Shown: positions 1-64,000 of the stretch, one piece after another
How positions within the stretch are numbered: position 1 is the stretch's first letter
How the letters are laid out: the number at the start of each line of letters is the position of its first letter
Assembly: GCA_024654565.1 (NCBI GenBank)
Contig: JANLHM010000006.1
Location: forward strand, 64,694 to 128,693
Origin: Nanobdellota archaeon
GTDB lineage: Archaea; Nanobdellota; Nanobdellia; Pacearchaeales; GW2011-AR1
Reading direction: 5' to 3'
Length of the DNA: 64,000 nucleotides
Translations under genes and position numbers: made by a program
The notes under the pieces: generated by a model
What the model saw: the letters and a program-made list of their open reading frames with translations, nothing else
Databases searched by the model: none
Told to the model about the DNA's origin: nothing

Positions 1-220
1 TTAAGTCAGAAGCGTTCAATTCATAGATTTCCGAATTTATCTCGGATGAAAATGCATGAACAATCGTAGTCTTTCCTATTCCCGGGGGTCCATTTAAAAT
101 TATTGCCTTTTTCTTTCCAGGGAAATTTTTAATGAAATTTTTAATCTTCTGAACAGCTACTTCCTGTTCTATCACTTCTAAAATGTCTTTTGGTCTATAT
201 TTTTCATTCCAGTTTTGCAT
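1..220 (-). CDS. rfcL: Replication factor C large subunit, N-terminal fragment (continues past window start)
   Basis: Own translation of the minus strand from ATG at 220: MQNWNEKYRPKDILEVIEQEVAVQKIKNFIKNFPGKKKAIILNGPPGIGKTTIVHAFSSEINSEIYELNASDL. It has the KYRP box, Walker A GPPGIGKT and ELNASD clamp-loader motifs. Absent from the ORF track because it is open-ended. Confidence 0.7.
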   Translation of the reverse strand, partial: MQNWNEKYRPKDILEVIEQEVAVQKIKNFIKNFPGKKKAIILNGPPGIGKTTIVHAFSSEINSEIYELNASDL

Positions 221-737
221 TTTCTTTCTCCAAAATCATGTCGCTGTATGAATATTTAATTAAATCTTCATCTTTTATTTGAAAAAGGTCTTTGTAATAA
301 GTGCATTGTTTAGTTAGTTCTTCATCACTTTTTTCTCCCTCTTTCCTTATCGCTTCAATTTCAATAAAATTTCCAAGTTCTTTTACTTCATCTATGTGAA
401 ACCTCACATTATTAATAAAATAAATTTCTCTTTTTTTGTCAACTACAACTTTTATCCCTATAGAACTCTCAAGAATCTTTTCAAGGTTTGAATCTTGGTT
501 GTTATCCATGAGGAGAACTTCTGAACGTTTCAACCCTTTTGTATTTTCTCGGTTGTAGTAAATTAGCTTATTTTCAATATTTCCTTTTCTTAATTTTAAC
601 CTTCCATTTTTGGTCTGGTAATAAATGTCAATTTGGTGGTCTTTTCCGCGATAATCTGCGCTTAAACTATTGAGAACATTTCTTATTTTTTCAGTGTTTT
701 CACTTTTTGCTTTTATCTCAATGTTTATTTGTTTCAT
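204..737 (-). CDS. CYTH-domain protein (CyaB class IV adenylyl cyclase / triphosphate tunnel metalloenzyme family)
   Basis: N-terminal ExExK-type strand (INIEIKAK) and the later HIDEVKELGNFIEIEA pattern are typical of CYTH tunnel folds. Start and stop overlap the neighbouring genes. Confidence 0.65.
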   Translation of the reverse strand: MKQINIEIKAKSENTEKIRNVLNSLSADYRGKDHQIDIYYQTKNGRLKLRKGNIENKLIYYNRENTKGLKRSEVLLMDNNQDSNLEKILESSIGIKVVVDKKREIYFINNVRFHIDEVKELGNFIEIEAIRKEGEKSDEELTKQCTYYKDLFQIKDEDLIKYSYSDMILEKENAKLE

Positions 738-1156
738 TTTATTTTTGTTAAATTTCCGTTTAAAATTATTGGTTTCATCGCTTCAATTTCGTCATAATAC
801 TTTACTTCTTTTGGAGAGGGATTAAGAAGAAATATCTTTTTATTTAAAACATATGCAAAAGCCATTTCTATCAAAGTATTTCCTCCGATATAATTTTTTA
901 TGTTATTTTTTGTTAAATTATTAACTATTACTGCATCCACACTTTTTATTTCTTTAAAATAATTTTTTAATGGGTCGATTTCAAGTTTTCTCCATTTGTC
1001 TTCTTCAATAATTTCTCCATTAGCATGGCTTTCAACATCATCTTGGATTGTTACCTCGTGTCCCAACTTTTCCAAATCGATTTTTAATTTTATCATTTCT
1101 TTTGCAAAAGCCATAGAACTGCAAACAGCTATTTTCATTTTATCTTTATTTCCCAA
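734..1156 (-). CDS. Nucleoside 2-deoxyribosyltransferase-like (flavodoxin-like fold) protein
   Basis: KIAVCSSMAF N-terminus, a DAVIV strand, then GGNTLIEMAFAYVLNKKIFLLN, resembling the G-x-x-x-E-hGyA motif of the NDT/PF05014-like family. Confidence 0.5.
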   Translation of the reverse strand: MGNKDKMKIAVCSSMAFAKEMIKLKIDLEKLGHEVTIQDDVESHANGEIIEEDKWRKLEIDPLKNYFKEIKSVDAVIVNNLTKNNIKNYIGGNTLIEMAFAYVLNKKIFLLNPSPKEVKYYDEIEAMKPIILNGNLTKIK

Positions 1157-2105
1157 GTCCAGCTAAAACAAAACTTGCAATCAAAGCCTGAAGTTGAATA
1201 AACGGGTCAGAACCTTCAACCATTCTAAATTCCGTTTCCCCTGTTTTTTCAATAAGTTTTATTTTTAGTTCAGGTTCAACTGTCAAGTTCCATATTTCTT
1301 TTTGAATAGACTTTATTATGTCTTGCCCCGAAAGAGATTCTTTTAACATCAGGTCAAGGGCCTTTTTTCTGGCATTTTCAAAGTCTCCTGAAATTGCATA
1401 GTCTAAAACTATTCTTACTTCTTTTGATTTCACGTCCGGTGCAATGGTTCTCACAAGTTCACTATTCACTTTTGGAGAAATTGACGCTACTGACTGCAAA
1501 AAGTTAATTGAACGCCTGCAGTCACCGTTACTTGCTTCATAAATGGACTCAATTGCATCTTCTTCAATTTCAAGTTTTTCACTTTTTGCAATTTTTTCAA
1601 TTACCTTTTTTACATCTTTTTTTTCAAGAAGTTTAAACCTGAATATCGCACATCTTGATTGAATCGGGTCTATAATCTTTGAAGAATAATTGCATGACAT
1701 AATAAATCTGCAGGTTGCTGCATAATTTTCCATAGTTCTTCTTAATGCCTGCTGGGCTTCAGGAGTAAGTGCATCAGCTTCGTCTAAAAAGATTACTTTA
1801 AATGAAACATTTCCTAGCGACTTTGTCCTTGCAAAGTCCTTTACCTTCTCTCTTACAATGTTTATTCCCCTTTCATCACTCGCATTAAGTTCAAGATAAT
1901 TTTCTTTCCAGTTTTCGCCGAACAATTCTTTTACTACAATTAAAGCAAGGGTTGATTTCCCTGTCCCTGCAGGTCCTGCAAAGAGCAAATGGGGGATGTT
2001 AAGTGAGTCTGTTAGAGAATTTATTCTTTTTAATATTTCTGCCTGACCTACAACTTCTTCATACTTTTTTGGTCGATATTTTTCCGTCCATATTTCACTT
2101 GACAT
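1146..2105 (-). CDS. rfcS: Replication factor C small subunit
   Basis: EKYRP box, Walker A GPAGTGKST, Walker B FLDEADALT and SRC motif QSRCAIFRF. Length (319 aa) is typical. Confidence 0.92.
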   Translation of the reverse strand: MSSEIWTEKYRPKKYEEVVGQAEILKRINSLTDSLNIPHLLFAGPAGTGKSTLALIVVKELFGENWKENYLELNASDERGINIVREKVKDFARTKSLGNVSFKVIFLDEADALTPEAQQALRRTMENYAATCRFIMSCNYSSKIIDPIQSRCAIFRFKLLEKKDVKKVIEKIAKSEKLEIEEDAIESIYEASNGDCRRSINFLQSVASISPKVNSELVRTIAPDVKSKEVRIVLDYAISGDFENARKKALDLMLKESLSGQDIIKSIQKEIWNLTVEPELKIKLIEKTGETEFRMVEGSDPFIQLQALIASFVLAGLGK

Positions 2106-2406
2106 TTAATTTTGAGTAAATCCTTTTTTATAAAGATTGTTTTGTTATTCAAGAGGGAAGTCTTTGGTTATTTTGATGGAATTTCCTATTTACTTTAAGA
2201 ACCTTAATTTCAAGGTTATTTGGGGGGAGAAATTTAATATTTTTTTTGTACATTGTTCCCTTTGTAATAAACAATCAAATTTGAACTTGGAAATATTTTG
2301 TAAACTCACCAAACTTTCGAGAAATTTCTTCTATTTTTGAGTTAAATTACTTTTAAAAAAGTTTATTCCTTGATGAACACCTTTAAAATCTTTTTAAAAA
2401 TCTTTT

Positions 2407-2523
2407 TTATCTAGATCTTTCTCTTCTTACTTTACGTTTACGCTTTTCTTTTCTGAGTCTTTTTCTTTGCCATTTCCATCTCATCTGGTTCTTTTTTTTC
2501 CAACGTCTTGAACTTCTTTTCAT
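2407..2523 (-). CDS. rpl41e: Ribosomal protein eL41 (38 aa, below the ORF-track cutoff)
   Basis: Own translation: MKRSSRRWKKKNQMRWKWQRKRLRKEKRKRKVRRERSR. The MRWKW-x-RKR-x-R...KRKR...R-x-RS core matches the eukaryotic/archaeal L41e pattern ([25 protein letters not shown]). My recollection is that archaeal forms carry a similar MKR..RKWKKK extension. Confidence 0.7.
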   Translation of the reverse strand: MKRSSRRWKKKNQMRWKWQRKRLRKEKRKRKVRRERSR

Positions 2524-2674
2524 AGGTTTTGGATGAAAAATTTATTTTTAAAGATTGTGGTCAATAGTTTTATTGGTTCGGGGGCATTTTTTCATTAATG
2601 TGGCTGTGCCTTTTTATGTTATTCTTGAATATATATTTCGAAAGATATAAATAAATGAGTTCTCTTTATAGATT

Positions 2675-3283
2675 ATGAAGGTGTTGTCTGAAAGATATGC
2701 TGAAGACTTTTTGGAAAAAGAGGGTTTTAAAGTTGTAGAAAGAGAATTTTGTTCTTCAAAACGAAGGTTAAAAAGTTCTTTAATTAAAATAGGTTATCCA
2801 TTTGTTTTAAAAGCAACAGGCAAAAATCTTATTTCTAAAGACGGGCTTTATGGGGTTAGACTCGATATCAAAACCTATACCCAGGCACTCATTGAATTTG
2901 AAAACCTGAAAAAAATAAAAGGTTCAAATGGGGTAATTGTTCAAAAGAAAATTCAAGGAAAGGAATTTTTTGTGAACCTGAGGAGGGTAGATAACGGAAT
3001 TTCTGTCTTTTCACTTGGTTTTTTTTCTTCTAACAAAAATGGGGAGAAGGAAGCTTTTTTCAAATCTTTTCCCGCGGTTAAAGGAAAATTTGGAAAAATT
3101 TTTAAGAAAGAAGGAAAATTATTAAATATTTCTGAAAGAGAAAAAAAATCTCTTGAGGAATTTTTGGAGAACCTTTTATATTTGTTAAAGAGGGATAAAA
3201 AAATTCAGGAAGTAGTGATTGATTTAGGGTTTATTGACGGAAAAAATGTTACTGTTGCAAATTCCAGAGTTGTTTTTAGTTAG
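2675..3283 (+). CDS. ATP-grasp domain protein (ADP-forming acyl-CoA synthetase beta-like)
   Basis: N-terminus SERYAEDFLEKEGFKV...GYPFVLKA...GVRLDI...VIVQKKIQGKEFFV resembles the ATP-grasp_5 lid/core. No partner CoA-ligase domain is nearby. Confidence 0.4.
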   Translation: MKVLSERYAEDFLEKEGFKVVEREFCSSKRRLKSSLIKIGYPFVLKATGKNLISKDGLYGVRLDIKTYTQALIEFENLKKIKGSNGVIVQKKIQGKEFFVNLRRVDNGISVFSLGFFSSNKNGEKEAFFKSFPAVKGKFGKIFKKEGKLLNISEREKKSLEEFLENLLYLLKRDKKIQEVVIDLGFIDGKNVTVANSRVVFS

Positions 3284-3298
3284 AAAATTTGATTAATT

Positions 3299-3958
3299 TT
3301 AGTTAATTGAAGAAATTTTTTCTGTTTTAATTATTCTAACTGGTTTCATTCCCTTTTCAAGGAAGTCTTCAATTGTTGAAATTCTTGTTGAACTTCCTCT
3401 TTGTTCAGCAAAGTATAGTTTTCCTTCATTGTCTTCACCAATGTAGGTTGCTGCGTGAGTTGCCAACCTTCCTTTACTTTTATACCTACTTTTTGGATTG
3501 TATAGGGTTATGATATCTCCCATTTCAAGATTTTCTTTCGAATACTCTTCGTAAGGGTTATTTTTTTGAAGATTCCATGCTGCGGAGGCGATCACTTTTA
3601 ATCTTTTTTTAAATAGATAAGTTGAAATTTTTCTTGCATATTGGCTACAATAGTCTGATTTTTCCACATCCATTTCCTGCCAACTTGGGATTTTTATTTC
3701 TCTTCCATCTTCCAAAAACTTTATGTTCATCCCGCCCTTATATTCTATTTTTCCTTCCAGATTTTTTAATTTTTGTTCAAAATAGAAGTCATCCCATGGC
3801 TTTTCATTTGAAATTTGAGTATTTTGGGTAGGTGTTGGCAAGTCAGAATTTTCATCTTTTTTTTGTATTACTTCGTCTAATGTGTTAGTAAAGCTAAAAT
3901 AAAAAACTCCTGCTAGGAGGATGTTAGTTATTGATGACCTGTTTATATTCTTTCCCAT
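3299..3958 (-). CDS. Membrane-anchored NlpC/P60-like (papain-fold) putative peptidase
   Basis: N-terminal hydrophobic anchor. A candidate Cys nucleophile (DYCSQYARK) is followed about 60 aa later by GDIITLY...ATHAATYIG, the usual NlpC/P60 Cys...His spacing. Confidence 0.4.
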   Translation of the reverse strand: MGKNINRSSITNILLAGVFYFSFTNTLDEVIQKKDENSDLPTPTQNTQISNEKPWDDFYFEQKLKNLEGKIEYKGGMNIKFLEDGREIKIPSWQEMDVEKSDYCSQYARKISTYLFKKRLKVIASAAWNLQKNNPYEEYSKENLEMGDIITLYNPKSRYKSKGRLATHAATYIGEDNEGKLYFAEQRGSSTRISTIEDFLEKGMKPVRIIKTEKISSIN

Positions 3959-4175
3959 GTTATTACTATTTAGTGACTATTTATATACTTTTCGCCTATC
4001 TGAAAAAGGAGATTTTTTTCAATTTTTTTATTCTTTTTTTCATTTAAACTTTTTGTAAGTTAATCTAATATTTATTTTCTTTATAAAATTTATGCATCTC
4101 GTGTCAACATTTTAATCCTTTTTTGGTTTTTTTCTTGTCATATAATTTTATAAAATCTATTTTCTTGTTCTAATT

Positions 4176-5882
4176 ATGAAAATTTTGACTTTGCATGTCG
4201 ATTATATCGAGTGGGAGGGTCTGAAAAAGGCCCTTAAAAACATTGATGAAATCTCAAAAGAAAATCCGGAAAAAAGAAGAGTTGAGGAAGCCCTTGTTGT
4301 TTTAACCGCTATTGAAAAAGGAGATTTCCCCGAAAACATTGAAGAATATGTAAAAAATATAAAAGAAATTTCCGAAAGTGTGAAGGCAAAAAAAATAGTT
4401 CTTTATCCTTATGCCCATTTGTCCAGGAATCTTGGAAGTCCTGAAACCGCTGTTGAAATTCTTAAGAAAGCTGAAGAAGAGTTAAAAAAACTGCATTATG
4501 AAGTTTATCGTGCACCTTTTGGATACTACAAAACTTTTGAACTCAAAGTAAAGGGGCACCCTTTAAGTGAACTTTCTAGAGAGATAATTTCGAGAATCGA
4601 GGACGTTGAAGCCCCAATCACCGAAAAAGAAGTTAAGGCACTTTTGAGAGAAATTTCAAAATCAAAATTAGACACGTCAAAATTAGAAGATAATGATCAT
4701 CGGATTCTGGGTAAGAAAATGGATTTATGGAGTTTCAATCCGGTTGCTCCCGGAATGGTTTTTTGGCATGATAAAGGTTTAACTATAAAAAATGAATTGA
4801 TAAATTATTGGAGAGAAGTTCATAAAAGAGAAAACTATCAGGAGATTTCAACTCCTCAGATTATGGATAGCAAACTTTGGAAAGTTTCGGGTCATTGGGA
4901 TAAATACAAGGAAAACAATTTTGTGACTTCTTATGAAAAAAGACCTTTTTTAGCAAAACCGATGAATTGCCCCGGGGGGATGTTGGTGTACAATGCACAA
5001 CCCAAATCTTACAAAGACCTTCCATTAAGGGTTGGAGAGATGGGGGTTGTCCACAGGGTTGAACTTTCAGGGGTTCTTTCAGGTCTGTTCAGAGTTATTC
5101 AATTTACTCAGGATGACGCACATATTTTTTGTGCAAATGATTCTCAAGTTAAGGAAGAAATTTTTGGAGTTATGGAAATTATTCAAGAACTTTATAAAAC
5201 ATTTAAACTTGAATTTGATCATGTTGAACTTTCTACGAGACCTGAAAAGAGAATTGGTTCAGACAAGGATTGGGATACTGCTGAAGCTCTTCTTGAAAAA
5301 GCTTTAAAAGAGAAAAAAATAAAATACAAAGTTAACGAAGGAGATGGTGCTTTCTATGGGCCAAAGATTGACTTTCATCTTAAAGATTCTCTTGGTAGAA
5401 CTTGGCAAGCCTCTACAATTCAACTTGATTTTTCTCTTCCAGAAAGATTCAATTTAAAATTTACTGATGAAGGGGGCAATGAAAAAAGACCAATAATGCT
5501 CCATAGGGTAATCTACGGTTCTTTAGAAAGGTTTATCGGGATAATCACTGAAAGCTATTCCGGGAATTTTCCTCTTTGGCTTTCACCGGTTCAAGTTAGG
5601 ATTTTACCCATGAGTGAAAAGAACAACAAGTTTGCAGAAAAAGTAAAAGAAAAGTTTGTTCAAGAAGGGCTAAGAGTTGAAGTTGATTATACAAATGAAA
5701 GTCTTGGGAAAAAAGTAAGAACTGCACAACTTGAAAGGGTTTTTTATATGGTTACCGTCGGGGATAAAGAAGAAGCTGGAAAAACAATTAGTGTTCGTTC
5801 ACGTGACGGAAGCTTAGAGCATGGACTCCCAATTTCAAAATTCATTAAGAGAATGAAAAAAGAGATTGAAGGAAGAAAATGA
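4176..5882 (+). CDS. thrS: Threonyl-tRNA synthetase with archaeal-type N-terminal editing domain
   Basis: The N-terminus MKILTLHVDYIEWEG...LYPYAHLS...APFGYYKTFELKVKGHPLSELSR matches the Pyrococcus-type ThrRS editing domain. Class II core motifs (FRVIQFTQDDAHIF, GAFYGPKID) and a C-terminal anticodon-binding domain are present. Confidence 0.95.
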   Translation: MKILTLHVDYIEWEGLKKALKNIDEISKENPEKRRVEEALVVLTAIEKGDFPENIEEYVKNIKEISESVKAKKIVLYPYAHLSRNLGSPETAVEILKKAEEELKKLHYEVYRAPFGYYKTFELKVKGHPLSELSREIISRIEDVEAPITEKEVKALLREISKSKLDTSKLEDNDHRILGKKMDLWSFNPVAPGMVFWHDKGLTIKNELINYWREVHKRENYQEISTPQIMDSKLWKVSGHWDKYKENNFVTSYEKRPFLAKPMNCPGGMLVYNAQPKSYKDLPLRVGEMGVVHRVELSGVLSGLFRVIQFTQDDAHIFCANDSQVKEEIFGVMEIIQELYKTFKLEFDHVELSTRPEKRIGSDKDWDTAEALLEKALKEKKIKYKVNEGDGAFYGPKIDFHLKDSLGRTWQASTIQLDFSLPERFNLKFTDEGGNEKRPIMLHRVIYGSLERFIGIITESYSGNFPLWLSPVQVRILPMSEKNNKFAEKVKEKFVQEGLRVEVDYTNESLGKKVRTAQLERVFYMVTVGDKEEAGKTISVRSRDGSLEHGLPISKFIKRMKKEIEGRK

Positions 5883-6121
5883 GTGAAGAAGCTTTAGAAA
5901 AAAAACTCGGGGTTTGGGGAATTGATAAAATTGTGAGGGAAGGGGGTAGGTTTAGTGTTGAGGATTATTATTGCATTAAGTGTTACAAAGAAAACAAGAA
6001 AATTCCTGCAGAAATTTTTGGCCCTTCTTACATTTCAAATTCACAAGAGCTGAAAAACTTTTTCCCTTTAGCTCCTTATTGCAAAAGTTGTGATGAGGAA
6101 TTAAATAAAAAATTTGTATAA
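5879..6121 (+). CDS. Small zinc-ribbon protein (paralog A), translationally coupled to thrS
   Basis: CIKC...CKSC pairs. ATGA overlap with the thrS stop. Shares the EDYYCIKCYKENKKIPAE core with the next gene. Confidence 0.6.
   Translation: MSEEALEKKLGVWGIDKIVREGGRFSVEDYYCIKCYKENKKIPAEIFGPSYISNSQELKNFFPLAPYCKSCDEELNKKFV
5961..6012 (+). repeat. 52-nt perfect direct repeat, copy 1 (copy 2 at 6194..6245)
   Basis: aggattattattgcattaagtgttacaaagaaaacaagaaaattcctgcaga is identical in both zinc-ribbon genes, while the flanking codons have diverged. Confidence 0.95.
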
Positions 6122-6363
6122 TGACTGTTGAAAAAGAAGTTATGGTTTGGAATGTTGAGAATGTTTTAAAAGAAAAAGGAAAAATTTACGCTAAGGATTA
6201 TTATTGCATTAAGTGTTACAAAGAAAACAAGAAAATTCCTGCAGATTCTTTTTATGGTTTAGATGATCCTGATGCAGTGAGACCGCCTTATTGCAACAAT
6301 TGCATTAAAAGTTTAAATAAGGAGTACTGGATTTATATTATGCAGAATCCATCTGATTGGTAA
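6121..6363 (+). CDS. Small zinc-ribbon protein (paralog B)
   Basis: CIKC...CNNC pairs. TAATG overlap with the preceding paralog. Confidence 0.6.
   Translation: MTVEKEVMVWNVENVLKEKGKIYAKDYYCIKCYKENKKIPADSFYGLDDPDAVRPPYCNNCIKSLNKEYWIYIMQNPSDW
6194..6245 (+). repeat. 52-nt perfect direct repeat, copy 2
   Basis: Identical to 5961..6012. Repeat period is 233 nt. Confidence 0.95.
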
Positions 6364-6409
6364 ATTATTTAGTAGTAACATTTAAAAATAAATACTTTCT
6401 TTCGTTTTT

Positions 6410-7417
6410 ATGTTCCAAGAAAAAGATGAGAATGGAGAAGGTAAGAGGGTTTTTTTGAGCTTGAGGAATCTTGCAACATTTAAGCAAGCACCTTATTTAA
6501 TTAGGGGGCTTGTTAAATTAATGCCTAAACTAACTCTTGTGATTGAAGAAGGACCAGATAATTTAATTCTTAAAAGAGATTTAGAAAGAAATGGAATTAT
6601 TACAAACTTGAATTATAAATTGAAATCTTCAGATTTAACTTGTGAACTCGATTATGATAATGGGGGGATTCGTTCATTCTCAAAAGATGTATTAACTTTT
6701 TCCATAGATCCATTAAAATTTGAAAAAAGAAGATTACTCTCTCAAGAGGAAATCTCTAACTTGAAAGAAGAATATAAAATTAGGGAAAAGGAAAAGGTTG
6801 TGCTTGGAGGGTCTTTTCATGAGAGTGATATTCGTTTTCTTAAGAAGTCCGTTTACGAAATTCTGAATAAGGATGAGAATGTGAAGTTTATTCTTGTTCC
6901 AAGATATATAGATTCTATAAATGAAAATTTTTATTTTATGGGGGAGGGCAAAGAAAACGCCAGAAATAAAAAAGTTATGATAGTTAATAAAGAAGGGGTT
7001 CTGGACAACCTTTATTCAATTTGCGATATTGCTTTATTGGGAAATACTTTTGGTCAGGGGAAATTTTATGATGGGCAAAATCCTTTAGAACCAGCATTTT
7101 ATGGAAAGAGAATAATTTCAGGGTGTAATTATGCAGGCTGGAATTTGGAAGCTTTTTTGGGATTAAAGAAAAGTGGTCTGTTAAAAGTGATTTTTGACGA
7201 AGAAAATATGGGGAGAGAAATTTTAAGTAAACCTGATAAGAAAATTTTGCAAGCTTCGTGTGAAAAGGCTCAGGAATTCATTAAATCTCAACAAGGAATG
7301 GAGAATGCTTATGCAAGGATAGTGCAGAAGGTTCTTTATAATGAATTAACAGAAAAAGAGGAAGAATTTTTGAGTTCTTCTCAAAGTTATGATTCAATTA
7401 AGGAACATTTTAAATAA
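6410..7417 (+). CDS. Glycosyltransferase family 30 (Kdo-transferase WaaA/KdtA)-like protein, paralog 1
   Basis: ILVPRYIDS (compare PRHpeRf), GVLDNLYSICDIALLGNTF (compare LY..ADiAFVGGS) and GQNPLEPAFYGKRIISG (compare GGHN.LEPAALG.PVi.G). Confidence 0.5.
   Translation: MFQEKDENGEGKRVFLSLRNLATFKQAPYLIRGLVKLMPKLTLVIEEGPDNLILKRDLERNGIITNLNYKLKSSDLTCELDYDNGGIRSFSKDVLTFSIDPLKFEKRRLLSQEEISNLKEEYKIREKEKVVLGGSFHESDIRFLKKSVYEILNKDENVKFILVPRYIDSINENFYFMGEGKENARNKKVMIVNKEGVLDNLYSICDIALLGNTFGQGKFYDGQNPLEPAFYGKRIISGCNYAGWNLEAFLGLKKSGLLKVIFDEENMGREILSKPDKKILQASCEKAQEFIKSQQGMENAYARIVQKVLYNELTEKEEEFLSSSQSYDSIKEHFK
6710..6738. repeat. 29-nt perfect inverted repeat arm (partner 9615..9643)
   Basis: ccattaaaatttgaaaaaagaagattact. 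The reverse complement is present at 9615..9643. Confidence 0.9.
7082..7119. repeat. 38-nt perfect inverted repeat arm (partner 9231..9268)
   Basis: cctttagaaccagcattttatggaaagagaataatttc. The reverse complement is present at 9231..9268. Confidence 0.9.
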
Positions 7418-7460
7418 AACTTCACAAAAACCTTAAATAATACCTTAGACAATTTTTATT

Positions 7461-8969
7461 ATGGGCAAAAATAATGGGAAAGATTTTACCTCTTTTATTC
7501 AAGAAGCAGGATTGATTTGGGGACCGTCACCTGAGATTTACGGGGGTTTAGCGGGTTTTTACACGTATGGGCCTCTTGGAAAACTTTTAAAAAATAAAGT
7601 TGAAAACTCTGTTCGCAGAACTTTTAATGAAAACGGTTTTAGGGAAATTGAAGGACCTACAGTTTTGCCTAATGAAGTTTGGAAAGCGTCCGGGCATTTA
7701 GATACTTTTGTAGATAGAACGATTAAATGTAAAAAATGTTCGGCGATTTTTAGAGCAGATAAACTTATTGAAGAGAATCATGATGTTTCTGCAGATACTT
7801 TCTCAGATAAAGAGGTTTTAAGTTTTTTGAAAAAACATAAAATTAAATGCCCGACGTGTAAAGGAGAGTTTAACGAAAAAATTGAAAGACAAAGTTTAAT
7901 GATGAAAACTGTTGTTGGGGGTAAAGAAGCATCTCTACGTCCTGAGACTGCAACTGGAACTTACTTGCCTTTTCTACGTTATTACAATTATTTTAGAAAG
8001 AAACTTCCTTTTGGAGTTTTTCAGATAGGTAAAGCTTATAGAAATGAAATTTCTCCTCGGCAAAGTGTCCTTCGTGGTCGTGAATTTACTCAGGCTGAAG
8101 GCCAGATTTTTATAGATCCTAAGGAAAAAAATAAATGGGAAGGTTATGGAAAGGTAAAGGGCGAAAAACTCCCTTTTTGGTCTGAAGAAGAGCAAAAGAA
8201 GGGAAAACATTCAGGAGGATTAACTTCAATTGAAGAAGCTCTTAAAAAGAAGTTGATAAAAAGTGAGGTTTATGGATGGGCTATATGGCTCGCTTACACT
8301 CAATTTAAGAATTTTGGAATCCCCCTAGAAAGAATCAGGTTAAGACAGCACCATAAAGACGAAAAAGCTTTTTATGCTGATGACGCTTGGGACATAGAAC
8401 TTAATTTGAATAACTATGGCTGGACTGAAGTTTGTGGAATTCATGACAGAACTGATTATGACCTTGTTGAGCATTCAAAGGCAAGTGGGATAAAACTTGA
8501 AGCTCAAAGAGAAAACGGAGAAAAATTTGTTCCCCATGTAATTGAGATTGCATTTGGAACTGATAGACCAACTTATTCCCTTATTGATTTGTTTTATGAA
8601 AAAAAAGAAGAAGGGGACGGAAAAACAACTTTCAAATTGCCATATCACATGAGTCCAATTGATTTGTCTATTTTTCCTTTGATGAAAAAAGAAGGTCTTA
8701 TAGATTTGTCTGAAGAAATAAAAAATGATCTTCAGAAACACTTTGTTGTGGATTATGATTCTTCAGGAAGTATCGGAAAAAGATATTTACGGAGTGCAAC
8801 TTCAGGAATCCCCTATGCAATTACAATAGACTATGATTCTCTTCAGGATAAAAAAGTTACTCTAAGAGACAGAGATACGCAGGAGCAAAAAAGGATTGAA
8901 ATTTCTGAACTCGGGAATATTCTCAAGAGTTTGTTCAATGATGAAAAGAATTTTTTGGATTTAAATTAA
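7461..8969 (+). CDS. glyS: Glycyl-tRNA synthetase (archaeal/eukaryotic class II type)
   Basis: GLAGFYTYGPLG, LRPETATG, FQIGKAYRNEISPR and GREFTQAEGQIF motifs, plus a CKKC...CPTC zinc-ribbon insertion and a C-terminal anticodon-binding domain. Confidence 0.9.
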   Translation: MGKNNGKDFTSFIQEAGLIWGPSPEIYGGLAGFYTYGPLGKLLKNKVENSVRRTFNENGFREIEGPTVLPNEVWKASGHLDTFVDRTIKCKKCSAIFRADKLIEENHDVSADTFSDKEVLSFLKKHKIKCPTCKGEFNEKIERQSLMMKTVVGGKEASLRPETATGTYLPFLRYYNYFRKKLPFGVFQIGKAYRNEISPRQSVLRGREFTQAEGQIFIDPKEKNKWEGYGKVKGEKLPFWSEEEQKKGKHSGGLTSIEEALKKKLIKSEVYGWAIWLAYTQFKNFGIPLERIRLRQHHKDEKAFYADDAWDIELNLNNYGWTEVCGIHDRTDYDLVEHSKASGIKLEAQRENGEKFVPHVIEIAFGTDRPTYSLIDLFYEKKEEGDGKTTFKLPYHMSPIDLSIFPLMKKEGLIDLSEEIKNDLQKHFVVDYDSSGSIGKRYLRSATSGIPYAITIDYDSLQDKKVTLRDRDTQEQKRIEISELGNILKSLFNDEKNFLDLN

Positions 8970-9961
8970 GGGACTTTTGAGATCATTTCTTCAAATCTAT
9001 TTTCATTAAGTTTCCCTTCTAAGCCCTCTTTTATTATTTTTGCATAAATTTTTGCCGCACCTCGCTTTGATTCAATAAAATTTTTTGCACATTCTTGATA
9101 TTTTTTCAGTTCATCTTTTGGAGTTTCTCTTAGGAGCTCTTTAGATAAATTTTCCTTTGAAACCCTTTTAAGAAGGCCACTTATTTCTAAGCCACAATAT
9201 GCTTTCTCGTTAAGTTTGTAATTTTCTCCAGAAATTATTCTCTTTCCATAAAATGCTGGTTCTAAAGGGTTTTGTCCACAATTTCCCCTTTCAAATGAGT
9301 CTCCTATCACAGCAGTGTCACAAATTGAGTATAATTTATCCAAAATTCCTTTTTTTGTTACAACAATATAATTTTTGTAACTTTCTTCATTATCCAATTT
9401 AAAGTCTATTTCTGTTGAGTTTATCTCACTTTTTATATTTTCATTATAATTTCTCGGGGTCAAAATTACTTGTGTTGAGGGCGAGTTTTTTATCAATTCT
9501 TTAGTTGAATCTATTAATAATTTGTTTTCATCTTTTCCTAGAGACCCCCCAAGAATAACCTTTCCAGGAAGGACTTTATAATCTTTTTTTAATTTTTTTT
9601 GTTCTTCTTTTGTTAGTAATCTTCTTTTTTCAAATTTTAATGGGTCCAAAAAAAGATTTATTTGTTGTAAAAAAGCCCCTTTTGAAAATAAATAAGATTT
9701 TGTGAAATCAAGCTTTATGTAAGATTTTGAACATTCCTCAAATTTGTTTAGCTCAATATTTTCAGAGTTAATTCCCTCGAACTTTAAGTCCGAAATTATT
9801 GTTTCTTTTGTTGGAAAGTTAGAGTTTCCATCCTCATCATAGAAGATGTTTATTTTTAATTTTGGAAGCTCTTTTTTTATTTCTCTTACTAGATAAGGTA
9901 TTTGTTTTGCAGCACCTAAGTGCTTGACTAATATATTCACTTCATTCTTCATGGTTGTCAA
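8966..9961 (-). CDS. Glycosyltransferase family 30 (Kdo-transferase)-like protein, paralog 2 (inverted)
   Basis: Same motif set as 6410..7417: DPLKFEKRRLL, ILTPRNYNEN, LYSICDTAVIGDSF, GQNPLEPAFYGKRIISG. By eye the two proteins are about 40 percent identical. Confidence 0.5.
   Translation of the reverse strand: MTTMKNEVNILVKHLGAAKQIPYLVREIKKELPKLKINIFYDEDGNSNFPTKETIISDLKFEGINSENIELNKFEECSKSYIKLDFTKSYLFSKGAFLQQINLFLDPLKFEKRRLLTKEEQKKLKKDYKVLPGKVILGGSLGKDENKLLIDSTKELIKNSPSTQVILTPRNYNENIKSEINSTEIDFKLDNEESYKNYIVVTKKGILDKLYSICDTAVIGDSFERGNCGQNPLEPAFYGKRIISGENYKLNEKAYCGLEISGLLKRVSKENLSKELLRETPKDELKKYQECAKNFIESKRGAAKIYAKIIKEGLEGKLNENRFEEMISKVP
9231..9268. repeat. 38-nt perfect inverted repeat arm (partner 7082..7119)
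   Basis: gaaattattctctttccataaaatgctggttctaaagg. Confidence 0.9.
9615..9643. repeat. 29-nt perfect inverted repeat arm (partner 6710..6738)
   Basis: agtaatcttcttttttcaaattttaatgg. Confidence 0.9.
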
Positions 9962-10078
9962 AATTTGGCAGAGTTTTTAAATTTTATGTTCTTAGTCATT
10001 TCACAGTGATTACTCTTTTTTGGAATGGTTTTTAGTTTGATAAACAAATTTTATAAATCCGTTTCGTTTTGATTTTTT

Positions 10079-10594
10079 ATGAATTTCCAGTTTTATTATG
10101 AAAAGTTATTAAATTCAAAAGAATACAAGGACTTTATTAAAAAGAATCCAAATGCATACCCATGCAGTTCACTTTTTATTCTTGACAGAGAAACCGGTGG
10201 GAAGGGAAATAGTTTTCACTTTGACTTTTGGCTTCCAGTTGAAAAGAAAATGAATTCTTTTAAAGTTGGTGAAGAAATTCAGTTTTCTGAAGTTGAAAAC
10301 TTTGATTCCCGACCATTTGAAGAAATTTCTGTTAACCACGATTTTAGTTTTGAAGACATAGAAGAAATGATTCTAAAAAAAATGTCTGAAGAAGCTGTTA
10401 CCGGAAGAGTTCAAAAAATTCTTTTTAGTCTTCAGAAATTAAATGGGAAAGAGTTTTTGGTAATTACTGCTTTTTTAAATAACCTTGGACTTCTGAAAAT
10501 AAACTTTTCCCTTGATGACATGAAAATAATTTCTTTTGAAAAGAAAAGTTTTTTTGAAATGTTTAAGGTCTTTAAGAAGGAAAAGAAGGATTAA
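10079..10594 (+). CDS. Hypothetical protein
   Basis: Long ORF with a TATA-like tttataaa about 25 nt upstream. No recognisable motif. Confidence 0.5.
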   Translation: MNFQFYYEKLLNSKEYKDFIKKNPNAYPCSSLFILDRETGGKGNSFHFDFWLPVEKKMNSFKVGEEIQFSEVENFDSRPFEEISVNHDFSFEDIEEMILKKMSEEAVTGRVQKILFSLQKLNGKEFLVITAFLNNLGLLKINFSLDDMKIISFEKKSFFEMFKVFKKEKKD

Positions 10595-10972
10595 TTAAAG
10601 GTTTTTTGTTAGTTCCTTTATTAACTCCCCCAGTTCAGAATCTCTAATTATTTCGGGAAGGGCATAACAAACGCTTATTATTGGGATTTTCATTTTTTTG
10701 AATACGTTGTAATCATTTGGGTTATATGGGGGAAGTGTATCCTTAAATCTGGATTTTCACGTGGAATTTTTGTCATGTATTTTTCCCGATTAGATATTCC
10801 AGAGTGAAGTAAAAGTGTTTCATACTTGCTTAATGGGCCAAACTTCTTGAAAAGTTATTACATCAGGATCAATTTTTTTTGTTAGATTATTCCTTTCAAG
10901 ATATTAATCCAGAATCTCCTTGTTTTTGTTCCAAGAATCGTGATAATGACTTTCAATTCATGCAATCTTCAT
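10595..10972 (-). pseudogene. Degraded ORF: one 126-codon frame with 5 in-frame stops
   Basis: Own minus-strand translation in a single frame: MKIA*IESHYHDSWNKNKEILD*YLERNNLTKKIDPDVITFQEVWPIKQV*NTFTSLWNI*SGKIHDKNST*KSRFKDTLPPYNPNDYNVFKKMKIPIISVCYALPEIIRDSELGELIKELTKNL*. The segment ...IDPDVITFQEVW is reminiscent of the N-terminus of endonuclease/exonuclease/phosphatase-fold proteins. This 420-nt gap has no ORF in the track. Confidence 0.3.
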
Positions 10973-11014
10973 AATGTTGGAGGATTCTATTTTATTTATA
11001 AAATTTATCCCCCA

Positions 11015-11566
11015 CTAATTTTTTTCAGGATGACAAACCTTACATGGAGTGTAACCTCTGAGTTTGAAGTATTTTTTTTCATCTTCTTCAACTAAATATT
11101 TTTTCTTTATTGCACCTGAGAATCTGCATGTTCTTAAGTGGTACTTTTGGTTATATGTTGAACCCATGTATTTTGATTTTTTTGGTTCAACTTTTTCTAT
11201 TTCGATAATTGTTTGATGAGTTTCTGGATCTTTTACATGTTTTTCAACTTCTTTAACAACTTCTTTCATAACTGGACGGTCTTTGTATTTTATGACTTCC
11301 CTTACGACAGGTTTTTCAACAAAAGTTTTTCTTTCTATTACTTCGGGTTCAGGAGTGTGAATGTGAATTCCTTTCTTTTTTGGATACAAAAATGCAACTA
11401 TCGCAATTAAGTACACCACCCCCACAACAATCATAAGTGTTTCATTGTTTTCAATATTAAATGAAGTTATTGCTCCCAGAATAAAAAGTGCCGCTGCAAG
11501 GCCAAGAAGGAAAATAACAAGAATGTTCATGGGCTCAATTTTTTTCTCTTCAATGTAAGTAGGCAT
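11015..11566 (-). CDS. Membrane protein with C-terminal Ada-like zinc-binding motif
   Basis: Two N-terminal TM helices. The C-terminus YHLRTCRFSG...GYTPCKVCHP fits the H-x3-C...C-x2-C-x-P Ada_Zn_binding-like pattern. Confidence 0.5.
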   Translation of the reverse strand: MPTYIEEKKIEPMNILVIFLLGLAAALFILGAITSFNIENNETLMIVVGVVYLIAIVAFLYPKKKGIHIHTPEPEVIERKTFVEKPVVREVIKYKDRPVMKEVVKEVEKHVKDPETHQTIIEIEKVEPKKSKYMGSTYNQKYHLRTCRFSGAIKKKYLVEEDEKKYFKLRGYTPCKVCHPEKN

Positions 11567-11613
11567 TGTTATCCCAGGTTTTTTAGATTTATAACTTTTT
11601 ACTTTTAATTTCC

Positions 11614-12219
11614 TTACACTTTTTTTATGATAAAGTTTATCATCATTTCTGAATTGTGGGTTGAAGTTATTTTAAATCCGGCCGACTTAAAGAGCTCATG
11701 AATTTCTTTTTCTTCAAAAAGATAATAAAATCTTTTCCCAATTTTACCCCATCCGACAAGTTTTTCCTTTCCTGACTTTTTGAATCTCTTTGAATCTTTG
11801 TTCCAGACGCCAATGTATGCTTCTCTGTTTTTTTTAAGAGTGCGGTATAGCTCTCCTACACTCTTTTTTCTTTTTTCTTCTGTTTCAATGCAATGGAGTG
11901 CTGAAACACATATGGAATAATCAAAAAATTCATCAGGTTTTGGAATGTTATCCATTCCTGAAACTATAAACTCTGCTTCAATTTTTTCTTTTTTTGCTTT
12001 TTTCTCTGCAAGTTTAATCATTTTTTCTGAAAAGTCTAAAAGAAACATTTTTCCATTTTTTATCTTTGTTAGGTGTCTTCCCGACCCTGAACCCAAGTCA
12101 AGAACATTTCCTCTTGTTTTTTTTAAAAATTGAGTTGCGTTTTCAGAAGGCTTATTCTTGTACTTATGCCACTCTGGAGCTATTTTGTTCCACAATTTTT
12201 GTTGATTTTCGACTTCCAT
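11614..12219 (-). CDS. Class I SAM-dependent methyltransferase
   Basis: Motif I VLDLGSGSGRH, an acidic post-I residue (LLDFS) and SALHCIE motif IV. Confidence 0.8.
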   Translation of the reverse strand: MEVENQQKLWNKIAPEWHKYKNKPSENATQFLKKTRGNVLDLGSGSGRHLTKIKNGKMFLLDFSEKMIKLAEKKAKKEKIEAEFIVSGMDNIPKPDEFFDYSICVSALHCIETEEKRKKSVGELYRTLKKNREAYIGVWNKDSKRFKKSGKEKLVGWGKIGKRFYYLFEEKEIHELFKSAGFKITSTHNSEMMINFIIKKV

Positions 12220-12453
12220 ATTGATTAAACAATATAAATTTTTATAAACCTTATTGAGAATAAATTTTTATAGCAGAATATGTTCCGAATCTTGATGTTC
12301 CCAATTCCCCGCGTGATATTCTAAAATTTCCCCTCCATTTGCACTTGGAACATTTTTCGTTTTTTCAAAAGACCGGTCCAAATTTAAAACCAATTTTTCT
12401 CATATTAAATTTTGCCAGATAGATTTTAAAAACACTTGTTTTCTTCAAAATAT

Positions 12454-13848
12454 ATGTCAAATTCAGATAAAATATATACTAAAGAGAACCCTAAAAAACC
12501 GGTCAGAACTAATTCAGGGGTAACTCCTTTAACAGTTGTTTTGGCTCCTCGTAAGTGTAACCATGGGACATGCATTTATTGCCCCGGTGGAGATTACGTT
12601 CCTCAAAGCTATACTGACAAGAGTCCGGCAGTTATGAGGGCACTTTCCTTAAATTTTGATGTTCGTAAACAGGTCCAGTCTCGTCTTGACACTTTAGAAA
12701 AAATGGGTCACTCGACTGAAAAAATTGAATTAATTGTAATCGGGGGAACTTTTTTACAGTATCCACTCGATTACCAGTATGACTATATAAAAGGGTGTTA
12801 TGAAGTTCTAAATGGGGTTTCATCTCTTACACTCGTCGAAGCCCAAAAAATAAATGAAACTGCAAAACACAGAATTGTTGCAATGTGTATTGAAAACCGT
12901 CCCGACAACTGCTCAATAGAGGAAATAAAAAGAATGAGGGATTATGGCGCTACACGTGTTGAAATTGGAGTTCAGATTTTAGATGACGAAATTTACAAAA
13001 AAACTGCAAGGGGGCACACCATTAATGACGTTATTCTTGCAAGTCAGAGACTTAAAGACGCAGGTTTTAAGCTAGGTTACCACATAATGCCGGGACTTCC
13101 ATATTCAAATATCGAAAAAGATTTAGAAAAGTTTAGGCTTGTTTTTGATGATGAAAATTTTAGACCTGACCAACTTAAAATTTATCCGTGTCAAATTGTT
13201 GAAGACGCTCCTCTTGCAAAAATGTACAAAAGGATAAACTACCAAACTTACACCGATGAAGAAATAAAAAAAGTGTTGTCTGAGATGATGAAATTAATTC
13301 CAAATTATTGCAGAGTTATGAGAGTTATGAGGGAGATTCCAAAAGAAAAAATGATTGGTAACGTTGCTTCAACTTCAATAAGAAAAGAAGTTGAAGATGA
13401 ATTGAAGAAAGAAAATAGTGATATCAAAGAAATAAGAATAAGAGAAGTCGGGTTTAATGTCAAAGAATTGAAATCTGACAGAAAAATGATAATTACTGAA
13501 TACCTTTCTTCTGGGGGAAAAGAATTTTTTATTGAAATTGTAAATTCTGACAATATTCTCTTTGGTCTTTTGAGGCTCAGATTTCCAAAAGAAAATTTTT
13601 TGGATGAACTTAAAGGCTGTTCAATTGTGAGGGAAATTCATGTTTACGGAAAAGCTCTTAATCTTGGTGAAAAGGGAAAAGATTCGCAACACCTTGGTTT
13701 TGGAAAAGACTTGATTTTAGAAGCTGAAAAAATCTCAAAATTAAACGGGTATAAGAAAATTGCGGTTATTTCTGGAGTTGGAGTTCGTGAATATTACCGA
13801 AAATTTGGTTACTCTTCCATTGGAACTTACATGATTAAAAGTATTTAA
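12454..13848 (+). CDS. elp3: Elp3-family radical SAM/GNAT tRNA U34 modification enzyme
   Basis: Radical SAM cluster CNHGTCIYCPGG, RVEIGVQ, and a C-terminal GNAT (HLGFGKDLILEAEKI). The ATG at 12454 is preferred over the TTG at 12436 used by the track. Confidence 0.9.
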   Translation: MSNSDKIYTKENPKKPVRTNSGVTPLTVVLAPRKCNHGTCIYCPGGDYVPQSYTDKSPAVMRALSLNFDVRKQVQSRLDTLEKMGHSTEKIELIVIGGTFLQYPLDYQYDYIKGCYEVLNGVSSLTLVEAQKINETAKHRIVAMCIENRPDNCSIEEIKRMRDYGATRVEIGVQILDDEIYKKTARGHTINDVILASQRLKDAGFKLGYHIMPGLPYSNIEKDLEKFRLVFDDENFRPDQLKIYPCQIVEDAPLAKMYKRINYQTYTDEEIKKVLSEMMKLIPNYCRVMRVMREIPKEKMIGNVASTSIRKEVEDELKKENSDIKEIRIREVGFNVKELKSDRKMIITEYLSSGGKEFFIEIVNSDNILFGLLRLRFPKENFLDELKGCSIVREIHVYGKALNLGEKGKDSQHLGFGKDLILEAEKISKLNGYKKIAVISGVGVREYYRKFGYSSIGTYMIKSI

Positions 13849-13870
13849 ATCAAAAGTCATATGGTTTTTT

Positions 13871-14461
13871 ATGAGAAAAAAATCTCAAAGGATAATTAAA
13901 CTTGAGAAAAAAAGAAGAGAGAAAAAAAGACGAATTAAATTAGGTCTTCCCAAACCCCCTAAAACTCCAAAGTCACCATTTTATTTTTATGACCTTTCAT
14001 ATAAAGCACTTGAGCACAATTTGGTTTTTGTAGAGTTATATGACCTTGATAAAGAATACAATAATCTTCCGGAGGATAATGTTCAGGTTGTTAAAATGTG
14101 TAAGGATAGATATGGCGCCGAATATGGATTCATTTTTGGAGAGAAGTCGAATTTTGAACCCCTATTTAATAGACTTATACCCATTCAGATAAAATCTTGG
14201 AATAGAAAAGAAACTTATGATAACTCTGACTCTTATTTTTCTATAGTTAAATATTCCCAATTAGATAAAACTTTTGAGAGTAATCTCTTGAATGAATTTT
14301 TAAATTATGAAAATAGAACTGCAGTGTTTTATAGATTGCCTTCCGGATTAGATTTAAAAGAAATTTTAGAAAATTCCGGATATAATTCAAAAGAATTTAA
14401 CCAAGTTAATAAAAAAACTTTTGAGGAGATAATAGGTGAATATTACAATGAAAGTATTTAA
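13871..14461 (+). CDS. Hypothetical protein with highly basic N-terminus
   Basis: Long ORF with a KKRREKKRRIK N-terminal tract. No recognised domain. Confidence 0.5.
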   Translation: MRKKSQRIIKLEKKRREKKRRIKLGLPKPPKTPKSPFYFYDLSYKALEHNLVFVELYDLDKEYNNLPEDNVQVVKMCKDRYGAEYGFIFGEKSNFEPLFNRLIPIQIKSWNRKETYDNSDSYFSIVKYSQLDKTFESNLLNEFLNYENRTAVFYRLPSGLDLKEILENSGYNSKEFNQVNKKTFEEIIGEYYNESI

Positions 14462-14485
14462 ATAACTTAATTCTGGGATATAGGG

Positions 14486-14800
14486 ATGGAATTGGAAAAA
14501 ATCAATGTGCATGATTATTTGATGGCAGGAATTGCTTTTTTCTTCCCTGAAGAATCTCTTGTTTTTGGTAATTATGTGGATGAAGAATTTTGTAAATATT
14601 CTGATTATGAAGAAGAGTCAAAGCTAATTATTCCAAGTTTTTTTGTTGAAGAAAGAATTCATGGGAAAGGTTTTATGAATATACCTCCTGTTGAGATTCC
14701 TTCTTTTTATGGAGAATGGCACTCAAATTACATAGATGAAAAAGATATTTTTGGAAAAATGATTCCCCCGAGTTATGACAAAGCTTATATTTTTGGATAA
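14486..14800 (+). CDS. Hypothetical protein
   Basis: ORF only. Confidence 0.4.
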   Translation: MELEKINVHDYLMAGIAFFFPEESLVFGNYVDEEFCKYSDYEEESKLIIPSFFVEERIHGKGFMNIPPVEIPSFYGEWHSNYIDEKDIFGKMIPPSYDKAYIFG

Positions 14801-14849
14801 CCTTCCCGATCACATAAGAATTTAAAAACAATTTTTTCTATGTTTGTAG

Positions 14850-15095
14850 ATGGATGTTGAAAGATGCCTACATCAAGTGAGTTCTCCGGGTGTTACTTTA
14901 CCAAAGTATTTTTTGGATATGATTGGTATTGGAAATTGCAGTATTTGTACTTATGACCCCATAGAAAATCCAAAATGCCTGGGATATTCTCCAGTTAAGG
15001 TATTTTATTTTAAAAGTTCCAATAAAATTTTTTCTAAAAATAAGGTAAAAAAAGATAATATTGAAATTGAAAAAATAGTTTTGAATTTTGACTAG
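14850..15095 (+). CDS. Hypothetical small protein
   Basis: ORF only. Converges on the GTPase gene with a 4-nt overlap. Confidence 0.3.
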   Translation: MDVERCLHQVSSPGVTLPKYFLDMIGIGNCSICTYDPIENPKCLGYSPVKVFYFKSSNKIFSKNKVKKDNIEIEKIVLNFD

Positions 15096-15961
15096 TTTTT
15101 TATCTCTCCTTTTTGCCAGGCCCTTAAAATCTCTCTTGCGGTTTTGTCTTCATTTACAAAACCTCCTTTTTTAAGAAAATTTTTTTTGATTCCAACTTTT
15201 TCAACAAATTCTTCCGCGTTTTCGGCTTTCAATTGATAAAACTTTTCTAAAATTATTTTGTATCTTTTGAATAATTCTCCGATCATCAATTCAGGTTCTT
15301 TTATTTGGGAATAACTTTTTCCCCCAAATATTGTTGAGCGGGTAATTTTTTCTTTGTCAAAACTTGAATATTCGTCTTCAGGGATAACTCCTGGTGAATC
15401 GGTTAAAACAACGTCTTCAGAGAGCCTTATCTTTTGGACATTTTTAGTGAAACCCGCTTCAGAACCAACCCCTGCTCCTGAGCGACCTGACAAGATGTTT
15501 ATGAGGGAACTTTTTCCCGTGTTGGGGTAACCAATAATTCCCACTTTTATTTTTTCACTTTCAGAAATCACAATTTTGTTTTTTTTTATTTCTCTTTTTT
15601 CTTTCTTTTCAATTCTTTTTGCTGTTATTTTTATTAAATCTCTTAATTTTTTTATTCCTGTTCTTTTTGCACATGAGACAATCGCATAAGGGTAAAGATT
15701 TGCTTTTATTTGTTCAAGCTTTCCTTTGGTTGCAAGGTCAGACTTATTTAGTACATAAATTATTTTTTTCTTTTGCCTTTCAATTTCCTCTTCAAGTTTT
15801 TTATTTCTTGTTTCTTCGTAAAACCTTGCATCAAGAACTTCTAAAATTATGTCTGAAGTGTCCACTATTTTTCTTGCAACTTCAGGGTATTTTGCCCTTT
15901 CACGGGTCATGTTTCCAATTCTTCCTGTTCTTCTTGAAGAAAATAGGTATTTTGCTCGCAT
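15092..15961 (-). CDS. Circularly permuted GTPase (YlqF/YawG-RbgA-like ribosome biogenesis GTPase)
   Basis: G4 (LNKSDL) precedes G1 (GYPNTGKSSLIN) and G3 (LTDSPG), which is the permuted order. N-terminal LDARFYEETRN motif. Confidence 0.8.
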   Translation of the reverse strand: MRAKYLFSSRRTGRIGNMTRERAKYPEVARKIVDTSDIILEVLDARFYEETRNKKLEEEIERQKKKIIYVLNKSDLATKGKLEQIKANLYPYAIVSCAKRTGIKKLRDLIKITAKRIEKKEKREIKKNKIVISESEKIKVGIIGYPNTGKSSLINILSGRSGAGVGSEAGFTKNVQKIRLSEDVVLTDSPGVIPEDEYSSFDKEKITRSTIFGGKSYSQIKEPELMIGELFKRYKIILEKFYQLKAENAEEFVEKVGIKKNFLKKGGFVNEDKTAREILRAWQKGEIKN

Positions 15962-16056
15962 GATCAGTTGAACGTTTTAAGAGTTTAATAATATTCGGAT
16001 AACCTTTTTTAAAATTTCGTTAGATTTTAATACCCATATAAACTAACTTTTTTGAA

Positions 16057-16129
16057 AGCCCCATAGTTCAGTGGTCAAGAATACGGCCCTCTGGAGGCTG
16101 TGACCCAGGTTCGAATCCTGGTGGGGCTA
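16057..16129 (+). tRNA. tRNA-Gln (anticodon CUG), no encoded CCA
   Basis: Hand-folded cloverleaf. Acceptor AGCCCCA/TGGGGCT with the A1-U72 pair typical of archaeal tRNA-Gln. D arm GTTC/GAAT. Anticodon stem CGGCC/GGCTG with loop CT-CTG-GA. T arm CCAGG-TTCGAAT-CCTGG. TATA-like ttttaata lies 25-32 nt upstream. Confidence 0.85.
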
Positions 16130-16207
16130 TTAGATTCGAACCAAGGTTCGATATCCCGCTAATGCTTGGGCACTAGGACCTGTTCACAGGATCCTGGTGG
16201 GGCTATT
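16130..16207 (+). repeat. tRNA-derived fragment block directly after tRNA-Gln, including a 17-nt exact copy of its 3' end
   Basis: ATCCTGGTGGGGCTATT at 16115..16131 is repeated at 16191..16207. gattcgaacc (16133..16142) is the reverse complement of the T-loop segment ggttcgaatc (16108..16117). A third T-loop-like ggttcgatatccc lies at 16145..16157. Confidence 0.7.
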
Positions 16208-16261
16208 TTATTATGATTGATTCCTCATAAGATTTAAATAATAAATGTTCTTCTAAAATAT

Positions 16262-16840
16262 ATGGGTGGTGATTTTTATAAAAAGATAGAGGAAGCTCTT
16301 ATCCAAGTTGGGCTAAGGATTGCTAAAAGAGGAGAAGGTGCTCTTTTTGTTGTTGGTAAAGTTGAATACAAACCTCTTGTTGACCAAACTGTTCCTCCGT
16401 TTAAGGTTTCAGAAAATCTCAAACTTCTTGAATCCTTAGCTTTAATGGATGGGGCTGTTGTAATAAATAAAGAAGGGTTGATGGAAGCGTATGGGGTTAA
16501 GATAAAAGACAAAAAAGTTTTAAGAAATTTTGGAACAAGACATAGTGCCGCACTGAGTGCTTCAAAGGGAGACAATTTGGTTGTTGTTGTTTCTGAAGAA
16601 GACAAAAAAGTAAGAATTTTGAAAAAAGGTAAAATGGTTATGCAAATTGATGCACTCCAAAAGGATGTCGAAAAAAGTGTTACCGGGGCAGTTAAAGTTT
16701 TAGAGTCAATTGGAGTTGGAGCAATTGGGACAATTGGGGCAAGTCTTTTAGTTCCGACAGTCGGACTTGCACTTCTTCCCGGAGTTGTTTTATTTGGTTC
16801 AGTTTATTACCTTGGAAGATTTTTAAGAGGTAAGAAGTGA
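16262..16840 (+). CDS. Diadenylate cyclase (DAC/DisA_N) domain protein with C-terminal transmembrane segment
   Basis: GALFVVG, DGAVVINKEG, GTRHSAALSAS and VVVVSEEDKKVRI match DAC motifs (DGA, RHR-like). The C-terminus is hydrophobic (GAIGTIGASLLVPTVGLALLPGVVLFG). Confidence 0.75.
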   Translation: MGGDFYKKIEEALIQVGLRIAKRGEGALFVVGKVEYKPLVDQTVPPFKVSENLKLLESLALMDGAVVINKEGLMEAYGVKIKDKKVLRNFGTRHSAALSASKGDNLVVVVSEEDKKVRILKKGKMVMQIDALQKDVEKSVTGAVKVLESIGVGAIGTIGASLLVPTVGLALLPGVVLFGSVYYLGRFLRGKK

Positions 16841-16885
16841 TTAAAAGAATTATTTTGTAAAAAATAATTAATAAAAAAGAATCAT

Positions 16886-17365
16886 CTAACGATTAAATTT
16901 TTTTGAAACTTTCCAGAAGTTTGTCATTAAGTTTTTAAGGTTTTTAGGGTGGTCATCATATTCAAGAATTATTTTCCCCTTGAATGAAATTTCTATTAAA
17001 AGGCCATCAATTACATTTCTCAAAACTGACCTTTTAACTTCAGGCATATCTGGGTCATTTGGATGAAGATTATATGGATATATCCTCATGTTTTTGTCTG
17101 TTCTATATTCCATTTTAAAACCCGAGTCATAAGACACGAGGGGAAGATAAATAATTTTTTTATCACTTAGAAAAATAATTCCGTTATCAAAGTAAAAGTC
17201 AAGTTTCTTCCCTTCAAGGCTTTCATTAATTACTATTTCCTTATTTTTTGAAAATCTTCCCGAGGGACTTACATGAAAAAGAAGGGAGTCGTATAAATCT
17301 ATTGAATTTTTTAAATTTTCAAAATCTTTTTCTTTTCTCATTAAGTATTGGGTCATAATATTCAC
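16886..17365 (-). CDS. Hypothetical protein
   Basis: ORF only. Confidence 0.45.
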   Translation of the reverse strand: MNIMTQYLMRKEKDFENLKNSIDLYDSLLFHVSPSGRFSKNKEIVINESLEGKKLDFYFDNGIIFLSDKKIIYLPLVSYDSGFKMEYRTDKNMRIYPYNLHPNDPDMPEVKRSVLRNVIDGLLIEISFKGKIILEYDDHPKNLKNLMTNFWKVSKKFNR

Positions 17366-17427
17366 TTAGATTTTAAAGTTTAAAATTATTTGGGAAGAAT
17401 TTGAATTCTAAGAAAAATTGTTCAAAC

Positions 17428-17574
17428 TTAAAGCCTTATCTTAGAATCTTTAACTGCTGTATGCTGGTTTAGTCTTCCTTCTGCAAGGCAGTCAAAGCAA
17501 ACGTGATAGGTTCCATCTTTTTCTTTAACTCTTCCGGTTCCATTGCATTTTCGGCATCTTTCCTCATATTCCAT
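17428..17574 (-). CDS. Small (48 aa) zinc-finger protein with DnaJ-type CxxCxGxG motif
   Basis: Own translation: MEYEERCRKCNGTGRVKEKDGTYHVCFDCLAEGRLNQHTAVKDSKIRL. Contains CRKCNGTG plus CFDC. Below the ORF-track cutoff. Confidence 0.45.
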   Translation of the reverse strand: MEYEERCRKCNGTGRVKEKDGTYHVCFDCLAEGRLNQHTAVKDSKIRL

Positions 17575-17671
17575 ATAAAACTCAATTATAATGGATATAT
17601 AAAGTTGATTATAGTTGAAAAATGATAAGGTTTTTAAGTTATATCCAGTTTCATATTTTGACTGGGATTAA

Positions 17672-17869
17672 GCCCCGATAGTATAGTGGCCAAGTACGCT
17701 GCCCTCTCAAGAAGATGGAAAAGAGGTGACTTGAATCTTGATGAAAGAGTAAGTCTCGCATCTAAATGCAACTTCCTTTCGACAAAAGATCTTAACAATC
17801 TGAAAAATAAAGGGAAACCTTTATCTTCAGAGAACGGCAGTAACCCGAGTTCGAATCTCGGCCGGGGCG
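17672..17869 (+). tRNA. tRNA-Glu (anticodon CUC) interrupted by a 125-nt intron at canonical position 37/38
   Basis: Hand-folded. Acceptor GCCCCGA/CCGGGGC (A7-C66 mismatch). D arm GTAT/GTAC. Anticodon stem CTGCC/GGCAG with loop CT-CTC-A|...|C. T arm CCGAG-TTCGAAT-CTCGG. TATA-like ttatat lies about 30 nt upstream. Confidence 0.85.
17710..17834 (+). other. tRNA intron with perfect hBHBh' splicing motif
   Basis: Anticodon stem CTGCC/GGCAG, then a 3-nt bulge AAC, a 4-bp helix CTCT/AGAG, a 3-nt bulge CAA, and an outer helix GAAGAT/ATCTTC. Cleavage sites fall at 37/38. Confidence 0.75.
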
Positions 17870-17926
17870 TTTATTTCTTTTTTTTAATAAGCATGAATCT
17901 ATATACTTGATGTACTTCTTCAATCT

Positions 17927-18139
17927 ATGGTGAAGAAAAAAAATATCTTGATAATTATTTTCTCCGTATTAATTGCTGTAATTTTAGTTTGGGGACTTAT
18001 TGGAAGTTCCGAAGCAGCAGAAATAGGAATAACTTGTGACTTTGGTGTAGGAGAAGATGGAAGTGTTTTCTGTTGGACTTGGCATAACAATGTCCTTGGT
18101 GAATTAGGCGAGACAATAGGCAATATTTTGGATAATTAG
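17927..18139 (+). CDS. Small membrane/secreted protein
   Basis: N-terminal KKK plus a hydrophobic helix (ILIIIFSVLIAVILVWGLIG). Confidence 0.4.
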   Translation: MVKKKNILIIIFSVLIAVILVWGLIGSSEAAEIGITCDFGVGEDGSVFCWTWHNNVLGELGETIGNILDN

Positions 18140-18174
18140 AAATATTCTTAACCTCTAAATTATTCTAGTAAATT

Positions 18175-18414
18175 ATGGAACCCCCAACAATTACAGGACG
18201 AATAAATGCAAAGATCTTCGAGATTCTTGAAAAGAATCCTGAAGGGGTGCGTTGGACGGATTTATTGTCTATGATTAAAAAATGGGACCCAAGTCTTCAC
18301 CCAAAAACTGTCAATGGTTGTGTGTGGAAAATTATTGAGAATTTTCCTGATAAAGTTTACAAACCTTCAAAAGGAATTTTTAGATTGAGGAAATTTTCCT
18401 CTAAAAAGATTTAA
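18175..18414 (+). CDS. Small winged-helix-like DNA-binding protein
   Basis: The pattern INAKIFEILEKNPEGVRWTDLLSMI...GIFRLRK resembles a wHTH. Confidence 0.45.
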   Translation: MEPPTITGRINAKIFEILEKNPEGVRWTDLLSMIKKWDPSLHPKTVNGCVWKIIENFPDKVYKPSKGIFRLRKFSSKKI

Positions 18415-18438
18415 ATATAACGGACCCAATAAAATGTT

Positions 18439-18615
18439 ATGGTTGTTAGTTCTATTTCAGGAGAAATTAAGGGGAAATGGGTGGTTTTGTTAGAGCAGCG
18501 TATAATTGCTTCTGGTGATGATCTTAAAGAGATTATAAAGGAATCTCAGAGGAAATATCCTAATCAAAAATTTGTTCTTGCCAAAGTTCCTGAAGAAGGT
18601 GCAATGATTTACTAA
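18439..18615 (+). CDS. Small protein (58 aa), DUF5678-like
   Basis: Own translation: MVVSSISGEIKGKWVVLLEQRIIASGDDLKEIIKESQRKYPNQKFVLAKVPEEGAMIY. The GKWV...ivasg.dl.e...kyP...vlakVP pattern is one I recall from a family often found next to retropepsin-like genes. Confidence 0.45.
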   Translation: MVVSSISGEIKGKWVVLLEQRIIASGDDLKEIIKESQRKYPNQKFVLAKVPEEGAMIY

Positions 18616-18619
18616 TAAA

Positions 18620-19048
18620 ATGGTTCTGTCCTTCAACTACCATCAGTTACCAAATAAAAAAGGTAGTGATATACGAACTCCCACTATTCCAGTAACTCTA
18701 AAAGGAAAGTCCGAAGCGGAAATACGAGTTTATGCTTTGATTGATTCTGGTGCAGATATTTCGGTTATCCCTAAAGCTCTCGCTGAAGTGTTGAATTTAG
18801 ATTTGTCTGGAAAGTCCGAATCAAGTTATGGTATTGGGGGCGAAATAAAAGTAAAAACCTCTAAAATGGGAGTTACTGTGGCTAAAGGTCATGAGAAGTA
18901 TAATTTTATGGTTCCTGTTCAAATTATACTCGGTGGGGAAGAACCCCCAATAATCTTAGGGAGAAGGGGATTTTTTGAAAATTTTATAGTTACCTTAGAT
19001 GAGTCGACAAAGAAGATTAAACTCAAGAAAGTTGTCAGACTCCATTAA
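18620..19048 (+). CDS. Retropepsin-like aspartic protease
   Basis: ALIDSGADISVIP (D-S/T-G active-site motif) and the ILGRRGFFENF flap/terminal motif. Confidence 0.7.
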   Translation: MVLSFNYHQLPNKKGSDIRTPTIPVTLKGKSEAEIRVYALIDSGADISVIPKALAEVLNLDLSGKSESSYGIGGEIKVKTSKMGVTVAKGHEKYNFMVPVQIILGGEEPPIILGRRGFFENFIVTLDESTKKIKLKKVVRLH

Positions 19049-19195
19049 GATTATTTTTAAAATTAATTCTTTTTAACCAAATTCTTTTTATGTCTGAATT
19101 TTCTAATGGGGAAGTAACCCCCTCAAGAGCAACTAATAACTTTTGTTTTCTTACTTAGTGTAATAAATACATATACTAAACCGCCACAATGTTTA

Positions 19196-19218
19196 AATAG
19201 TGTAATTAGTACACTATT
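19196..19218. promoter_or_regulatory. Perfect palindrome (9-bp arms, 5-nt spacer) overlapping the pncB operon promoter; candidate NrtR operator
   Basis: AATAGTGTA-ATTAG-TACACTATT lies 29-51 nt upstream of the pncB ATG. An imperfect related site TTAGTGTAATAAATACATATACTAA is at 19155..19179. Both share TAGTGTAAT and are followed by TATACTAA. Confidence 0.45.
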
Positions 19219-19246
19219 ATACTAAATGTAAAAAATACACAAAGAA

Positions 19247-20533
19247 ATGACAGAAAAAATAAACAAAAACGTAGGGAATGAAAGTCCAGGGAAGGAGAAT
19301 CCAATAATTTCTTCACTGTTGGACACAGACTTTTACAAGCTGACAATGGGACAGTTTGTATATAATAGGTATCCGGATGTGATAGTCAAGTATTCCTTTA
19401 AGAATAGAACTTCGAGTGTAAACCTTGCAGAGGTTGTTGATGAGAATGATTTAAGGAGAGAATTGAACAACATAAGAAGTTTAAGTTTGACTAATGATGA
19501 AGTAAATTACCTTAAGAGTTTAAAGTATGAAGGTAAACACCTTTTCAAAGAAGATTATATTGATTTTTTAAAAAATATAGAACTCCCTACTTATGAATTG
19601 TCAAAAGAAAAGGGTTTTCTAAAACTTGAATTTACTGGGCCTTGGTCAAAATCAATTTATTGGGAGACTCTTGCTCTTTCAGTCATAAATGAACTTTATT
19701 ACAAAGAGAAATTGAGAGGAATGAATTTGGAAGAGGTTGAAGCGGTCTATTCCGAAGGCAAAAAAAGGCTTAAAAAGAAAGTTAGGACTTTAAGGGAAAA
19801 CCCCGAGATAAAATTCATAGAATTTGGGACAAGAAGAAGATTTAGTTCTGGATGGCAATCAAAGGTCGTTTCATATCTAAAGGAGCATGTTCCGTCTCAA
19901 ATTACTGGTACTTCAAACGTTTACCTTGCAATGAAACATGGGCTAGATCCAAAAGGAACAATGGCACATGAAACTTTTATGGTTATGTCTGGAATAATGC
20001 ATGACAATGATGAAAGTATAAGAAATTCACATAACCAAGTTCTAAAAGAGTGGTGGGAAGAATATGGGGAAAGTTTGTCTATTGCCTTGACAGACACATA
20101 TGGTTCAGAATTTTTCTTTAAAGACATTACTCCAGAACAAGCAAGAAATTGGAAAGGATTAAGGCAGGACTCTGGAGACCCACGAGAATTTGCAAGACAC
20201 CAAATTGAATTTTATAACGGCCTCGGGATAGACCCAAAAGAAAAACTTTTTGTTCCAAGTGATGGACTTGAAATTGAAAAAATGGTTTCTCTTCAAAAAG
20301 AATACGGGAACAAAATAAACATTGTTTCCGGGTGGGGAACAAACCTCACTAATGACATGGGACTTAAACCACTTTCCTTAGTAATAAAAGCAGTTGAAGC
20401 GAATGGACACGGAACTGTTAAACTAAGTGACAACTCTGCAAAGTCGACGGGGGAACCTAGTGACATTTCAAGGTTCATTCAAATATTCGAATATCCCCCT
20501 TTTAAATACAAAACAGAGGAGTGTAAATACTAA
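19247..20533 (+). CDS. pncB: Nicotinate phosphoribosyltransferase
   Basis: LLDTDFYKLTMGQ, FGTRRRFS, GTSNVYLAMKHGLDPKGTMAHE and LRQDSGDP closely parallel E. coli PncB motifs. Confidence 0.9.
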   Translation: MTEKINKNVGNESPGKENPIISSLLDTDFYKLTMGQFVYNRYPDVIVKYSFKNRTSSVNLAEVVDENDLRRELNNIRSLSLTNDEVNYLKSLKYEGKHLFKEDYIDFLKNIELPTYELSKEKGFLKLEFTGPWSKSIYWETLALSVINELYYKEKLRGMNLEEVEAVYSEGKKRLKKKVRTLRENPEIKFIEFGTRRRFSSGWQSKVVSYLKEHVPSQITGTSNVYLAMKHGLDPKGTMAHETFMVMSGIMHDNDESIRNSHNQVLKEWWEEYGESLSIALTDTYGSEFFFKDITPEQARNWKGLRQDSGDPREFARHQIEFYNGLGIDPKEKLFVPSDGLEIEKMVSLQKEYGNKINIVSGWGTNLTNDMGLKPLSLVIKAVEANGHGTVKLSDNSAKSTGEPSDISRFIQIFEYPPFKYKTEECKY

Positions 20534-21372
20534 TGGAAAAATTTTATGTTGGGGTTAATATTGATTGGAGTAAGTCTTTTGTTGACCCGAATGGAAGTTT
20601 TTATTGTGGAACAACTGGGGACCAAAAGTCTTTAGTATCAAAACTTATGCCCCACTTAGACTTGGTCGTTAATACTACAGATTTTCATTCAATAACCAGT
20701 AAAGAGTTCTCAATTAATGGGGGGATGTGGCCTCTTCACAATATTGCCGAGTTTAGAGATATAAATCCTCTTGACTATAACCTTGATAAAGATTCAACTA
20801 TTAGTCCTGAACAAACCCAAGTTATCGAAAACGCCATAAATAAAACAAAAACAGGAATTGTTATTCCAAGGCATGTTTATTTCCAAGGTGGAGATGAACC
20901 TTCTTTTACCCCAGATTTGGTTGAAAGAGCGTTCCAGCAGAAAATAATCACACCTGAAGAATTCATGAATGAAGATTATACATATATTATTTCTCCAAAA
21001 ATGCATTTTGATGCAACTACAATTATTAGTCCATACTTTCTTCCAAAAACAAATATTGAAAAAATTCCAAATGAAGAGTTTACAATTTTTGATTTAATAG
21101 ACAAAAAATACGGAAAAAGTAAGGAAATTGTTTACATCGGAACAGGAGTTGTTGATAACATTTGTAGGCATTATACCACAACGGGGTTAAGGCAAAAGTA
21201 TGGGAGAAGAGTCGTAAACATTTTTGGGGCAACAACAGAACTCTATGGTGTTGGTCTTGGATTTGAAAACAAAAACCAAGTAAGGGAGTCTTGTGAAAGA
21301 ATTCAAAAAGACATCGGTATAGAACACAAAACTTTGGAGGAAATGCTCTTTGAGATAAATGTTAGAAAATGA
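20533..21372 (+). CDS. Isochorismatase-family hydrolase, nicotinamidase-like
   Basis: VGVNIDWSKSFVDPNGSF (compare VDmQnDF), TTDFHS, and GTGVVDNICRHYTTTGL (compare GvatdyCV with catalytic Cys). Context next to pncB. Confidence 0.55.
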   Translation: MEKFYVGVNIDWSKSFVDPNGSFYCGTTGDQKSLVSKLMPHLDLVVNTTDFHSITSKEFSINGGMWPLHNIAEFRDINPLDYNLDKDSTISPEQTQVIENAINKTKTGIVIPRHVYFQGGDEPSFTPDLVERAFQQKIITPEEFMNEDYTYIISPKMHFDATTIISPYFLPKTNIEKIPNEEFTIFDLIDKKYGKSKEIVYIGTGVVDNICRHYTTTGLRQKYGRRVVNIFGATTELYGVGLGFENKNQVRESCERIQKDIGIEHKTLEEMLFEINVRK

Positions 21373-23084
21373 AAATTGCTATAGTTCAGATGAACTCAAT
21401 CACTGGAGACCTCTTTGGGAACACTAAGAAAATAAAAGATGGAATAAGGCGAGCTAAGGAAAATGGTGCACACCTTGTTGTTTTTCCTGAAATGGCTTTG
21501 ACTGGTTATTGCATTTCAGACTTAATTGAAGATGAGAGTTTCATTGAAAAAAATAAGAGCCTTATATATGAAATTTCTAAAGAAAGTGAAGGAATTGTTG
21601 CAATCATTGGTTTTATTGATTACGACCATACCAAAAAGAATGATGACGGAAGAGTAAGAAAATACAATTCAGCTGCAGTTATTCAAAACGGAATTGTTTT
21701 AGGAGTTGTAAACAAATCTCTTCTACCTAATTACAGATATTTTGACGAAAAAAGATATTTTAATCCTTCAGAAAAAAGGGACCCAGTCGAAATAATTGTT
21801 GAGGGTAAAAAGGTAAAACTTGGTGTTTCAATATGTGAAGACTTGTGGGATGAGTCTTACTTAGTGAAACCAATAAAAGAGTTAGCAGAAAAAGGAGCAG
21901 AAATTATAATTAACATAAATGCTTCTCCATTTTACCACGGGAAATCTATTGAAAGGGACAAGATTATCAAAAAGCAGATTGAAAACATAGGTCTTCCATT
22001 TGTTTATGTTAACACTGTTGGATCAGCTGACAATGGAAAAAATATCATCCCTTTTGACGGAGAGTCATCAGTTTTTAATAAGAATGGGGAACTGACACTT
22101 CTTGGTAAGAAGTTTGATGAAGAAATTTTGTTTGTTGACTTAGAAAACAAAAATGAAACAAAAATAAAAAGAGAAAAATATTCCTCTGAAAAAGAAATTT
22201 TTGAAGCTCTTGTTATGAGCCTTAAAGATTATGCAAATCAAATTGGATTCAAAAAAGCAATTTTACCTCTTTCAGGGGGGATAGATTCTGCACTTGGACT
22301 TGTTATATGTGTTGAGGCCCTTGGAAGTGGAAACGTTATTGCATATAACCTTCCTTCAGAATTTAATACTGACACAACAAAAAACATTGCAAAGAAACTC
22401 TCGAGAAACTTGAATGTTGAGTACAGAACAATTCCTGTGCAAGAAATTGATGAAAAAATAAGAGAAGTTTATGAAAAAAATGTTTCCAAAATAAAAAGAG
22501 GAGTTACAAAGGAGAATCTTCATGCAAGAATAAGGGGATTACTTATGATGCTTGAATCGAATGACAATGGTTCTCTTCTTGTTTCAAATGGAAATAAAAC
22601 TGAAATTGCTCTGGGTTATTCGACTTTATATGGAGATATGTGTGGGGGAATTTCAGTTATAGGGGACTTATCTAAGTCCCAAGTGTACAAAATTTCAAAA
22701 TATGTTAATGAAAGGTTTGAAAAAGAAATAATTCCTGAAGAAATATTCAAAATAAAACCTTCGGCTGAACTGAGTTTAGGTCAGTATGACCCTTTTGACT
22801 ACCCAATTGTCTCTCCCTTAGTTGATTTATTTGTAGAAGAAAGAAATTCAATTAATGACATAATTGAAAAGTTTAAAGATAAAAATCTTGGAGAAAGTTT
22901 TCCTCGAGAAGTTTATTCAAATTATTCTTTAGATGAATTTAAGTCTTTGGTTTACAGTATTTATGGACTTATTAAAAAATCAGTTTATAAGAGACTTCAG
23001 GGACCTCCAATTATAAGTGTTACTAAGAGGTCATTTGGTTTTGACCTTCGTGAAACTTTAGTAAACTACTGGGAGGGAAGATGA
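21369..23084 (+). CDS. nadE: Glutamine-dependent NAD+ synthetase (nitrilase domain + PP-loop synthetase domain)
   Basis: The N-terminal CN-hydrolase domain has FPEMALTGY and ICEDLW. The PP-loop LSGGIDSA is present. 571 aa. Confidence 0.9.
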   Translation: MKIAIVQMNSITGDLFGNTKKIKDGIRRAKENGAHLVVFPEMALTGYCISDLIEDESFIEKNKSLIYEISKESEGIVAIIGFIDYDHTKKNDDGRVRKYNSAAVIQNGIVLGVVNKSLLPNYRYFDEKRYFNPSEKRDPVEIIVEGKKVKLGVSICEDLWDESYLVKPIKELAEKGAEIIININASPFYHGKSIERDKIIKKQIENIGLPFVYVNTVGSADNGKNIIPFDGESSVFNKNGELTLLGKKFDEEILFVDLENKNETKIKREKYSSEKEIFEALVMSLKDYANQIGFKKAILPLSGGIDSALGLVICVEALGSGNVIAYNLPSEFNTDTTKNIAKKLSRNLNVEYRTIPVQEIDEKIREVYEKNVSKIKRGVTKENLHARIRGLLMMLESNDNGSLLVSNGNKTEIALGYSTLYGDMCGGISVIGDLSKSQVYKISKYVNERFEKEIIPEEIFKIKPSAELSLGQYDPFDYPIVSPLVDLFVEERNSINDIIEKFKDKNLGESFPREVYSNYSLDEFKSLVYSIYGLIKKSVYKRLQGPPIISVTKRSFGFDLRETLVNYWEGR

Positions 23085-24196
23085 GACTTATAAAAAAAGA
23101 CGGGAAGTTTGACTTGTCTGAAATTGAAGTAAGTCTTTTGTATGACTACAATTATCCAAAAGAACATGTAGAAAAATTAATGCCAAAACTTGAAGAGATA
23201 GACTTTTTAAGAAAAGAAAAAAATGCAGTTGTCCTCGCTCACCTGTACCAGATTCCTCCAATTCAACTTATTTCCGACTTTAGGGGGGATTCACTAAAAC
23301 TTGCAGAGTATGCAAAAAACATTGGCGACAAAAGTCTTATTGTTTCTTCGACTGTCAAATTCATGGCCGAGATGGCTAAAATTTTAAGTCCCTCAAAAAA
23401 AGTTGTTGTTCCTTCACTTGAAGCAAGCTGTTCAATTGCTGAAGGAATAAATGGGGAAACTATTAAAAGAATAAAAGAAAGTTTTCCAGACTCTTCAATT
23501 GTTTCTTACATAAATACTTACATTGATTCAAAGGCAGAAGTTGATTCAGTTTGCACTTCTGCAAATGCACGACAAGTTTTAGAAAATATTGGAGGAAATT
23601 CGGTGATACTTCTTCCGGATTACTTTTTCTCAAAGAATGTAATCAAAAGTATAAAAAATCCCGGAAGGAAATACTTTGCATACAAAGGAATTTCTAATGG
23701 GAACATAATAATTGAGGATGTATTCAATGAAAAGGAAATTGTTGTTAGCGGTGAAGGAATTAATTTACCTCTTTTGAAAAAAGGAACTTGTATTGTTCAT
23801 GAGGACTTCACACCTGAAGAAGTTATTTACTTAAGGAAGAAGGATAAAATTGATGTAGTTATGTCTCACCCTGAAGTTTCTCCGGAAGTTGCAAGAGTTT
23901 CAGACTTTGTTGGTGGAACAAGTAACATGATAAACTTTGTTAAAGAAAATGGTGAAAAATTAAAGTATTTGGTAATCACAGAATGTGATTTAACTGGTCC
24001 ATTAAGAGAAACTTATAGGAAAACTAATTTTTACACTCCTTGCAAACTTTGTCCTTATATGAAGAAAAATAGTGTTGACTCTTTAATTGATTCACTAAAA
24101 AAAGAAGTTTATGAAATAAAAATTGAGGAAACTCTTCTTAAGAAGGGAAGGAGGTCCTTAGACAAAATGTTTGAACTAACAGGAGGTTTAAAATGA
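23081..24196 (+). CDS. nadA: Quinolinate synthase
   Basis: VLAHLYQIPPIQLISDFRGDSLKLA, VKFMAEMAKIL and ASCSIAEG. SYINTYIDSKAEVDSVCTSANA, and C-terminal CKLCPYMKKN, follow the NadA pattern including the cluster cysteines. Confidence 0.85.
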   Translation: MRLIKKDGKFDLSEIEVSLLYDYNYPKEHVEKLMPKLEEIDFLRKEKNAVVLAHLYQIPPIQLISDFRGDSLKLAEYAKNIGDKSLIVSSTVKFMAEMAKILSPSKKVVVPSLEASCSIAEGINGETIKRIKESFPDSSIVSYINTYIDSKAEVDSVCTSANARQVLENIGGNSVILLPDYFFSKNVIKSIKNPGRKYFAYKGISNGNIIIEDVFNEKEIVVSGEGINLPLLKKGTCIVHEDFTPEEVIYLRKKDKIDVVMSHPEVSPEVARVSDFVGGTSNMINFVKENGEKLKYLVITECDLTGPLRETYRKTNFYTPCKLCPYMKKNSVDSLIDSLKKEVYEIKIEETLLKKGRRSLDKMFELTGGLK

Positions 24197-25068
24197 AATT
24201 TAAGACTTTTAGTATTCTTGCTGGAAGTGAAGCGTGTAACGCTAGGTGTCCATTTTGTGTTTCAAAGATGACTCCTCCAAATGGGGTTGACTTAAAGGAG
24301 CCAGAAGTCAACTGGAGAAATTTTAGGGTTGCAGCAAACTTGGCAAAACATTCAGATGTTGACACCGCAATGATCACAAGTAAGGGTGAACCACTACTCT
24401 TTCCAAAACAAATTACAAAATATATGGAAGTATTAAATGAATTTAATTTTCCTTTTATTGAGCTTCAAACAAATGCAATCCCTTTATATGAAAAAAAAGA
24501 AAAGTATGACCCGTTTGTTAAAAATTGGTTTAACAAAGGGTTAACAACTGTTGCAATTTCAATAGTTCACTTTGACCCCGAGAAAAATAGAGAAATATAC
24601 TCACCCAATAAAAAAAGTTACATAGATTTATCGGACACCGTAAAATACCTACATGACACTGGGCTTTCTGTAAGACTTGCAACAATTGGTCTTGATGGAT
24701 ATATAGACTCAGGAAGTAAACTTGAAAGATTAATAGAGTTTTCAAAAGAAAACAAAGTTGAACAACTGACTCTACGACCTGTAAACAAATCTGAAGAGGG
24801 TAAAGACCTTGACATTTACAAATGGGTCTTGGAAAATTATCTGAAAAAAGAGCAGTTAGATGACATAAACAGTTATGTTTATAACAACGGAACAAAACTC
24901 TTAGAACTTCCTCATGGTGCAGTTGTTTATGACATCCGTTCTCAAAACTTTTGTCTTACAAACTCTTTAACAAGAGATTCAAATCCAGATAAAGGGAGGC
25001 AATTGATCTTTTTTCCTGATGGGCACATAAGGTATGACTGGGAAAAGGAAGGAGCAATTTTACTATGA
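24193..25068 (+). CDS. Radical SAM enzyme, function unknown
   Basis: CNARCPFC (CxxxCxxC) near the N-terminus and a GEPLL SAM-binding motif. ATGA-coupled to nadA. Confidence 0.8.
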   Translation: MKFKTFSILAGSEACNARCPFCVSKMTPPNGVDLKEPEVNWRNFRVAANLAKHSDVDTAMITSKGEPLLFPKQITKYMEVLNEFNFPFIELQTNAIPLYEKKEKYDPFVKNWFNKGLTTVAISIVHFDPEKNREIYSPNKKSYIDLSDTVKYLHDTGLSVRLATIGLDGYIDSGSKLERLIEFSKENKVEQLTLRPVNKSEEGKDLDIYKWVLENYLKKEQLDDINSYVYNNGTKLLELPHGAVVYDIRSQNFCLTNSLTRDSNPDKGRQLIFFPDGHIRYDWEKEGAILL

Positions 25069-26111
25069 ACAACGAACTTAAACTTCATGCATTGAAAGCG
25101 GTTTATACTTATTTTTTTCCCGAAGTAAGAGAAATTTCAAAACTTCCTTCAAAAATTGATTCAAGTCTTTTTTTAACAACAACTAGTGTCGAAGAAGCTA
25201 AAAAAGGAATTGATAAACTTGGATTTGATAAGTCACTAACCCTTCCCCAAACTTCTGAAGGTAAAATTGATCTTGACCTCCTACATGAACCAGTAATAAA
25301 GAGAATTTCAAAAATTTATTCAGAAGTACTTAGAGGGATTTCAGAATTTAAACACAGTTATTTTACTTCTGGTTCAAGTGAAGGAATTTTTCATGTTCTT
25401 TCAGAATTAAAGGCTCGTGGTGTAAATGAAATCTACACTCTTTCAGGAGAGTATGAGGGTTACAAGGAATATGGGAATGCCATTGGAATAAAAACAACTG
25501 AAATAAACCTTGACAAAACAAAATTAAATTCACTTGATAAAAAAGTTTGGTTTATTTCAAACCCTTCTGCAAGGGACGGAAACACCATTTCAAATGAAGT
25601 GATAAACGAAATATGTGACAATGCAAGTGAAGTCTTTTTAGATTTTGCATATGCCGGGTTAACAAAAGAAAATATGTTTGACATTAGTCACAAAAATATA
25701 AAGGGTTTCTTTTTGTCTTTTAGTAAACCCTATGGTTTTTTTAGATTTAGGGCGGGTTTTGCATTTTCAAAAGAGGAATTAAAATCTCTTTATGGAAATA
25801 AATGGTTTAAAGACATCGGAAGGGTTTTAACTTCATTAAAACTTGCTGAAGACATTGGTCCAAATTTCTTTCACAAAAAGTATGGAAAACTGCAAAGTGA
25901 AATTGTTAACAGTATAAACAAGAAATATAGCCTTAAACTAAAGAAAAGTGATTCATTACTTATTGCCTACATGAGTTCCTTAGATTTTATGACTCTTTCT
26001 CCAGAGGGCAAAAATTTAGTTAGTCCATATAAAAGGGGGGAGAGCTATAGGTTTTGCCTCACTCCCTATTTTGAGAAAATTGAAAAGGGAGAGCCTTTAT
26101 TTCTAGAATGA
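25065..26111 (+). CDS. PLP-dependent aminotransferase class I/II-fold enzyme (HisC/CobD-like)
   Basis: ISNPSARDGNTIS (compare NPnNPTG), LDFAYAG (compare DEAY) and LSFSKPYGFFRFRAGFAFS (compare SFSK.fGlaGlR.Gy with the PLP lysine). Confidence 0.6.
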   Translation: MNNELKLHALKAVYTYFFPEVREISKLPSKIDSSLFLTTTSVEEAKKGIDKLGFDKSLTLPQTSEGKIDLDLLHEPVIKRISKIYSEVLRGISEFKHSYFTSGSSEGIFHVLSELKARGVNEIYTLSGEYEGYKEYGNAIGIKTTEINLDKTKLNSLDKKVWFISNPSARDGNTISNEVINEICDNASEVFLDFAYAGLTKENMFDISHKNIKGFFLSFSKPYGFFRFRAGFAFSKEELKSLYGNKWFKDIGRVLTSLKLAEDIGPNFFHKKYGKLQSEIVNSINKKYSLKLKKSDSLLIAYMSSLDFMTLSPEGKNLVSPYKRGESYRFCLTPYFEKIEKGEPLFLE

Positions 26112-26689
26112 AAATTGCACTTTTTGGGGGAAGTTTTAATCCCATTCACAATCTCCATATAAAAATTGCAAATGAAATTATTAGTCGCAACCTTGTAGAC
26201 GAAGTTTGGTTTATTCCATGTGGAAGTCACCCTTTTCTAAAAAGCCTTATTAACGGGAAAGACAGAATTAAAATGATAAAACTTGCAATAAAAGGAAACC
26301 CCAAGTTTAAGGTTCTTGACATTGAGATAAAGGATGTTAGTGTAGATTCAAAAAATAAAAGCTATACTTCTGAAACTATTAAAAAAATAAAAAAAAGTTT
26401 TCCAAATGATGAATTTTATTTTGTTATTGGGTCAGACTTGGTTGGAAACTTGGCCAAGTGGAATGACTTTTCTTATTTGTCAGAGAACGTTGAGTTTATT
26501 GTTGTACAGAGGGGCGAGTTTAATTTATATAACCTTCAAAAAATAAAAGTAAAGTCTTTTATTGAAATGAAAGAAACCCTTTCTTCGACATATGTTCGTT
26601 CGAAAGCAGTTTTAGGTGAGTCTATTTATGAACTTGTTCCGGAGCCCGTTTCAAAATACATAAAAATGGAGGGGTTGTATCAAAACTAA
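26108..26689 (+). CDS. nadD: Nicotinate-nucleotide adenylyltransferase (bacterial NadD type)
   Basis: FGGSFNPIHNLH (GxFxPxHxxH) and C-terminal SSTYVRS (ISSTxxR). Confidence 0.85.
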   Translation: MKIALFGGSFNPIHNLHIKIANEIISRNLVDEVWFIPCGSHPFLKSLINGKDRIKMIKLAIKGNPKFKVLDIEIKDVSVDSKNKSYTSETIKKIKKSFPNDEFYFVIGSDLVGNLAKWNDFSYLSENVEFIVVQRGEFNLYNLQKIKVKSFIEMKETLSSTYVRSKAVLGESIYELVPEPVSKYIKMEGLYQN

Positions 26690-26690
26690 A

Positions 26691-27230
26691 ATGGGGGAAG
26701 TAAGAAAAGGTGATGAAGTGGTTTATCGGGGTCACTTAACCCTTGTAAAGAGACCTTATTTGGGAAAGGATTTTGATGTTGTTGTCTCTAAAGATGCTAC
26801 AATTATGCTCTACATTGATGAAGAGGACAACACTTACTTAACAAAACAGTATAGGCCTGCAATGGAAGAAGAAGTTGTTGCTCTTCCAGCTGAAACTCTT
26901 GACAAAGAGGGATTAAGTCCCCTTGAAGTTATGGTTGAGGGTCTAGAAGAAGAGTGCGGAATAAGAATAAACCCTTCACAGGTTAAATACATCGGAAAGA
27001 TTGATTCAACTGACGGGCATGACACAGAAAAAGTTCATTTGTTTATTGCTTATGGCGAAGGCAATCATGTTTCCCAAAGACTTGAAGACTCTGAAAAGAT
27101 TGAAGTGGTAAAAATGTCATTTGAAGAGTTATATCAAAAAGTTATGAAAAATGAGATTTTTGGAGCTAAAACTTCTTACCTAGTTATGTATGAAAAATTA
27201 AGGAGGCTTGAAGAAAATGGGAAAAATTAA
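26691..27230 (+). CDS. Nudix-fold protein, ADP-ribose pyrophosphatase-like with non-canonical Nudix box
   Basis: LPAETLDKEGLSPLEVMVEGLEEECGI aligns with NudF PAGKLEKGEEPEYTALRELEEETGY, but the RE pair is replaced by EG. Confidence 0.5.
   Translation: MGEVRKGDEVVYRGHLTLVKRPYLGKDFDVVVSKDATIMLYIDEEDNTYLTKQYRPAMEEEVVALPAETLDKEGLSPLEVMVEGLEEECGIRINPSQVKYIGKIDSTDGHDTEKVHLFIAYGEGNHVSQRLEDSEKIEVVKMSFEELYQKVMKNEIFGAKTSYLVMYEKLRRLEENGKN
27201..27206 (+). promoter_or_regulatory. Shine-Dalgarno-like AGGAGG, 10 nt upstream of the pnuC ATG
   Basis: aggaggcttgaagaaaATG. Similar GGAGG elements precede the starts at 24193 and 25065. Confidence 0.45.
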
Positions 27231-27909
27231 AGATTACCTTAAAGATTGGAATTGGTTTGAGAGAATATGGCTTTTAACATTCACCATTGTAAATATATAT
27301 CTTTTTTTTGCATGGCAAGATACAATTGTTGGACTTACCGCTTCAATAACGGGAATGATTTGTGTCGTTCTAACTGCAAAAGCAAAAATAAGTAGTTTTT
27401 ATTTTGGTTTTGTAAACATATTAACTTACTCTTATGTTGCTTATCAAAGTTCATATTACGGGGATGTTATGCTCAATATGCTTTATTTTCTTCCTATGAC
27501 TTTTGTAGGAATATATTTTTGGAAGAAGAATCAGAAATTAGGAAAGACTGGAGAAGTAAAGGTGAGAAGCCTTGACTGGAGAAAGAGATTTTTGTGGTTC
27601 TCCCTTTCAATTGTTGCTCTGGTTTTATATGGGGGGATATTAACTTTGATTAAAGGGACTCTTCCTTTTGTTGACTCTGCAACAACGGTTTTTTCAGTCA
27701 TTGCAACTATAATGCTTAATAAGAGGTTGACCGAGCAGTGGTTTTATTGGATACTTGTTGACATTCTTTCAATTGTTATGTGGGTCTATATCTTTTTTAC
27801 GCAGGGCTCAGACATTAGTATACTTGTTATGTGGTCGGCTTTCCTTGTAAATGCTGTTTATGGATTATATAACTGGAAAAAGATGGAGAAGAAACAAAAT
27901 GGAAAATGA
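27217..27909 (+). CDS. pnuC: Nicotinamide riboside transporter PnuC
   Basis: Multi-TM protein with WFERIWLLTF...TAKAKISSFYFGFVN...GDVMLNMLYF...FWKK, typical of PnuC. The ATG at 27217 is preferred over the TTG at 27208. Confidence 0.8.
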   Translation: MGKIKDYLKDWNWFERIWLLTFTIVNIYLFFAWQDTIVGLTASITGMICVVLTAKAKISSFYFGFVNILTYSYVAYQSSYYGDVMLNMLYFLPMTFVGIYFWKKNQKLGKTGEVKVRSLDWRKRFLWFSLSIVALVLYGGILTLIKGTLPFVDSATTVFSVIATIMLNKRLTEQWFYWILVDILSIVMWVYIFFTQGSDISILVMWSAFLVNAVYGLYNWKKMEKKQNGK

Positions 27910-28939
27910 ATTAAAAGTTTCAAAAAAGAAAACTGTTGGTTTTATAGGAGGCAAATTTTTACCATTTCACCTTGGTCATGCGTATGTGATTTTATCTGCA
28001 TCAAATTATGTTGATACCCTTTATGTTGTACTTTCCTCTTCAAAAAAAAGAGATAGGGAAATATGTGAAAGGGATGGAATAAAGTATATTCCTGCCAAAG
28101 TCAGGCTTTCCTGGCTTGGAGAATTTCTAAACAACCTTGAAAACATAAAAATAATACATGTAGAGGATGATTATTGGGATAGTGATTACAATTGGGAAGA
28201 AGGTGCTAGAATGATAAAAGAAGCAATAGGAGAACCAATTGATTACGTTTTTAGTTCTGAAACAAGTTATAATGAACTTTTTAAAAAAAATTATCCTTCT
28301 GCAAAGCACATAATAATTGATGACAAAAGAAAGACTGTGGCAATTTCTGCTACAGATATGAGAAAAAATCTTTATTCTAACTGGGATAAAATCCCAAACT
28401 GTGTAAAATCTTATTTTACCAAGAAAGTTGCGATAGTGGGGACAGAAAGTTGTGGTAAGACGACCCTTGCAAAAAAACTTGCAAAATTTTACAATACAAA
28501 TTATGTTCATGAAGTTGGCCGGAATTATTGTATAAATTATTCAAATCAACTAACTCCAGAGATGTTCAATTTGATTGCAATGGAGAACTATCTTCTTCAG
28601 ATTGAGAAAGCTAAAGAAAGTAATAAGGTTCTTTTTATTGACAGTGAAGCGACAATAACACAATATTACCTTGATTTGTATTTTAATGGAAACAGTTCAG
28701 AATTAATTGATAAAATAGCAAGTCTTCAAAAGTATGACCTTGTTCTTTTTCTTGAACCAGATGTAGAATGGGTTCCTGATGGTTTGAGATTCTCGGGAAA
28801 AGATGAAGAAAGAAAGGAAAACAATAAAAAATTGAAAAAAATGTTTATTAATAGGGGAATTTCTTTTGTGACTATTGGCGGAGATTATTCTGAGAGATTT
28901 AATAAATCAAGGGAGATGGTTGATTTATTGTTTAAATAA
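27899..28939 (+). CDS. nadR: NadR-like bifunctional NMN adenylyltransferase / ribosylnicotinamide kinase (no HTH domain)
   Basis: GFIGGKFLPFHLGHAYVI (nucleotidyltransferase HxGH) and VAIVGTESCGKTTLAKKLA (P-loop kinase). Internal ATG chosen (MENELK). Confidence 0.8.
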   Translation: MENELKVSKKKTVGFIGGKFLPFHLGHAYVILSASNYVDTLYVVLSSSKKRDREICERDGIKYIPAKVRLSWLGEFLNNLENIKIIHVEDDYWDSDYNWEEGARMIKEAIGEPIDYVFSSETSYNELFKKNYPSAKHIIIDDKRKTVAISATDMRKNLYSNWDKIPNCVKSYFTKKVAIVGTESCGKTTLAKKLAKFYNTNYVHEVGRNYCINYSNQLTPEMFNLIAMENYLLQIEKAKESNKVLFIDSEATITQYYLDLYFNGNSSELIDKIASLQKYDLVLFLEPDVEWVPDGLRFSGKDEERKENNKKLKKMFINRGISFVTIGGDYSERFNKSREMVDLLFK

Positions 28940-28940
28940 A

Positions 28941-29714
28941 ATGTTCAAAAAAATAACTCTTTTACTGAAGAAAGACTGCGAAATTGAAGCAAAAGCTTTT
29001 GAAGAAGTTCATAAGACTTTTATAGATTCCATTGTAAAAATTATTTCATTTGATAACTTAAAAAAAGAAGACCTTTTGGATTCTGACCTTGTTATTACAA
29101 TTGGGGGAGACGGGACTTTTGTAAAGGCAGGAAATTTGATAGAGGATTCTTTAATAATCGGGATAAATTCTAACCCCCAAACTAGTGAAGGCGCTTTGAC
29201 TGAAATAAATATAGATGAACTTCAAAAACTTAGTGAAATTTCAAAAGGAAATTTTGAAATTCTAAAGAGAGACCGTGCAAGAGTTAGGCTTAATGGGATG
29301 GTTATTGATGAACATGCAATAAATGAAGTTTATGTTGGAGCCTTTTCTCAGTTTCACAGTTCAAGGTATATAATAAAATTTAATGATAATGAAGAGGAAC
29401 ACAGAAGTTCTGGGGTTATTGTTTCAACAGCGACTGGTTCACCTGCATGGTTTTATTCGGCGGGTGGAGAGAAGTTTAATCATTCAGAAGAGAAACTTTC
29501 CTTTATTGTTAGGGAACCATATTATGGGGAAAGAATTTTTGTTCCTAAAATTTTAAAGGGAGATTTGCACCGAGGAGAAAGGTTAATTTTAAAGTCAAAG
29601 AGAGATTCTGGGGGGATACTCGCAATAAATGAGGCAACTTATCCATTTAATGAAGGGGATATTGTTGAAATTGAACTTTCAGAGAAACCTCTCAAAGTTG
29701 TGAAATTGAAATGA
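28941..29714 (+). CDS. nadK: NAD kinase
   Basis: DLVITIGGDGTF (GGDG), NEVYV and STATGSPAW. Internal ATG chosen (MFKKITLL). Confidence 0.85.
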   Translation: MFKKITLLLKKDCEIEAKAFEEVHKTFIDSIVKIISFDNLKKEDLLDSDLVITIGGDGTFVKAGNLIEDSLIIGINSNPQTSEGALTEINIDELQKLSEISKGNFEILKRDRARVRLNGMVIDEHAINEVYVGAFSQFHSSRYIIKFNDNEEEHRSSGVIVSTATGSPAWFYSAGGEKFNHSEEKLSFIVREPYYGERIFVPKILKGDLHRGERLILKSKRDSGGILAINEATYPFNEGDIVEIELSEKPLKVVKLK

Positions 29715-30151
29715 AATTAGTAAGATGTCCTGAAATTTATGAAGGAAATAAAAAATCATTGTTTCTTGCGGGAGGAATAAGTAATTGTCCTGATTGGCAG
29801 AAAGAACTAATTAATCTTCTTAGAGAAACCGATTTGGTTTTATTGGACCCGAGAAGAGAAAAGTTTGAGAGGAATAACAAAGAAATGGAAGAAGAACAAA
29901 TAAAATGGGAATTTGAACACTTGAATAAATCAGAATCTTTTTCTTTCTGGTTTCCAAAAGAAACCGTGTGCCCGATTACCCTTTATGAATTGGGTAAGGA
30001 AAGTGCCTCGAATAAACGAATATTTGTGGGAGTTCATCCCGAATATTCTAGGAGAAGGGATGTTGAAATACAAACTAAATTAATAAGACCTGAAGTAAAA
30101 ATTGTTTATTCTTTGGGGGAACTGGCAAAGGAAATAAAGAAAGGATTATAA
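29711..30151 (+). CDS. Nucleoside 2-deoxyribosyltransferase-like (PF15891-like) protein
   Basis: SLFLAGGISNCPDWQ, LLDPRR, QIKWEFEHL and PITLYELG fit the pattern of this family. Confidence 0.55.
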   Translation: MKLVRCPEIYEGNKKSLFLAGGISNCPDWQKELINLLRETDLVLLDPRREKFERNNKEMEEEQIKWEFEHLNKSESFSFWFPKETVCPITLYELGKESASNKRIFVGVHPEYSRRRDVEIQTKLIRPEVKIVYSLGELAKEIKKGL

Positions 30152-30182
30152 AAGTTTAAAACTGGGGTGCTTTAGAAATAAT

Positions 30183-30965
30183 ATGGATTTTGGCAAAAAA
30201 TTAAATTTTTCAAAGGAAAGTTGGAACTATTTTGTTGGAGAAATTTGGAAAAAGATTTTTGAAGAAATTAATTTGAATAAGGATGGGGTTTTAATCGAAG
30301 TTGCTCCAGGAAGTGCAAACAAAATTGGTCATGGATTAAAAAATTATGGTTTTGAAGGGAAACTTTTTTTAGTAGAACCAAATTTAAAGTCTTTAACTAC
30401 AATCACAAAAGAGTATAGAATTATTTTACACGCAGATATAATCCCCATTTATGCCAGTTTAAAAGAATCTATCCCCCTTATTCCTTTTGGGACTGATGCA
30501 GTAGTCTCAAATCACCCTTTGGATGACATGATAATCTCTAAATCACTTTCTAGGAATTCTTTTGATGACTTTTTTGATAATCATTATGACGGGGCTTCTT
30601 TTAATAAAACCAGAAATTTTTGGGAAAGGCTTGAAAACAATCCAAATTTGGAAAAATATAAAGAAGAAGTTTTAGATGACTGGAGTGAATTTATTAATCT
30701 TACAAATCCAAAATTTTTAGCAATCTCTCAATATGAAAGTTTTTTCTTCAAATCACATGGATTTTCTTCTCCCGATAAATATGCTTTTCAGGTTTTTGAA
30801 AATTTAATTTTTAAATATGGCCCTTCCAACAACTATTTTTTGGAAGATTATGTTGAAGATGTGGGAAAATGGCTTATCTCAAAAAATCCTGCCAAAGAAA
30901 GTTTTAAATATTCATGTCCATCCAAAAATACAGATGTGAAAACTTCGGATTTATTGCTGGAGTGA
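30183..30965 (+). CDS. Rossmann-fold (methyltransferase-like) protein of unknown function
   Basis: VLIEVAPGSANKIG, LFLVEPN and VVSNHPLDD resemble class I MTase motifs I, II and IV, but are not diagnostic. Confidence 0.35.
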   Translation: MDFGKKLNFSKESWNYFVGEIWKKIFEEINLNKDGVLIEVAPGSANKIGHGLKNYGFEGKLFLVEPNLKSLTTITKEYRIILHADIIPIYASLKESIPLIPFGTDAVVSNHPLDDMIISKSLSRNSFDDFFDNHYDGASFNKTRNFWERLENNPNLEKYKEEVLDDWSEFINLTNPKFLAISQYESFFFKSHGFSSPDKYAFQVFENLIFKYGPSNNYFLEDYVEDVGKWLISKNPAKESFKYSCPSKNTDVKTSDLLLE

Positions 30966-30976
30966 AAAAAAGTAAA

Positions 30977-32020
30977 ATGAAAACATTAATTAACGGTGCT
31001 GGGGGAAGGATAGGAAAGGCAGTGACTTATGAACATAGTAAGGTCCCTTCTCGAGAACTTGAGCTTGTTCTATTGAATGAACCAAGAGGAATTGATTATG
31101 TTGTTGAAGAGTATAATAATCGAGACCCAGTTCATGGATTATATGATTGGGACGTTCACAAATTAAGCCCGGATTCACTAATCTTGAATGGGAAAGTTGT
31201 TTATTTTTTCGCTGAAAAAGATATCTCTAAAATCCCCATAAAAGACTTGGAAATTGAAATGGTTTTAGAGTGTTCAGGGTTTTATGGAGATTCAAAAGAA
31301 GATAGCTTAATACCTGTAAACAAATCAAAAATATTTTTAGATTATGGTGCTAAAAAAGTTGTTCAGACATATCCCTCAAAAACTGCGGACATTTCTATTA
31401 TTATGGGAGTTAACCACAGTTCATATAATGCTAAAATTCACAATATAATTTCAAATGCGTCATGCACAACAAAAGCTCTTGCAATGCCTTTACAAGTGCT
31501 ACTTGATAATGGAATAAATATTGAGGCATTGTCGATGGACACTACTCATGCTGCGACTGCAAGTCAGGGAATACTTGAATCTTTAGGTCAGATAATGACT
31601 CATTCAACCGGCGCTGCAAAGGCAACAGGGCAGGTCATTTCAAGTTTAGAAGGAAAAATGGTCGGGATGTCTTACAGGGTTCCAACTCTTGACGGAAGTT
31701 TTGCAAATCTTTATTTTGTTGCAACTTCTGACGAAGAATTAACTGCTAACAAAATAAACGACTTAATTGCGAGTAGTGTTGAAAATCCAAAATATGCCGG
31801 AAGAATTGGAATTCATGGGGGGAAAGATGCCGGAACTTTTGACATTGTTGGAAGAGATAAAAATAGTGTTGTTATAACTTCTAAAACAAATGTTATCCAA
31901 TTGCCTTTTGCACCGCAAGGGAAAAAAGCAAGTTTAGTTACTTTAATTTCAGGTTATGACAATGAATTAGGTTCTTCAGTAGATCCTGTTTTACTTGCAA
32001 GATATATTTCTAAAAAGTAA
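30977..32020 (+). CDS. Type I (bacterial/eukaryotic-type) glyceraldehyde-3-phosphate dehydrogenase family protein, divergent
   Basis: INGAGGRIGK, SNASCTTKALA (catalytic Cys), TTHAATASQ, STGAAKATG, YRVPTLDGS and GYDNELGSS parallel GapA motifs. ATG at 30977 chosen. Confidence 0.7.
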   Translation: MKTLINGAGGRIGKAVTYEHSKVPSRELELVLLNEPRGIDYVVEEYNNRDPVHGLYDWDVHKLSPDSLILNGKVVYFFAEKDISKIPIKDLEIEMVLECSGFYGDSKEDSLIPVNKSKIFLDYGAKKVVQTYPSKTADISIIMGVNHSSYNAKIHNIISNASCTTKALAMPLQVLLDNGINIEALSMDTTHAATASQGILESLGQIMTHSTGAAKATGQVISSLEGKMVGMSYRVPTLDGSFANLYFVATSDEELTANKINDLIASSVENPKYAGRIGIHGGKDAGTFDIVGRDKNSVVITSKTNVIQLPFAPQGKKASLVTLISGYDNELGSSVDPVLLARYISKK

Positions 32021-32039
32021 ATAAAGAAGGATGCAAGTT

Positions 32040-33542
32040 TTAGTTAAATTTTGGTTTTTCACCTGCTAAAATTATATTGGTGTCAGGGTAATCTAAAACT
32101 AAAAGTTCACCTTTTTCTTTTTTGTATATCTTTGCCTTTCCCTTATACATTTTTTCTATGATGTATTCGCTTTTGAAGGACTTGGAACCCGGAACAATTT
32201 CAAAACCTACTTTTTTTATCTCATCTTTCCACTTTGATAAACTCCAAAATCCAAATTCTTCGTTCATCTCACTTTTCCAGTTGTCAGTGTAATTCATTTT
32301 ACTTATAAATTCATAGGCGTCTTGTATTGAGAGTTCAATAAAAGTTTTTCCTAAAAATTTTACCTCTTCAAATTCAATTTTTCTTCTTTTAAAGTCTTTT
32401 ACAAATTTGTAAAATTTTGCCTTTGTTGACAATATGTGAACGTCGCCCGAATCTTTTCCATCCTTCTCATTTAATTCAAGAAAAACTTTTTCTTTTGGGT
32501 TTTCGGGTCCGACCACATCTCTAATTACAATTCTCCCTCCTGGTAGGAGCTCTTTAAAAGTGTTTTTTATAACTTTTTTTAAAGAGTCTTCACTTATGTA
32601 AGAATATATTTCATGTAGGACTGAGGAATATATGAATGTGTTCACCGTGTTCTCTTTAAAGTTTTGGTCAAGAATGTTTTTTCTGTAAAAATAAACAAAT
32701 GGGTTTGGGTATTCCTGGAGTTTACAATATTCATAAAACTTTCTTGTTGCTTCAATTCCAATGATGTCAGACTCTTCAAAGTTTTTTGATAGGTGCCAGA
32801 TTAGAGCTCCCGTCCCACATCCTGCATCCACAATTTTTCCTGGGACAACAAAAGGAGCGATGTCATTAAACTTAAACTGGATATTTTGGTCCATCCCTCG
32901 CGCGTAACTGTTGTAATCTCTTGTTTCTGTCAAATTTGCATCTTCATTTATTAATGAATCTTTAAAAACCTCGATTATGGAGTCTCCAAGATTGTATTCA
33001 AGGTAAATTTCCTCAGTTGACTTTGAAGTGTATTTTTTCCAATTTTTGTCAGTTCTCCATTTTTTCCCTGCTTTCACAAGGAGGTTTAATATTTCATATG
33101 GTCTTAAAGTAGAATATTTTTCTTCCTTTTCTCCAGGGATTAATTCATTTGTTATAACTTGGAAGCCCATTTTTTTGAACATCTTTATAACTGACGGTGT
33201 GGAAGAGGCAATTAGAGTGTTTTTGGGTGTTAACTTTTCTCCTCCAAGGTATTCAATTCTGTGTATTATATATTCCGCAAATTTTTTAGTTTCTTTGACG
33301 TCAGAAATTGGATAAATTTTTGTTTCGCAGTTTATGTTCTTTGAAAACTTTTCTATTGCAAGTGCTCTTAAATATAGAGGTACGGGGTTTCTTCTTGTGT
33401 TTTCATGGTCGCTTGAAGTTATTGCAAAGATTATCCTCTCAACCTTTTTACCCTCAATTCCCTTCTTAACCAAATTTTTTATATAATCATGCAGAAATTC
33501 CGAAAGTAAATGGTGTCTTCCCGGTATAAGGACATTTAGCAT
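32040..33542 (-). CDS. Fusion protein: NadM-like nucleotidyltransferase-fold N-domain + class I SAM methyltransferase C-domain
   Basis: The N-domain (IPGRHHLLSEFLH...IIFAITSSDHENTRRNPVPLYLRALAI...IYPISDV...MFKKMGFQVI) parallels archaeal NMNAT (GRFQPFHKGH...IGIGSAQ.S.T..NPFTA.ER..M...iPI.Di...lF...Gy.V). The HxGH motif is not conserved. The C-domain has VDAGCGTGAL. Confidence 0.5.
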   Translation of the reverse strand: MLNVLIPGRHHLLSEFLHDYIKNLVKKGIEGKKVERIIFAITSSDHENTRRNPVPLYLRALAIEKFSKNINCETKIYPISDVKETKKFAEYIIHRIEYLGGEKLTPKNTLIASSTPSVIKMFKKMGFQVITNELIPGEKEEKYSTLRPYEILNLLVKAGKKWRTDKNWKKYTSKSTEEIYLEYNLGDSIIEVFKDSLINEDANLTETRDYNSYARGMDQNIQFKFNDIAPFVVPGKIVDAGCGTGALIWHLSKNFEESDIIGIEATRKFYEYCKLQEYPNPFVYFYRKNILDQNFKENTVNTFIYSSVLHEIYSYISEDSLKKVIKNTFKELLPGGRIVIRDVVGPENPKEKVFLELNEKDGKDSGDVHILSTKAKFYKFVKDFKRRKIEFEEVKFLGKTFIELSIQDAYEFISKMNYTDNWKSEMNEEFGFWSLSKWKDEIKKVGFEIVPGSKSFKSEYIIEKMYKGKAKIYKKEKGELLVLDYPDTNIILAGEKPKFN

Positions 33543-33592
33543 TACTAGTCGAAATTATAAATCTTTAAATATCTTATTGTATTAAAGACATT

Positions 33593-34267
33593 ATGGAAAA
33601 AGAAAGCATACATGATTATGAAAAGCCTTCAGTTACGGCTGACATCGTTATTTTTACTATTGAAAAAGAAAAGCTAAAGGTTCTTTTGGTGAAAAGAGAT
33701 CTGAATCCTTACAAAGGAAAGTGGGCTCTTCCTGGGGGTTTTGTTCGGATAAATGAATCACTTGATGACGCTGCAAAAAGAGAGTTAGAAGAAGAAACAG
33801 GTGTGAAGGACGTTTACCTTGAACAGTTGTATAGTTTTGGTGAACCAAAAAGGGACCCTCGTGGGAGAGTAATTACTGTTTCTTATATGGCCCTAGTTAA
33901 CTCAGAAAAAATTGCACTTCGTGCTTCAAGTGACGTTTCTGAAGCAAAGTGGTTTAACTTTTCTAAGGAAATGAACCTTGCATTTGATCATGATAAGATA
34001 CTAAATTATGCATTTCAGAGACTTAAATGGAAATTTGAATACACGACTGTTGCTTTTTCGCTTTTGCCAAAAAATTTTACTATTAGTCAAGTTCAGAAGA
34101 TTTACGAAGTTGTTTTTAATAAAAAATTTGACAAAAGGAATTTTAATAAAAAAATAATTTCACTCAATATTTTTAAAGAGGAAGGGGTAAACAAAAACGT
34201 TTCTTATCGTCCACCCATGATGTATTCTTTGAAAAAAAATATTGGGGACATTGTAAGTATAATTTAA
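33593..34267 (+). CDS. nrtR: NrtR-family Nudix-related transcriptional regulator
   Basis: Canonical Nudix box GGFVRINESLDDAAKRELEEETGV, followed by a C-terminal wHTH-like segment (FQRLKWKFEYTTVAFSLLPKNFTISQVQKIYEVVFNKKFDKRNFNKK) characteristic of NrtR. Sits at the edge of the NAD cluster. Confidence 0.7.
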   Translation: MEKESIHDYEKPSVTADIVIFTIEKEKLKVLLVKRDLNPYKGKWALPGGFVRINESLDDAAKRELEEETGVKDVYLEQLYSFGEPKRDPRGRVITVSYMALVNSEKIALRASSDVSEAKWFNFSKEMNLAFDHDKILNYAFQRLKWKFEYTTVAFSLLPKNFTISQVQKIYEVVFNKKFDKRNFNKKIISLNIFKEEGVNKNVSYRPPMMYSLKKNIGDIVSII

Positions 34268-34316
34268 TTTTATTAAAAAATAAATATAAAAACCTCCTTT
34301 TCTTATTGTTTATATT

Positions 34317-34952
34317 ATGGTTGTGGCACAAGTTATTTTAAAAACAAAGCGTTTAATTTTAAGAAGCCCGAGGTTAAGTGATACCGACGACATCACCGAA
34401 GGAATTGGGAATTTTGAAGTCTGTAAAAATATGTCGGGCGTTCCTTATCCTTATAAAAAGAAAGATGCAAAAGAATGGTTAAATAAAGTCATCAAAAAGT
34501 CAAAGATGAAAGTACGTGAAAGTTATGTATTTATGATTGAACTTAAAAAAGAAAAGAAAGTAATTGGTTGCTTAGACTTGAATAAAATAAACTTAACAGA
34601 CCTCACTTGTCAAACTGGTTCATGGATAAACTTGAAGTATCACCAAAAAGGGTACATTACTGAAGCAAAAATCGCTGTAAATGAATTTGCATTTAACAAA
34701 TTAAAAATGAGAAAAATGGAGACTACCGTTTTTAGGATAAACAAAGCAAGTAATGCCACTCAAAAGTCAGTTGGTTACAGATATGAAGGTTGTAAAATTA
34801 AAAGTGTTGTTTCAAAGTCCACCGGGAAAATATATGACGTAAATATGTATGGCCTCTTAAAGGAAGACTGGAAAAAGCGCCTTCCAAAATTAAGGGCACA
34901 CCTCGAAAAAAAAATAAAGAAACTATCGATAAATAAGCTATCCGCAAATTGA
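34317..34952 (+). CDS. GNAT N-acetyltransferase (RimJ/RimL-like)
   Basis: LILRSPRLSD N-terminus and HQKGYITEA...FNKLKMRKMETTV, typical of the Acetyltransf_3 family. Confidence 0.65.
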   Translation: MVVAQVILKTKRLILRSPRLSDTDDITEGIGNFEVCKNMSGVPYPYKKKDAKEWLNKVIKKSKMKVRESYVFMIELKKEKKVIGCLDLNKINLTDLTCQTGSWINLKYHQKGYITEAKIAVNEFAFNKLKMRKMETTVFRINKASNATQKSVGYRYEGCKIKSVVSKSTGKIYDVNMYGLLKEDWKKRLPKLRAHLEKKIKKLSINKLSAN

Positions 34953-35007
34953 AATAATTTTTTTTATCAAAATGACAAGAAAATTAGGTGACTACAAAAA
35001 TGCCTCC

Positions 35008-35048
35008 ATGTAGACACCCAGAAGCAAAGTTTTAAAAATGTAGACACC
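35008..35048 (+). promoter_or_regulatory. Two copies of ATGTAGACACC, 30 nt apart, upstream of the fic gene
   Basis: Copies at 35008..35018 and 35038..35048. The second abuts a TATA-like ctatatta 12 nt before the ATG. Confidence 0.3.
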
Positions 35049-35059
35049 TATATTACCTT

Positions 35060-36049
35060 ATGTATGTTGAACAAAGAAAAGTAGGAAATAAAATAAAATA
35101 TTACCTTGCCCATTCTTATCGGGAGGATTTGAAAGTACACAAATTTAGACAATATTTGGGTCAAAACCTAAAACCAGAAAAGTTAGAGGAAAGACGAAAA
35201 GTTGCAGAGAAATTTATTCTGGAAGAAATATACAAGTACAGGATAATAAAAGATCCCCTTGACTTTGAGCTTAATAGTGAAGAAATAAAACTAATAGCAA
35301 ATCTAGAAAAAGAAATTCCATTTAAAATTTCTCATTTATCCGAAAAAGATTGGAAGTTTTTTTCCCAATTATTCACATATAATACAAATGCAATCGAAGG
35401 AAGCAAATTAAATCAAAAAGAAGTTAAGAATCTTTTAGAAGAAGATAAATGGCCGGACAAGTCAAAGGAAGACATTGCAGAAGCTTATGGAGTAGATGAA
35501 GCAATTAGATTCATTAGAAAAACAAAAGAGAGGTGTTCTGTTAAATTGATCAAAGAAATACATAAAATTGTGTTTAAGAATTCTAAAAAATTTGCAGGTC
35601 AATTAAGAAAAAAAGGCGAGGAAGTAGTCGTTGTAGGTGGAACTGGAAGAGTAGTACATGAAGGGGCTCCTCAAAAGAGAATAAACCATTTGTTAAATGA
35701 ATTAGTTGAATGGTATAACAAAAACAAACAGAGATATCCTGCTTTGATTCTTGGAGCTGTGATTCATAATCAATTTGAAAATATTCATCCATTTGTAGAT
35801 GGAAACGGAAGGGTTGGAAGGATATTATTAAATAATATTTTAATCAAGCACGGATTGCCCCCTGTTAACATTGATATGAAAAATCGGGTAGAATATTATT
35901 CTTCACTTCAAGAATACCAAAAAAATCAGAATCTGAAACCTACAGTTGATCTTTTTGTGAAAGAATATCGGGATCTAAAAGAAAAGTTGGACAAAACTAA
36001 GAATGCCCGAATAATAGCCCTCCAATTTTCTCCCAAAGAAAAGGATTAA
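35060..36049 (+). CDS. Fic-domain protein (AMPylase family) with intramolecular inhibitory motif
   Basis: Fic motif HPFVDGNGRVGR. The upstream TNAIEG fits the (S/T)xxxE(G/N) inhibitory-helix motif. Confidence 0.9.
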   Translation: MYVEQRKVGNKIKYYLAHSYREDLKVHKFRQYLGQNLKPEKLEERRKVAEKFILEEIYKYRIIKDPLDFELNSEEIKLIANLEKEIPFKISHLSEKDWKFFSQLFTYNTNAIEGSKLNQKEVKNLLEEDKWPDKSKEDIAEAYGVDEAIRFIRKTKERCSVKLIKEIHKIVFKNSKKFAGQLRKKGEEVVVVGGTGRVVHEGAPQKRINHLLNELVEWYNKNKQRYPALILGAVIHNQFENIHPFVDGNGRVGRILLNNILIKHGLPPVNIDMKNRVEYYSSLQEYQKNQNLKPTVDLFVKEYRDLKEKLDKTKNARIIALQFSPKEKD

Positions 36050-36074
36050 AAGTTGTATTTTACTCTATTTTGTT

Positions 36075-36761
36075 ATGGTAAACGAGGGTAAATTAGTTAA
36101 GGGGAGTGTTTTACCCCAAATCGTTGACTTTTCAAATACACAAGAGGCCCACAAGGATATTCATGAGGTTCTTCGTAAACATTCACCTGTTGGAGTTCAT
36201 AAGGTAAAGGATATTTTCAAATTCAAATATCCAAAGTTTTTTTTGTTTATTGCATTGATATTTTTTTCGTATGCACTTTTTACTCTTCCCTCTGTCAGTT
36301 CATTTTTTTATGGTCTAGGTGAAATTAATTACCTTGGAGACTTTATTGCAGGAATTTTCTTTACATTTGGGTTTACTACCCCCTTAAGTATTGGTTACTT
36401 TATTGTTACAAACCCTTCAAACATATTTCTTTCGTCAATTGTTGCAGCACTTGGTTCAGTTGCTGGAAACCTCCTTATTTTTAAAACAATAAGGTTTTCC
36501 TTTATTGACGAATTTAGGGAATTAGAAAAGAAAAAAATAGTAAAGAGAATTAAAAAAATAATAAGAAATAATAAGAGTGTTCTAATTAGACACTACCTTG
36601 TTTACATCTTTGCAGGTTTTATGCTCGCAACCCCATTACCTGATGAACTTGGAATTTCAATGTTAGCGGGTCTCACTTCAATAAAACCATTAAAACTTGC
36701 AATAATAAGTTTCATACTTCACGTTATTCCAATATTCTTGATTTTCTACTTTAGTGTTTAG
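36075..36761 (+). CDS. Integral membrane protein
   Basis: Several hydrophobic helices. No specific motif. Confidence 0.5.
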   Translation: MVNEGKLVKGSVLPQIVDFSNTQEAHKDIHEVLRKHSPVGVHKVKDIFKFKYPKFFLFIALIFFSYALFTLPSVSSFFYGLGEINYLGDFIAGIFFTFGFTTPLSIGYFIVTNPSNIFLSSIVAALGSVAGNLLIFKTIRFSFIDEFRELEKKKIVKRIKKIIRNNKSVLIRHYLVYIFAGFMLATPLPDELGISMLAGLTSIKPLKLAIISFILHVIPIFLIFYFSV

Positions 36762-36853
36762 TCCTAAAGAATATCTCCAAAAATCTGGATTTTTTTCGCT
36801 TAAAAAAGTAATAAAAATTTAATAAAAAATAATAAAAAGTTTTTGAGTCAACC

Positions 36854-37213
36854 CTAGAATCTTCTTCTATTGTTGTCTCTACTGCCTGAATCTCTTCCAC
36901 CAAATGATCTTCTTGGTCTGTCGCCTGAATCTCGTGAGCCGCCGAATGACCTTCTTGGTCTATCGCCCTCTTCCATTGGCTTAGCTTCAGATACTTTAAG
37001 GGCTCTTCCTTCGAAGTCTTTTCCATCCATTTTAGCCACAGCTTCTTTTGCTGCACTATCATCTGAAAAAGTTACGAATCCAAATCCTTTTGATCTTTTA
37101 GAGAACTTATCAATTATGATACTTGCTTCTTCAACATTTCCAAATTCTGAGAATGCTTTTTTCAAAGATTCTTCAGTAATGCTAAAAGGTAAGTTTCCTA
37201 CGTATAGCTTCAT
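36854..37213 (-). CDS. RRM-domain RNA-binding protein with Arg/Gly/Ser-rich repeat tail
   Basis: RNP-2 LYVGNL, RNP-1 KGFGFVTF, and a C-terminal duplicated GDRPRRSFGG. GGGAGG lies 8 nt upstream. Confidence 0.85.
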   Translation of the reverse strand: MKLYVGNLPFSITEESLKKAFSEFGNVEEASIIIDKFSKRSKGFGFVTFSDDSAAKEAVAKMDGKDFEGRALKVSEAKPMEEGDRPRRSFGGSRDSGDRPRRSFGGRDSGSRDNNRRRF

Positions 37214-37221
37214 TTCTTGTT

Positions 37222-37227
37222 CCTCCC
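37222..37227 (-). promoter_or_regulatory. Shine-Dalgarno-like GGGAGG upstream of the RRM gene
   Basis: Minus strand reads gggaggaacaagaaATG. Confidence 0.45.
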
Positions 37228-37359
37228 TTGTCTTAACATGTTTTAAAGAATTTTATCCTGTTTTTAAGGGTTTCCCTTTCTGTAAAAGTGGTGAAAATGG
37301 GGGTTAAAGTGCCCCCTATAGAGTCAAAATAGGAATTTAAGGGTTAAGTTTCAAAGATA

Positions 37360-37971
37360 TTAAATGGCTCTTTTTTTTGGTTTTTTGGTTTTAGTTACAA
37401 AAAGAGCAATAACTGCCCAGATTACAGAACCAATGAGATTCAAAACCATGTCATAAATGGTGTCTTCATACTTGGGCATTACTTCCAATACCGATTCATA
37501 TTTTTCAATTCCTATTGCATGGACCCCTGCAAGGGTTGTATGAAAAAATGTATCTGCTAAATATTCTATCACTTCCCAAAAAAGTTCAATTGAAAGAAAT
37601 ACCGAAACGGATAAAAGAATCAAGAGTTTTTTGTTTTCAGTTTTTCTTTTAAACAAAAAATAAAAAATTGTGCAGATTGCAAAAGGGGAGATTAAATGTA
37701 ATATTTTATCAAATTCGGGAATAATGTAAAAAAATCCAAAAAACAGTTCTCCAAAAAGATTAGCAAGGAATAGGGCTAGTATTCCAAAGTATGCCCCTTT
37801 TGGCATTTTTATTTTGTAGTAAATTATAATTGCCAAAATTAGTTCTGCAAACCAAAATACCGCTCTACCTGGAATGTGAAATAAATCCCAAATTCCTGTA
37901 AAAAGTATAAACGCCCATATAACATAAATTAAATAGTCGGCCCAACCTTTTTTTTCCTGAAGCTTCTTCAT
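37360..37971 (-). CDS. Integral membrane protein
   Basis: About 6 hydrophobic helices. No specific motif. Confidence 0.5.
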   Translation of the reverse strand: MKKLQEKKGWADYLIYVIWAFILFTGIWDLFHIPGRAVFWFAELILAIIIYYKIKMPKGAYFGILALFLANLFGELFFGFFYIIPEFDKILHLISPFAICTIFYFLFKRKTENKKLLILLSVSVFLSIELFWEVIEYLADTFFHTTLAGVHAIGIEKYESVLEVMPKYEDTIYDMVLNLIGSVIWAVIALFVTKTKKPKKRAI

Positions 37972-38076
37972 CGATTTATTTAAGGAAATTTTGGTATAAA
38001 AAGGTGGCGGTTTTTATTTTTAAATTAGATTTTAGAGTTGGGATATTCTTATAAACCAAATTTTTTTTGTTTTAAG

Positions 38077-38745
38077 ATGGGTTTTGTTGCAAAAGTTGGT
38101 TTTGGGTATAAAAAAGATCCAATAAAAATTGGTCACATTGAGTACCCAATAGTTGAAGAATATAATGAAGGAAACACAAAAATAATTGTGAAAAAGACGG
38201 ATGACTTTAAAGCAAATGGAGTTTCAAGAGTTAATGAGTGGAGATTTTTTGGTTATGACAATAAAAATGTTCTTCAGGGATATCTTGTTGGGCAAGTAAT
38301 AAAGGATAAAGACAACAAAAGTAGGAAAAACTTTTATCTTCAAAGAGTTCAGAGTTCTGATTTAAAAGAAAAGTTAAGGGTTTTTGCTCTGTTTGAAGGG
38401 CTTTACAAAACGGGACACAATGGATTAAATAAAATTTTTAATTTTAATATTGAGAAACCAAAAAATGGACTTAATGGAATGTCAAACAGAAAGGCAATTT
38501 ATGACCTTTTTAATTTTTCAAAGGATTACCTTAAAAAAAGTGGTTTTCCGAGGATGATTACTCAGGGAAATATGTGGTTTTTTGATACACTTAGTTTTTG
38601 TATACATGCTGGTTTTAGAGATTTAGACCGAAATAGAATGTTAGAGCAGTATAAAAATCTTGAAGAAAGGAAAAAACACCTTTCAAGACTTGAAAAACTT
38701 ACTGGGTTAGTGGTGTTGGAATACCCTTTTAATGGACAGGATTAA
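38077..38745 (+). CDS. Hypothetical protein
   Basis: ORF. The ATG at 38077 is preferred over the TTG at 38038. Confidence 0.4.
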   Translation: MGFVAKVGFGYKKDPIKIGHIEYPIVEEYNEGNTKIIVKKTDDFKANGVSRVNEWRFFGYDNKNVLQGYLVGQVIKDKDNKSRKNFYLQRVQSSDLKEKLRVFALFEGLYKTGHNGLNKIFNFNIEKPKNGLNGMSNRKAIYDLFNFSKDYLKKSGFPRMITQGNMWFFDTLSFCIHAGFRDLDRNRMLEQYKNLEERKKHLSRLEKLTGLVVLEYPFNGQD

Positions 38746-39329
38746 GAGTATTTCTTATTAAAATGCGCTTTTAACTTTTTTGATGAGTTAAAAATTATTG
38801 CAAGTATAACCAGGATAAACATTGATGCAAGTGCAAGACTATCAAAATACTCCCATATCCAGATAAAACCTTTACCGCTAAGGTACCCTATAATCCACGA
38901 AACAAAAGTCCAAAATATCGCCATCAATAAGTTCAGTGTGAAATATTTTCCAAATGGAACTTTTCTTTCTCCCAAATAAACATTTATTATGAATTTTACT
39001 CCAAAGAGGAATTTTGAGTAAAACAGGGCAACAAGAAGTTTGTTTCCTGTCAGAAATTTTATTGTCAAGTTCGTCTTGTCAATTATTTCTTTACCTCTTT
39101 TTGTTCTTTTTATCCTCTCAAAATATGTGGCTCTCCCTATAAAATAAAAGATTGTGTCTGCAATAATTAATCCGATGAGGGTTGAAAGTATTGGCATTAG
39201 AAGGGGTATTTTTCCTTGAGAATACAAAAATCCAACAACAATCATGAAAGTGTCTCCCCAAACTCCCCCAAGGAGTGCATACATTATCGGTGAAAATTCA
39301 AGTAAAAGAATGTTTTCCCAAAAACCCAT
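38742..39329 (-). CDS. DedA/SNARE-associated family membrane protein
   Basis: GDTFMIVVGFLYSQGKIP...IGLIIADTIFYFIGR resembles the DedA core. Confidence 0.5.
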   Translation of the reverse strand: MGFWENILLLEFSPIMYALLGGVWGDTFMIVVGFLYSQGKIPLLMPILSTLIGLIIADTIFYFIGRATYFERIKRTKRGKEIIDKTNLTIKFLTGNKLLVALFYSKFLFGVKFIINVYLGERKVPFGKYFTLNLLMAIFWTFVSWIIGYLSGKGFIWIWEYFDSLALASMFILVILAIIFNSSKKLKAHFNKKYS

Positions 39330-39460
39330 TTTGCATGAAAGATAAAATGCTCTTTAAACTTTGCCTTTTTTTAGTTTAGAATTTTTAATTATTTTCCCAT
39401 AGGTTTTGTAGAGTTTTTTTGGAAGAAGAATTTAAATATCTCTAATTTAATTTATATTAC

Positions 39461-40504
39461 ATGAAGAAAAGAGTTTTAATTTTGGGGTGTGGGATTTCTG
39501 GAGCTTCTCTTGCAAGATTGTTTAAGGATGCTGGACATTATGTTGAAATTCGGGAGAAAGGAAAAGAAGTTGGGGGAATGTTAAGAGATGGATGGGATAA
39601 AGAAGGGAAATGTTATGTAAGCTGGGATGGACCACACATAATCAACTTTTCAAAGGAAACTAAGAAAGCAGAAAATTTTTTATTGAAAAACACGACTTTA
39701 GTACCATTTAAACATAAAGTTTTATGTCTGGGCAACAATTCTTCTTTTACTTATTGGCCAATTAACCTCACATATAAGAGCTTGTTTGAATTTATGTTCC
39801 CAAAAAAATCCATTTTTGATGAATTTGTTGCATCGTACTCCAAAAAGATGTGGAAAAAACATGCAAAAGATCAAATAGAACGCATAAAAGACCGGTTTAA
39901 ACCTAAGGACAATTATAATCAAGATTTTTTTCAGGGGAGAAATCAATACCAACCTGTTAGGGGGTATTCAAACATGGTAAGAGATTTGATTAGGGGGTGC
40001 CACCTAGTTTTGAATAAGTCTGAAAGTTTAAAATCTCTGAAAAAAGAATTTGATAAGTGGGACTACATAATTGTGACTTCTCACATTGACACTTTTTTTG
40101 GTTACAAGTTTGGTAAACTGCAGTTTAAGGGTTTAGATTTTGAATTTAAAAAAATTCGAAGTGATGAAAATGTTCTCCCAACTTGTGTTGTTAACCTGAA
40201 TCAACATCCAAAGTATATTCGTGTGAGTGAAATAAACCAGTTACAAGCAAAGGAGAATAAATCCAAAACAAGAGTTTTGTGTTTCGATTACCCCTCTGAC
40301 AAAAATCGTTTTTATCCCGTGGAAAATGAAAATAATTTAATGAAAATCCAAAAGTACAAGGATTATTCTTTAAACTTTCCAAAAATAACTTTTTGCGGTA
40401 GAACTGCCAATTATAAATATAAAGACATTGATGACAGTATTATGGATTCTATAGCATTATTTCAAAATCTTACTAGAAAGCACAAGTTAAAAGAATTTAA
40501 ATAA
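39461..40504 (+). CDS. glf: UDP-galactopyranose mutase
   Basis: FAD-binding VLILGCGISGASLA...EKGKEVGGMLRD, and a C-terminal FCGRTANYKYKDIDDSI (compare GRLa.YkY.dMd). Confidence 0.7.
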   Translation: MKKRVLILGCGISGASLARLFKDAGHYVEIREKGKEVGGMLRDGWDKEGKCYVSWDGPHIINFSKETKKAENFLLKNTTLVPFKHKVLCLGNNSSFTYWPINLTYKSLFEFMFPKKSIFDEFVASYSKKMWKKHAKDQIERIKDRFKPKDNYNQDFFQGRNQYQPVRGYSNMVRDLIRGCHLVLNKSESLKSLKKEFDKWDYIIVTSHIDTFFGYKFGKLQFKGLDFEFKKIRSDENVLPTCVVNLNQHPKYIRVSEINQLQAKENKSKTRVLCFDYPSDKNRFYPVENENNLMKIQKYKDYSLNFPKITFCGRTANYKYKDIDDSIMDSIALFQNLTRKHKLKEFK

Positions 40505-40524
40505 CAGAAAATCCTTTTGGTTTA

Positions 40525-40977
40525 ATGAGACTCAGGTTTTCCCCAGCTTTTCTTGATTACAATCGGGAAATGTTCTTTGGATTTATAGGGGCAATCATTG
40601 GAGCTCCGCTACTTAGTTTTATAGTCTCAAGATTTACTTCCTCCTTGGATTTGATCTCTGCTTCGGCAGTTGCTGGGGACATACTCGGGGGAGCAGTGAT
40701 GTGGGTAGGAAGTAGGATTTACTTTAAAATTCAAAGGGGTAAATATTCTGCTTTAAATCTTACTAAAGACATCGCTTATTTTACTCCTGCGGCATTTGTG
40801 ATTGCGGTTTTAGTCTTATACCCCACAATATTTTTCCTATCTAAGAGTTTGATTAATAATCAGGTGGGTACCATCCTTTCTGTGATGTTATCACAATTGG
40901 TGGCACTTTTGTTGTTTGTTCTATTTATGAATATTTACAGGATTGTTTTAATTCGGTTTTTCGGTAAAGTTCTTTAG
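40525..40977 (+). CDS. Integral membrane protein
   Basis: 4 hydrophobic helices. Confidence 0.45.
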   Translation: MRLRFSPAFLDYNREMFFGFIGAIIGAPLLSFIVSRFTSSLDLISASAVAGDILGGAVMWVGSRIYFKIQRGKYSALNLTKDIAYFTPAAFVIAVLVLYPTIFFLSKSLINNQVGTILSVMLSQLVALLLFVLFMNIYRIVLIRFFGKVL

Positions 40978-41001
40978 AAGTCTTATTTTTAATGAGTAGG
41001 A

Positions 41002-42225
41002 TTATTTCTTTTTATGTGCTCTGATTACTTCTTCATATCTCTTTGCGACTTCCTTAGAAACTTCTTCCCAAGTTTTGTAGAGGTCTCTATGTGCCCCTTT
41101 TCCAACATAATTCAATCTTTTTTGATTTTCCATAATTTCGATTATTTTTTTAGCATAGTCTTTATGGTTATTCTTTGAGAGAAATCCATTTTCCCAATCA
41201 ACAATTCCCTCTGAACCAGTTGAATTTTTGATAAACAATGTTGGGAGATTAAAAGCTGCTGCCTCCCTAATTGTAAGGGGAGAGGTGTCATACAAAGATG
41301 GGAAAAGAAATAGGTTTGCTCTTGAAAAATAACTTTTTATCAATTCCCTATCCCTCACAATCCCTAAAAACTTCACATATTTCCCTAAATTTTTCTTTTC
41401 CAACATTTTTTTAATTTCTTCTTCTGCATGCCCTTCCCCAATAAAAATCATTTTAAATTCTTTTTTTTGTTTTGCAATTTCTTCAAGGGCTTTTATTAGA
41501 ACGCCCAAATTTTTTTCCCACTTCAATTGACCAATAAACATAAGGACAAATTCTTCATCTGATGTTCCAAAATCATTATTTGCTTTCTTTCTAAGTGGTT
41601 TTAAGTTTTTTGGAGTTTTCAAATCTGTACCGTTTTGGATTACCTCAATTTTTCCCTTGTATCCATAATCTCTAAGGGTTTGAATTGTTGATTTATTTGG
41701 AACCCAAACAAAATCAGCTGAATCGTAAAATTTTACCATCTTTTTTAAAAGAATTTTTAAAATAAACTTTGAAGAAGTAATGGATTTAAAATCTTCAAGA
41801 TATTTCGTATGGAAAGTTGTAATTAAAGGGATTTTAAGTTTTTTAGCAACTTTGAGTCCAAGTGATCCAGAAACAAATGGGCAGTGAGTATGAATTATAT
41901 CGAATTTTATTTTTTTTAGCTCTTTTTGAAATTTAAAGTCAATCCATGGAAATCCATATCTATAAGGTTTTCTTCCTGGAATAGGTAATGAGGCATATTC
42001 TATTATTGGAACTTCTCCCTTAACGAATTTACGACCCGGAATAGATGGAGTTATAACATAACTTTTTCCAAGTTTTTTTCCAACCCAATAAGCATAATTT
42101 TTTGTGACTTGTCCAACGCCATCCATTATTGGGGGGTAGGCATCATTAAATTCCCCAATAATTAATTTTTTCTTCTTTAACTCTTTTGAACTGTTTATAG
42201 ACATTCTTTCCAATTTATTCTCCAA
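41002..42225 (-). CDS. Glycosyltransferase family 4 (GT-B, retaining)
   Basis: N-terminal PPIMDGVGQV, FIGEGHAEEE, and FPSLYDTSPLTIREAAAFNLP (E-x7-E region). Confidence 0.8.
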   Translation of the reverse strand: MENKLERMSINSSKELKKKKLIIGEFNDAYPPIMDGVGQVTKNYAYWVGKKLGKSYVITPSIPGRKFVKGEVPIIEYASLPIPGRKPYRYGFPWIDFKFQKELKKIKFDIIHTHCPFVSGSLGLKVAKKLKIPLITTFHTKYLEDFKSITSSKFILKILLKKMVKFYDSADFVWVPNKSTIQTLRDYGYKGKIEVIQNGTDLKTPKNLKPLRKKANNDFGTSDEEFVLMFIGQLKWEKNLGVLIKALEEIAKQKKEFKMIFIGEGHAEEEIKKMLEKKNLGKYVKFLGIVRDRELIKSYFSRANLFLFPSLYDTSPLTIREAAAFNLPTLFIKNSTGSEGIVDWENGFLSKNNHKDYAKKIIEIMENQKRLNYVGKGAHRDLYKTWEEVSKEVAKRYEEVIRAHKKK

Positions 42226-42272
42226 GCAAACAATTATTTTTAAATCTTTTTAAGATTTCAATGGGTTCCTTA

Positions 42273-42908
42273 TTATCTTTTTTTACTCAATTTTCTTCCA
42301 AAATTTTTACTTTCATCAATCTCTCTCATCTTTTTGTACCAATTTTTATAGGGTCTAACGAGTAGGCTTGAAAGAACAGTGAAAATGGTTAACGTAAGAA
42401 GAATAAGAAGATTGTCGTACAAAAATTCATAACTTTTAGTTATTCCTGAAAATATTATTATCAAAAAGATTAGTGTTCCAAGGGATTTCAAATAAACTGC
42501 GGGTATTTTTCCAAAAATCCACTTGCCTTTTCCATCATGCCACCAAATATTATTTCTTTTGAATTTTTTTAGACCAAAATATGGATTGAATTTGAACCAT
42601 AGAAAATCTTCAAGGAAAAGGAAAATAAATATTGCAAGAACAATTTCAAATTCTTTTATTAGGGTCCAGCTTTCTCCAAAGAAAAAGAGTAAATGAAAAA
42701 TTAAAATCATAAAAGACATCATGAAGAGGTGATACCCGGAAAGGGGCTTTTTTGAAGAAAAAAAGTAGAAAACTTTTGAAAGGCCAGACTTTCTGTACCA
42801 TGTTGGAAGTTTTTTTGCCCATCCATTTTTTCCTTCAATTTCAATCTCCCAAAGTGCAAAAATAAGTGAGATTGTAAAAAGGAAAATCGACTTTACAATA
42901 AAAACCAT
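42273..42908 (-). CDS. Integral membrane protein
   Basis: Multiple hydrophobic helices. Confidence 0.5.
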   Translation of the reverse strand: MVFIVKSIFLFTISLIFALWEIEIEGKNGWAKKLPTWYRKSGLSKVFYFFSSKKPLSGYHLFMMSFMILIFHLLFFFGESWTLIKEFEIVLAIFIFLFLEDFLWFKFNPYFGLKKFKRNNIWWHDGKGKWIFGKIPAVYLKSLGTLIFLIIIFSGITKSYEFLYDNLLILLTLTIFTVLSSLLVRPYKNWYKKMREIDESKNFGRKLSKKR

Positions 42909-42986
42909 TCCAGAATTATGAACTTTTTAGTTATAAATCTTTTTTTAACAAGTTTAATAAACGAAATTTTCTTTTTTAGTTTTGAG

Positions 42987-43700
42987 ATGATAGATTTTAA
43001 TTCACTTGAAAGTGTTTTAGGGGCTGTAAGTGGAGGGGGGTACTTTTTTATTTTTGTCTTAATGATTTTTGCAGGAGTGGTAATCACAACTGTTGCAGCT
43101 TTTGCCGCTTCCTTGGGTTACATGAACTTTTTTGTGATAGTTTTGTTGTCTTTTCTTGCAGAGTGTTTTGCTTCAACATTGTTTTACTCCCTCGGGTATT
43201 TTGGAAGAAGAAGGTTGATTGGAGACAATGGAAGTTTCCTTGGAGTTAAGGTAAAATCTCTTTACAAACTTGAGAGCCATTTTGAGAGGCATTTCACAAA
43301 GACTTTTCTTTTTGTGAAAATGACCCCTTTTCTTTCTTTTCCCGGTTTAACTCTTGCAGGAGTGAGTCACGTCCCTCCTAGAAAATATTTTTCTCTAAGT
43401 TTTTCAATTGCAGTTCTAAAATCAATTGTTTTTAGTGTTGTTGGATTTCTCTTAGGTTTGGTTGCACGTTCATTTTTGGAAGACAAACCACTTGGAATAA
43501 CTATTTTTGTTCTTGTTATTTTGATGATTTTTTTGACTTGGCTTGGAAAACTCCTTCTTCAAAAGCTTTTGAAACAGGACTTGTCTTTAGATTCAATAAA
43601 ATTTTTTGGGTTCAATGTTTTTAGGATGGGGAGGAGAAGTGCTAACAGTATTAAAACCAGAGTAAAAAATTCAAGATTTGTAAATAAATTTAGGAAGTAA
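42987..43700 (+). CDS. DedA-like membrane protein
   Basis: GGGYFFIFVLMIFAGVV...FLAECFASTLFYSLGYFGRR. The internal ATG is preferred so that a divergent promoter gap remains (track start 42918). Confidence 0.45.
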   Translation: MIDFNSLESVLGAVSGGGYFFIFVLMIFAGVVITTVAAFAASLGYMNFFVIVLLSFLAECFASTLFYSLGYFGRRRLIGDNGSFLGVKVKSLYKLESHFERHFTKTFLFVKMTPFLSFPGLTLAGVSHVPPRKYFSLSFSIAVLKSIVFSVVGFLLGLVARSFLEDKPLGITIFVLVILMIFLTWLGKLLLQKLLKQDLSLDSIKFFGFNVFRMGRRSANSIKTRVKNSRFVNKFRK

Positions 43701-44783
43701 CTTTTCAGCAGTTTTTCTTCTTTTTTGGTGTAGGGCTAAAAACAAGTTTATTTTTTCAATAAGTATTTTTTTTACTTCTCCTGAAAGGAGTTTTCCTTTT
43801 CTATAGTCTTCATATATCTTTTCAAGTTTTTTGTCACTTTCTTCGAAGTATTTAAGCCACTGACAAGCTACATCTATTTCAACATTTCCCCCATATTTTC
43901 TTTGTTCTTCAGCGGTGTCCCTTCCTCCTGAAAAAGCATATTTGTTTATTTTCCTTTTTACTTCTTCATGTGAATCTGTCAAAAAAATTGCTGAATCAGG
44001 ATTGCTTGATGACATTTTACCTTCAGGTCCTGTTAGAGGAATCATAAACTTTGAATGTATTATTGCGGGTTTTTGGTGGCCCAATTTTTCAACTACATCC
44101 CGACTTAACCTAAAGTGAACATCTTGATCAATTCCAAGTGGGATTAAACAAGGTTTATTTTCATTTTTTAAGACATTTGGTAAAAACACGGGGACTGTTT
44201 GCATTGCTGTGTAAAAAATACTCCCAATGTTGTTTGAATCAGTAAACCCAAAAGCCGACTTTATTGAAGAAAATGTGATTTTCTTTGCAACTTTTATTGC
44301 TTCAGGATACATTATTCCTGCGTGTTTAGTGTCAACAAGAAAGTGCGTTTTTTTTGGGTCAAAACCAAGCGCAATTACATCAAGCATATTTTCATGTGTC
44401 CACTTTTGTATTTCGTCATAACTCATATTTTTATAAAGGAATTTTTCGTCGTCTGTGAACTGGAACCACAATTCAACATCAAACTTTTCCTGAAGCCATT
44501 TTGTAAAAAGCCATGTTGAAACGTGGCCTAAATGAATTGGACCTGAAGGGCCACACCCAGTATAAAGAAAAAATTTGTTTCCTTTTTTGTATTCTTCAAG
44601 GACTTTTTTAAGATCACGATATGCGAAAAATATTCCTCTTTTGAGATAAGGATGGATTTCCCCCGTGATGTTTTCAATCTCTTCAAGGACTTCAGGAGTT
44701 ATTTTGTTTACTCCAAATTCTTTTATTAATTTGTCATAATCAATTTTTCCCTCAACTTCATAAGGATTCACTTTAACATTCAT
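43671..44783 (-). CDS. trpS: Tryptophanyl-tRNA synthetase (archaeal/eukaryotic type)
   Basis: HIGH-type GCGPSGPIHLGH, FQFTDDEKFL and a KMSSS loop. Confidence 0.85.
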   Translation of the reverse strand: MNVKVNPYEVEGKIDYDKLIKEFGVNKITPEVLEEIENITGEIHPYLKRGIFFAYRDLKKVLEEYKKGNKFFLYTGCGPSGPIHLGHVSTWLFTKWLQEKFDVELWFQFTDDEKFLYKNMSYDEIQKWTHENMLDVIALGFDPKKTHFLVDTKHAGIMYPEAIKVAKKITFSSIKSAFGFTDSNNIGSIFYTAMQTVPVFLPNVLKNENKPCLIPLGIDQDVHFRLSRDVVEKLGHQKPAIIHSKFMIPLTGPEGKMSSSNPDSAIFLTDSHEEVKRKINKYAFSGGRDTAEEQRKYGGNVEIDVACQWLKYFEESDKKLEKIYEDYRKGKLLSGEVKKILIEKINLFLALHQKRRKTAEKLLPKFIYKS

Positions 44784-44893
44784 TTTTTAATCAAAGAAGA
44801 ATTGTATATAAAGATTTTGAAAGCGTTGGTTTCATCACCATACAATTTATAAATAATTTTCTCATTAGTTAAAGTAAAGAAAGTGGTGAAAAA

Positions 44894-46897
44894 ATGAGAA
44901 AAATTTTGATGGTGTTGGTTCTTGGAGTCTTTATGGTTTCTTTTTTGTCTGCAAGTGTTGTTTTCGATATCCAACCAAATGCGGTTTACAACATGGGCGA
45001 TAAAGCTGAAATCTCAATTAAAATTATTCCGGAGCCCGACTTTAATGAGGTTGTTTCAGTTTTTCTTGTCTGCGGTTCAAATGTTAATGAGGTATACAAA
45101 GAGTTTCTGTCTATAACGCAAGAAACTTCAAAAAGAATTACAATTCCGTTCTCTAGTTCACTGATTGGTCCCTCTTATGGGGGTTGTAGGTTTGACTTAA
45201 AAACGGGAAATTCATTAACAGTAAGTTCTCAAACTTTTGAAATAAGTAAATCCATTGAAATAAGCTTTTTAGACTGGGGGGGGACTTTTGACCCTGGAGC
45301 TTCTGTGAGTGTTACTGGTTCAGCTCTAAAAGAGAATGGGAAAAGTGCTAATGGGGTTTATGAAATAGAGTTAGGAAATTTATCTTTTTCAGGAGATGTT
45401 CTTAATGGAGAATTAAACATTCTCTTTACTCTTCCTGAAAACTTTCCTGCAGGAGAGCACAAAATAAACACAAGTGTTTTTGAAAAAGACGGGAAAGGAG
45501 AAATCTTAAACTCGGGATACAAAATTTCTTTTTTAAATGTAAAGCAAATTCCAAGAAGTATTGAGATAATCCTTTTTGAAAAAGAAGTTCTTCCAGGAAT
45601 GCCTATTGGAGGAAAGATTATTTTGCATGACCAGACTGGAAAAAGTATATTGAATGAAGAAGTATATATTGCAATAAAAAATAGCGAGGGAAAAATTATA
45701 GAAAAGATAATTTCAAAGACAGAAGAAGATTTTTCTTATGAAACTTTAAAAAATGAACTGCCATCTTCATTTTATATTTCAGTTTATTCGGGGGAAATAA
45801 TAAATCATGAAGAATTCAGAGTCCTTGAAAATAAAGAAATTTATTCAGAAATAGTTGAAAATCTTTTAGTTTTAACTAATGTTGGAAATGTTTTTTATAA
45901 TGACACTTTAGTCGTTTTAATAGGCGAAAAAAATGTGAGCATCCCCTTGTCTTTAGGGATTGGGCAAGTTGAAAAGTATAGATTAAGTGCTCCTGATGGA
46001 GATTATGAGGTTTCTGTTAATGGGGTTAAAAACAGTGTATTTCTTTCTGGAAGTGCAGTTGATGTCAAAAAAGTTTGGGAAAACTATTCTTTTAGTTTTT
46101 TAGGAGTAATAATTTGGCTTGTTGCTATTTCAATACTTTCATTTGGGGCATTTTCAATCTTTAAAAAAAGTCAAAATAGAACCGTCTTTGGAAGAGCAAG
46201 AAATCCCAAAGTAATTTCGAATGTAAACAGTGGAGTCAGAGGTGAAAAAATTCAAACTTTTAGCCGTGAAAATGTTGTTACTCCCTCCAAAAAACTTGAG
46301 CTTTCACTTTCCATAATTGGTTCAAAACAAACTGCAACTATTGGGTGCCTTTTTTTAAAAAATTACGAAAACCTTGTATCTGGGGAAGGGGGGGTAAAGG
46401 AAACTCTTTCAAAAGTATCAAATGTTATGGAAGAGAATAAAGGGCTTATTTATGCAAATAACAGTTACATTTTCTTTATACTTGCACCACAATTTACAAA
46501 GACGTTCAAAAATGAAAAGGAAGGGGTTGCAATTGCAGGAAAAATAAAAGAAATGTTAAAAGACCACAACAAAAAATTCAAACAAAAAATAGATTTTGGG
46601 ATTTCTTTAAATTCTGGGGAGATAATAATAAAAGCAGATAAAGAAAGTACAAAATTTATGAGTCTGGGAACTTTCATGGTTTCAGGGAAGAAACTTGCCT
46701 CTGCCTCAAATGGAGAAATTTTTATTTCTGAGCCATTTAAGAAAACGCTTGACGGGGTAAAGGGGGAGAGTGTTGAAGTTGGGGGATTAAAGGCTTACAA
46801 ACTTGATGGACTTGTTGACAAAAGTGTACACTCTACATTTATTAAGGGGTTTATTGCAAGACAAGAAAGAGACAAATCAAAAGAAAATTCCAAATAA
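44894..46897 (+). CDS. Single-pass surface protein: signal peptide, large extracellular region, TM helix, cytoplasmic domain resembling a degenerate class III cyclase-homology domain
   Basis: Signal peptide MRKILMVLVLGVFMVSFLSA and TM helix FLGVIIWLVAISILSFGAFSIF. The C-terminal ~200 aa (ATIGCLFLKNYENL...IDFGISLNSGEIIIK...MSLGTFMVSGKKLASASNGEIFISEPF) follows the cyclase-homology-domain (CHD) secondary pattern but lacks both metal-binding Asp residues. Confidence 0.45.
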   Translation: MRKILMVLVLGVFMVSFLSASVVFDIQPNAVYNMGDKAEISIKIIPEPDFNEVVSVFLVCGSNVNEVYKEFLSITQETSKRITIPFSSSLIGPSYGGCRFDLKTGNSLTVSSQTFEISKSIEISFLDWGGTFDPGASVSVTGSALKENGKSANGVYEIELGNLSFSGDVLNGELNILFTLPENFPAGEHKINTSVFEKDGKGEILNSGYKISFLNVKQIPRSIEIILFEKEVLPGMPIGGKIILHDQTGKSILNEEVYIAIKNSEGKIIEKIISKTEEDFSYETLKNELPSSFYISVYSGEIINHEEFRVLENKEIYSEIVENLLVLTNVGNVFYNDTLVVLIGEKNVSIPLSLGIGQVEKYRLSAPDGDYEVSVNGVKNSVFLSGSAVDVKKVWENYSFSFLGVIIWLVAISILSFGAFSIFKKSQNRTVFGRARNPKVISNVNSGVRGEKIQTFSRENVVTPSKKLELSLSIIGSKQTATIGCLFLKNYENLVSGEGGVKETLSKVSNVMEENKGLIYANNSYIFFILAPQFTKTFKNEKEGVAIAGKIKEMLKDHNKKFKQKIDFGISLNSGEIIIKADKESTKFMSLGTFMVSGKKLASASNGEIFISEPFKKTLDGVKGESVEVGGLKAYKLDGLVDKSVHSTFIKGFIARQERDKSKENSK

Positions 46898-46909
46898 AAA
46901 ATAATTTTT

Positions 46910-47779
46910 TTACATCCTTTTCAAAACTTCAATTCTTTTTTCAATGGGTGGGTGAGTTGAGCCCAAATCTTTAAAGGGGTTTGCAAAGAACAGGGGAGCA
47001 AGAGCTTTACTCACTTTTTTCTCAGGAGTGTTTTCTTTTTTTATTTTTTCAAGTGCTCCTATTAACCCATTTGGGTTTCTTGTAAAACGTACAGCTGTTG
47101 CGTCAGCGGTGTATTCCCTTTTTCTTGAAATTGAAAGTTGAACGAGTGAAACTACTATTGGTGCTAAAATTGCTAGGGCAATTCCTATTACTATAAAAAT
47201 TGCGGAATTTTTGTCATTTCCTCCTCTAAACCAAAGGCTTCTCAAAAAAATCTGAGAGATTATTGCAATCATTCCAACCATTACTGTTACAAGGGTAATG
47301 AACCTAATGTCATAGTTTGCGATGTGACCCATTTCGTGTGCAAGGACTGCCTCAAGTTCTCTTCTTTCAAGTTTTTCAAGGATACCCGTTGTCACGCATA
47401 TAACTGCGTTTTTTGGATTTCTTCCGCTTGCAAAAGCATTTATTGAAGGAGATTCCATGATGTAAATCCTTGGCATTGGAATCCCTGAAGCTATTGTTAA
47501 ACCTTCGACAAGTCGGTAGAGGTCTCGGTGTTTTATTTTATCTGCAAGTTTTGCCTGAACTGCACTTATTGCCATTTTGTCTGAGTTGTAATAACCAATC
47601 CAAGTATAAAGAAGAGAGACAATTATTGCAAGAATCATTATCACAAAGAAGTATCCAGGGTCAAATGCAAGCGAAATAACATATCCAAGTAAGACGATTA
47701 CTATTGAAATTGAGATCAAGAGAAATACTGAATTTCTTTTGTTTCTTGAAATTTGGTCTCTAAAGTCTATCCTTTCCAT
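46910..47779 (-). CDS. htpX: HtpX-family M48 zinc metalloprotease
   Basis: HEMGHI motif, TM helices, and a C-terminal STHPPIEKRI. Confidence 0.85.
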   Translation of the reverse strand: MERIDFRDQISRNKRNSVFLLISISIVIVLLGYVISLAFDPGYFFVIMILAIIVSLLYTWIGYYNSDKMAISAVQAKLADKIKHRDLYRLVEGLTIASGIPMPRIYIMESPSINAFASGRNPKNAVICVTTGILEKLERRELEAVLAHEMGHIANYDIRFITLVTVMVGMIAIISQIFLRSLWFRGGNDKNSAIFIVIGIALAILAPIVVSLVQLSISRKREYTADATAVRFTRNPNGLIGALEKIKKENTPEKKVSKALAPLFFANPFKDLGSTHPPIEKRIEVLKRM

Positions 47780-47817
47780 GAATTGGATTAAGAAAATGCT
47801 GTTTTTAAAATTAGGCT

Positions 47818-48132
47818 TTAATCTTTTAATTTTTCTATTGTTGAGTTGATTTTTGTTTTGTATCTTTCAATTTCATTTATTAACCTCTCAACAACTCCCG
47901 TTTCGGGGTTTGGAAAATATAAACAGTTATAGGTGTGTCTATGTAAGGTGTCACACGAAACCCTACAATATTTTTCGTAATAAGTTAAATTGGGGTCGGA
48001 CCCTGAAAATTGTTGTTTTATCTCGGCTAAGTCTTCCTCAGTTAAAACTTCTTTATCCAAGTGCTTACCCTTAAATTTATTATTAAACTCATCGACAGAC
48101 ATCTCTTCAATTTTTAGTTTGATTTTTTTCAT
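47818..48132 (-). CDS. Hypothetical protein
   Basis: ORF located between lemA and htpX. Confidence 0.4.
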   Translation of the reverse strand: MKKIKLKIEEMSVDEFNNKFKGKHLDKEVLTEEDLAEIKQQFSGSDPNLTYYEKYCRVSCDTLHRHTYNCLYFPNPETGVVERLINEIERYKTKINSTIEKLKD

Positions 48133-48166
48133 CTGGTCCTAGATTATTTTATGCCCTTAACAAAAA

Positions 48167-48715
48167 TTAAAAACTTACCTTTACGTTTTTCTTCTCTACC
48201 TCAGCAATTTGAAGATATTCTTTAACTTTTCTTCCGTACATTCCCGCAAAAACTGTTCCTGGGACTTTCTGAACCATGTTGTTGTAAGTTAATATTGAAT
48301 CGTTGTAGTTTTGTCTTGCGTATGCTACTCTGTCTTCAGTTGATGAAAGTTCCCTTTGAAGTTCAATAAAGTTTGTGTTTGCTTTTAAGTCTGGATAGTT
48401 TTCAGCTATTGCAAAAAGCCTTCCAAGAGCGCCTTCAAGGACATTATTTGCTTTAACCTTGCCAACAACATCTTTAGCAGATACCAAAGCTTTCCTTGCA
48501 TCGTTCACGTCTTTCATAATTGACTTTTCATGCTTTGCATATCCCTTAACTGTTTCAATAAGGTTGGGGATAAGGTCAGTCCTTCTTTTAAGCTGAACAT
48601 TGATTTGGGAGAGGGAGTTGTCTATTCTGTTAGAGAGAACAACAAACCTATTGTAATAGAAAATTGAGATTAGTAAAATGAATGCAACTACCGCGACAAT
48701 TATCACTGTTAACAT
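48167..48715 (-). CDS. lemA: LemA family protein
   Basis: N-terminal TM helix plus YNRFVVLSNRIDNSLSQINVQLKRRTDLIPNLIETVKGYAKHE, the typical LemA signature. The LemA-HtpX pairing is common. Confidence 0.8.
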   Translation of the reverse strand: MLTVIIVAVVAFILLISIFYYNRFVVLSNRIDNSLSQINVQLKRRTDLIPNLIETVKGYAKHEKSIMKDVNDARKALVSAKDVVGKVKANNVLEGALGRLFAIAENYPDLKANTNFIELQRELSSTEDRVAYARQNYNDSILTYNNMVQKVPGTVFAGMYGRKVKEYLQIAEVEKKNVKVSF

Positions 48716-48806
48716 ATTCTATATTTAGGAAATTTCATTTATAAATTTATTTGTGAAGTGAATTAAGAACAGATAATCTTAAAAAATATAGATATTTTTT
48801 TATTGA

Positions 48807-49172
48807 ATGAAGAAAACAATTGGTCAGGTTGGTTCGTTTCCTATTTCCAAGGCAGTTTTAATTGAAGGGGGTTCTATTATGGAAATTTCTGGCCAGATTG
48901 GGACAGACTCTTCTGGAAAATTATCTGAAGGGATTGAAAATCAGACTAAACAATCTTTAGAAAATGTAAAGAAAATTCTTGAAGAAGTTGGTTGGAATTT
49001 AGACAATATCGTTAAGGTAAGGGTGTATCTTGTTGATATGAAAGATTATGGTAAAGTGAATGAAGTTTATTCAAAATATTTTACTAAAGAGTTTCCTGCA
49101 CGTGTCGCTTTAGCGGTTAAAGAATTGCCTTTAGGAGCTTTAGTAGAAATAGAGTGTGTGGCATCTAAATAA
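48807..49172 (+). CDS. ridA: RidA/YjgF/TdcF family enamine/imine deaminase
   Basis: ISGQIG, VKVRVYL, and PARVALAVKELPLGALVEIE. Confidence 0.8.
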   Translation: MKKTIGQVGSFPISKAVLIEGGSIMEISGQIGTDSSGKLSEGIENQTKQSLENVKKILEEVGWNLDNIVKVRVYLVDMKDYGKVNEVYSKYFTKEFPARVALAVKELPLGALVEIECVASK

Positions 49173-49215
49173 TTTTCCTCAAAAACTTTATTAAGTATTT
49201 TTCCTTGGGTTAACA

Positions 49216-51357
49216 ATGAACAAAAAAATGGGGGAGATGGAAAACGAGGTTGAGAAGAGTACAGAATTTGTTAAGTGGTTTTCAAAAGCAGATAAAACTT
49301 CAACTTCTCTTACTGGTTTTAAGGGGTCTAAACTGGGTGAACTTTTCATACATAAGTTTCCGGTTCCAAACGGATTTGTTGTGACCTCGGAAGCATACAG
49401 AAATTTTCTTGATTCTTCAGGTCTCTTTGAGAAAATTAGTGCCTTACTTTCTAAAACTAATCTAGATGACATAAATTCTGTTGAAGAAGTTTCACCAAAA
49501 ATTAAGGAACTTATTTTGCATTCTGAACTCCCTGAAGAATTAAAGGAAGAAATTTTAGATTCTTATTCGGTTCTTGGTACAAATAAACTTGAAATTGAAA
49601 AAGGAAGCGCAAGGGATATCCTCAACAATGCTTCCGAACCTGTTTTTGTTGCAGTTAGAAGTAGTGTTTGTTTTAAGAGTGATAGAAAAATTAAAAGAAG
49701 GGAGCAGGATACCTATCTAAATGTAAAAGGGAATGAAGACGTTCTAGAACATGTGAAAAAAGTTTATGCTTCTCTCTTTAATCCAGAGACTATTAGTGGA
49801 GAGTTAAAAGTTTTAGGTTTTGAAAATTTTAAGATTTCAGTTATAATTCAAAAAATGGTTGATGGGGAGAAATCAGGTTCAGTCATTTCAAATGATTCTT
49901 CTCTAAACATAAGTCTTTCTGCGATATGGGGAATTGGTGAAGGGTTTAACCTTAAAGAAATTTTACCCGATGAATATGTCCTTTCTCGGGAACTCGAGAT
50001 ACTTGAGAAGAAAATTGGGGTGAAACCCGTTTATGTTGCAAGAGATTCTTCAGGCTCACTTAAGGCATTAAAATCAAGTGATGAGAGAAATAGCTCGCAG
50101 GTTTTAAGTGATTATGAAATGAAGAGGCTGGGCGACTTTGCTGAAAAAATAGAAACTCACTTTGGAAGTTGTCAAAAAATTGACTTTAGTGTGAGTGATT
50201 CAGAAATTTATATTTTAGACTCTGCTGACTTTAAAATTTCGAGTGGGGAAGATACGAACAACAGAATTAAGGAAGTTAAATCTAAAGAAGTTATTGAAAA
50301 AGAAGATCTTGAACGACAGCCTAAACCTGTTACAGTTGAAAAAGTTGAGAAGGTAACAAAAACAAAATTAAAACTTGTTCTTGAATCTCCCGATATGATT
50401 GAAGAGGGAGAAAAAACTGGACTTAAAAAAATTGGGATTTTAAAAATTGAGAAAACAATTCAAGAAAGTGGCAAGCATCCACTTTACTTTTTGAATTCAA
50501 ACAATTTAAATCAATATGAAAACCTTATTTATGACGGGATAAATCTGGTCTCTCAAAATTTTGAAGAAGTTTGGGTAAGAACGAGTGATTTTTTGACTAA
50601 TGAATTTTTAAAACTTGAAGGGGCTCCAAATTCTGAATTTATTGAAGAGAATCCACTTATCGGTTTACATGGGATTCGTTTTGGACTTAAATACCCTGGT
50701 ATTCTGGAAGCTGAACTACGTGCTTTCAAAAAAGTTTCTGGAAACACTCTTCTTGGAGTTTTAATCCCAAATATTATTTCAGTTAATGAACTCAAAGAAG
50801 TAAAAAAGGTTTTAAAAAAAATAAATTTTGAAAATTTGAAAGTTGGTGTTCTTATTGAAACTCCTGCTTCAATACAATTAATAAAAGACTTTTGTGCTGA
50901 AGGGGTTGACTCTTTTGTAATAAATATTGACCGGCTTTCAGAGAGCCTTCTTTCAATTGACACTTCAAACTCTGAAGTTAAGAAACTTTTAGATTATATG
51001 CACCCTTCAATAATATATCAAATTGAATATTTAATACGGGTTGCAAGGAGAAACAATGTTGAAACTAATATTTTTGGTAAGGGGGTAACAAACAAAGACT
51101 TTTTGGATTACATTCTTCAAAAAGGAATTAATTTTATCTCGGTTTTTCCTGAAAATGCAAAGAGTCTTTCGGACAAAATTTCTTCAATTGAAAATGATTT
51201 TTTAAAAATAAAAGATTCTGACCCCAGAAAATATGAAATGGAAAAAGTCAAGGGAGAATACATCAAAGAAGATCATGAGATAAAAAAATTTTCAAATAAA
51301 AATTTTGAAAATTCAAAAAAGAAGACTAAGGTTCCAGATACCCTTGGAATTTTTTAG
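49216..51357 (+). CDS. PEP-utilising enzyme homolog (PpsA/PPDK-like) with N-terminal ATP-grasp and C-terminal TIM-barrel domains but no phosphohistidine swivel domain
   Basis: N-terminal nucleotide-binding pattern GFKGSKLGELF...FPVPNGFVVTSEAYRNF. C-terminal IGILKIEKTI, PLIGLHGIRFG, VGVLIETPA and SFVINIDRLSESLL (compare GTNDLTQ). The 335-420 linker has no GG.TSHAAI-type motif. Confidence 0.6.
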   Translation: MNKKMGEMENEVEKSTEFVKWFSKADKTSTSLTGFKGSKLGELFIHKFPVPNGFVVTSEAYRNFLDSSGLFEKISALLSKTNLDDINSVEEVSPKIKELILHSELPEELKEEILDSYSVLGTNKLEIEKGSARDILNNASEPVFVAVRSSVCFKSDRKIKRREQDTYLNVKGNEDVLEHVKKVYASLFNPETISGELKVLGFENFKISVIIQKMVDGEKSGSVISNDSSLNISLSAIWGIGEGFNLKEILPDEYVLSRELEILEKKIGVKPVYVARDSSGSLKALKSSDERNSSQVLSDYEMKRLGDFAEKIETHFGSCQKIDFSVSDSEIYILDSADFKISSGEDTNNRIKEVKSKEVIEKEDLERQPKPVTVEKVEKVTKTKLKLVLESPDMIEEGEKTGLKKIGILKIEKTIQESGKHPLYFLNSNNLNQYENLIYDGINLVSQNFEEVWVRTSDFLTNEFLKLEGAPNSEFIEENPLIGLHGIRFGLKYPGILEAELRAFKKVSGNTLLGVLIPNIISVNELKEVKKVLKKINFENLKVGVLIETPASIQLIKDFCAEGVDSFVINIDRLSESLLSIDTSNSEVKKLLDYMHPSIIYQIEYLIRVARRNNVETNIFGKGVTNKDFLDYILQKGINFISVFPENAKSLSDKISSIENDFLKIKDSDPRKYEMEKVKGEYIKEDHEIKKFSNKNFENSKKKTKVPDTLGIF

Positions 51358-51452
51358 GTTAGAGTAAAAAAGAGAAAAGAAGGTAAAAAGCGAAAAAGAG
51401 AACATTTTTCTTCCTACAAAAATTTATAAATAACTTTATCCTCTTGTTAGTT

Positions 51453-51935
51453 ATGGTAAAAGGTGGGGTGAAAAGCAAGACTTCAAAACAAGAGTCTTAC
51501 AAAAGAAGTCTTTCTCATGCACGTGAAACAGAGAAACTTCTTGTTGAGAATTTTGTTTCACTTCAGAAGGTTCTTGTTAACCTTTCAGGTAAGTTTGATG
51601 ACTTAACAAGACAAATTTCCGAACTTCTGAAACTTTTTGAAGATTCTGCCAAAATAATTGTAAAGAACGAAATGGAAAAGAAAAAAGAGGACAAGGGAGA
51701 AAGAGAACTTCTTGACACCATGATTTCCGTTCTTGACCAAAATAAGGTGATTGCAAGAGGGTTAACTTTAATTTACGAATCAATGAATGGGGGAAGTTCC
51801 CCTCAAAAAATTCAGGTTATGCCCGAAAGGAAAGAGGAAACTCTTGAAAAAAGGAAATTAGTAAAAGAAGACAAAGATTATTCTTTTTCAAAGGCGGTTA
51901 GGCCTTCTCCTGGTCCATATCCTCCGAGAACATAA
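51453..51935 (+). CDS. Hypothetical protein
   Basis: ORF. The ATG at 51453 is preferred over the TTG at 51444. Confidence 0.4.
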   Translation: MVKGGVKSKTSKQESYKRSLSHARETEKLLVENFVSLQKVLVNLSGKFDDLTRQISELLKLFEDSAKIIVKNEMEKKKEDKGERELLDTMISVLDQNKVIARGLTLIYESMNGGSSPQKIQVMPERKEETLEKRKLVKEDKDYSFSKAVRPSPGPYPPRT

Positions 51936-51936
51936 A

Positions 51937-52683
51937 ATGCTAGAACATACATCTGATGAAGTAAGACTGAAAGCTTTGATTGGGGTTGTCAGAAATTTAA
52001 TAGAGAACTCAAGAAATACTGAGATATTTAGGCTTGATGAAATTATAAAAGAAAATTCTTTTTTACCTTCACGAAAAATTACAAAAGAGGAAATTCGAGA
52101 AAAAATAAAAGAAGAAGTTAAGGAAAAAATAAAGGAAGAAATTCAGGAAAAAATAGAAAAAGAGAACTCAATGAGGTTCGAAGGAGTAAAAGTTGAAGAA
52201 AAACTTTTCAGAACTTCTCCCCCTATTCAAAAAAAAGTTTTTCCAATTACGCAAGCTTCCCAACAAAATCGGCCTCCTGAATTCAAAGTAAAAAGGGTAT
52301 TAAAAATTCCAAAGGTGTCTTTTCCAAATTATTTGAGGTCTGTCAAGCCTGTTCCTTCAGAAAGAGCTTCTATTGACCTTGGAAAGTTAAACCCATTTAT
52401 AGAAGACCGCAATGTAACTTCTTTAGAGTCTGAAGGAGAGAATGAGCCCGTTTATGTTATGGGCTCGATGGGGAGAAAACCAACAAATTTAAGGCTTTCA
52501 AAAAGAGAGATAGATGAAGTAATAAATCGCTTTTCAGAGCAGTCACGAATCCCCAAGTCGCAGGGAATGTTTAAAGTTGCTGTGGGTAAACTTCTTTTAA
52601 CTGCAATGCTCTCAAATTCAGTTAGTTCAAGGTTTGTTATTGAGAAAATAAAAGGTGAAGAAATTCCCCAAAGACCATATTAA
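51937..52683 (+). CDS. Hypothetical protein; C-terminal part faintly resembles the N-domain of FlaI/VirB11-type secretion ATPases
   Basis: The segment PVYVMGSMGRKPTNLRLSKREIDEVINRFSEQSRIPKSQGMFKVAVGKL resembles a T2SSE_N-like pattern. No ATPase domain follows. Confidence 0.35.
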   Translation: MLEHTSDEVRLKALIGVVRNLIENSRNTEIFRLDEIIKENSFLPSRKITKEEIREKIKEEVKEKIKEEIQEKIEKENSMRFEGVKVEEKLFRTSPPIQKKVFPITQASQQNRPPEFKVKRVLKIPKVSFPNYLRSVKPVPSERASIDLGKLNPFIEDRNVTSLESEGENEPVYVMGSMGRKPTNLRLSKREIDEVINRFSEQSRIPKSQGMFKVAVGKLLLTAMLSNSVSSRFVIEKIKGEEIPQRPY

Positions 52684-52720
52684 AATCTTTTTTGTGAGTT
52701 AAAAATAAAAATTTCCTTTT

Positions 52721-54367
52721 TTATATTTCAAAAGTTCCGCTTAAGTTTCCTTCTGATTCCCTGTTTGGTATTTTTTCCTCTAATTTTCTAAGGACGTCTT
52801 TTACCCAGAGATATCTGTCCCTTTCCATGTAATACGCTAATTCTTCTTCACTAAGATTTTGCGAATAACTGTACTCTGCGCTGTAGGGTCCTAGTTCCAA
52901 TTTTATTAAATATCGGTCCCTATATTTTTGTGCGCTAGTGTTTATTGCAGATTCATTAAGATAAAATAAAATCATATCTTTTTCACTTTGGGTTAATTTT
53001 TCTGTTAAATTCAATAATTCAGGAATTGTTACATTTGTTTCATTAAAAATTTCGGTCATATTGTTTAATGTTTCTTCTTCACTAAAAGACTCTTCATCAA
53101 TTTTTTTTGAGAATGAAGCAATCTCGTTTCCTTCGTGAGTTATTTTTATACTAAGTTCACCGGTTGTAATTGTTCCGTTTAGTTTTTTTAAGTCAAGAGA
53201 GAAAGTTTTTGTTTTAGTTCCAAGATATTCTTCCCCAAAACCTGTTTCAATTGTTTTATATTCAGTTTTAACAATTATAAAATTTCCTTGGTTTTCAATG
53301 GTGATGGTGCTTTCAGGCAGAATTTCGCCATTTAATTTAACGCTCTTGGAAACAATTTGTGCATTTTCACCCCTAACTCTAAACTCTTTATCTTTTGAAA
53401 CTTCTCCTGAAATAACTTCATTTGTTTCTTGTGTTTCATTTCCTACCGTGAAACCTGTTATAAAACCGGAGATCCTTCCAAAGGCATTCGTTATTATGTT
53501 TCCAGTTAAAGGGGGAGAGTTTTCTTCAATCTTTTCAGTTGAAGCTTCTTTTTCCTTTGATTTATCTTTTTCTGTTGAAGTCTCTTCAGTTACATCCTCT
53601 TCAACAGTATTTTCTTCAGTGTTACTCTCTTCAACAGTATTTTCTTCAGTGTTACTCTCTTCAACAGTATTTTCTTCAGTGTTACTCTCTTCAGTCACAT
53701 CCACTGGGGTTTCATTAATTTCTTCAACAATTGTTTCATTTTCTTCATTAACATCTACTTCGGTTTCATTTACGACGGATTCATTACTTTCTTCAACAAT
53801 TGTTTCATTTTCTTCATTAACATCATTTTGGGGTTCTTCTGTTTTGCCTTCATTTTCAGGTGAGAGTGTTATTATCTCAAAATTGATTGTAGGGTAAACT
53901 TCTTTTTCTCCTGGAATTCCATACCCCTCACCATATCCAGAAAGTAATGAATTTTCAAGGAAAAAACTTCCATTTTCAGTCTTGAAATTAATAAATTCTT
54001 GAAGGTTGTACTTCTGAATTGATCCATTATTCTCAAAAATTATCTCTGAATTTGATGGAATTAATTCTCCTTCATTTAATATTAAATCAAGTTTTCCATT
54101 TTTTAATTCTCCATCAATAACAGTCCCACCAATGTCGAAAACCACATTTCCGGAGACTCTTTGTTCGTTAAATATTAAAAGTCCCACTATTCCCAAAAAT
54201 AGGATTGAAGCAAGAACAATAAAGAATATTTTTTTAACGGGGGAGTTGTCGTTTTTTGAGTCTATCCCATGGTACTCGGACACGACTTTTCCATTTATTC
54301 TTCTACTCTGATAAAAATATGGTCCGTAAACTTTTCCGTTTTTAGTAATGTATTTTTTATAAACCAC
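52721..54367 (-). CDS. Membrane-anchored surface protein with acidic tandem repeats
   Basis: N-terminal YKKYITKNGKVYGPYFYQSRR motif plus a TM helix. Central E/N/T-rich repeats (NTEENTVEES x3, VDVNEENETIVEE x2). Confidence 0.55.
   Translation of the reverse strand: MVYKKYITKNGKVYGPYFYQSRRINGKVVSEYHGIDSKNDNSPVKKIFFIVLASILFLGIVGLLIFNEQRVSGNVVFDIGGTVIDGELKNGKLDLILNEGELIPSNSEIIFENNGSIQKYNLQEFINFKTENGSFFLENSLLSGYGEGYGIPGEKEVYPTINFEIITLSPENEGKTEEPQNDVNEENETIVEESNESVVNETEVDVNEENETIVEEINETPVDVTEESNTEENTVEESNTEENTVEESNTEENTVEEDVTEETSTEKDKSKEKEASTEKIEENSPPLTGNIITNAFGRISGFITGFTVGNETQETNEVISGEVSKDKEFRVRGENAQIVSKSVKLNGEILPESTITIENQGNFIIVKTEYKTIETGFGEEYLGTKTKTFSLDLKKLNGTITTGELSIKITHEGNEIASFSKKIDEESFSEEETLNNMTEIFNETNVTIPELLNLTEKLTQSEKDMILFYLNESAINTSAQKYRDRYLIKLELGPYSAEYSYSQNLSEEELAYYMERDRYLWVKDVLRKLEEKIPNRESEGNLSGTFEI
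53601..53690. repeat. Three perfect 30-nt tandem repeats
   Basis: Unit tcaacagtattttcttcagtgttactctct at 53601, 53631 and 53661. In frame within the CDS. Confidence 0.95.
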
Positions 54368-54489
54368 TTGATGTCAAGTAACCTCTTTACAAAAATATTG
54401 AACAAGACTATCTATTTAAATTTTTATTATTTTAAAATTCACCAAATTTACTTACAATTCTTTTAAATTAGGAAAACATTAGTCAAAGA

Positions 54490-54753
54490 TTATTGGGTTA
54501 CGTTTTGCGGGGGAATATATTGAACCAAGATTAACACTTCATCTCCCACTGGAATTTGGACATATCCATTTGTTTGAAGGTCTGCAAGAATCTGAGAAAC
54601 TGCCAAATTAACTCCTTCAGCTCTTTTCTCATTTACAAAATTATTATATTGAGTTTGAAAAACCAATAAGTAGAGAACAATCACCACAAGCAAAACTACA
54701 ACTGCCATAAGAACTTTTATTATCAGTCTGGTTCTTTCGTTTTCACTTCCCAT
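54490..54753 (-). CDS. Small single-TM protein
   Basis: TM helix LIIKVLMAVVVLLVVIVLYLLVF. The internal ATG is preferred to avoid overlap with the upstream gene. Confidence 0.4.
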   Translation of the reverse strand: MGSENERTRLIIKVLMAVVVLLVVIVLYLLVFQTQYNNFVNEKRAEGVNLAVSQILADLQTNGYVQIPVGDEVLILVQYIPPQNVTQ

Positions 54754-54784
54754 AATTATATTTAAAAAATTAAAGTATTTAAAC

Positions 54785-55498
54785 TTATTCTTTTGCAGTG
54801 ATTTCAAGAAGAGTGTTTACATCTTTTATAAAAACCCCACTTGGGAGAACAACTTTTACTGAAATAATGTCCCCCTTGTTAAAATTAACTATATTTTCTC
54901 CGACGGTGTCATAATCAGATTTTATTCCATTTTCACTCAAGTCAAAGGTATTTCTAAAACCAACTACTTCCCCGTTTTTGAAGATTATTACTTCAGCTTC
55001 TCCGATTCCTGAATTCAAAACTTCAAGGTTTGTCGAAATCCCAGTTATACTTCCGCTCCTAATCATCGCGTAACCTTTGTTTTCACTCCCTTTAACTCCC
55101 GCAGATGAACTTAAGAAAGTTGATTCAGAAACTTCACCCGGAGTTCCAAAATTCAAAAGCATTTTTCCTAATAGGTTCTCAACTTGTTTTTTAATTTCCA
55201 TTTCTGAAGCAGTTATAACGTAAACTGGCTTTTCACCTTCAACTTCAATTTGGTACATTGCAATTGCAGTGTCGTCAATATTTTGAATATTCACTTCTTC
55301 AGGAAGGTCATTAAGATCAACTTGTGTAATACTCGTTATACTTTCTTCTGCTACTCCCCTATTTGAAGCAATCTTTTTTACAAACTTTTCAGTATTGTCA
55401 GAAATTGAAAAACTTTCAGCTAATACTCCTGTTCCCAGAAGTAAGATTACCCCTAAAGCGAATACTACCGAAAACCTCTTCATTTTGTTCTTTAACAA
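54785..55498 (-). CDS. Secreted protein of unknown function
   Basis: Signal peptide KRFSVVFALGVILLLGTGVLA. Confidence 0.5.
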   Translation of the reverse strand: MLKNKMKRFSVVFALGVILLLGTGVLAESFSISDNTEKFVKKIASNRGVAEESITSITQVDLNDLPEEVNIQNIDDTAIAMYQIEVEGEKPVYVITASEMEIKKQVENLLGKMLLNFGTPGEVSESTFLSSSAGVKGSENKGYAMIRSGSITGISTNLEVLNSGIGEAEVIIFKNGEVVGFRNTFDLSENGIKSDYDTVGENIVNFNKGDIISVKVVLPSGVFIKDVNTLLEITAKE

Positions 55499-55553
55499 GG
55501 GTAATCCCTTATTTAAAGATTACTTTTATATAGTTTTATTCGTTTGGTGGATA

Positions 55554-56435
55554 ATGAAAAAGACGGTGGTTGCAACGCATGACGGGAAATTTCATGCGGA
55601 TGAAGTTTTTGCTATCGCGATTCTAAAAAAAGTTTATCCCTCTTTGAAAATTATAAGGACAAAAGAGAGCGAACTACTAAAAAAGTCTGACATAAATGTA
55701 GATATTGGAAGAAAATATAACCCGAAAAAAGGGTATTTTGACCATCATCAGTCTGACTTCAAATTAAAAAGGAAAAATGGAATTCCATATGCTTCTGCAG
55801 GGATTGTTTGGAGTTATTATGGTAGTAAAATATTAAATTCAAAAGAATCTCTCAATTATGTTGATGAAAAGTTGATTCAATTTATAGATGCTAATGACTC
55901 GGGGGTAAAAACTTATGACTCAAAAATTGGAAATGTTTACCACATATCTAACCTTATAGATTCATTTAATCCTGGGTGGACTGAAAAAGTAAGACATGAC
56001 TCTCAGTTTAAGAAAGCTCTTAGTGTTGCCCAATTAGTTCTTGAAAGAGAAATTGTCCGTGCAAAGTCTTATCAAATGTCCTCAAAAATTGTTAAAGATG
56101 CACTTAAGAAATTAAAAGGGAAAAATTATATTGTAATTAATTCTAAAAATGTTATGTGGAGAGATTTTGTCATTGGAAATCCAAAAATAAATTTTGTTAT
56201 TCACCCTTCAATTGACCGGTGGAGTTCAAATTCTGTTCCAAAGAAGGTTGACAGTTTTCAAAGAGATGTTTTATTTCCTGATAAATGGGGCGGACTCGAA
56301 GGGAAAAGTTTTGAAAAAGTTTCAGGAGTTAAGGGCGCTTTATTTTGTCATAAGGACGGTTTTATTGTTTCAGCTAAAACAAAAGATGGTGCAATCAAAT
56401 TAACTGAAATTGCTCTTGGGAAAAAAGAAAAATGA
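55554..56435 (+). CDS. MYG1/UPF0160 family metal-dependent hydrolase (DHH-like)
   Basis: THDGKFHADEVFAIAILK and FDHHQ motifs. The ATG at 55554 is preferred, since the track ORF begins inside the antisense upstream gene. Confidence 0.8.
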   Translation: MKKTVVATHDGKFHADEVFAIAILKKVYPSLKIIRTKESELLKKSDINVDIGRKYNPKKGYFDHHQSDFKLKRKNGIPYASAGIVWSYYGSKILNSKESLNYVDEKLIQFIDANDSGVKTYDSKIGNVYHISNLIDSFNPGWTEKVRHDSQFKKALSVAQLVLEREIVRAKSYQMSSKIVKDALKKLKGKNYIVINSKNVMWRDFVIGNPKINFVIHPSIDRWSSNSVPKKVDSFQRDVLFPDKWGGLEGKSFEKVSGVKGALFCHKDGFIVSAKTKDGAIKLTEIALGKKEK

Positions 56436-57112
56436 AAACGGTGGTTGTGAGTCTTGGGGGAAGTCAGATTATTCCGAGCGAAGTAAATTATCCTTATATA
56501 AAAGAATTCAAACAAGTTATTTTAAAAAATTCAAAGAATTATAATTTTGTTATTGTTTGTGGAGGGGGAAGTCTTGCAAGGAAATATATTTGTGCAATTG
56601 AAAAGGAAAAAGGAAGTTTTTATTACCAGTCATTAGTCGGGATAAGCGCAACTAGGGCTAACGCAAGGTTTTTGTCTTACTTTTTTGGGTTTGACCCTAA
56701 ATGGGGAATTCCCCATAATATGAGAACACTAAAGAAATACTTGAGGAAAAGGGGAATTGTAATTTGTGGGGGTCTTGAATACAAACCAAATCAAACTTCT
56801 GACTCAACTTCAGCAGACATCGCTCACAAACTCGGATCAGAATTTGTAAATTTGACGGATGTTAATGGGTTGTATACTAAAAATCCTAAAGAGTTTAAAG
56901 ACGCTAAATTCATTCCTGAAATTTCGTGGGAAGGTTTTCATCGACGTGCAAGTGAAATAAAGTTTAAACCGGGTCAACACTTTGTTCTTGATCAAAATGC
57001 ATCAAAAATAATTATGGAAAAAAAGATTAAAACTTACATTATGAAAAATCCAAAAGACCTAAATAACCTTCTAAAAGGTAAAAAATTTAAAGGAACAACT
57101 ATTTTTGGATAG
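56432..57112 (+). CDS. pyrH: Uridylate (UMP) kinase, archaeal type
   Basis: VVSLGGS, VIVCGGGSLAR and NLTDVNGLYTKNP, consistent with the amino-acid-kinase fold. Confidence 0.7.
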   Translation: MKTVVVSLGGSQIIPSEVNYPYIKEFKQVILKNSKNYNFVIVCGGGSLARKYICAIEKEKGSFYYQSLVGISATRANARFLSYFFGFDPKWGIPHNMRTLKKYLRKRGIVICGGLEYKPNQTSDSTSADIAHKLGSEFVNLTDVNGLYTKNPKEFKDAKFIPEISWEGFHRRASEIKFKPGQHFVLDQNASKIIMEKKIKTYIMKNPKDLNNLLKGKKFKGTTIFG

Positions 57113-57556
57113 ATGGAAAGAATTGTGTTATATGAAGAGAATTTTAATAAACTTAAAGAACTCGTTAAGAATAACAAAGGAAAGGAAATAATTTTTTCTT
57201 CAAACGATGATGAACTTAACAGGAAAGTTCTTGAAAAGTTACCAATTAACATTCTTCTTATTCCCCTTGAAGGGCGTAAGGATTTTTCAAAACAAAGAAA
57301 TTCGGGATTTAATGAAGTGATGTCTGGGATTGCTCTGAAAAACAAAATTAAAATTGGGATTTCGCTTGATGAATTTATAAATTCAAAAGAGAAGGAGAAA
57401 ATCATTTCAAGAATTAAACAGAATATAAAACTTTGTACAAGAAATAAAGTTGGAATGGTTTTTATTGAAGGAGAAGAAAAAAGAAGTTCCGTTCTTTTAA
57501 AGTCACTTGCTCTAACTCTGGGTATGCCCACTTGGATGACAAAAGAATTTTATTAA
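57113..57556 (+). CDS. rnp3: Possible RNase P protein component 3 (Rpp30-like), short form
   Basis: INILLIPLEGRKDFSKQRNSGFNEVMSGIALKNKIKIGISL...IKLCTRNKVGMVF...LLKSLALTLGM parallels Pyrococcus Rpp30 ([35 protein letters not shown]...KLVEKYKV...DLISLGVVIGM). Confidence 0.45.
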   Translation: MERIVLYEENFNKLKELVKNNKGKEIIFSSNDDELNRKVLEKLPINILLIPLEGRKDFSKQRNSGFNEVMSGIALKNKIKIGISLDEFINSKEKEKIISRIKQNIKLCTRNKVGMVFIEGEEKRSSVLLKSLALTLGMPTWMTKEFY

Positions 57557-57909
57557 ATTTTTTTTAGTCCTGTTTTTGGTGGAATTTGGCATACTCTTTT
57601 TATGTGCCTCATTATCAAACTGTCTGGGGGGTTATGCAAAAAATACCACTTTTTTGCTTCATTCGTTTTAAAATACTTCATTAGTTTATCTTTTGAATTG
57701 AATGCGTTAGTAGTTATTCTCATCACATATGCCGTTTCACTTTCATCCTCTGTTTTGGGAAAGTATAAACGATTTTTAACTACTCTCTCAAAGTCTTCGT
57801 TAGACAAATATTTTTTTATTGCAGTATCAAGATTAATCTTTTTGAGTTTTTCAAGTTCTTCTTTAGAAATATTATATTTGTGGCAAATCATTCTTTCTAA
57901 TTCTTTCAT
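57553..57909 (-). CDS. Hypothetical protein
   Basis: ORF only. Confidence 0.4.
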   Translation of the reverse strand: MKELERMICHKYNISKEELEKLKKINLDTAIKKYLSNEDFERVVKNRLYFPKTEDESETAYVMRITTNAFNSKDKLMKYFKTNEAKKWYFLHNPPDSLIMRHIKRVCQIPPKTGLKKI

Positions 57910-57964
57910 TTTGTTTGGTAAAAACTATTTTGTTTAAAAATTTTTAGTTGGATTTTAAATATGT

Positions 57965-59251
57965 TTAGACAAAGGTGCATGCATAAGCTGTTTCCCATAT
58001 TTCAAAATAATCTCCAGAAGTGATATTTGTGTTTGAAATGTTTAACCTCACGTATGAATTGTGGGTTGTCGAATTGGGGTAAACATATTCTTTTATTGTA
58101 AGACATCTTCCTTCGGAACTTCCTGGAAAAATTACTTTGTGTCCTACAAAATTTATCTCCGGGGTTTTTGGAAGACTTGTGCTGTCAAAATATTCTCCGA
58201 GTGTGAAAGGCCAGATAGAATTTATGTTTCCTGTTACTTCTGCTTCTTCGGGAACGCATTCCCCGTTATTGCATACTTCACCCAGAATACAATCATTGTT
58301 TGCAGTGCATTCCACAGGTTCAAAGCATTCTGGGTTTCCACTTTCTCCTCCGCAAACCTCGCCTTCTAAGCACATCTCTGTTGTTTGTTCTGTTATTGTT
58401 TCTTTGCAAGTTCCATTTTGGCAGGTAAGGTTCCTATATTGTTGCTTTATTGATTCGGGGGGTGGGTTTTGGTTGCATTTTGGAAATCCAACAAATCCGC
58501 TTGTTCCGCATACTTGGGTTACATTTTCTTGACTACATGAAATTCCTTGTGGTATGCAAGTCCCCGAATAACACATTTCAGATCCGAGACAGGTTTCTAT
58601 GACAAGCTGTTGAGTGGTGCTTTGACAGAATCCCGAAAAGCATTCGAAGACTTTTTTATATTTTAAAATTTGATTCCCCCCAGAGTCACATACTTGTGAA
58701 CCTTCTATCCAATAATCTACTCCACAATCAGTATTTTGAGTACACACATTTGTTGTTGAATTTACTTGAACATTTCCCCCGAAATTTTGCCCCCCTGTCA
58801 CTGGCCCTAAAGATTCAACTCCACTTGAAGAAGAAATAAAAACCGGAGCAATTGAAATTTTTGTTATTTCCGAAATGTTAAGAATTGTACTTGTTGTCAA
58901 ATTAATATAAAAAGTTCTTTTTTCATAGATTTTGAAATCCCCAACATTTTCTTTAAAGACATCAGAGTTTCTTCTGTCCTCTACTATAAAATGTATTGAA
59001 GTCACTTTTTCATCAGAAAGACCAGGATTTCTCGCAACCTTGACTGTTGCAATTCCGGCAGTGTAATCAATTGAAGCGGATTCAATTATCATGTCTATTC
59101 CGAAATTTCCAAGTGTTATTGAGTTCACCCCTCTTCCAATAAAACTACCCAAGGCAATCCATATTGTTGCTATTGTTGCCAAAATAAGTAAAACAATAAG
59201 GACGGTTGTTACAACATCTGAAAGTCCCTTTTTACTTCCTCTTTTCTTCAT
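57965..59251 (-). CDS. Archaeal type IV pilin-like (class III signal peptide) surface protein with cysteine-rich C-terminal modules
   Basis: N-terminus KKGLSDVVTTVLIVLLILATIATIWI (DUF1628-like). The C-terminal half has more than 30 Cys in repeated C-x-x-G-x-C style modules. Confidence 0.6.
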   Translation of the reverse strand: MKKRGSKKGLSDVVTTVLIVLLILATIATIWIALGSFIGRGVNSITLGNFGIDMIIESASIDYTAGIATVKVARNPGLSDEKVTSIHFIVEDRRNSDVFKENVGDFKIYEKRTFYINLTTSTILNISEITKISIAPVFISSSSGVESLGPVTGGQNFGGNVQVNSTTNVCTQNTDCGVDYWIEGSQVCDSGGNQILKYKKVFECFSGFCQSTTQQLVIETCLGSEMCYSGTCIPQGISCSQENVTQVCGTSGFVGFPKCNQNPPPESIKQQYRNLTCQNGTCKETITEQTTEMCLEGEVCGGESGNPECFEPVECTANNDCILGEVCNNGECVPEEAEVTGNINSIWPFTLGEYFDSTSLPKTPEINFVGHKVIFPGSSEGRCLTIKEYVYPNSTTHNSYVRLNISNTNITSGDYFEIWETAYACTFV

Positions 59252-59366
59252 TTATGTTTTAGGATGAATTATTTTATAAATTATTCTATATTAAGGGGGT
59301 AAGCAGGAAAACCTTTAATTTTTTTGGAAACCAAATGTTTTTAATTACACTAGATTAATAACAATT

Positions 59367-60878
59367 ATGGATAAAATACTTGAATCTTTAAGCATTATTG
59401 AAAAGAAAGTTTTGCCTTATCTTGAAGAAAAAAGTATTTCAGAGATCTGTAAAAAGTCAAACCTTGACAAAGTTACAGTTTTAAGGGCTCTGGAGTACTT
59501 GAATAACAAAAAAATTATTGAACTTGAAACACAAAAGAAAAGAGTGGTGGATGTGGGTGTTAATGGTGCACTTTACAAAAAGAGGGGACTTCCAGAAAGG
59601 AGACTTCTTTTGCTCCTTGATGAAAAAAGAATAATTCTCTTAAAGGAAGCTGAAAAGGAATCTTTCTTAAGCCCTGATGAATTTAAAGTTTCTCTTGGAG
59701 TACTAAGGGGGAAGGCATTAATTGAAATAAAGAACGGAAAAATATTCTTGAATGCTTCAAAAAAGGAAATTTCAAGGAAAACTCTTGATGAAATGTTTAT
59801 CGAGTCTTTGCCACTCGAAGAAGAAAAATTAACCCCTGAACAGCATTTTTCCCTTAAATCTCTGTCCAAAAGAAAAGACATAATCGAAATTGAGGAAAGA
59901 AAAAAATTCTTAATTAAAGTAACCCCCTTGGGAAAAAAAGTGATGAACTCAAAAGAGGTTTCTAAAGACTTGATTGAACAAATTACAAATGAACTTTTGA
60001 AAAAGGAGCAAAATTGGAAAAACAAAAAATTTAGAAGGTATGACGTTTCTATGCCTGTTCCTAAAGTTTATGGGGGAAAAAGACATTTTGTAAATCAGGC
60101 AATTGATTACGCAAGAAAAATATGGACTGAAATGGGTTTTCAAGAGATGGAAGGAAATTTTATTCAGTCAAGTTTTTGGGTTTTTGATGCTCTTTTTACC
60201 GCACAGGACCACCCTGTCAGAGAAATGCAGGACACTTTCTTTTTGGGTGTAAATGGGGAACTTCCCGACAAAAAACTTGTTTCTTCAGTAAAACTTGCTC
60301 ATGAGAAAGGAGTTGGTGGAAGTAAAGGTTGGAATTACCATTGGGATGAAGAAGAAGCAAAAAGAATGGTTTTAAGGCCCCACACAACTGCTCTTTCAGC
60401 AAAGACTCTCTCTCAATTAAAAAAAGAAGATTTTCCAAAAAAGTATTTTGCGGTTGGAAAGGTTTTTAGAAATGAAACTGTTGATTGGTCGCATGGATTT
60501 GAATTTTATCAAACTGAAGGAATTGTTGTTGACCCTGATTTAAACTTTAGAAATCTTTTAGGATACTTAAGGGAGTTTTATAAAAAGATGGGTTTTTCAA
60601 AAGTGCGTTTTAGTCCAGCGTACTTTCCTTACACAGAACCTTCTGTTGAAGTGAACGTTTGGCATCCTGAAAGAAAAGTGTGGCTTGAACTTGGGGGGGC
60701 AGGAATTTTTAGGCCAGAAATAACAGTTCCTTTACTTGGGGTTAATACGCCTGTTCTTGCTTGGGGACTAGGATTTGACAGGATAATTACAGACTACTAC
60801 AATATAAAAGATTTAAGAGAACTTTACAAGAATGACGTAACTCAACTCAGAAAAACAAAAAGTTGGGTTAAGGTATAA
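59367..60878 (+). CDS. pheS: Phenylalanyl-tRNA synthetase alpha subunit
   Basis: N-terminal wHTH repeats. Class II motifs HPVREMQDTFF, FRNE and GAGIFRPE...GLGFDR. Confidence 0.9.
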   Translation: MDKILESLSIIEKKVLPYLEEKSISEICKKSNLDKVTVLRALEYLNNKKIIELETQKKRVVDVGVNGALYKKRGLPERRLLLLLDEKRIILLKEAEKESFLSPDEFKVSLGVLRGKALIEIKNGKIFLNASKKEISRKTLDEMFIESLPLEEEKLTPEQHFSLKSLSKRKDIIEIEERKKFLIKVTPLGKKVMNSKEVSKDLIEQITNELLKKEQNWKNKKFRRYDVSMPVPKVYGGKRHFVNQAIDYARKIWTEMGFQEMEGNFIQSSFWVFDALFTAQDHPVREMQDTFFLGVNGELPDKKLVSSVKLAHEKGVGGSKGWNYHWDEEEAKRMVLRPHTTALSAKTLSQLKKEDFPKKYFAVGKVFRNETVDWSHGFEFYQTEGIVVDPDLNFRNLLGYLREFYKKMGFSKVRFSPAYFPYTEPSVEVNVWHPERKVWLELGGAGIFRPEITVPLLGVNTPVLAWGLGFDRIITDYYNIKDLRELYKNDVTQLRKTKSWVKV

Positions 60879-60880
60879 AA

Positions 60881-61420
60881 ATGGAGAGCAAAATAGATTA
60901 TTGGTTAAAAGAAGGAAAGCAAAGTAAAATAACACCGTCAATAAGAAAAATTGTTGAAAGTTTTAAAGGAAGTGATTTGGAAAAGGTGTTTCAAATTTTA
61001 AAATGGATAAACAAAAATTTAAGGCATTGCAAAAACCAAAAGATGGTTGAGAAAATATTTGCAACGAGAACGGCGGATGAATTAATAAAAAGCAAAAAGC
61101 ATACGGGATGTCATGATGTAAATTTGGTTTTTGTAGTATTAGCAAGAGCGTCAGGAATTCCAACCAAATACCTTGCCGGATTAGGAAAAGAAACTATGAA
61201 GGGGGGCCATTGTGTTTCTGAGATCTTTATTAATGGAAGGTGGAGTTTGGTTGACTCTTCAGTTTATAAAATAGAAATTTTTCCAGAATTTTCGGAATTT
61301 TTCAATAAATTTTATGTCATGGGAATAGGAATTGATTCTTGGGATATTAATATTAGAACTTTGAAAGATTGGTATAAACGTGCTAAAGAAATAAGTGAGC
61401 AAATTAGAAAGATAAAATGA
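60881..61420 (+). CDS. Transglutaminase-like cysteine protease-fold protein
   Basis: HTGCHDVNLVFVVLARASGIPTKYL (Cys), then GHCVSEIFINGRWSLVDS (His, Asp). Confidence 0.65.
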   Translation: MESKIDYWLKEGKQSKITPSIRKIVESFKGSDLEKVFQILKWINKNLRHCKNQKMVEKIFATRTADELIKSKKHTGCHDVNLVFVVLARASGIPTKYLAGLGKETMKGGHCVSEIFINGRWSLVDSSVYKIEIFPEFSEFFNKFYVMGIGIDSWDINIRTLKDWYKRAKEISEQIRKIK

Positions 61421-61441
61421 AAAAAGCAGGAAAATCTCAAA

Positions 61442-62275
61442 ATGAGCAATAAATTAATTGTTTTAAACAAAGAAATAAATTTAATTTCAAAAAATGAGAA
61501 AAATTATATTTGTCTAACAGATATTGCGGGGTTTAAGGACACTCAAAAATCAAATGATGTTATAAGAAACTGGATTCGAAACCGAAACACTCTTGAATTT
61601 TTGGGGATTTGGGAGGAGATTTATAATGGAAATTTTAATGCCGTGGAATTCGACGGGTTTAAGAAAATTTCCGGGTTAAATAGTTTCACTCTAACTCCTA
61701 AACAATGGGTTGAAAAGACAAATGCAATAGGAATTATTTCAAAACCAGGGAGATATGGTGGAACTTATGCTCATAAAGATATTGCTTTTGAATTTGCTTC
61801 ATGGATTTCTCCAAAATTTAAACTTTATTTAATTAAAGAGTTTGAAAGATTAAAAGAATATGAAATAAAATCTCAAAAATTGGATTGGAATTTTAAGAGA
61901 AATTTGGTAAAGCTTAATTACAAGATCCACACAAATGCAATTAAGGAGAACCTAATTCCCAAAAAAATTTCCGAAGAGCAAAAAAATATAATTTATGCAA
62001 ATGAAGCAGATATTTTGAATGTAGCTCTTTTTGGATTTACTGCAAAAATGTGGAAAGAAGAAAATATTGAAAAGGAAGGTAATTTGAGGGATTATGCAAC
62101 AGCTTCCCAGTTGGTTTGCTTATCAAATTTGGAAAGTTTAAATTCCGTTTTAATAGAAGAAAGATTAAGTCAAAAAGAAAGATTAATTAAATTAAATAAA
62201 ATTGCTATATCTCAAATGAGAATTTTATTAGAAACTCCAGAATTAAAGGATAAAATTGTGGGGGAAAATAAATAA
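61442..62275 (+). CDS. KilA-N domain DNA-binding protein
   Basis: NYICLTDIAGFK...GRYGGTYAHKDIAFEFASWISPKFKLYLIKEF is the KilA-N signature. Confidence 0.8.
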   Translation: MSNKLIVLNKEINLISKNEKNYICLTDIAGFKDTQKSNDVIRNWIRNRNTLEFLGIWEEIYNGNFNAVEFDGFKKISGLNSFTLTPKQWVEKTNAIGIISKPGRYGGTYAHKDIAFEFASWISPKFKLYLIKEFERLKEYEIKSQKLDWNFKRNLVKLNYKIHTNAIKENLIPKKISEEQKNIIYANEADILNVALFGFTAKMWKEENIEKEGNLRDYATASQLVCLSNLESLNSVLIEERLSQKERLIKLNKIAISQMRILLETPELKDKIVGENK

Positions 62276-62276
62276 T

Positions 62277-62534
62277 ATGGGACTTTATCTTCCAAAATTG
62301 GATTCCATACTAATGGTGGGGGAAACTATTCAGAATAGCGAAGACTATCCAACAAAAGTTGAATTGTGGAAGAGTCTACCTAAAAAAATGCAATACCAGA
62401 CTTTTAAATTGATTCTTGATTATTTAGAAAGATCTAATAAAATAATGTTTGAAGGGGATAAAATAATCTGGATCTTTGCAAATAATAAAAAATTAAATGA
62501 CTTGATACGGGGGGCAATCGGGATCTGGCATTAA
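62277..62534 (+). CDS. Small hypothetical protein (possible wHTH)
   Basis: ORF. The ATG at 62277 sits immediately after the KilA-N stop. Confidence 0.4.
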   Translation: MGLYLPKLDSILMVGETIQNSEDYPTKVELWKSLPKKMQYQTFKLILDYLERSNKIMFEGDKIIWIFANNKKLNDLIRGAIGIWH

Positions 62535-62536
62535 AA

Positions 62537-64000
62537 ATGGCAAATGTAAAATTCGACAGGAAAACTTTTGAAAAAGAAATTGGTAAGTTAACAAACGAAC
62601 TTCAGGAAAAAATAGCTTTATTTGGTACTCCTGTTGAGAAAGTTGACAATGAAAACATTGAAATTGAAATATTTCCAAATAGACCTGATTTACTGGGGTA
62701 CCACGGTTTTAAAAGGAGTTTTTTAAGTTTTTTAGGGAATAAACCTGGCCTTAAAAAATATCAATTGAACAAACCTGAAAAAAATTATGAAGTAAAAGTA
62801 GATTCAAGTGTAAAAGATGTTAGACCATTTACAGCATGTGCTGTTGTTCGGGGTTTAAAGTTTGATGACGCTAAAATAAAGGAGATTATTGACATTCAGG
62901 AGAAGCTTCACTCTACGGTGGGGAGGGGAAGAAAGAAACTTGCGATAGGAATTTATCCTCTTGAGAAAATTGCTTTACCAATAACATACAAGGCTCTTGA
63001 GCCTGACAAAATAAAATTTCAACCACTTGAATCTTCTAAAGAAATGTCTGGTCTTGAAATTTTGCAAAAGCATCCCACTGGAAAAGAATATTCCCACCTT
63101 TTAACAGGAAAAATAAAATTTCCAATTTTTATTGACAAAAATGAATCCATTCTTTCTATGCCTCCGATAATCAATTCTGAAAAAACTGGGAGAATTACGG
63201 GGGGAACTAAAGACATTTTTGTTGAGTGTTCGGGATTTGATTTTGAAGTTTTAAAAAAGTGCCTCAATATAATTGTCACAAATCTTGCAGAAATGGGCGG
63301 ACAAATTTATCAGGTGAAAATAAAAGATAAATTAACTCCTGATTTTGAACCCGAAAAAATGGAGATTTCTCTTGAAAAGGTGAATAAATTACTCGGATTA
63401 AATTTAAATGAAAAAGAAATGAATCAAAATCTTGAAAAAATGGGTTATGAATATAAAAATGGAAAAGTTGAAGTTCCTCCATGGAGAGTTGATGTCCTCC
63501 ATGAAGTTGATTTAATTGAAGACATTGGAATTGCATATGGATATCAAAATTTCGAACCAATAATTCCAAAGATTTCAACAATGGGCGGGGAAAATAAAAA
63601 AGAAGTGATAAAGAGAAAGGTTGCAGAAATTCTTTTTGGTCTTAAACTTTTTGAAGTTTCAAATTATCACCTTTCAAGAAAAGAAGATCAATTTTCAAAT
63701 ATGGGCCTTTCTGAAAAGGAAGACACGGGTTACATAGGAATTGAAAGTTCGAAGACTGATTACAACATTATGAGAAAGGATTTGACCCCTGTGCTACTTA
63801 AAGTCATATCTGAAAACAGTGACTCAGAGTATCCGCAGAAGATATTTGAATTGGGGAGAGTTTTTTACCTTGACAAAGACAAAAAAATTGTTGAAGAGGA
63901 AAGACTTGCTTCCCTTGTTGCACCTGGAAACTTTACGGATTTAAAGCAGGTTATTGATTACCTTTTTTCCAACCTTGGACTTGAGTTTAAGATTGTTGAA
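62537..64000 (+). CDS. pheT: Phenylalanyl-tRNA synthetase beta subunit (partial, continues past window end)
   Basis: Own translation from the ATG at 62537: MANVKFDRKTFEKEIGKLTNELQEKIALFGTPVEKVDNENIEIEIFPNRPDLLGYHGFKRSF... Further on it reads ...EVPPWRVDVLHEVDLIEDIGIAYGYQNF (B5 domain). The frame stays open to position 64000, and the ORF is absent from the track because it is open-ended. Confidence 0.85.
   Translation, partial: MANVKFDRKTFEKEIGKLTNELQEKIALFGTPVEKVDNENIEIEIFPNRPDLLGYHGFKRSFLSFLGNKPGLKKYQLNKPEKNYEVKVDSSVKDVRPFTACAVVRGLKFDDAKIKEIIDIQEKLHSTVGRGRKKLAIGIYPLEKIALPITYKALEPDKIKFQPLESSKEMSGLEILQKHPTGKEYSHLLTGKIKFPIFIDKNESILSMPPIINSEKTGRITGGTKDIFVECSGFDFEVLKKCLNIIVTNLAEMGGQIYQVKIKDKLTPDFEPEKMEISLEKVNKLLGLNLNEKEMNQNLEKMGYEYKNGKVEVPPWRVDVLHEVDLIEDIGIAYGYQNFEPIIPKISTMGGENKKEVIKRKVAEILFGLKLFEVSNYHLSRKEDQFSNMGLSEKEDTGYIGIESSKTDYNIMRKDLTPVLLKVISENSDSEYPQKIFELGRVFYLDKDKKIVEEERLASLVAPGNFTDLKQVIDYLFSNLGLEFKIVE

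Follow-up and report, generated by a model that had tools for sequence, protein, structure and literature searches.

An NAD gene row with a radical SAM/PLP pair

The window, a stretch of 64 kb out of a 136,665-base contig of a DPANN archaeon (Nanoarchaeota), carries on its plus strand a row of 12 NAD genes. The row opens with pncB, encoding nicotinate phosphoribosyltransferase (19247-20533; TIGR01514, 352 bits, cut-off 269.55; NF003704, 444 bits, cut-off 379), and extends beyond the limits given in an earlier sequence-only reading of this DNA. It continues with an ORF of 279 amino acids (20533-21372), the glutamine-dependent NAD synthetase gene nadE, with CN_hydrolase and NAD_synthase domains (21369-23084; NF010588, 499.5 bits, cut-off 479), the quinolinate synthase gene nadA (23081-24196; Pfam NadA, 281.8 bits, cut-off 27), a radical SAM gene (24193-25068; motif CNARCPFC; PF04055, 37.9 bits, cut-off 29.5), a gene for a fold-type I PLP enzyme distantly related to HisC and CobD (25065-26111; motif SFSKPYG; PF00155, 31.9 bits, cut-off 19.7), and nadD, encoding NaMN adenylyltransferase (26108-26689; TIGR00482, 155.1 bits, cut-off 112.45). 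Downstream lie a YffH/AdpP-like Nudix hydrolase gene (26691-27230; TIGR00052, 39 bits, below the cut-off of 79.55), the nicotinamide riboside transporter gene pnuC (27208-27909; TIGR01528, 136.6 bits, cut-off 42.45), a nadR-like gene for an NMN adenylyltransferase/ribosylnicotinamide kinase without HTH (27851-28939; NF005988, 216.4 bits, cut-off 201), an NAD kinase-like gene, nadK (28875-29714; at most 67.7 bits with NAD kinase models, under their cut-offs), and a nucleoside 2-deoxyribosyltransferase-like (NDT-like) gene (29711-30151; PF15891, 66.9 bits, cut-off 30). The regulator gene nrtR stands apart from the row.

The sequence-only reading had described nadA, the radical SAM gene, the PLP gene and nadD as coupled by ATGA, and the DNA bears this out: the four ORFs are found where it had placed them, and ATGA stop/start overlaps are read at nadE/nadA, nadA/radical SAM, radical SAM/PLP and PLP/nadD, as well as at the 279-residue ORF/nadE and nadK/NDT boundaries. 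The arrangement recurs in many other genomes and therefore exceeds chance. The 279-residue ORF had no match in searches of Pfam, NCBIfam and PADLOC; as it occupies the position of PncA in two relatives (L178 and L175), it is possibly a divergent nicotinamidase.

NadA and the missing partner enzymes

The NadA of the window belongs to a "long" clade of about 360-380 residues with an insertion of ~40 residues. In comparison with the P. horikoshii enzyme, its cluster cysteines (C117, C237, C324) and active-site residues (H54, Y56, S71, Y143, N145, S160, H263, E265, T280) are conserved. No FAD_binding_2/NadB, QRPTase_C/NadC or NadX was detected in Pfam scans of window ORFs of at least ~210 residues, in agreement with the earlier statement that no nadB or nadC was recognisable in the 64 kb. 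About 10 of the scanned ORFs had no family match. NadB, NadX and NadC were likewise found in none of the loci examined, and every phosphoribosyltransferase in them is of NAPRT type, several scoring above equivalog cut-offs. The combination of NadA and an NAPRT-type enzyme without NadB or NadC, first noted in the window, thus recurs: NadA is present in 14 loci of the radical SAM family, with NadC in none.

Radical SAM protein and PLP partner

The radical SAM protein has the cluster motif C15-x3-C19-x2-C22 and no auxiliary cluster. It was assigned to no curated family by Pfam and NCBIfam profiles, structure search or PDB profiles, its nearest relatives, MoaA and viperin, both being distant. A search with this protein retrieved 1,084 homologues, almost all of ~291 residues, with 292 clusters at 50% identity (E<=1e-30); the family is present in 216 GTDB species and 106 IMG/VR loci. 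Conservation within the family is very strong, with 55-70% identity across Archaea and Bacteria, and extends to eight basic positions (Arg/Lys), many Asn/Gln and Trp/Tyr/aromatic positions and, in 89% of the sequences, the non-cluster Cys254. By these sequence criteria, the protein founds a well-conserved and previously undescribed family. Neither protein of the pair matched a well-known family in profile and structure searches.

In the PLP protein, the Schiff-base lysine K221 and residues D193, Y196, N166, R229, R324 and R329 are conserved, and the best structural match is the decarboxylase CobD (3fkd), followed by HisC. It also has conserved motifs of its own (YFFPEVR, GEYEGY and RFCLTPY). 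In 24 of 80 species loci, the PLP gene comes directly after the radical SAM gene and overlaps it; 70% of the loci lack this partner and most members of the radical SAM family are unpaired. In gut Bacilli/Firmicutes, the fold-I gene is replaced by a fold-III PLP gene (Orn/DAP-decarboxylase-like), which overlaps the radical SAM gene in seven loci, and one radical SAM-PLP fusion was found (P0256, 666 residues). Given the gene overlaps and this fusion, the pair is a real functional unit.

NrtR and predicted operators

The nrtR gene (33593-34267, plus strand) encodes a Nudix-related transcriptional regulator with NUDIX and NrtR_WHD domains, 69-73% identical to the NrtR of two other loci (L003 and L175). 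Just 5' of pncB, motif matching identified three NrtR-type operator sites on the plus strand (19156-19174, 19198-19216 and 19224-19242), the second of which is a perfect TAGTGTAATTAGTACACTA, and a further operator-like site (33575-33593, plus strand) abuts the nrtR start. With these four included, the window has seven matches, where 1.6 would be expected. The palindrome, TAGTGTA-N5-TACACTA, shares the GT-N7-AC core described for NrtR operators (PMC2330246) and also precedes NAD operons in related loci. Radical SAM loci totalling 1.29 Mb yielded 73 sites, control loci totalling 0.71 Mb a single one. The palindrome lies directly 5' of the radical SAM gene, at most 143 nt from its start, in eight loci that come from both prokaryotic domains (L026, L039, L045, L047, L056, L064, L068 and L069). 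On the evidence of these predicted operators, the radical SAM/PLP module belongs to an NrtR-controlled NAD operon.

Gene context across genomes and virus-classified contigs

Gene context was surveyed within 10 kb on either side of the radical SAM gene in 80 species loci, together with 80 viral (IMG/VR) loci. Among the species loci, the most frequent classes were NADK (36), PncB (35), NadD/M (35), NadE (33) and NrtR (31), followed by Nudix (26), PncA (25), PLP (24) and NadA (14). At least one NAD gene class is present in 60 and at least three in 39 of the 80, leaving 20 species loci, and 52 of the viral ones, with no NAD gene nearby. The 80 canonical nadA loci used as control (0.71 Mb) hold neither radical SAM nor PLP homologues. 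The hosts with NAD context include DPANN archaea, CPR bacteria, Melainabacteria, Planctomycetota and gut Firmicutes, and the recurrent neighbours (pncB, pncA, nadD or nadM, nadE, nadK and nrtR) encode non-orthologous enzymes, namely three NAPRT subtypes, NadD or NadM, and NH3- or Gln-dependent NadE. A compact cassette, PncA|rSAM|PncB|NadD|NadE, is found on IMG/VR contigs classified as viral (L200, L201, L203, L205), and L226 and L196 resemble it. Other contexts have no PncB nearby, such as rSAM|NadE|nucleotidyltransferase triads and NadR-NadD-NADK-rSAM in Obscuribacterales. A MobV relaxase gene adjoins the Firmicute cluster.

Gene context and predicted operators thus uphold the link of the pair to NAD metabolism proposed from the window, but not its specificity for nadA. 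NadA lies close by in no more than 14 of 80 cellular loci and in none of the 80 viral ones; the operon of a close relative (L178) is near-identical but lacks nadA, and the same super-operon in another (L175) includes a long-type NadA but not the pair. Across the surveyed loci, the radical SAM/PLP pairing recurs in the 24 loci mentioned, but neither the association with NadA nor the presence of the PLP partner is general. The pair is a conserved module moving between genomes and not a dedicated nadA accessory.

Possible role of the module

The module is very probably a genuine and new member of the NAD regulon. Its partner enzymes fall into different, non-orthologous subtypes, so that the link of the radical SAM protein to the pathway must run via a metabolite and not via the maturation of one particular protein. 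The occurrence of its family in NAD clusters of very small, symbiotic archaea and bacteria and of virus-classified contigs points to a further step of NAD metabolism, one with no specific tie to quinolinate synthase. We tentatively favor a putative oxygen-independent radical SAM step yielding a pyridine precursor that enters NAD synthesis through NAPRT (PncB). The 5'-deoxyadenosyl radical would abstract a hydrogen atom from the substrate, and the enzyme would then oxidise or rearrange this amine- or amino-acid-derived compound, with no need of oxygen or flavin, the resulting precursor being passed to the canonical NAPRT. The PLP enzyme, where present, may prepare the substrate by decarboxylation or transamination, with aspartate as the prime candidate. 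In the window, translational coupling to nadA suggests that the product could be the imine partner of NadA, either iminoaspartate or a beta-alanine-derived 3-iminopropanoate, which would give nicotinate directly; the latter would be more consistent with the presence of NAPRT and the lack of NadC. Imine supply to NadA is possible for this window, but as NadA is near few radical SAM loci, it could not be the general role of the family unless nadA is located elsewhere in those genomes. For 66 of the 80 cellular loci, the 80 viral loci and L178, all of which lack NadA, any NadA-dependent role requires a nadA elsewhere in the genome or host.

Formation of a pyridine precursor is supported by the family itself, its NAD context, the NrtR operators, the PLP link, the NadB/NadC holes, the virus-classified cassettes and the precedent of YhcC for MnmC, in which a radical SAM enzyme is reported to replace an FAD amine oxidase anaerobically (PMC13228596). 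Against it, the consumption of one SAM for each NAD would be a high price for a cofactor of such abundance, the PLP partner is lacking in 70% of the loci, and a DAO/Mqo-like flavoenzyme that adjoins NadA in L026 and L058 could already supply the NadA substrate. A further objection is that, without NadA, we know of no plausible conversion of a common amino acid into nicotinate in one or two steps. Furthermore, MoaA and viperin, which have the nearest folds, use nucleoside triphosphates as substrates, and the many conserved Arg/Lys, Asn/Gln and aromatic residues would go well with a nucleotide or sugar phosphate as substrate.

These last observations lead to a rather unlikely alternative, in which the substrate would be a pyridine nucleotide or ADP-ribose and not a precursor. 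Like MoaA or viperin, the enzyme would abstract a hydrogen from the ribose of NaMN, NaAD, NAD(P)(H) or ADPR, for recycling, repair (anomers, mis-reduced isomers) or modification, the PLP enzyme, where present, transaminating a keto intermediate. Cys254 could then serve as hydrogen donor, and the contexts without PncB nearby (NadE triads, Obscuribacterales) would be accommodated. Radical SAM enzymes and PLP aminotransferases acting as pairs on sugars or nucleosides are also known (BtrN/BtrS, DesII/DesI, BlsE/BlsH, PolH(NikJ)/NikK), BlsE being structural match number 19 of our protein. However, a fold likeness at 12-17% identity tells little of the substrate, HisC/CobD-like and Orn/DAP-decarboxylase-like enzymes normally have amino acids as substrates, and we can name no physiological product that minimal genomes would require from a housekeeping NAD operon; as these clusters seem to be the sole NAD route in their hosts, ordinary NAD must still be the bulk product.

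A specific form of the proposal made from the window itself, that the radical SAM enzyme is an anaerobic surrogate of NadB/NadX converting L-aspartate to iminoaspartate for NadA, with the PLP enzyme making or recycling aspartate and an NAPRT-type enzyme replacing NadC, now appears improbable. It fits the ATGA coupling, the intact catalytic residues of NadA, the absence of NadB, NadX and NadC from the loci, and a set of loci in which nadA adjoins the radical SAM gene (L001/L056) or is divergent from it (L044). Of the 19 loci in the CPR branch of the tree of radical SAM proteins, 8 have NadA no more than 10 kb away, and very small Saccharibacteria loci (NrtR|rSAM|PncA|PncB|NDT|NadA|NadD) contain no other candidate for the imine step. 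Yet NadA is rare near the family overall and is uncoupled from the pair in L178 and L175, the window PncB scores as a canonical NAPRT whose substrate is nicotinate and not quinolinate, the fold-III decarboxylase-like partner of Firmicutes is unsuited to aspartate supply, the fold is unlike that of ThiH/HydG, and the DAO/Mqo-like flavoenzyme, which co-occurs with the radical SAM gene, could be a competing source of imine or oxaloacetate. Still more doubtful is that the module has no direct role, being the maturase of one cluster protein or a passenger on a laterally transferred NAD cassette. Its patchy distribution and clear lateral spread (the identity between archaeal and bacterial members, the MobV relaxase, the many IMG/VR contigs) and the 20 species and 52 viral loci without NAD genes nearby would agree with this, but the predicted operators directly 5' of the gene in both domains, an NAD association that persists across unrelated gene orders and phyla, and the very strong sequence conservation argue against it, and the varied non-orthologous partners argue against a protein-specific maturase.

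Comparison with known systems

The GTP 3',8-cyclase MoaA is the best match of the radical SAM protein by profile (E 1.8e-11) and structure (TM 0.67), the two having in common CxxRCxxC, a GGEP-like motif, a TNG motif and a partial TIM barrel with a C-terminal sheet. However, they are 17% identical, TIGR02666 gives 38 bits (cut-off 284), the C-terminal cysteines for the second, GTP-binding cluster are missing, and there is no Moco gene context. Viperin and the prokaryotic pVips are similar in size and fold (TM 0.65-0.68), with weak NF038283 and PADLOC pVip matches, but identity is 12-15%, the score 34.5 bits (cut-off 180), and the family resides in housekeeping NAD operons under NrtR and not in defence islands. 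With ThiH, invoked earlier as a precedent for imine formation, as with HydG and NosL, only superfamily membership is shared; all three are missing from the 50 best structural matches listed and from the PDB profile and NCBIfam matches. The PLP protein shares with HisC/CobD the fold-I architecture, including Lys221, Asp193, Tyr196, Asn166 and Arg229, but is 10-17% identical (TM 0.5-0.62) and far below the cut-offs of TIGR01141 (36.6 versus 276.55) and TIGR01140 (25.1 versus 290.55).

The regulon resembles those described for NrtR by Rodionov et al. 2008 (PMC2330246) in its Nudix-wHTH regulator, GT-N7-AC palindromes and targets (pncAB, nadD, nadE, nadM). The published regulons contain no radical SAM or PLP enzyme, the word "radical" occurring 0 times in that paper, whereas those found here include both and reach Archaea (DPANN) and CPR bacteria. 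The virus-classified contigs are comparable to phage NARP1-3 in carrying NAD-synthesis cassettes. As reported for those systems, NARP1 relies on Adps and Namat, NARP2 makes NAD from nicotinamide via NMN, and NARP3 employs PnuC and NadR; the cassettes described here differ from these in being of Preiss-Handler type (PncA, PncB, NadD, NadE) and in including the radical SAM enzyme.

NAD gene row in the window

In the window, pncB, a 279-aa ORF, nadE, nadA, the radical SAM gene, the fold-I PLP gene, nadD and genes for Nudix, PnuC, NadR-like, NadK and NDT-like proteins form one co-directional row, and nrtR, which encodes NUDIX and NrtR_WHD domains (33593-34267, + strand), lies 3.4 kb downstream of it. 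The central genes are all on the + strand: nadA at 23081-24196 (Pfam NadA score of 281.8 against a cut-off of 27), the radical SAM gene with its CNARCPFC motif at 24193-25068, the PLP gene with its SFSKPYG motif at 25065-26111 and nadD at 26108-26689. ATGA overlaps were read in the DNA at the nadE/nadA, nadA/radical SAM, radical SAM/PLP and PLP/nadD junctions. Pfam scans of the ORFs of about 210 aa or more found no NadB, NadX or NadC in the 64-kb window. The sequence-only reading had described the four genes from nadA to nadD, their ATGA coupling and the absence of nadB and nadC from the 64 kb, and all of this was confirmed by re-reading the coordinates and overlaps and by the Pfam scans. The archaeal nature of the window is shown by a ThrRS editing domain of archaeal type and by RFC, both of which it encodes.

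Several further genes accompany the row. The 279-aa ORF (20533-21372) has no Pfam, NCBIfam or PADLOC match and occupies the slot taken by an isochorismatase-family PncA in relatives; nicotinamidase-like Asp, DxH and Cys motifs can be seen in it by eye. After the NDT-like gene comes a 260-aa protein without a family match (30183-30965), whose 3' end runs into the predicted start of GAPDH (30914) and whose homologues stand at the end of a radical SAM cluster in gut Bacilli (loci L072 and L075). A class I methyltransferase of ~500 aa (32040-33542, - strand) is convergent to the NAD row, and its place, with the NAD genes on one side and nrtR on the other, is kept in several DPANN loci (L029, L067 and L178); in L019, L021 and L044 this place is taken by a methyltransferase of 307 aa that belongs to a separate cluster. 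After nrtR comes a GNAT (Acetyltransf_3) gene (34317-34952), and a similar GNAT gene in locus L175 (9486-10004) overlaps the nadA start. The window also encodes a second radical SAM protein (12436-13848; Radical_SAM and Radical_SAM_C, 470 aa), which is unrelated to the NAD-linked family, a Fic/DOC family protein (35060-36049) and a KilA-N domain protein (61442-62275), the latter two being candidates for mobile or toxin-related genes, in a DPANN genome of small size.

Distribution of the radical SAM family and its association with NAD genes

The search for relatives of the radical SAM protein recovered 1,084 homologues from DPANN archaea and CPR bacteria, 55-70% identical and nearly all of ~291 aa, which were grouped into 292 clusters at 50% identity (E<=1e-30). 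The family is present in 216 GTDB species, all represented by MAGs, and its carriers also include Melainabacteria/Obscuribacterales, Planctomycetota, Chloroflexota and Acidobacteriota as well as uncultured gut Bacilli, Mollicutes and Clostridia. For the gene neighbourhood, a census was taken of the best 80 of the 216 species loci, considering genes within 10 kb on either side and calling neighbours by tblastn thresholds. At least one NAD gene class was found in 60 of the 80 loci and at least three classes in 39, the counts referring to the best-scoring part of longer match lists and to MAG contigs that are fragmentary. The most frequent neighbours were NADK (36 loci), PncB and NadD/NadM (35 each), NadE (33) and NrtR (31), followed by Nudix (26), PncA (25), the PLP gene (24) and NadA (14). 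By comparison, 80 control loci of canonical nadA (0.71 Mb), taken from a metagenome scan with an alignment of long NadA proteins in which almost all of the matches listed were canonical NadA loci, contained no member of the radical SAM or the PLP family. Gene order around the radical SAM gene varies widely among phyla, thus the association with NAD genes is not due to inherited synteny. An apparent pair of radical SAM paralogues on one contig was dismissed, as they belong to two different contigs that both measure 16,066 bases. Whether or not the PLP gene accompanies it, the radical SAM gene is a conserved and laterally mobile member of NAD operons under predicted NrtR control (see below), independently of an adjacent nadA.

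A further 106 relatives, up to 53% identical, were retrieved from IMG/VR. Many of the carriers are contigs of 100-460 kb with strings of small same-strand ORFs and a phage-like look, viral by classification, while some, e.g., contigs that carry NrtR or LPXTG/CHAP genes, have a cellular appearance or resemble mobile elements of another kind. Among the 80 best-scoring of these loci (L179-L258), the radical SAM gene was found near NadE-like (20-22 loci), PncB (12-15), a 443-aa cytidylyltransferase-like protein (12), PncA (10) and NadD (6-9) genes, and neither NadA nor the PLP gene was found near it in any. Four of them (L200, at about 7400-11500, L201, L203 and L205) hold a compact cassette of PncA, radical SAM, PncB, NadD and NadE. 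No match was obtained when the protein was compared with collections of plasmids and GenBank phages.

Predicted NrtR operators

A perfect palindrome, TAGTGTAATTAGTACACTA, is located at 19198, 31 nt upstream of pncB in the window, flanked by two weaker copies at 19156 and 19224 (predicted operator span 19156-19242), and another predicted site abuts the nrtR start (33575-33593). Overall, the window holds seven matches to the motif versus 1.6 expected. The consensus, TAGTGTA-N5-TACACTA, has the GT-N7-AC core given for NrtR operators (PMC2330246), so the window combines an nrtR gene with palindromes of this type upstream of the operon, as is characteristic of an NrtR regulon. The same motif precedes NAD operons in related archaeal (DPANN) and bacterial (CPR) loci, with 73 sites in 1.29 Mb of radical SAM loci versus a single site in the controls (0.71 Mb). 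Eight loci have it no more than 143 nt in front of the radical SAM gene, including one (L047) in which the census showed no NAD gene nearby. The radical SAM gene is therefore predicted to be directly controlled by NrtR in Archaea as well as in Bacteria. NrtR would bind at these sites, judging from the motif and its placement, and NrtR regulons and their operator motif would thereby extend to Archaea.

Identity of the radical SAM protein

The assignment to the radical SAM superfamily is based on the cluster motif, the PF04055 score (37.9 against 29.5) and a TIM-barrel core, at least partial, that carries SAM-binding motifs (GGE-like and ribose motifs). C15, C19 and C22 of the CxxxCxxC motif are invariant in the family alignment, the AF2 model (pLDDT 93.2) has six beta/alpha units, and G65-E66, Q92-T93-N94, S123 and R161 align to MoaA motifs. 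Beyond the generic Pfam model, the best curated matches were MoaA and viperin. A profile search matched MoaA with an E value of 1.8e-11 across the N-terminal 187 residues, whereas a plain sequence search against the PDB gave no match, and the structures closest to the model were again MoaA and viperins (TM ~0.67, 12-17% identity). Outside the cluster motif the sole conserved cysteine is C254, in 89% of the sequences, and given that no C-terminal cysteine set is present, no second cluster was recognised. The protein is therefore neither a MoaA (38.3 against the TIGR02666 cut-off of 284.05) nor a viperin (34.5 against 180 for NF038283), both assignments failing also on the auxiliary cluster, and the 30-32 bits obtained with the PADLOC pVip models reflect generic similarity only. 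The loose parallel with ThiH drawn from sequence alone found no support in the profile and structure comparisons: neither the NCBIfam matches nor the PDB profile matches nor the top 50 of the Foldseek matches listed included ThiH, HydG or NosL, and the fold is instead MoaA/viperin-like. Additional N- or C-terminal regions are present in some members (P0389, of 438 aa, P0242, P0244 and P0381), the N-terminus of P0389 being weakly cupin-like and the others having no recognisable domain. No paper on the family was found in the literature searched, outside which most subscription journals fall, and the NrtR (PMC2330246), NiaR and NARP3 papers contributed no information on it. The family thus appears to be undescribed so far.

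The PLP partner

The PLP protein belongs to class I/II (fold-type I), based on its PF00155 score (31.9 against 19.7), the Schiff-base lysine, the aspartate to the pyridine nitrogen and the arginine to the phosphate. In an alignment of 45 sequences K221, D193, Y196 and R229 are invariant and N166 nearly so (at least 90%), R324 and R329 being invariant as well. Structure comparison confirmed the fold-type I architecture, with the threonine-phosphate decarboxylase CobD (3fkd) as the best match. The relationship of the protein to HisC and CobD is remote, with scores below both equivalog cut-offs (TIGR01141, 36.6 against 276.55; TIGR01140, 25.1 against 290.55). In Bacillus subtilis a NifS-like protein supplies Fe-S clusters for NadA; such a role was rejected here, since the PLP protein is HisC/CobD-like and not class V.

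Where present, the fold-I PLP gene is always directly 3' of the radical SAM gene, mostly overlapping it, and the two are fused in one protein (P0256, 666 aa). Its presence on the radical SAM tree is patchy and it is missing from the CPR branch, but PLP-coupled and solo radical SAM genes are intermixed, so a division into separate subfamilies was rejected. In seven gut Firmicute/Gastranaerophilales loci (L071, L072, L075, L087, L088, L092 and L093) another PLP enzyme, fold-III and Orn/DAP-decarboxylase-like, overlaps the radical SAM start, in the order fold-III PLP, radical SAM, NadE-like and a NadD-like protein joined to GNAT (587-705 aa). Four of these (L071, L072, L075 and L088) go on with a second radical SAM/SPASM gene and an unassigned protein of ~620 aa, and a MobV relaxase was found just upstream of the cluster in L072, the one locus whose upstream gene was scanned; the cluster may be a mobile or secondary-metabolite variant. 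The coupling of two unrelated PLP folds to one radical SAM enzyme speaks for an amino acid or amine as the compound on which the module acts. CobD and the entire fold-III family are decarboxylases, which hints at decarboxylation, although the fold-I and fold-III partners could serve different steps.

NadA and the missing de novo steps

C117, C237 and C324 of the window NadA align to Cys83, Cys170 and Cys256 of the P. horikoshii enzyme, and the substrate-binding residues H54, Y56, S71, Y143, N145, S160, H263, E265 and T280 are conserved in the same comparison. The NCBIfam equivalog cut-offs are narrowly missed (NF006878, 278.8 against 294; TIGR00550, 235.5 against 262.9) because of an insertion. 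The protein belongs to a distinct long clade of ~43 sequences of ~360-380 aa (P0391-P0432), which come only from DPANN archaea and a single Omnitrophica MAG and are marked by an insertion of ~40 aa after residue 189 and an N-terminal extension; beyond this clade, similarity to canonical NadA falls sharply from 320 to 247 bits.

A specific link between the radical SAM/PLP pair and nadA, as the sequence-only reading had assumed, is not borne out at the level of the loci. NadA is within 10 kb in only 14 of the 80 census loci, and the CPR branch, with 19 loci, accounts for eight of these. In L178, where the radical SAM protein shares 69% identity with that of the window, the order NAPRT (PncB), a 105-aa protein, PncA, NadE, radical SAM, PLP, Nudix, NADK, NDT, methyltransferase and NrtR corresponds to the window operon without nadA. 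Conversely, L175 holds a long NadA in the same super-operon without either gene of the pair, and L176 a long NadA alone.

NadB and NadC were found in none of the 80 related loci, so that neither there nor in the 64-kb window is the de novo set of NadB or NadX plus NadC present, and every phosphoribosyltransferase in the loci is of NAPRT type, several scoring above equivalog cut-offs. Two candidates for NadC were rejected: a 383-aa protein with a QRPTase_N match, which NCBIfam groups with the NAPRTs, and the NDT-390 protein, which consists of an NDT-like and a Nudix-like domain. NadA together with NAPRT but without NadC is thus a real and recurrent pathway hole, for which the pair is not needed in L175. 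A DAO/Mqo/LhgO (L-2-hydroxyglutarate oxidase)-like flavoenzyme is encoded in six radical SAM loci of CPR and DPANN (L026, L042, L045, L047, L048 and L058), adjoining NadA in L026 (6354-7787) and L058 (789-2180), and is a candidate supplier of oxaloacetate, imine or DHAP to NadA.

Possible functions and comparison with known NAD pathways

NAD biosynthesis and salvage are considered to be fully mapped, and a new enzyme is seldom added to them. The suspicion of a non-canonical NAD step raised by the sequence-only reading was well founded, and its model of a ThiH-like enzyme making an imine for NadA is one possibility, not the best supported. With low confidence, we consider that the radical SAM enzyme may use radical chemistry, without oxygen or flavin, to oxidise or rearrange a substrate derived from an amine or amino acid, yielding a pyridine precursor that would enter via NAPRT. 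This is suggested by the PLP partners, which point to amino-acid chemistry, by the loci lacking NadB, NadX and NadC, and by the fact that the new radical SAM enzymes we know of in cofactor operons are nearly always biosynthetic. There is also a recent precedent, reported in PMC13228596, for a radical SAM enzyme in place of an FAD amine oxidase. Since nadA is coupled to the radical SAM gene in this window, the natural interpretation here would be that the enzyme provides NadA with an imine, and a beta-alanine-derived imine, which would yield nicotinate directly, would explain NAPRT without NadC. However, nadA is missing from most loci and from all of the virus-classified cassettes, the fold is MoaA/viperin-like, and the polar and aromatic pocket residues suit a nucleotide substrate. 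These last two features would instead fit an enzyme that recycles, repairs or modifies NaMN, NaAD, NAD or ADPR, a rival reading to which we give a somewhat lower confidence still. A maturase of one cluster enzyme was rejected, since the partner enzymes belong to subtypes that are not orthologous: NAPRT comes in three subtypes, NadD may be replaced by NadM, and NadE depends on either NH3 or Gln.

In its most explicit form, precursor supply would amount to a de novo nicotinate route without oxygen, flavin or NadC, to which we give only a slim chance. The PLP enzyme, where present, would decarboxylate aspartate to beta-alanine, the radical SAM enzyme would oxidise this to 3-iminopropanoate (3-aminoacrylate), NadA would condense the imine with DHAP directly to nicotinate, or the radical SAM enzyme itself would build the ring, and NAPRT would turn nicotinate into NaMN. 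CPR bacteria, DPANN archaea and huge phages are thought to rely on scavenged niacin, and such a route, if true, would give them NAD autonomy.

A strongly conserved, uncharacterised radical SAM family inside NAD operons under predicted NrtR control may mark a missing NAD step, and its carriers are organisms with the least understood cofactor supply, i.e., CPR/DPANN symbionts with genomes of ~1 Mb, Melainabacteria and uncultured gut Firmicutes. If the enzyme supplies a precursor, these "auxotrophs" would make their own niacin by a new anaerobic chemistry; if pyridine nucleotides are the substrate, a new recycling, repair or modification step would be at hand. Either case would affect the metabolic reconstructions of symbionts. 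On contigs that are viral by classification, the PncA/radical SAM/PncB/NadD/NadE cassette would be a phage NAD cassette of Preiss-Handler type. In the texts consulted, none of the phage NAD reconstitution pathways NARP1-3 contains a radical SAM enzyme, whereas the virus-classified cassettes found here carry one, and they would add a candidate fourth cassette type to the arms race over NAD depletion.
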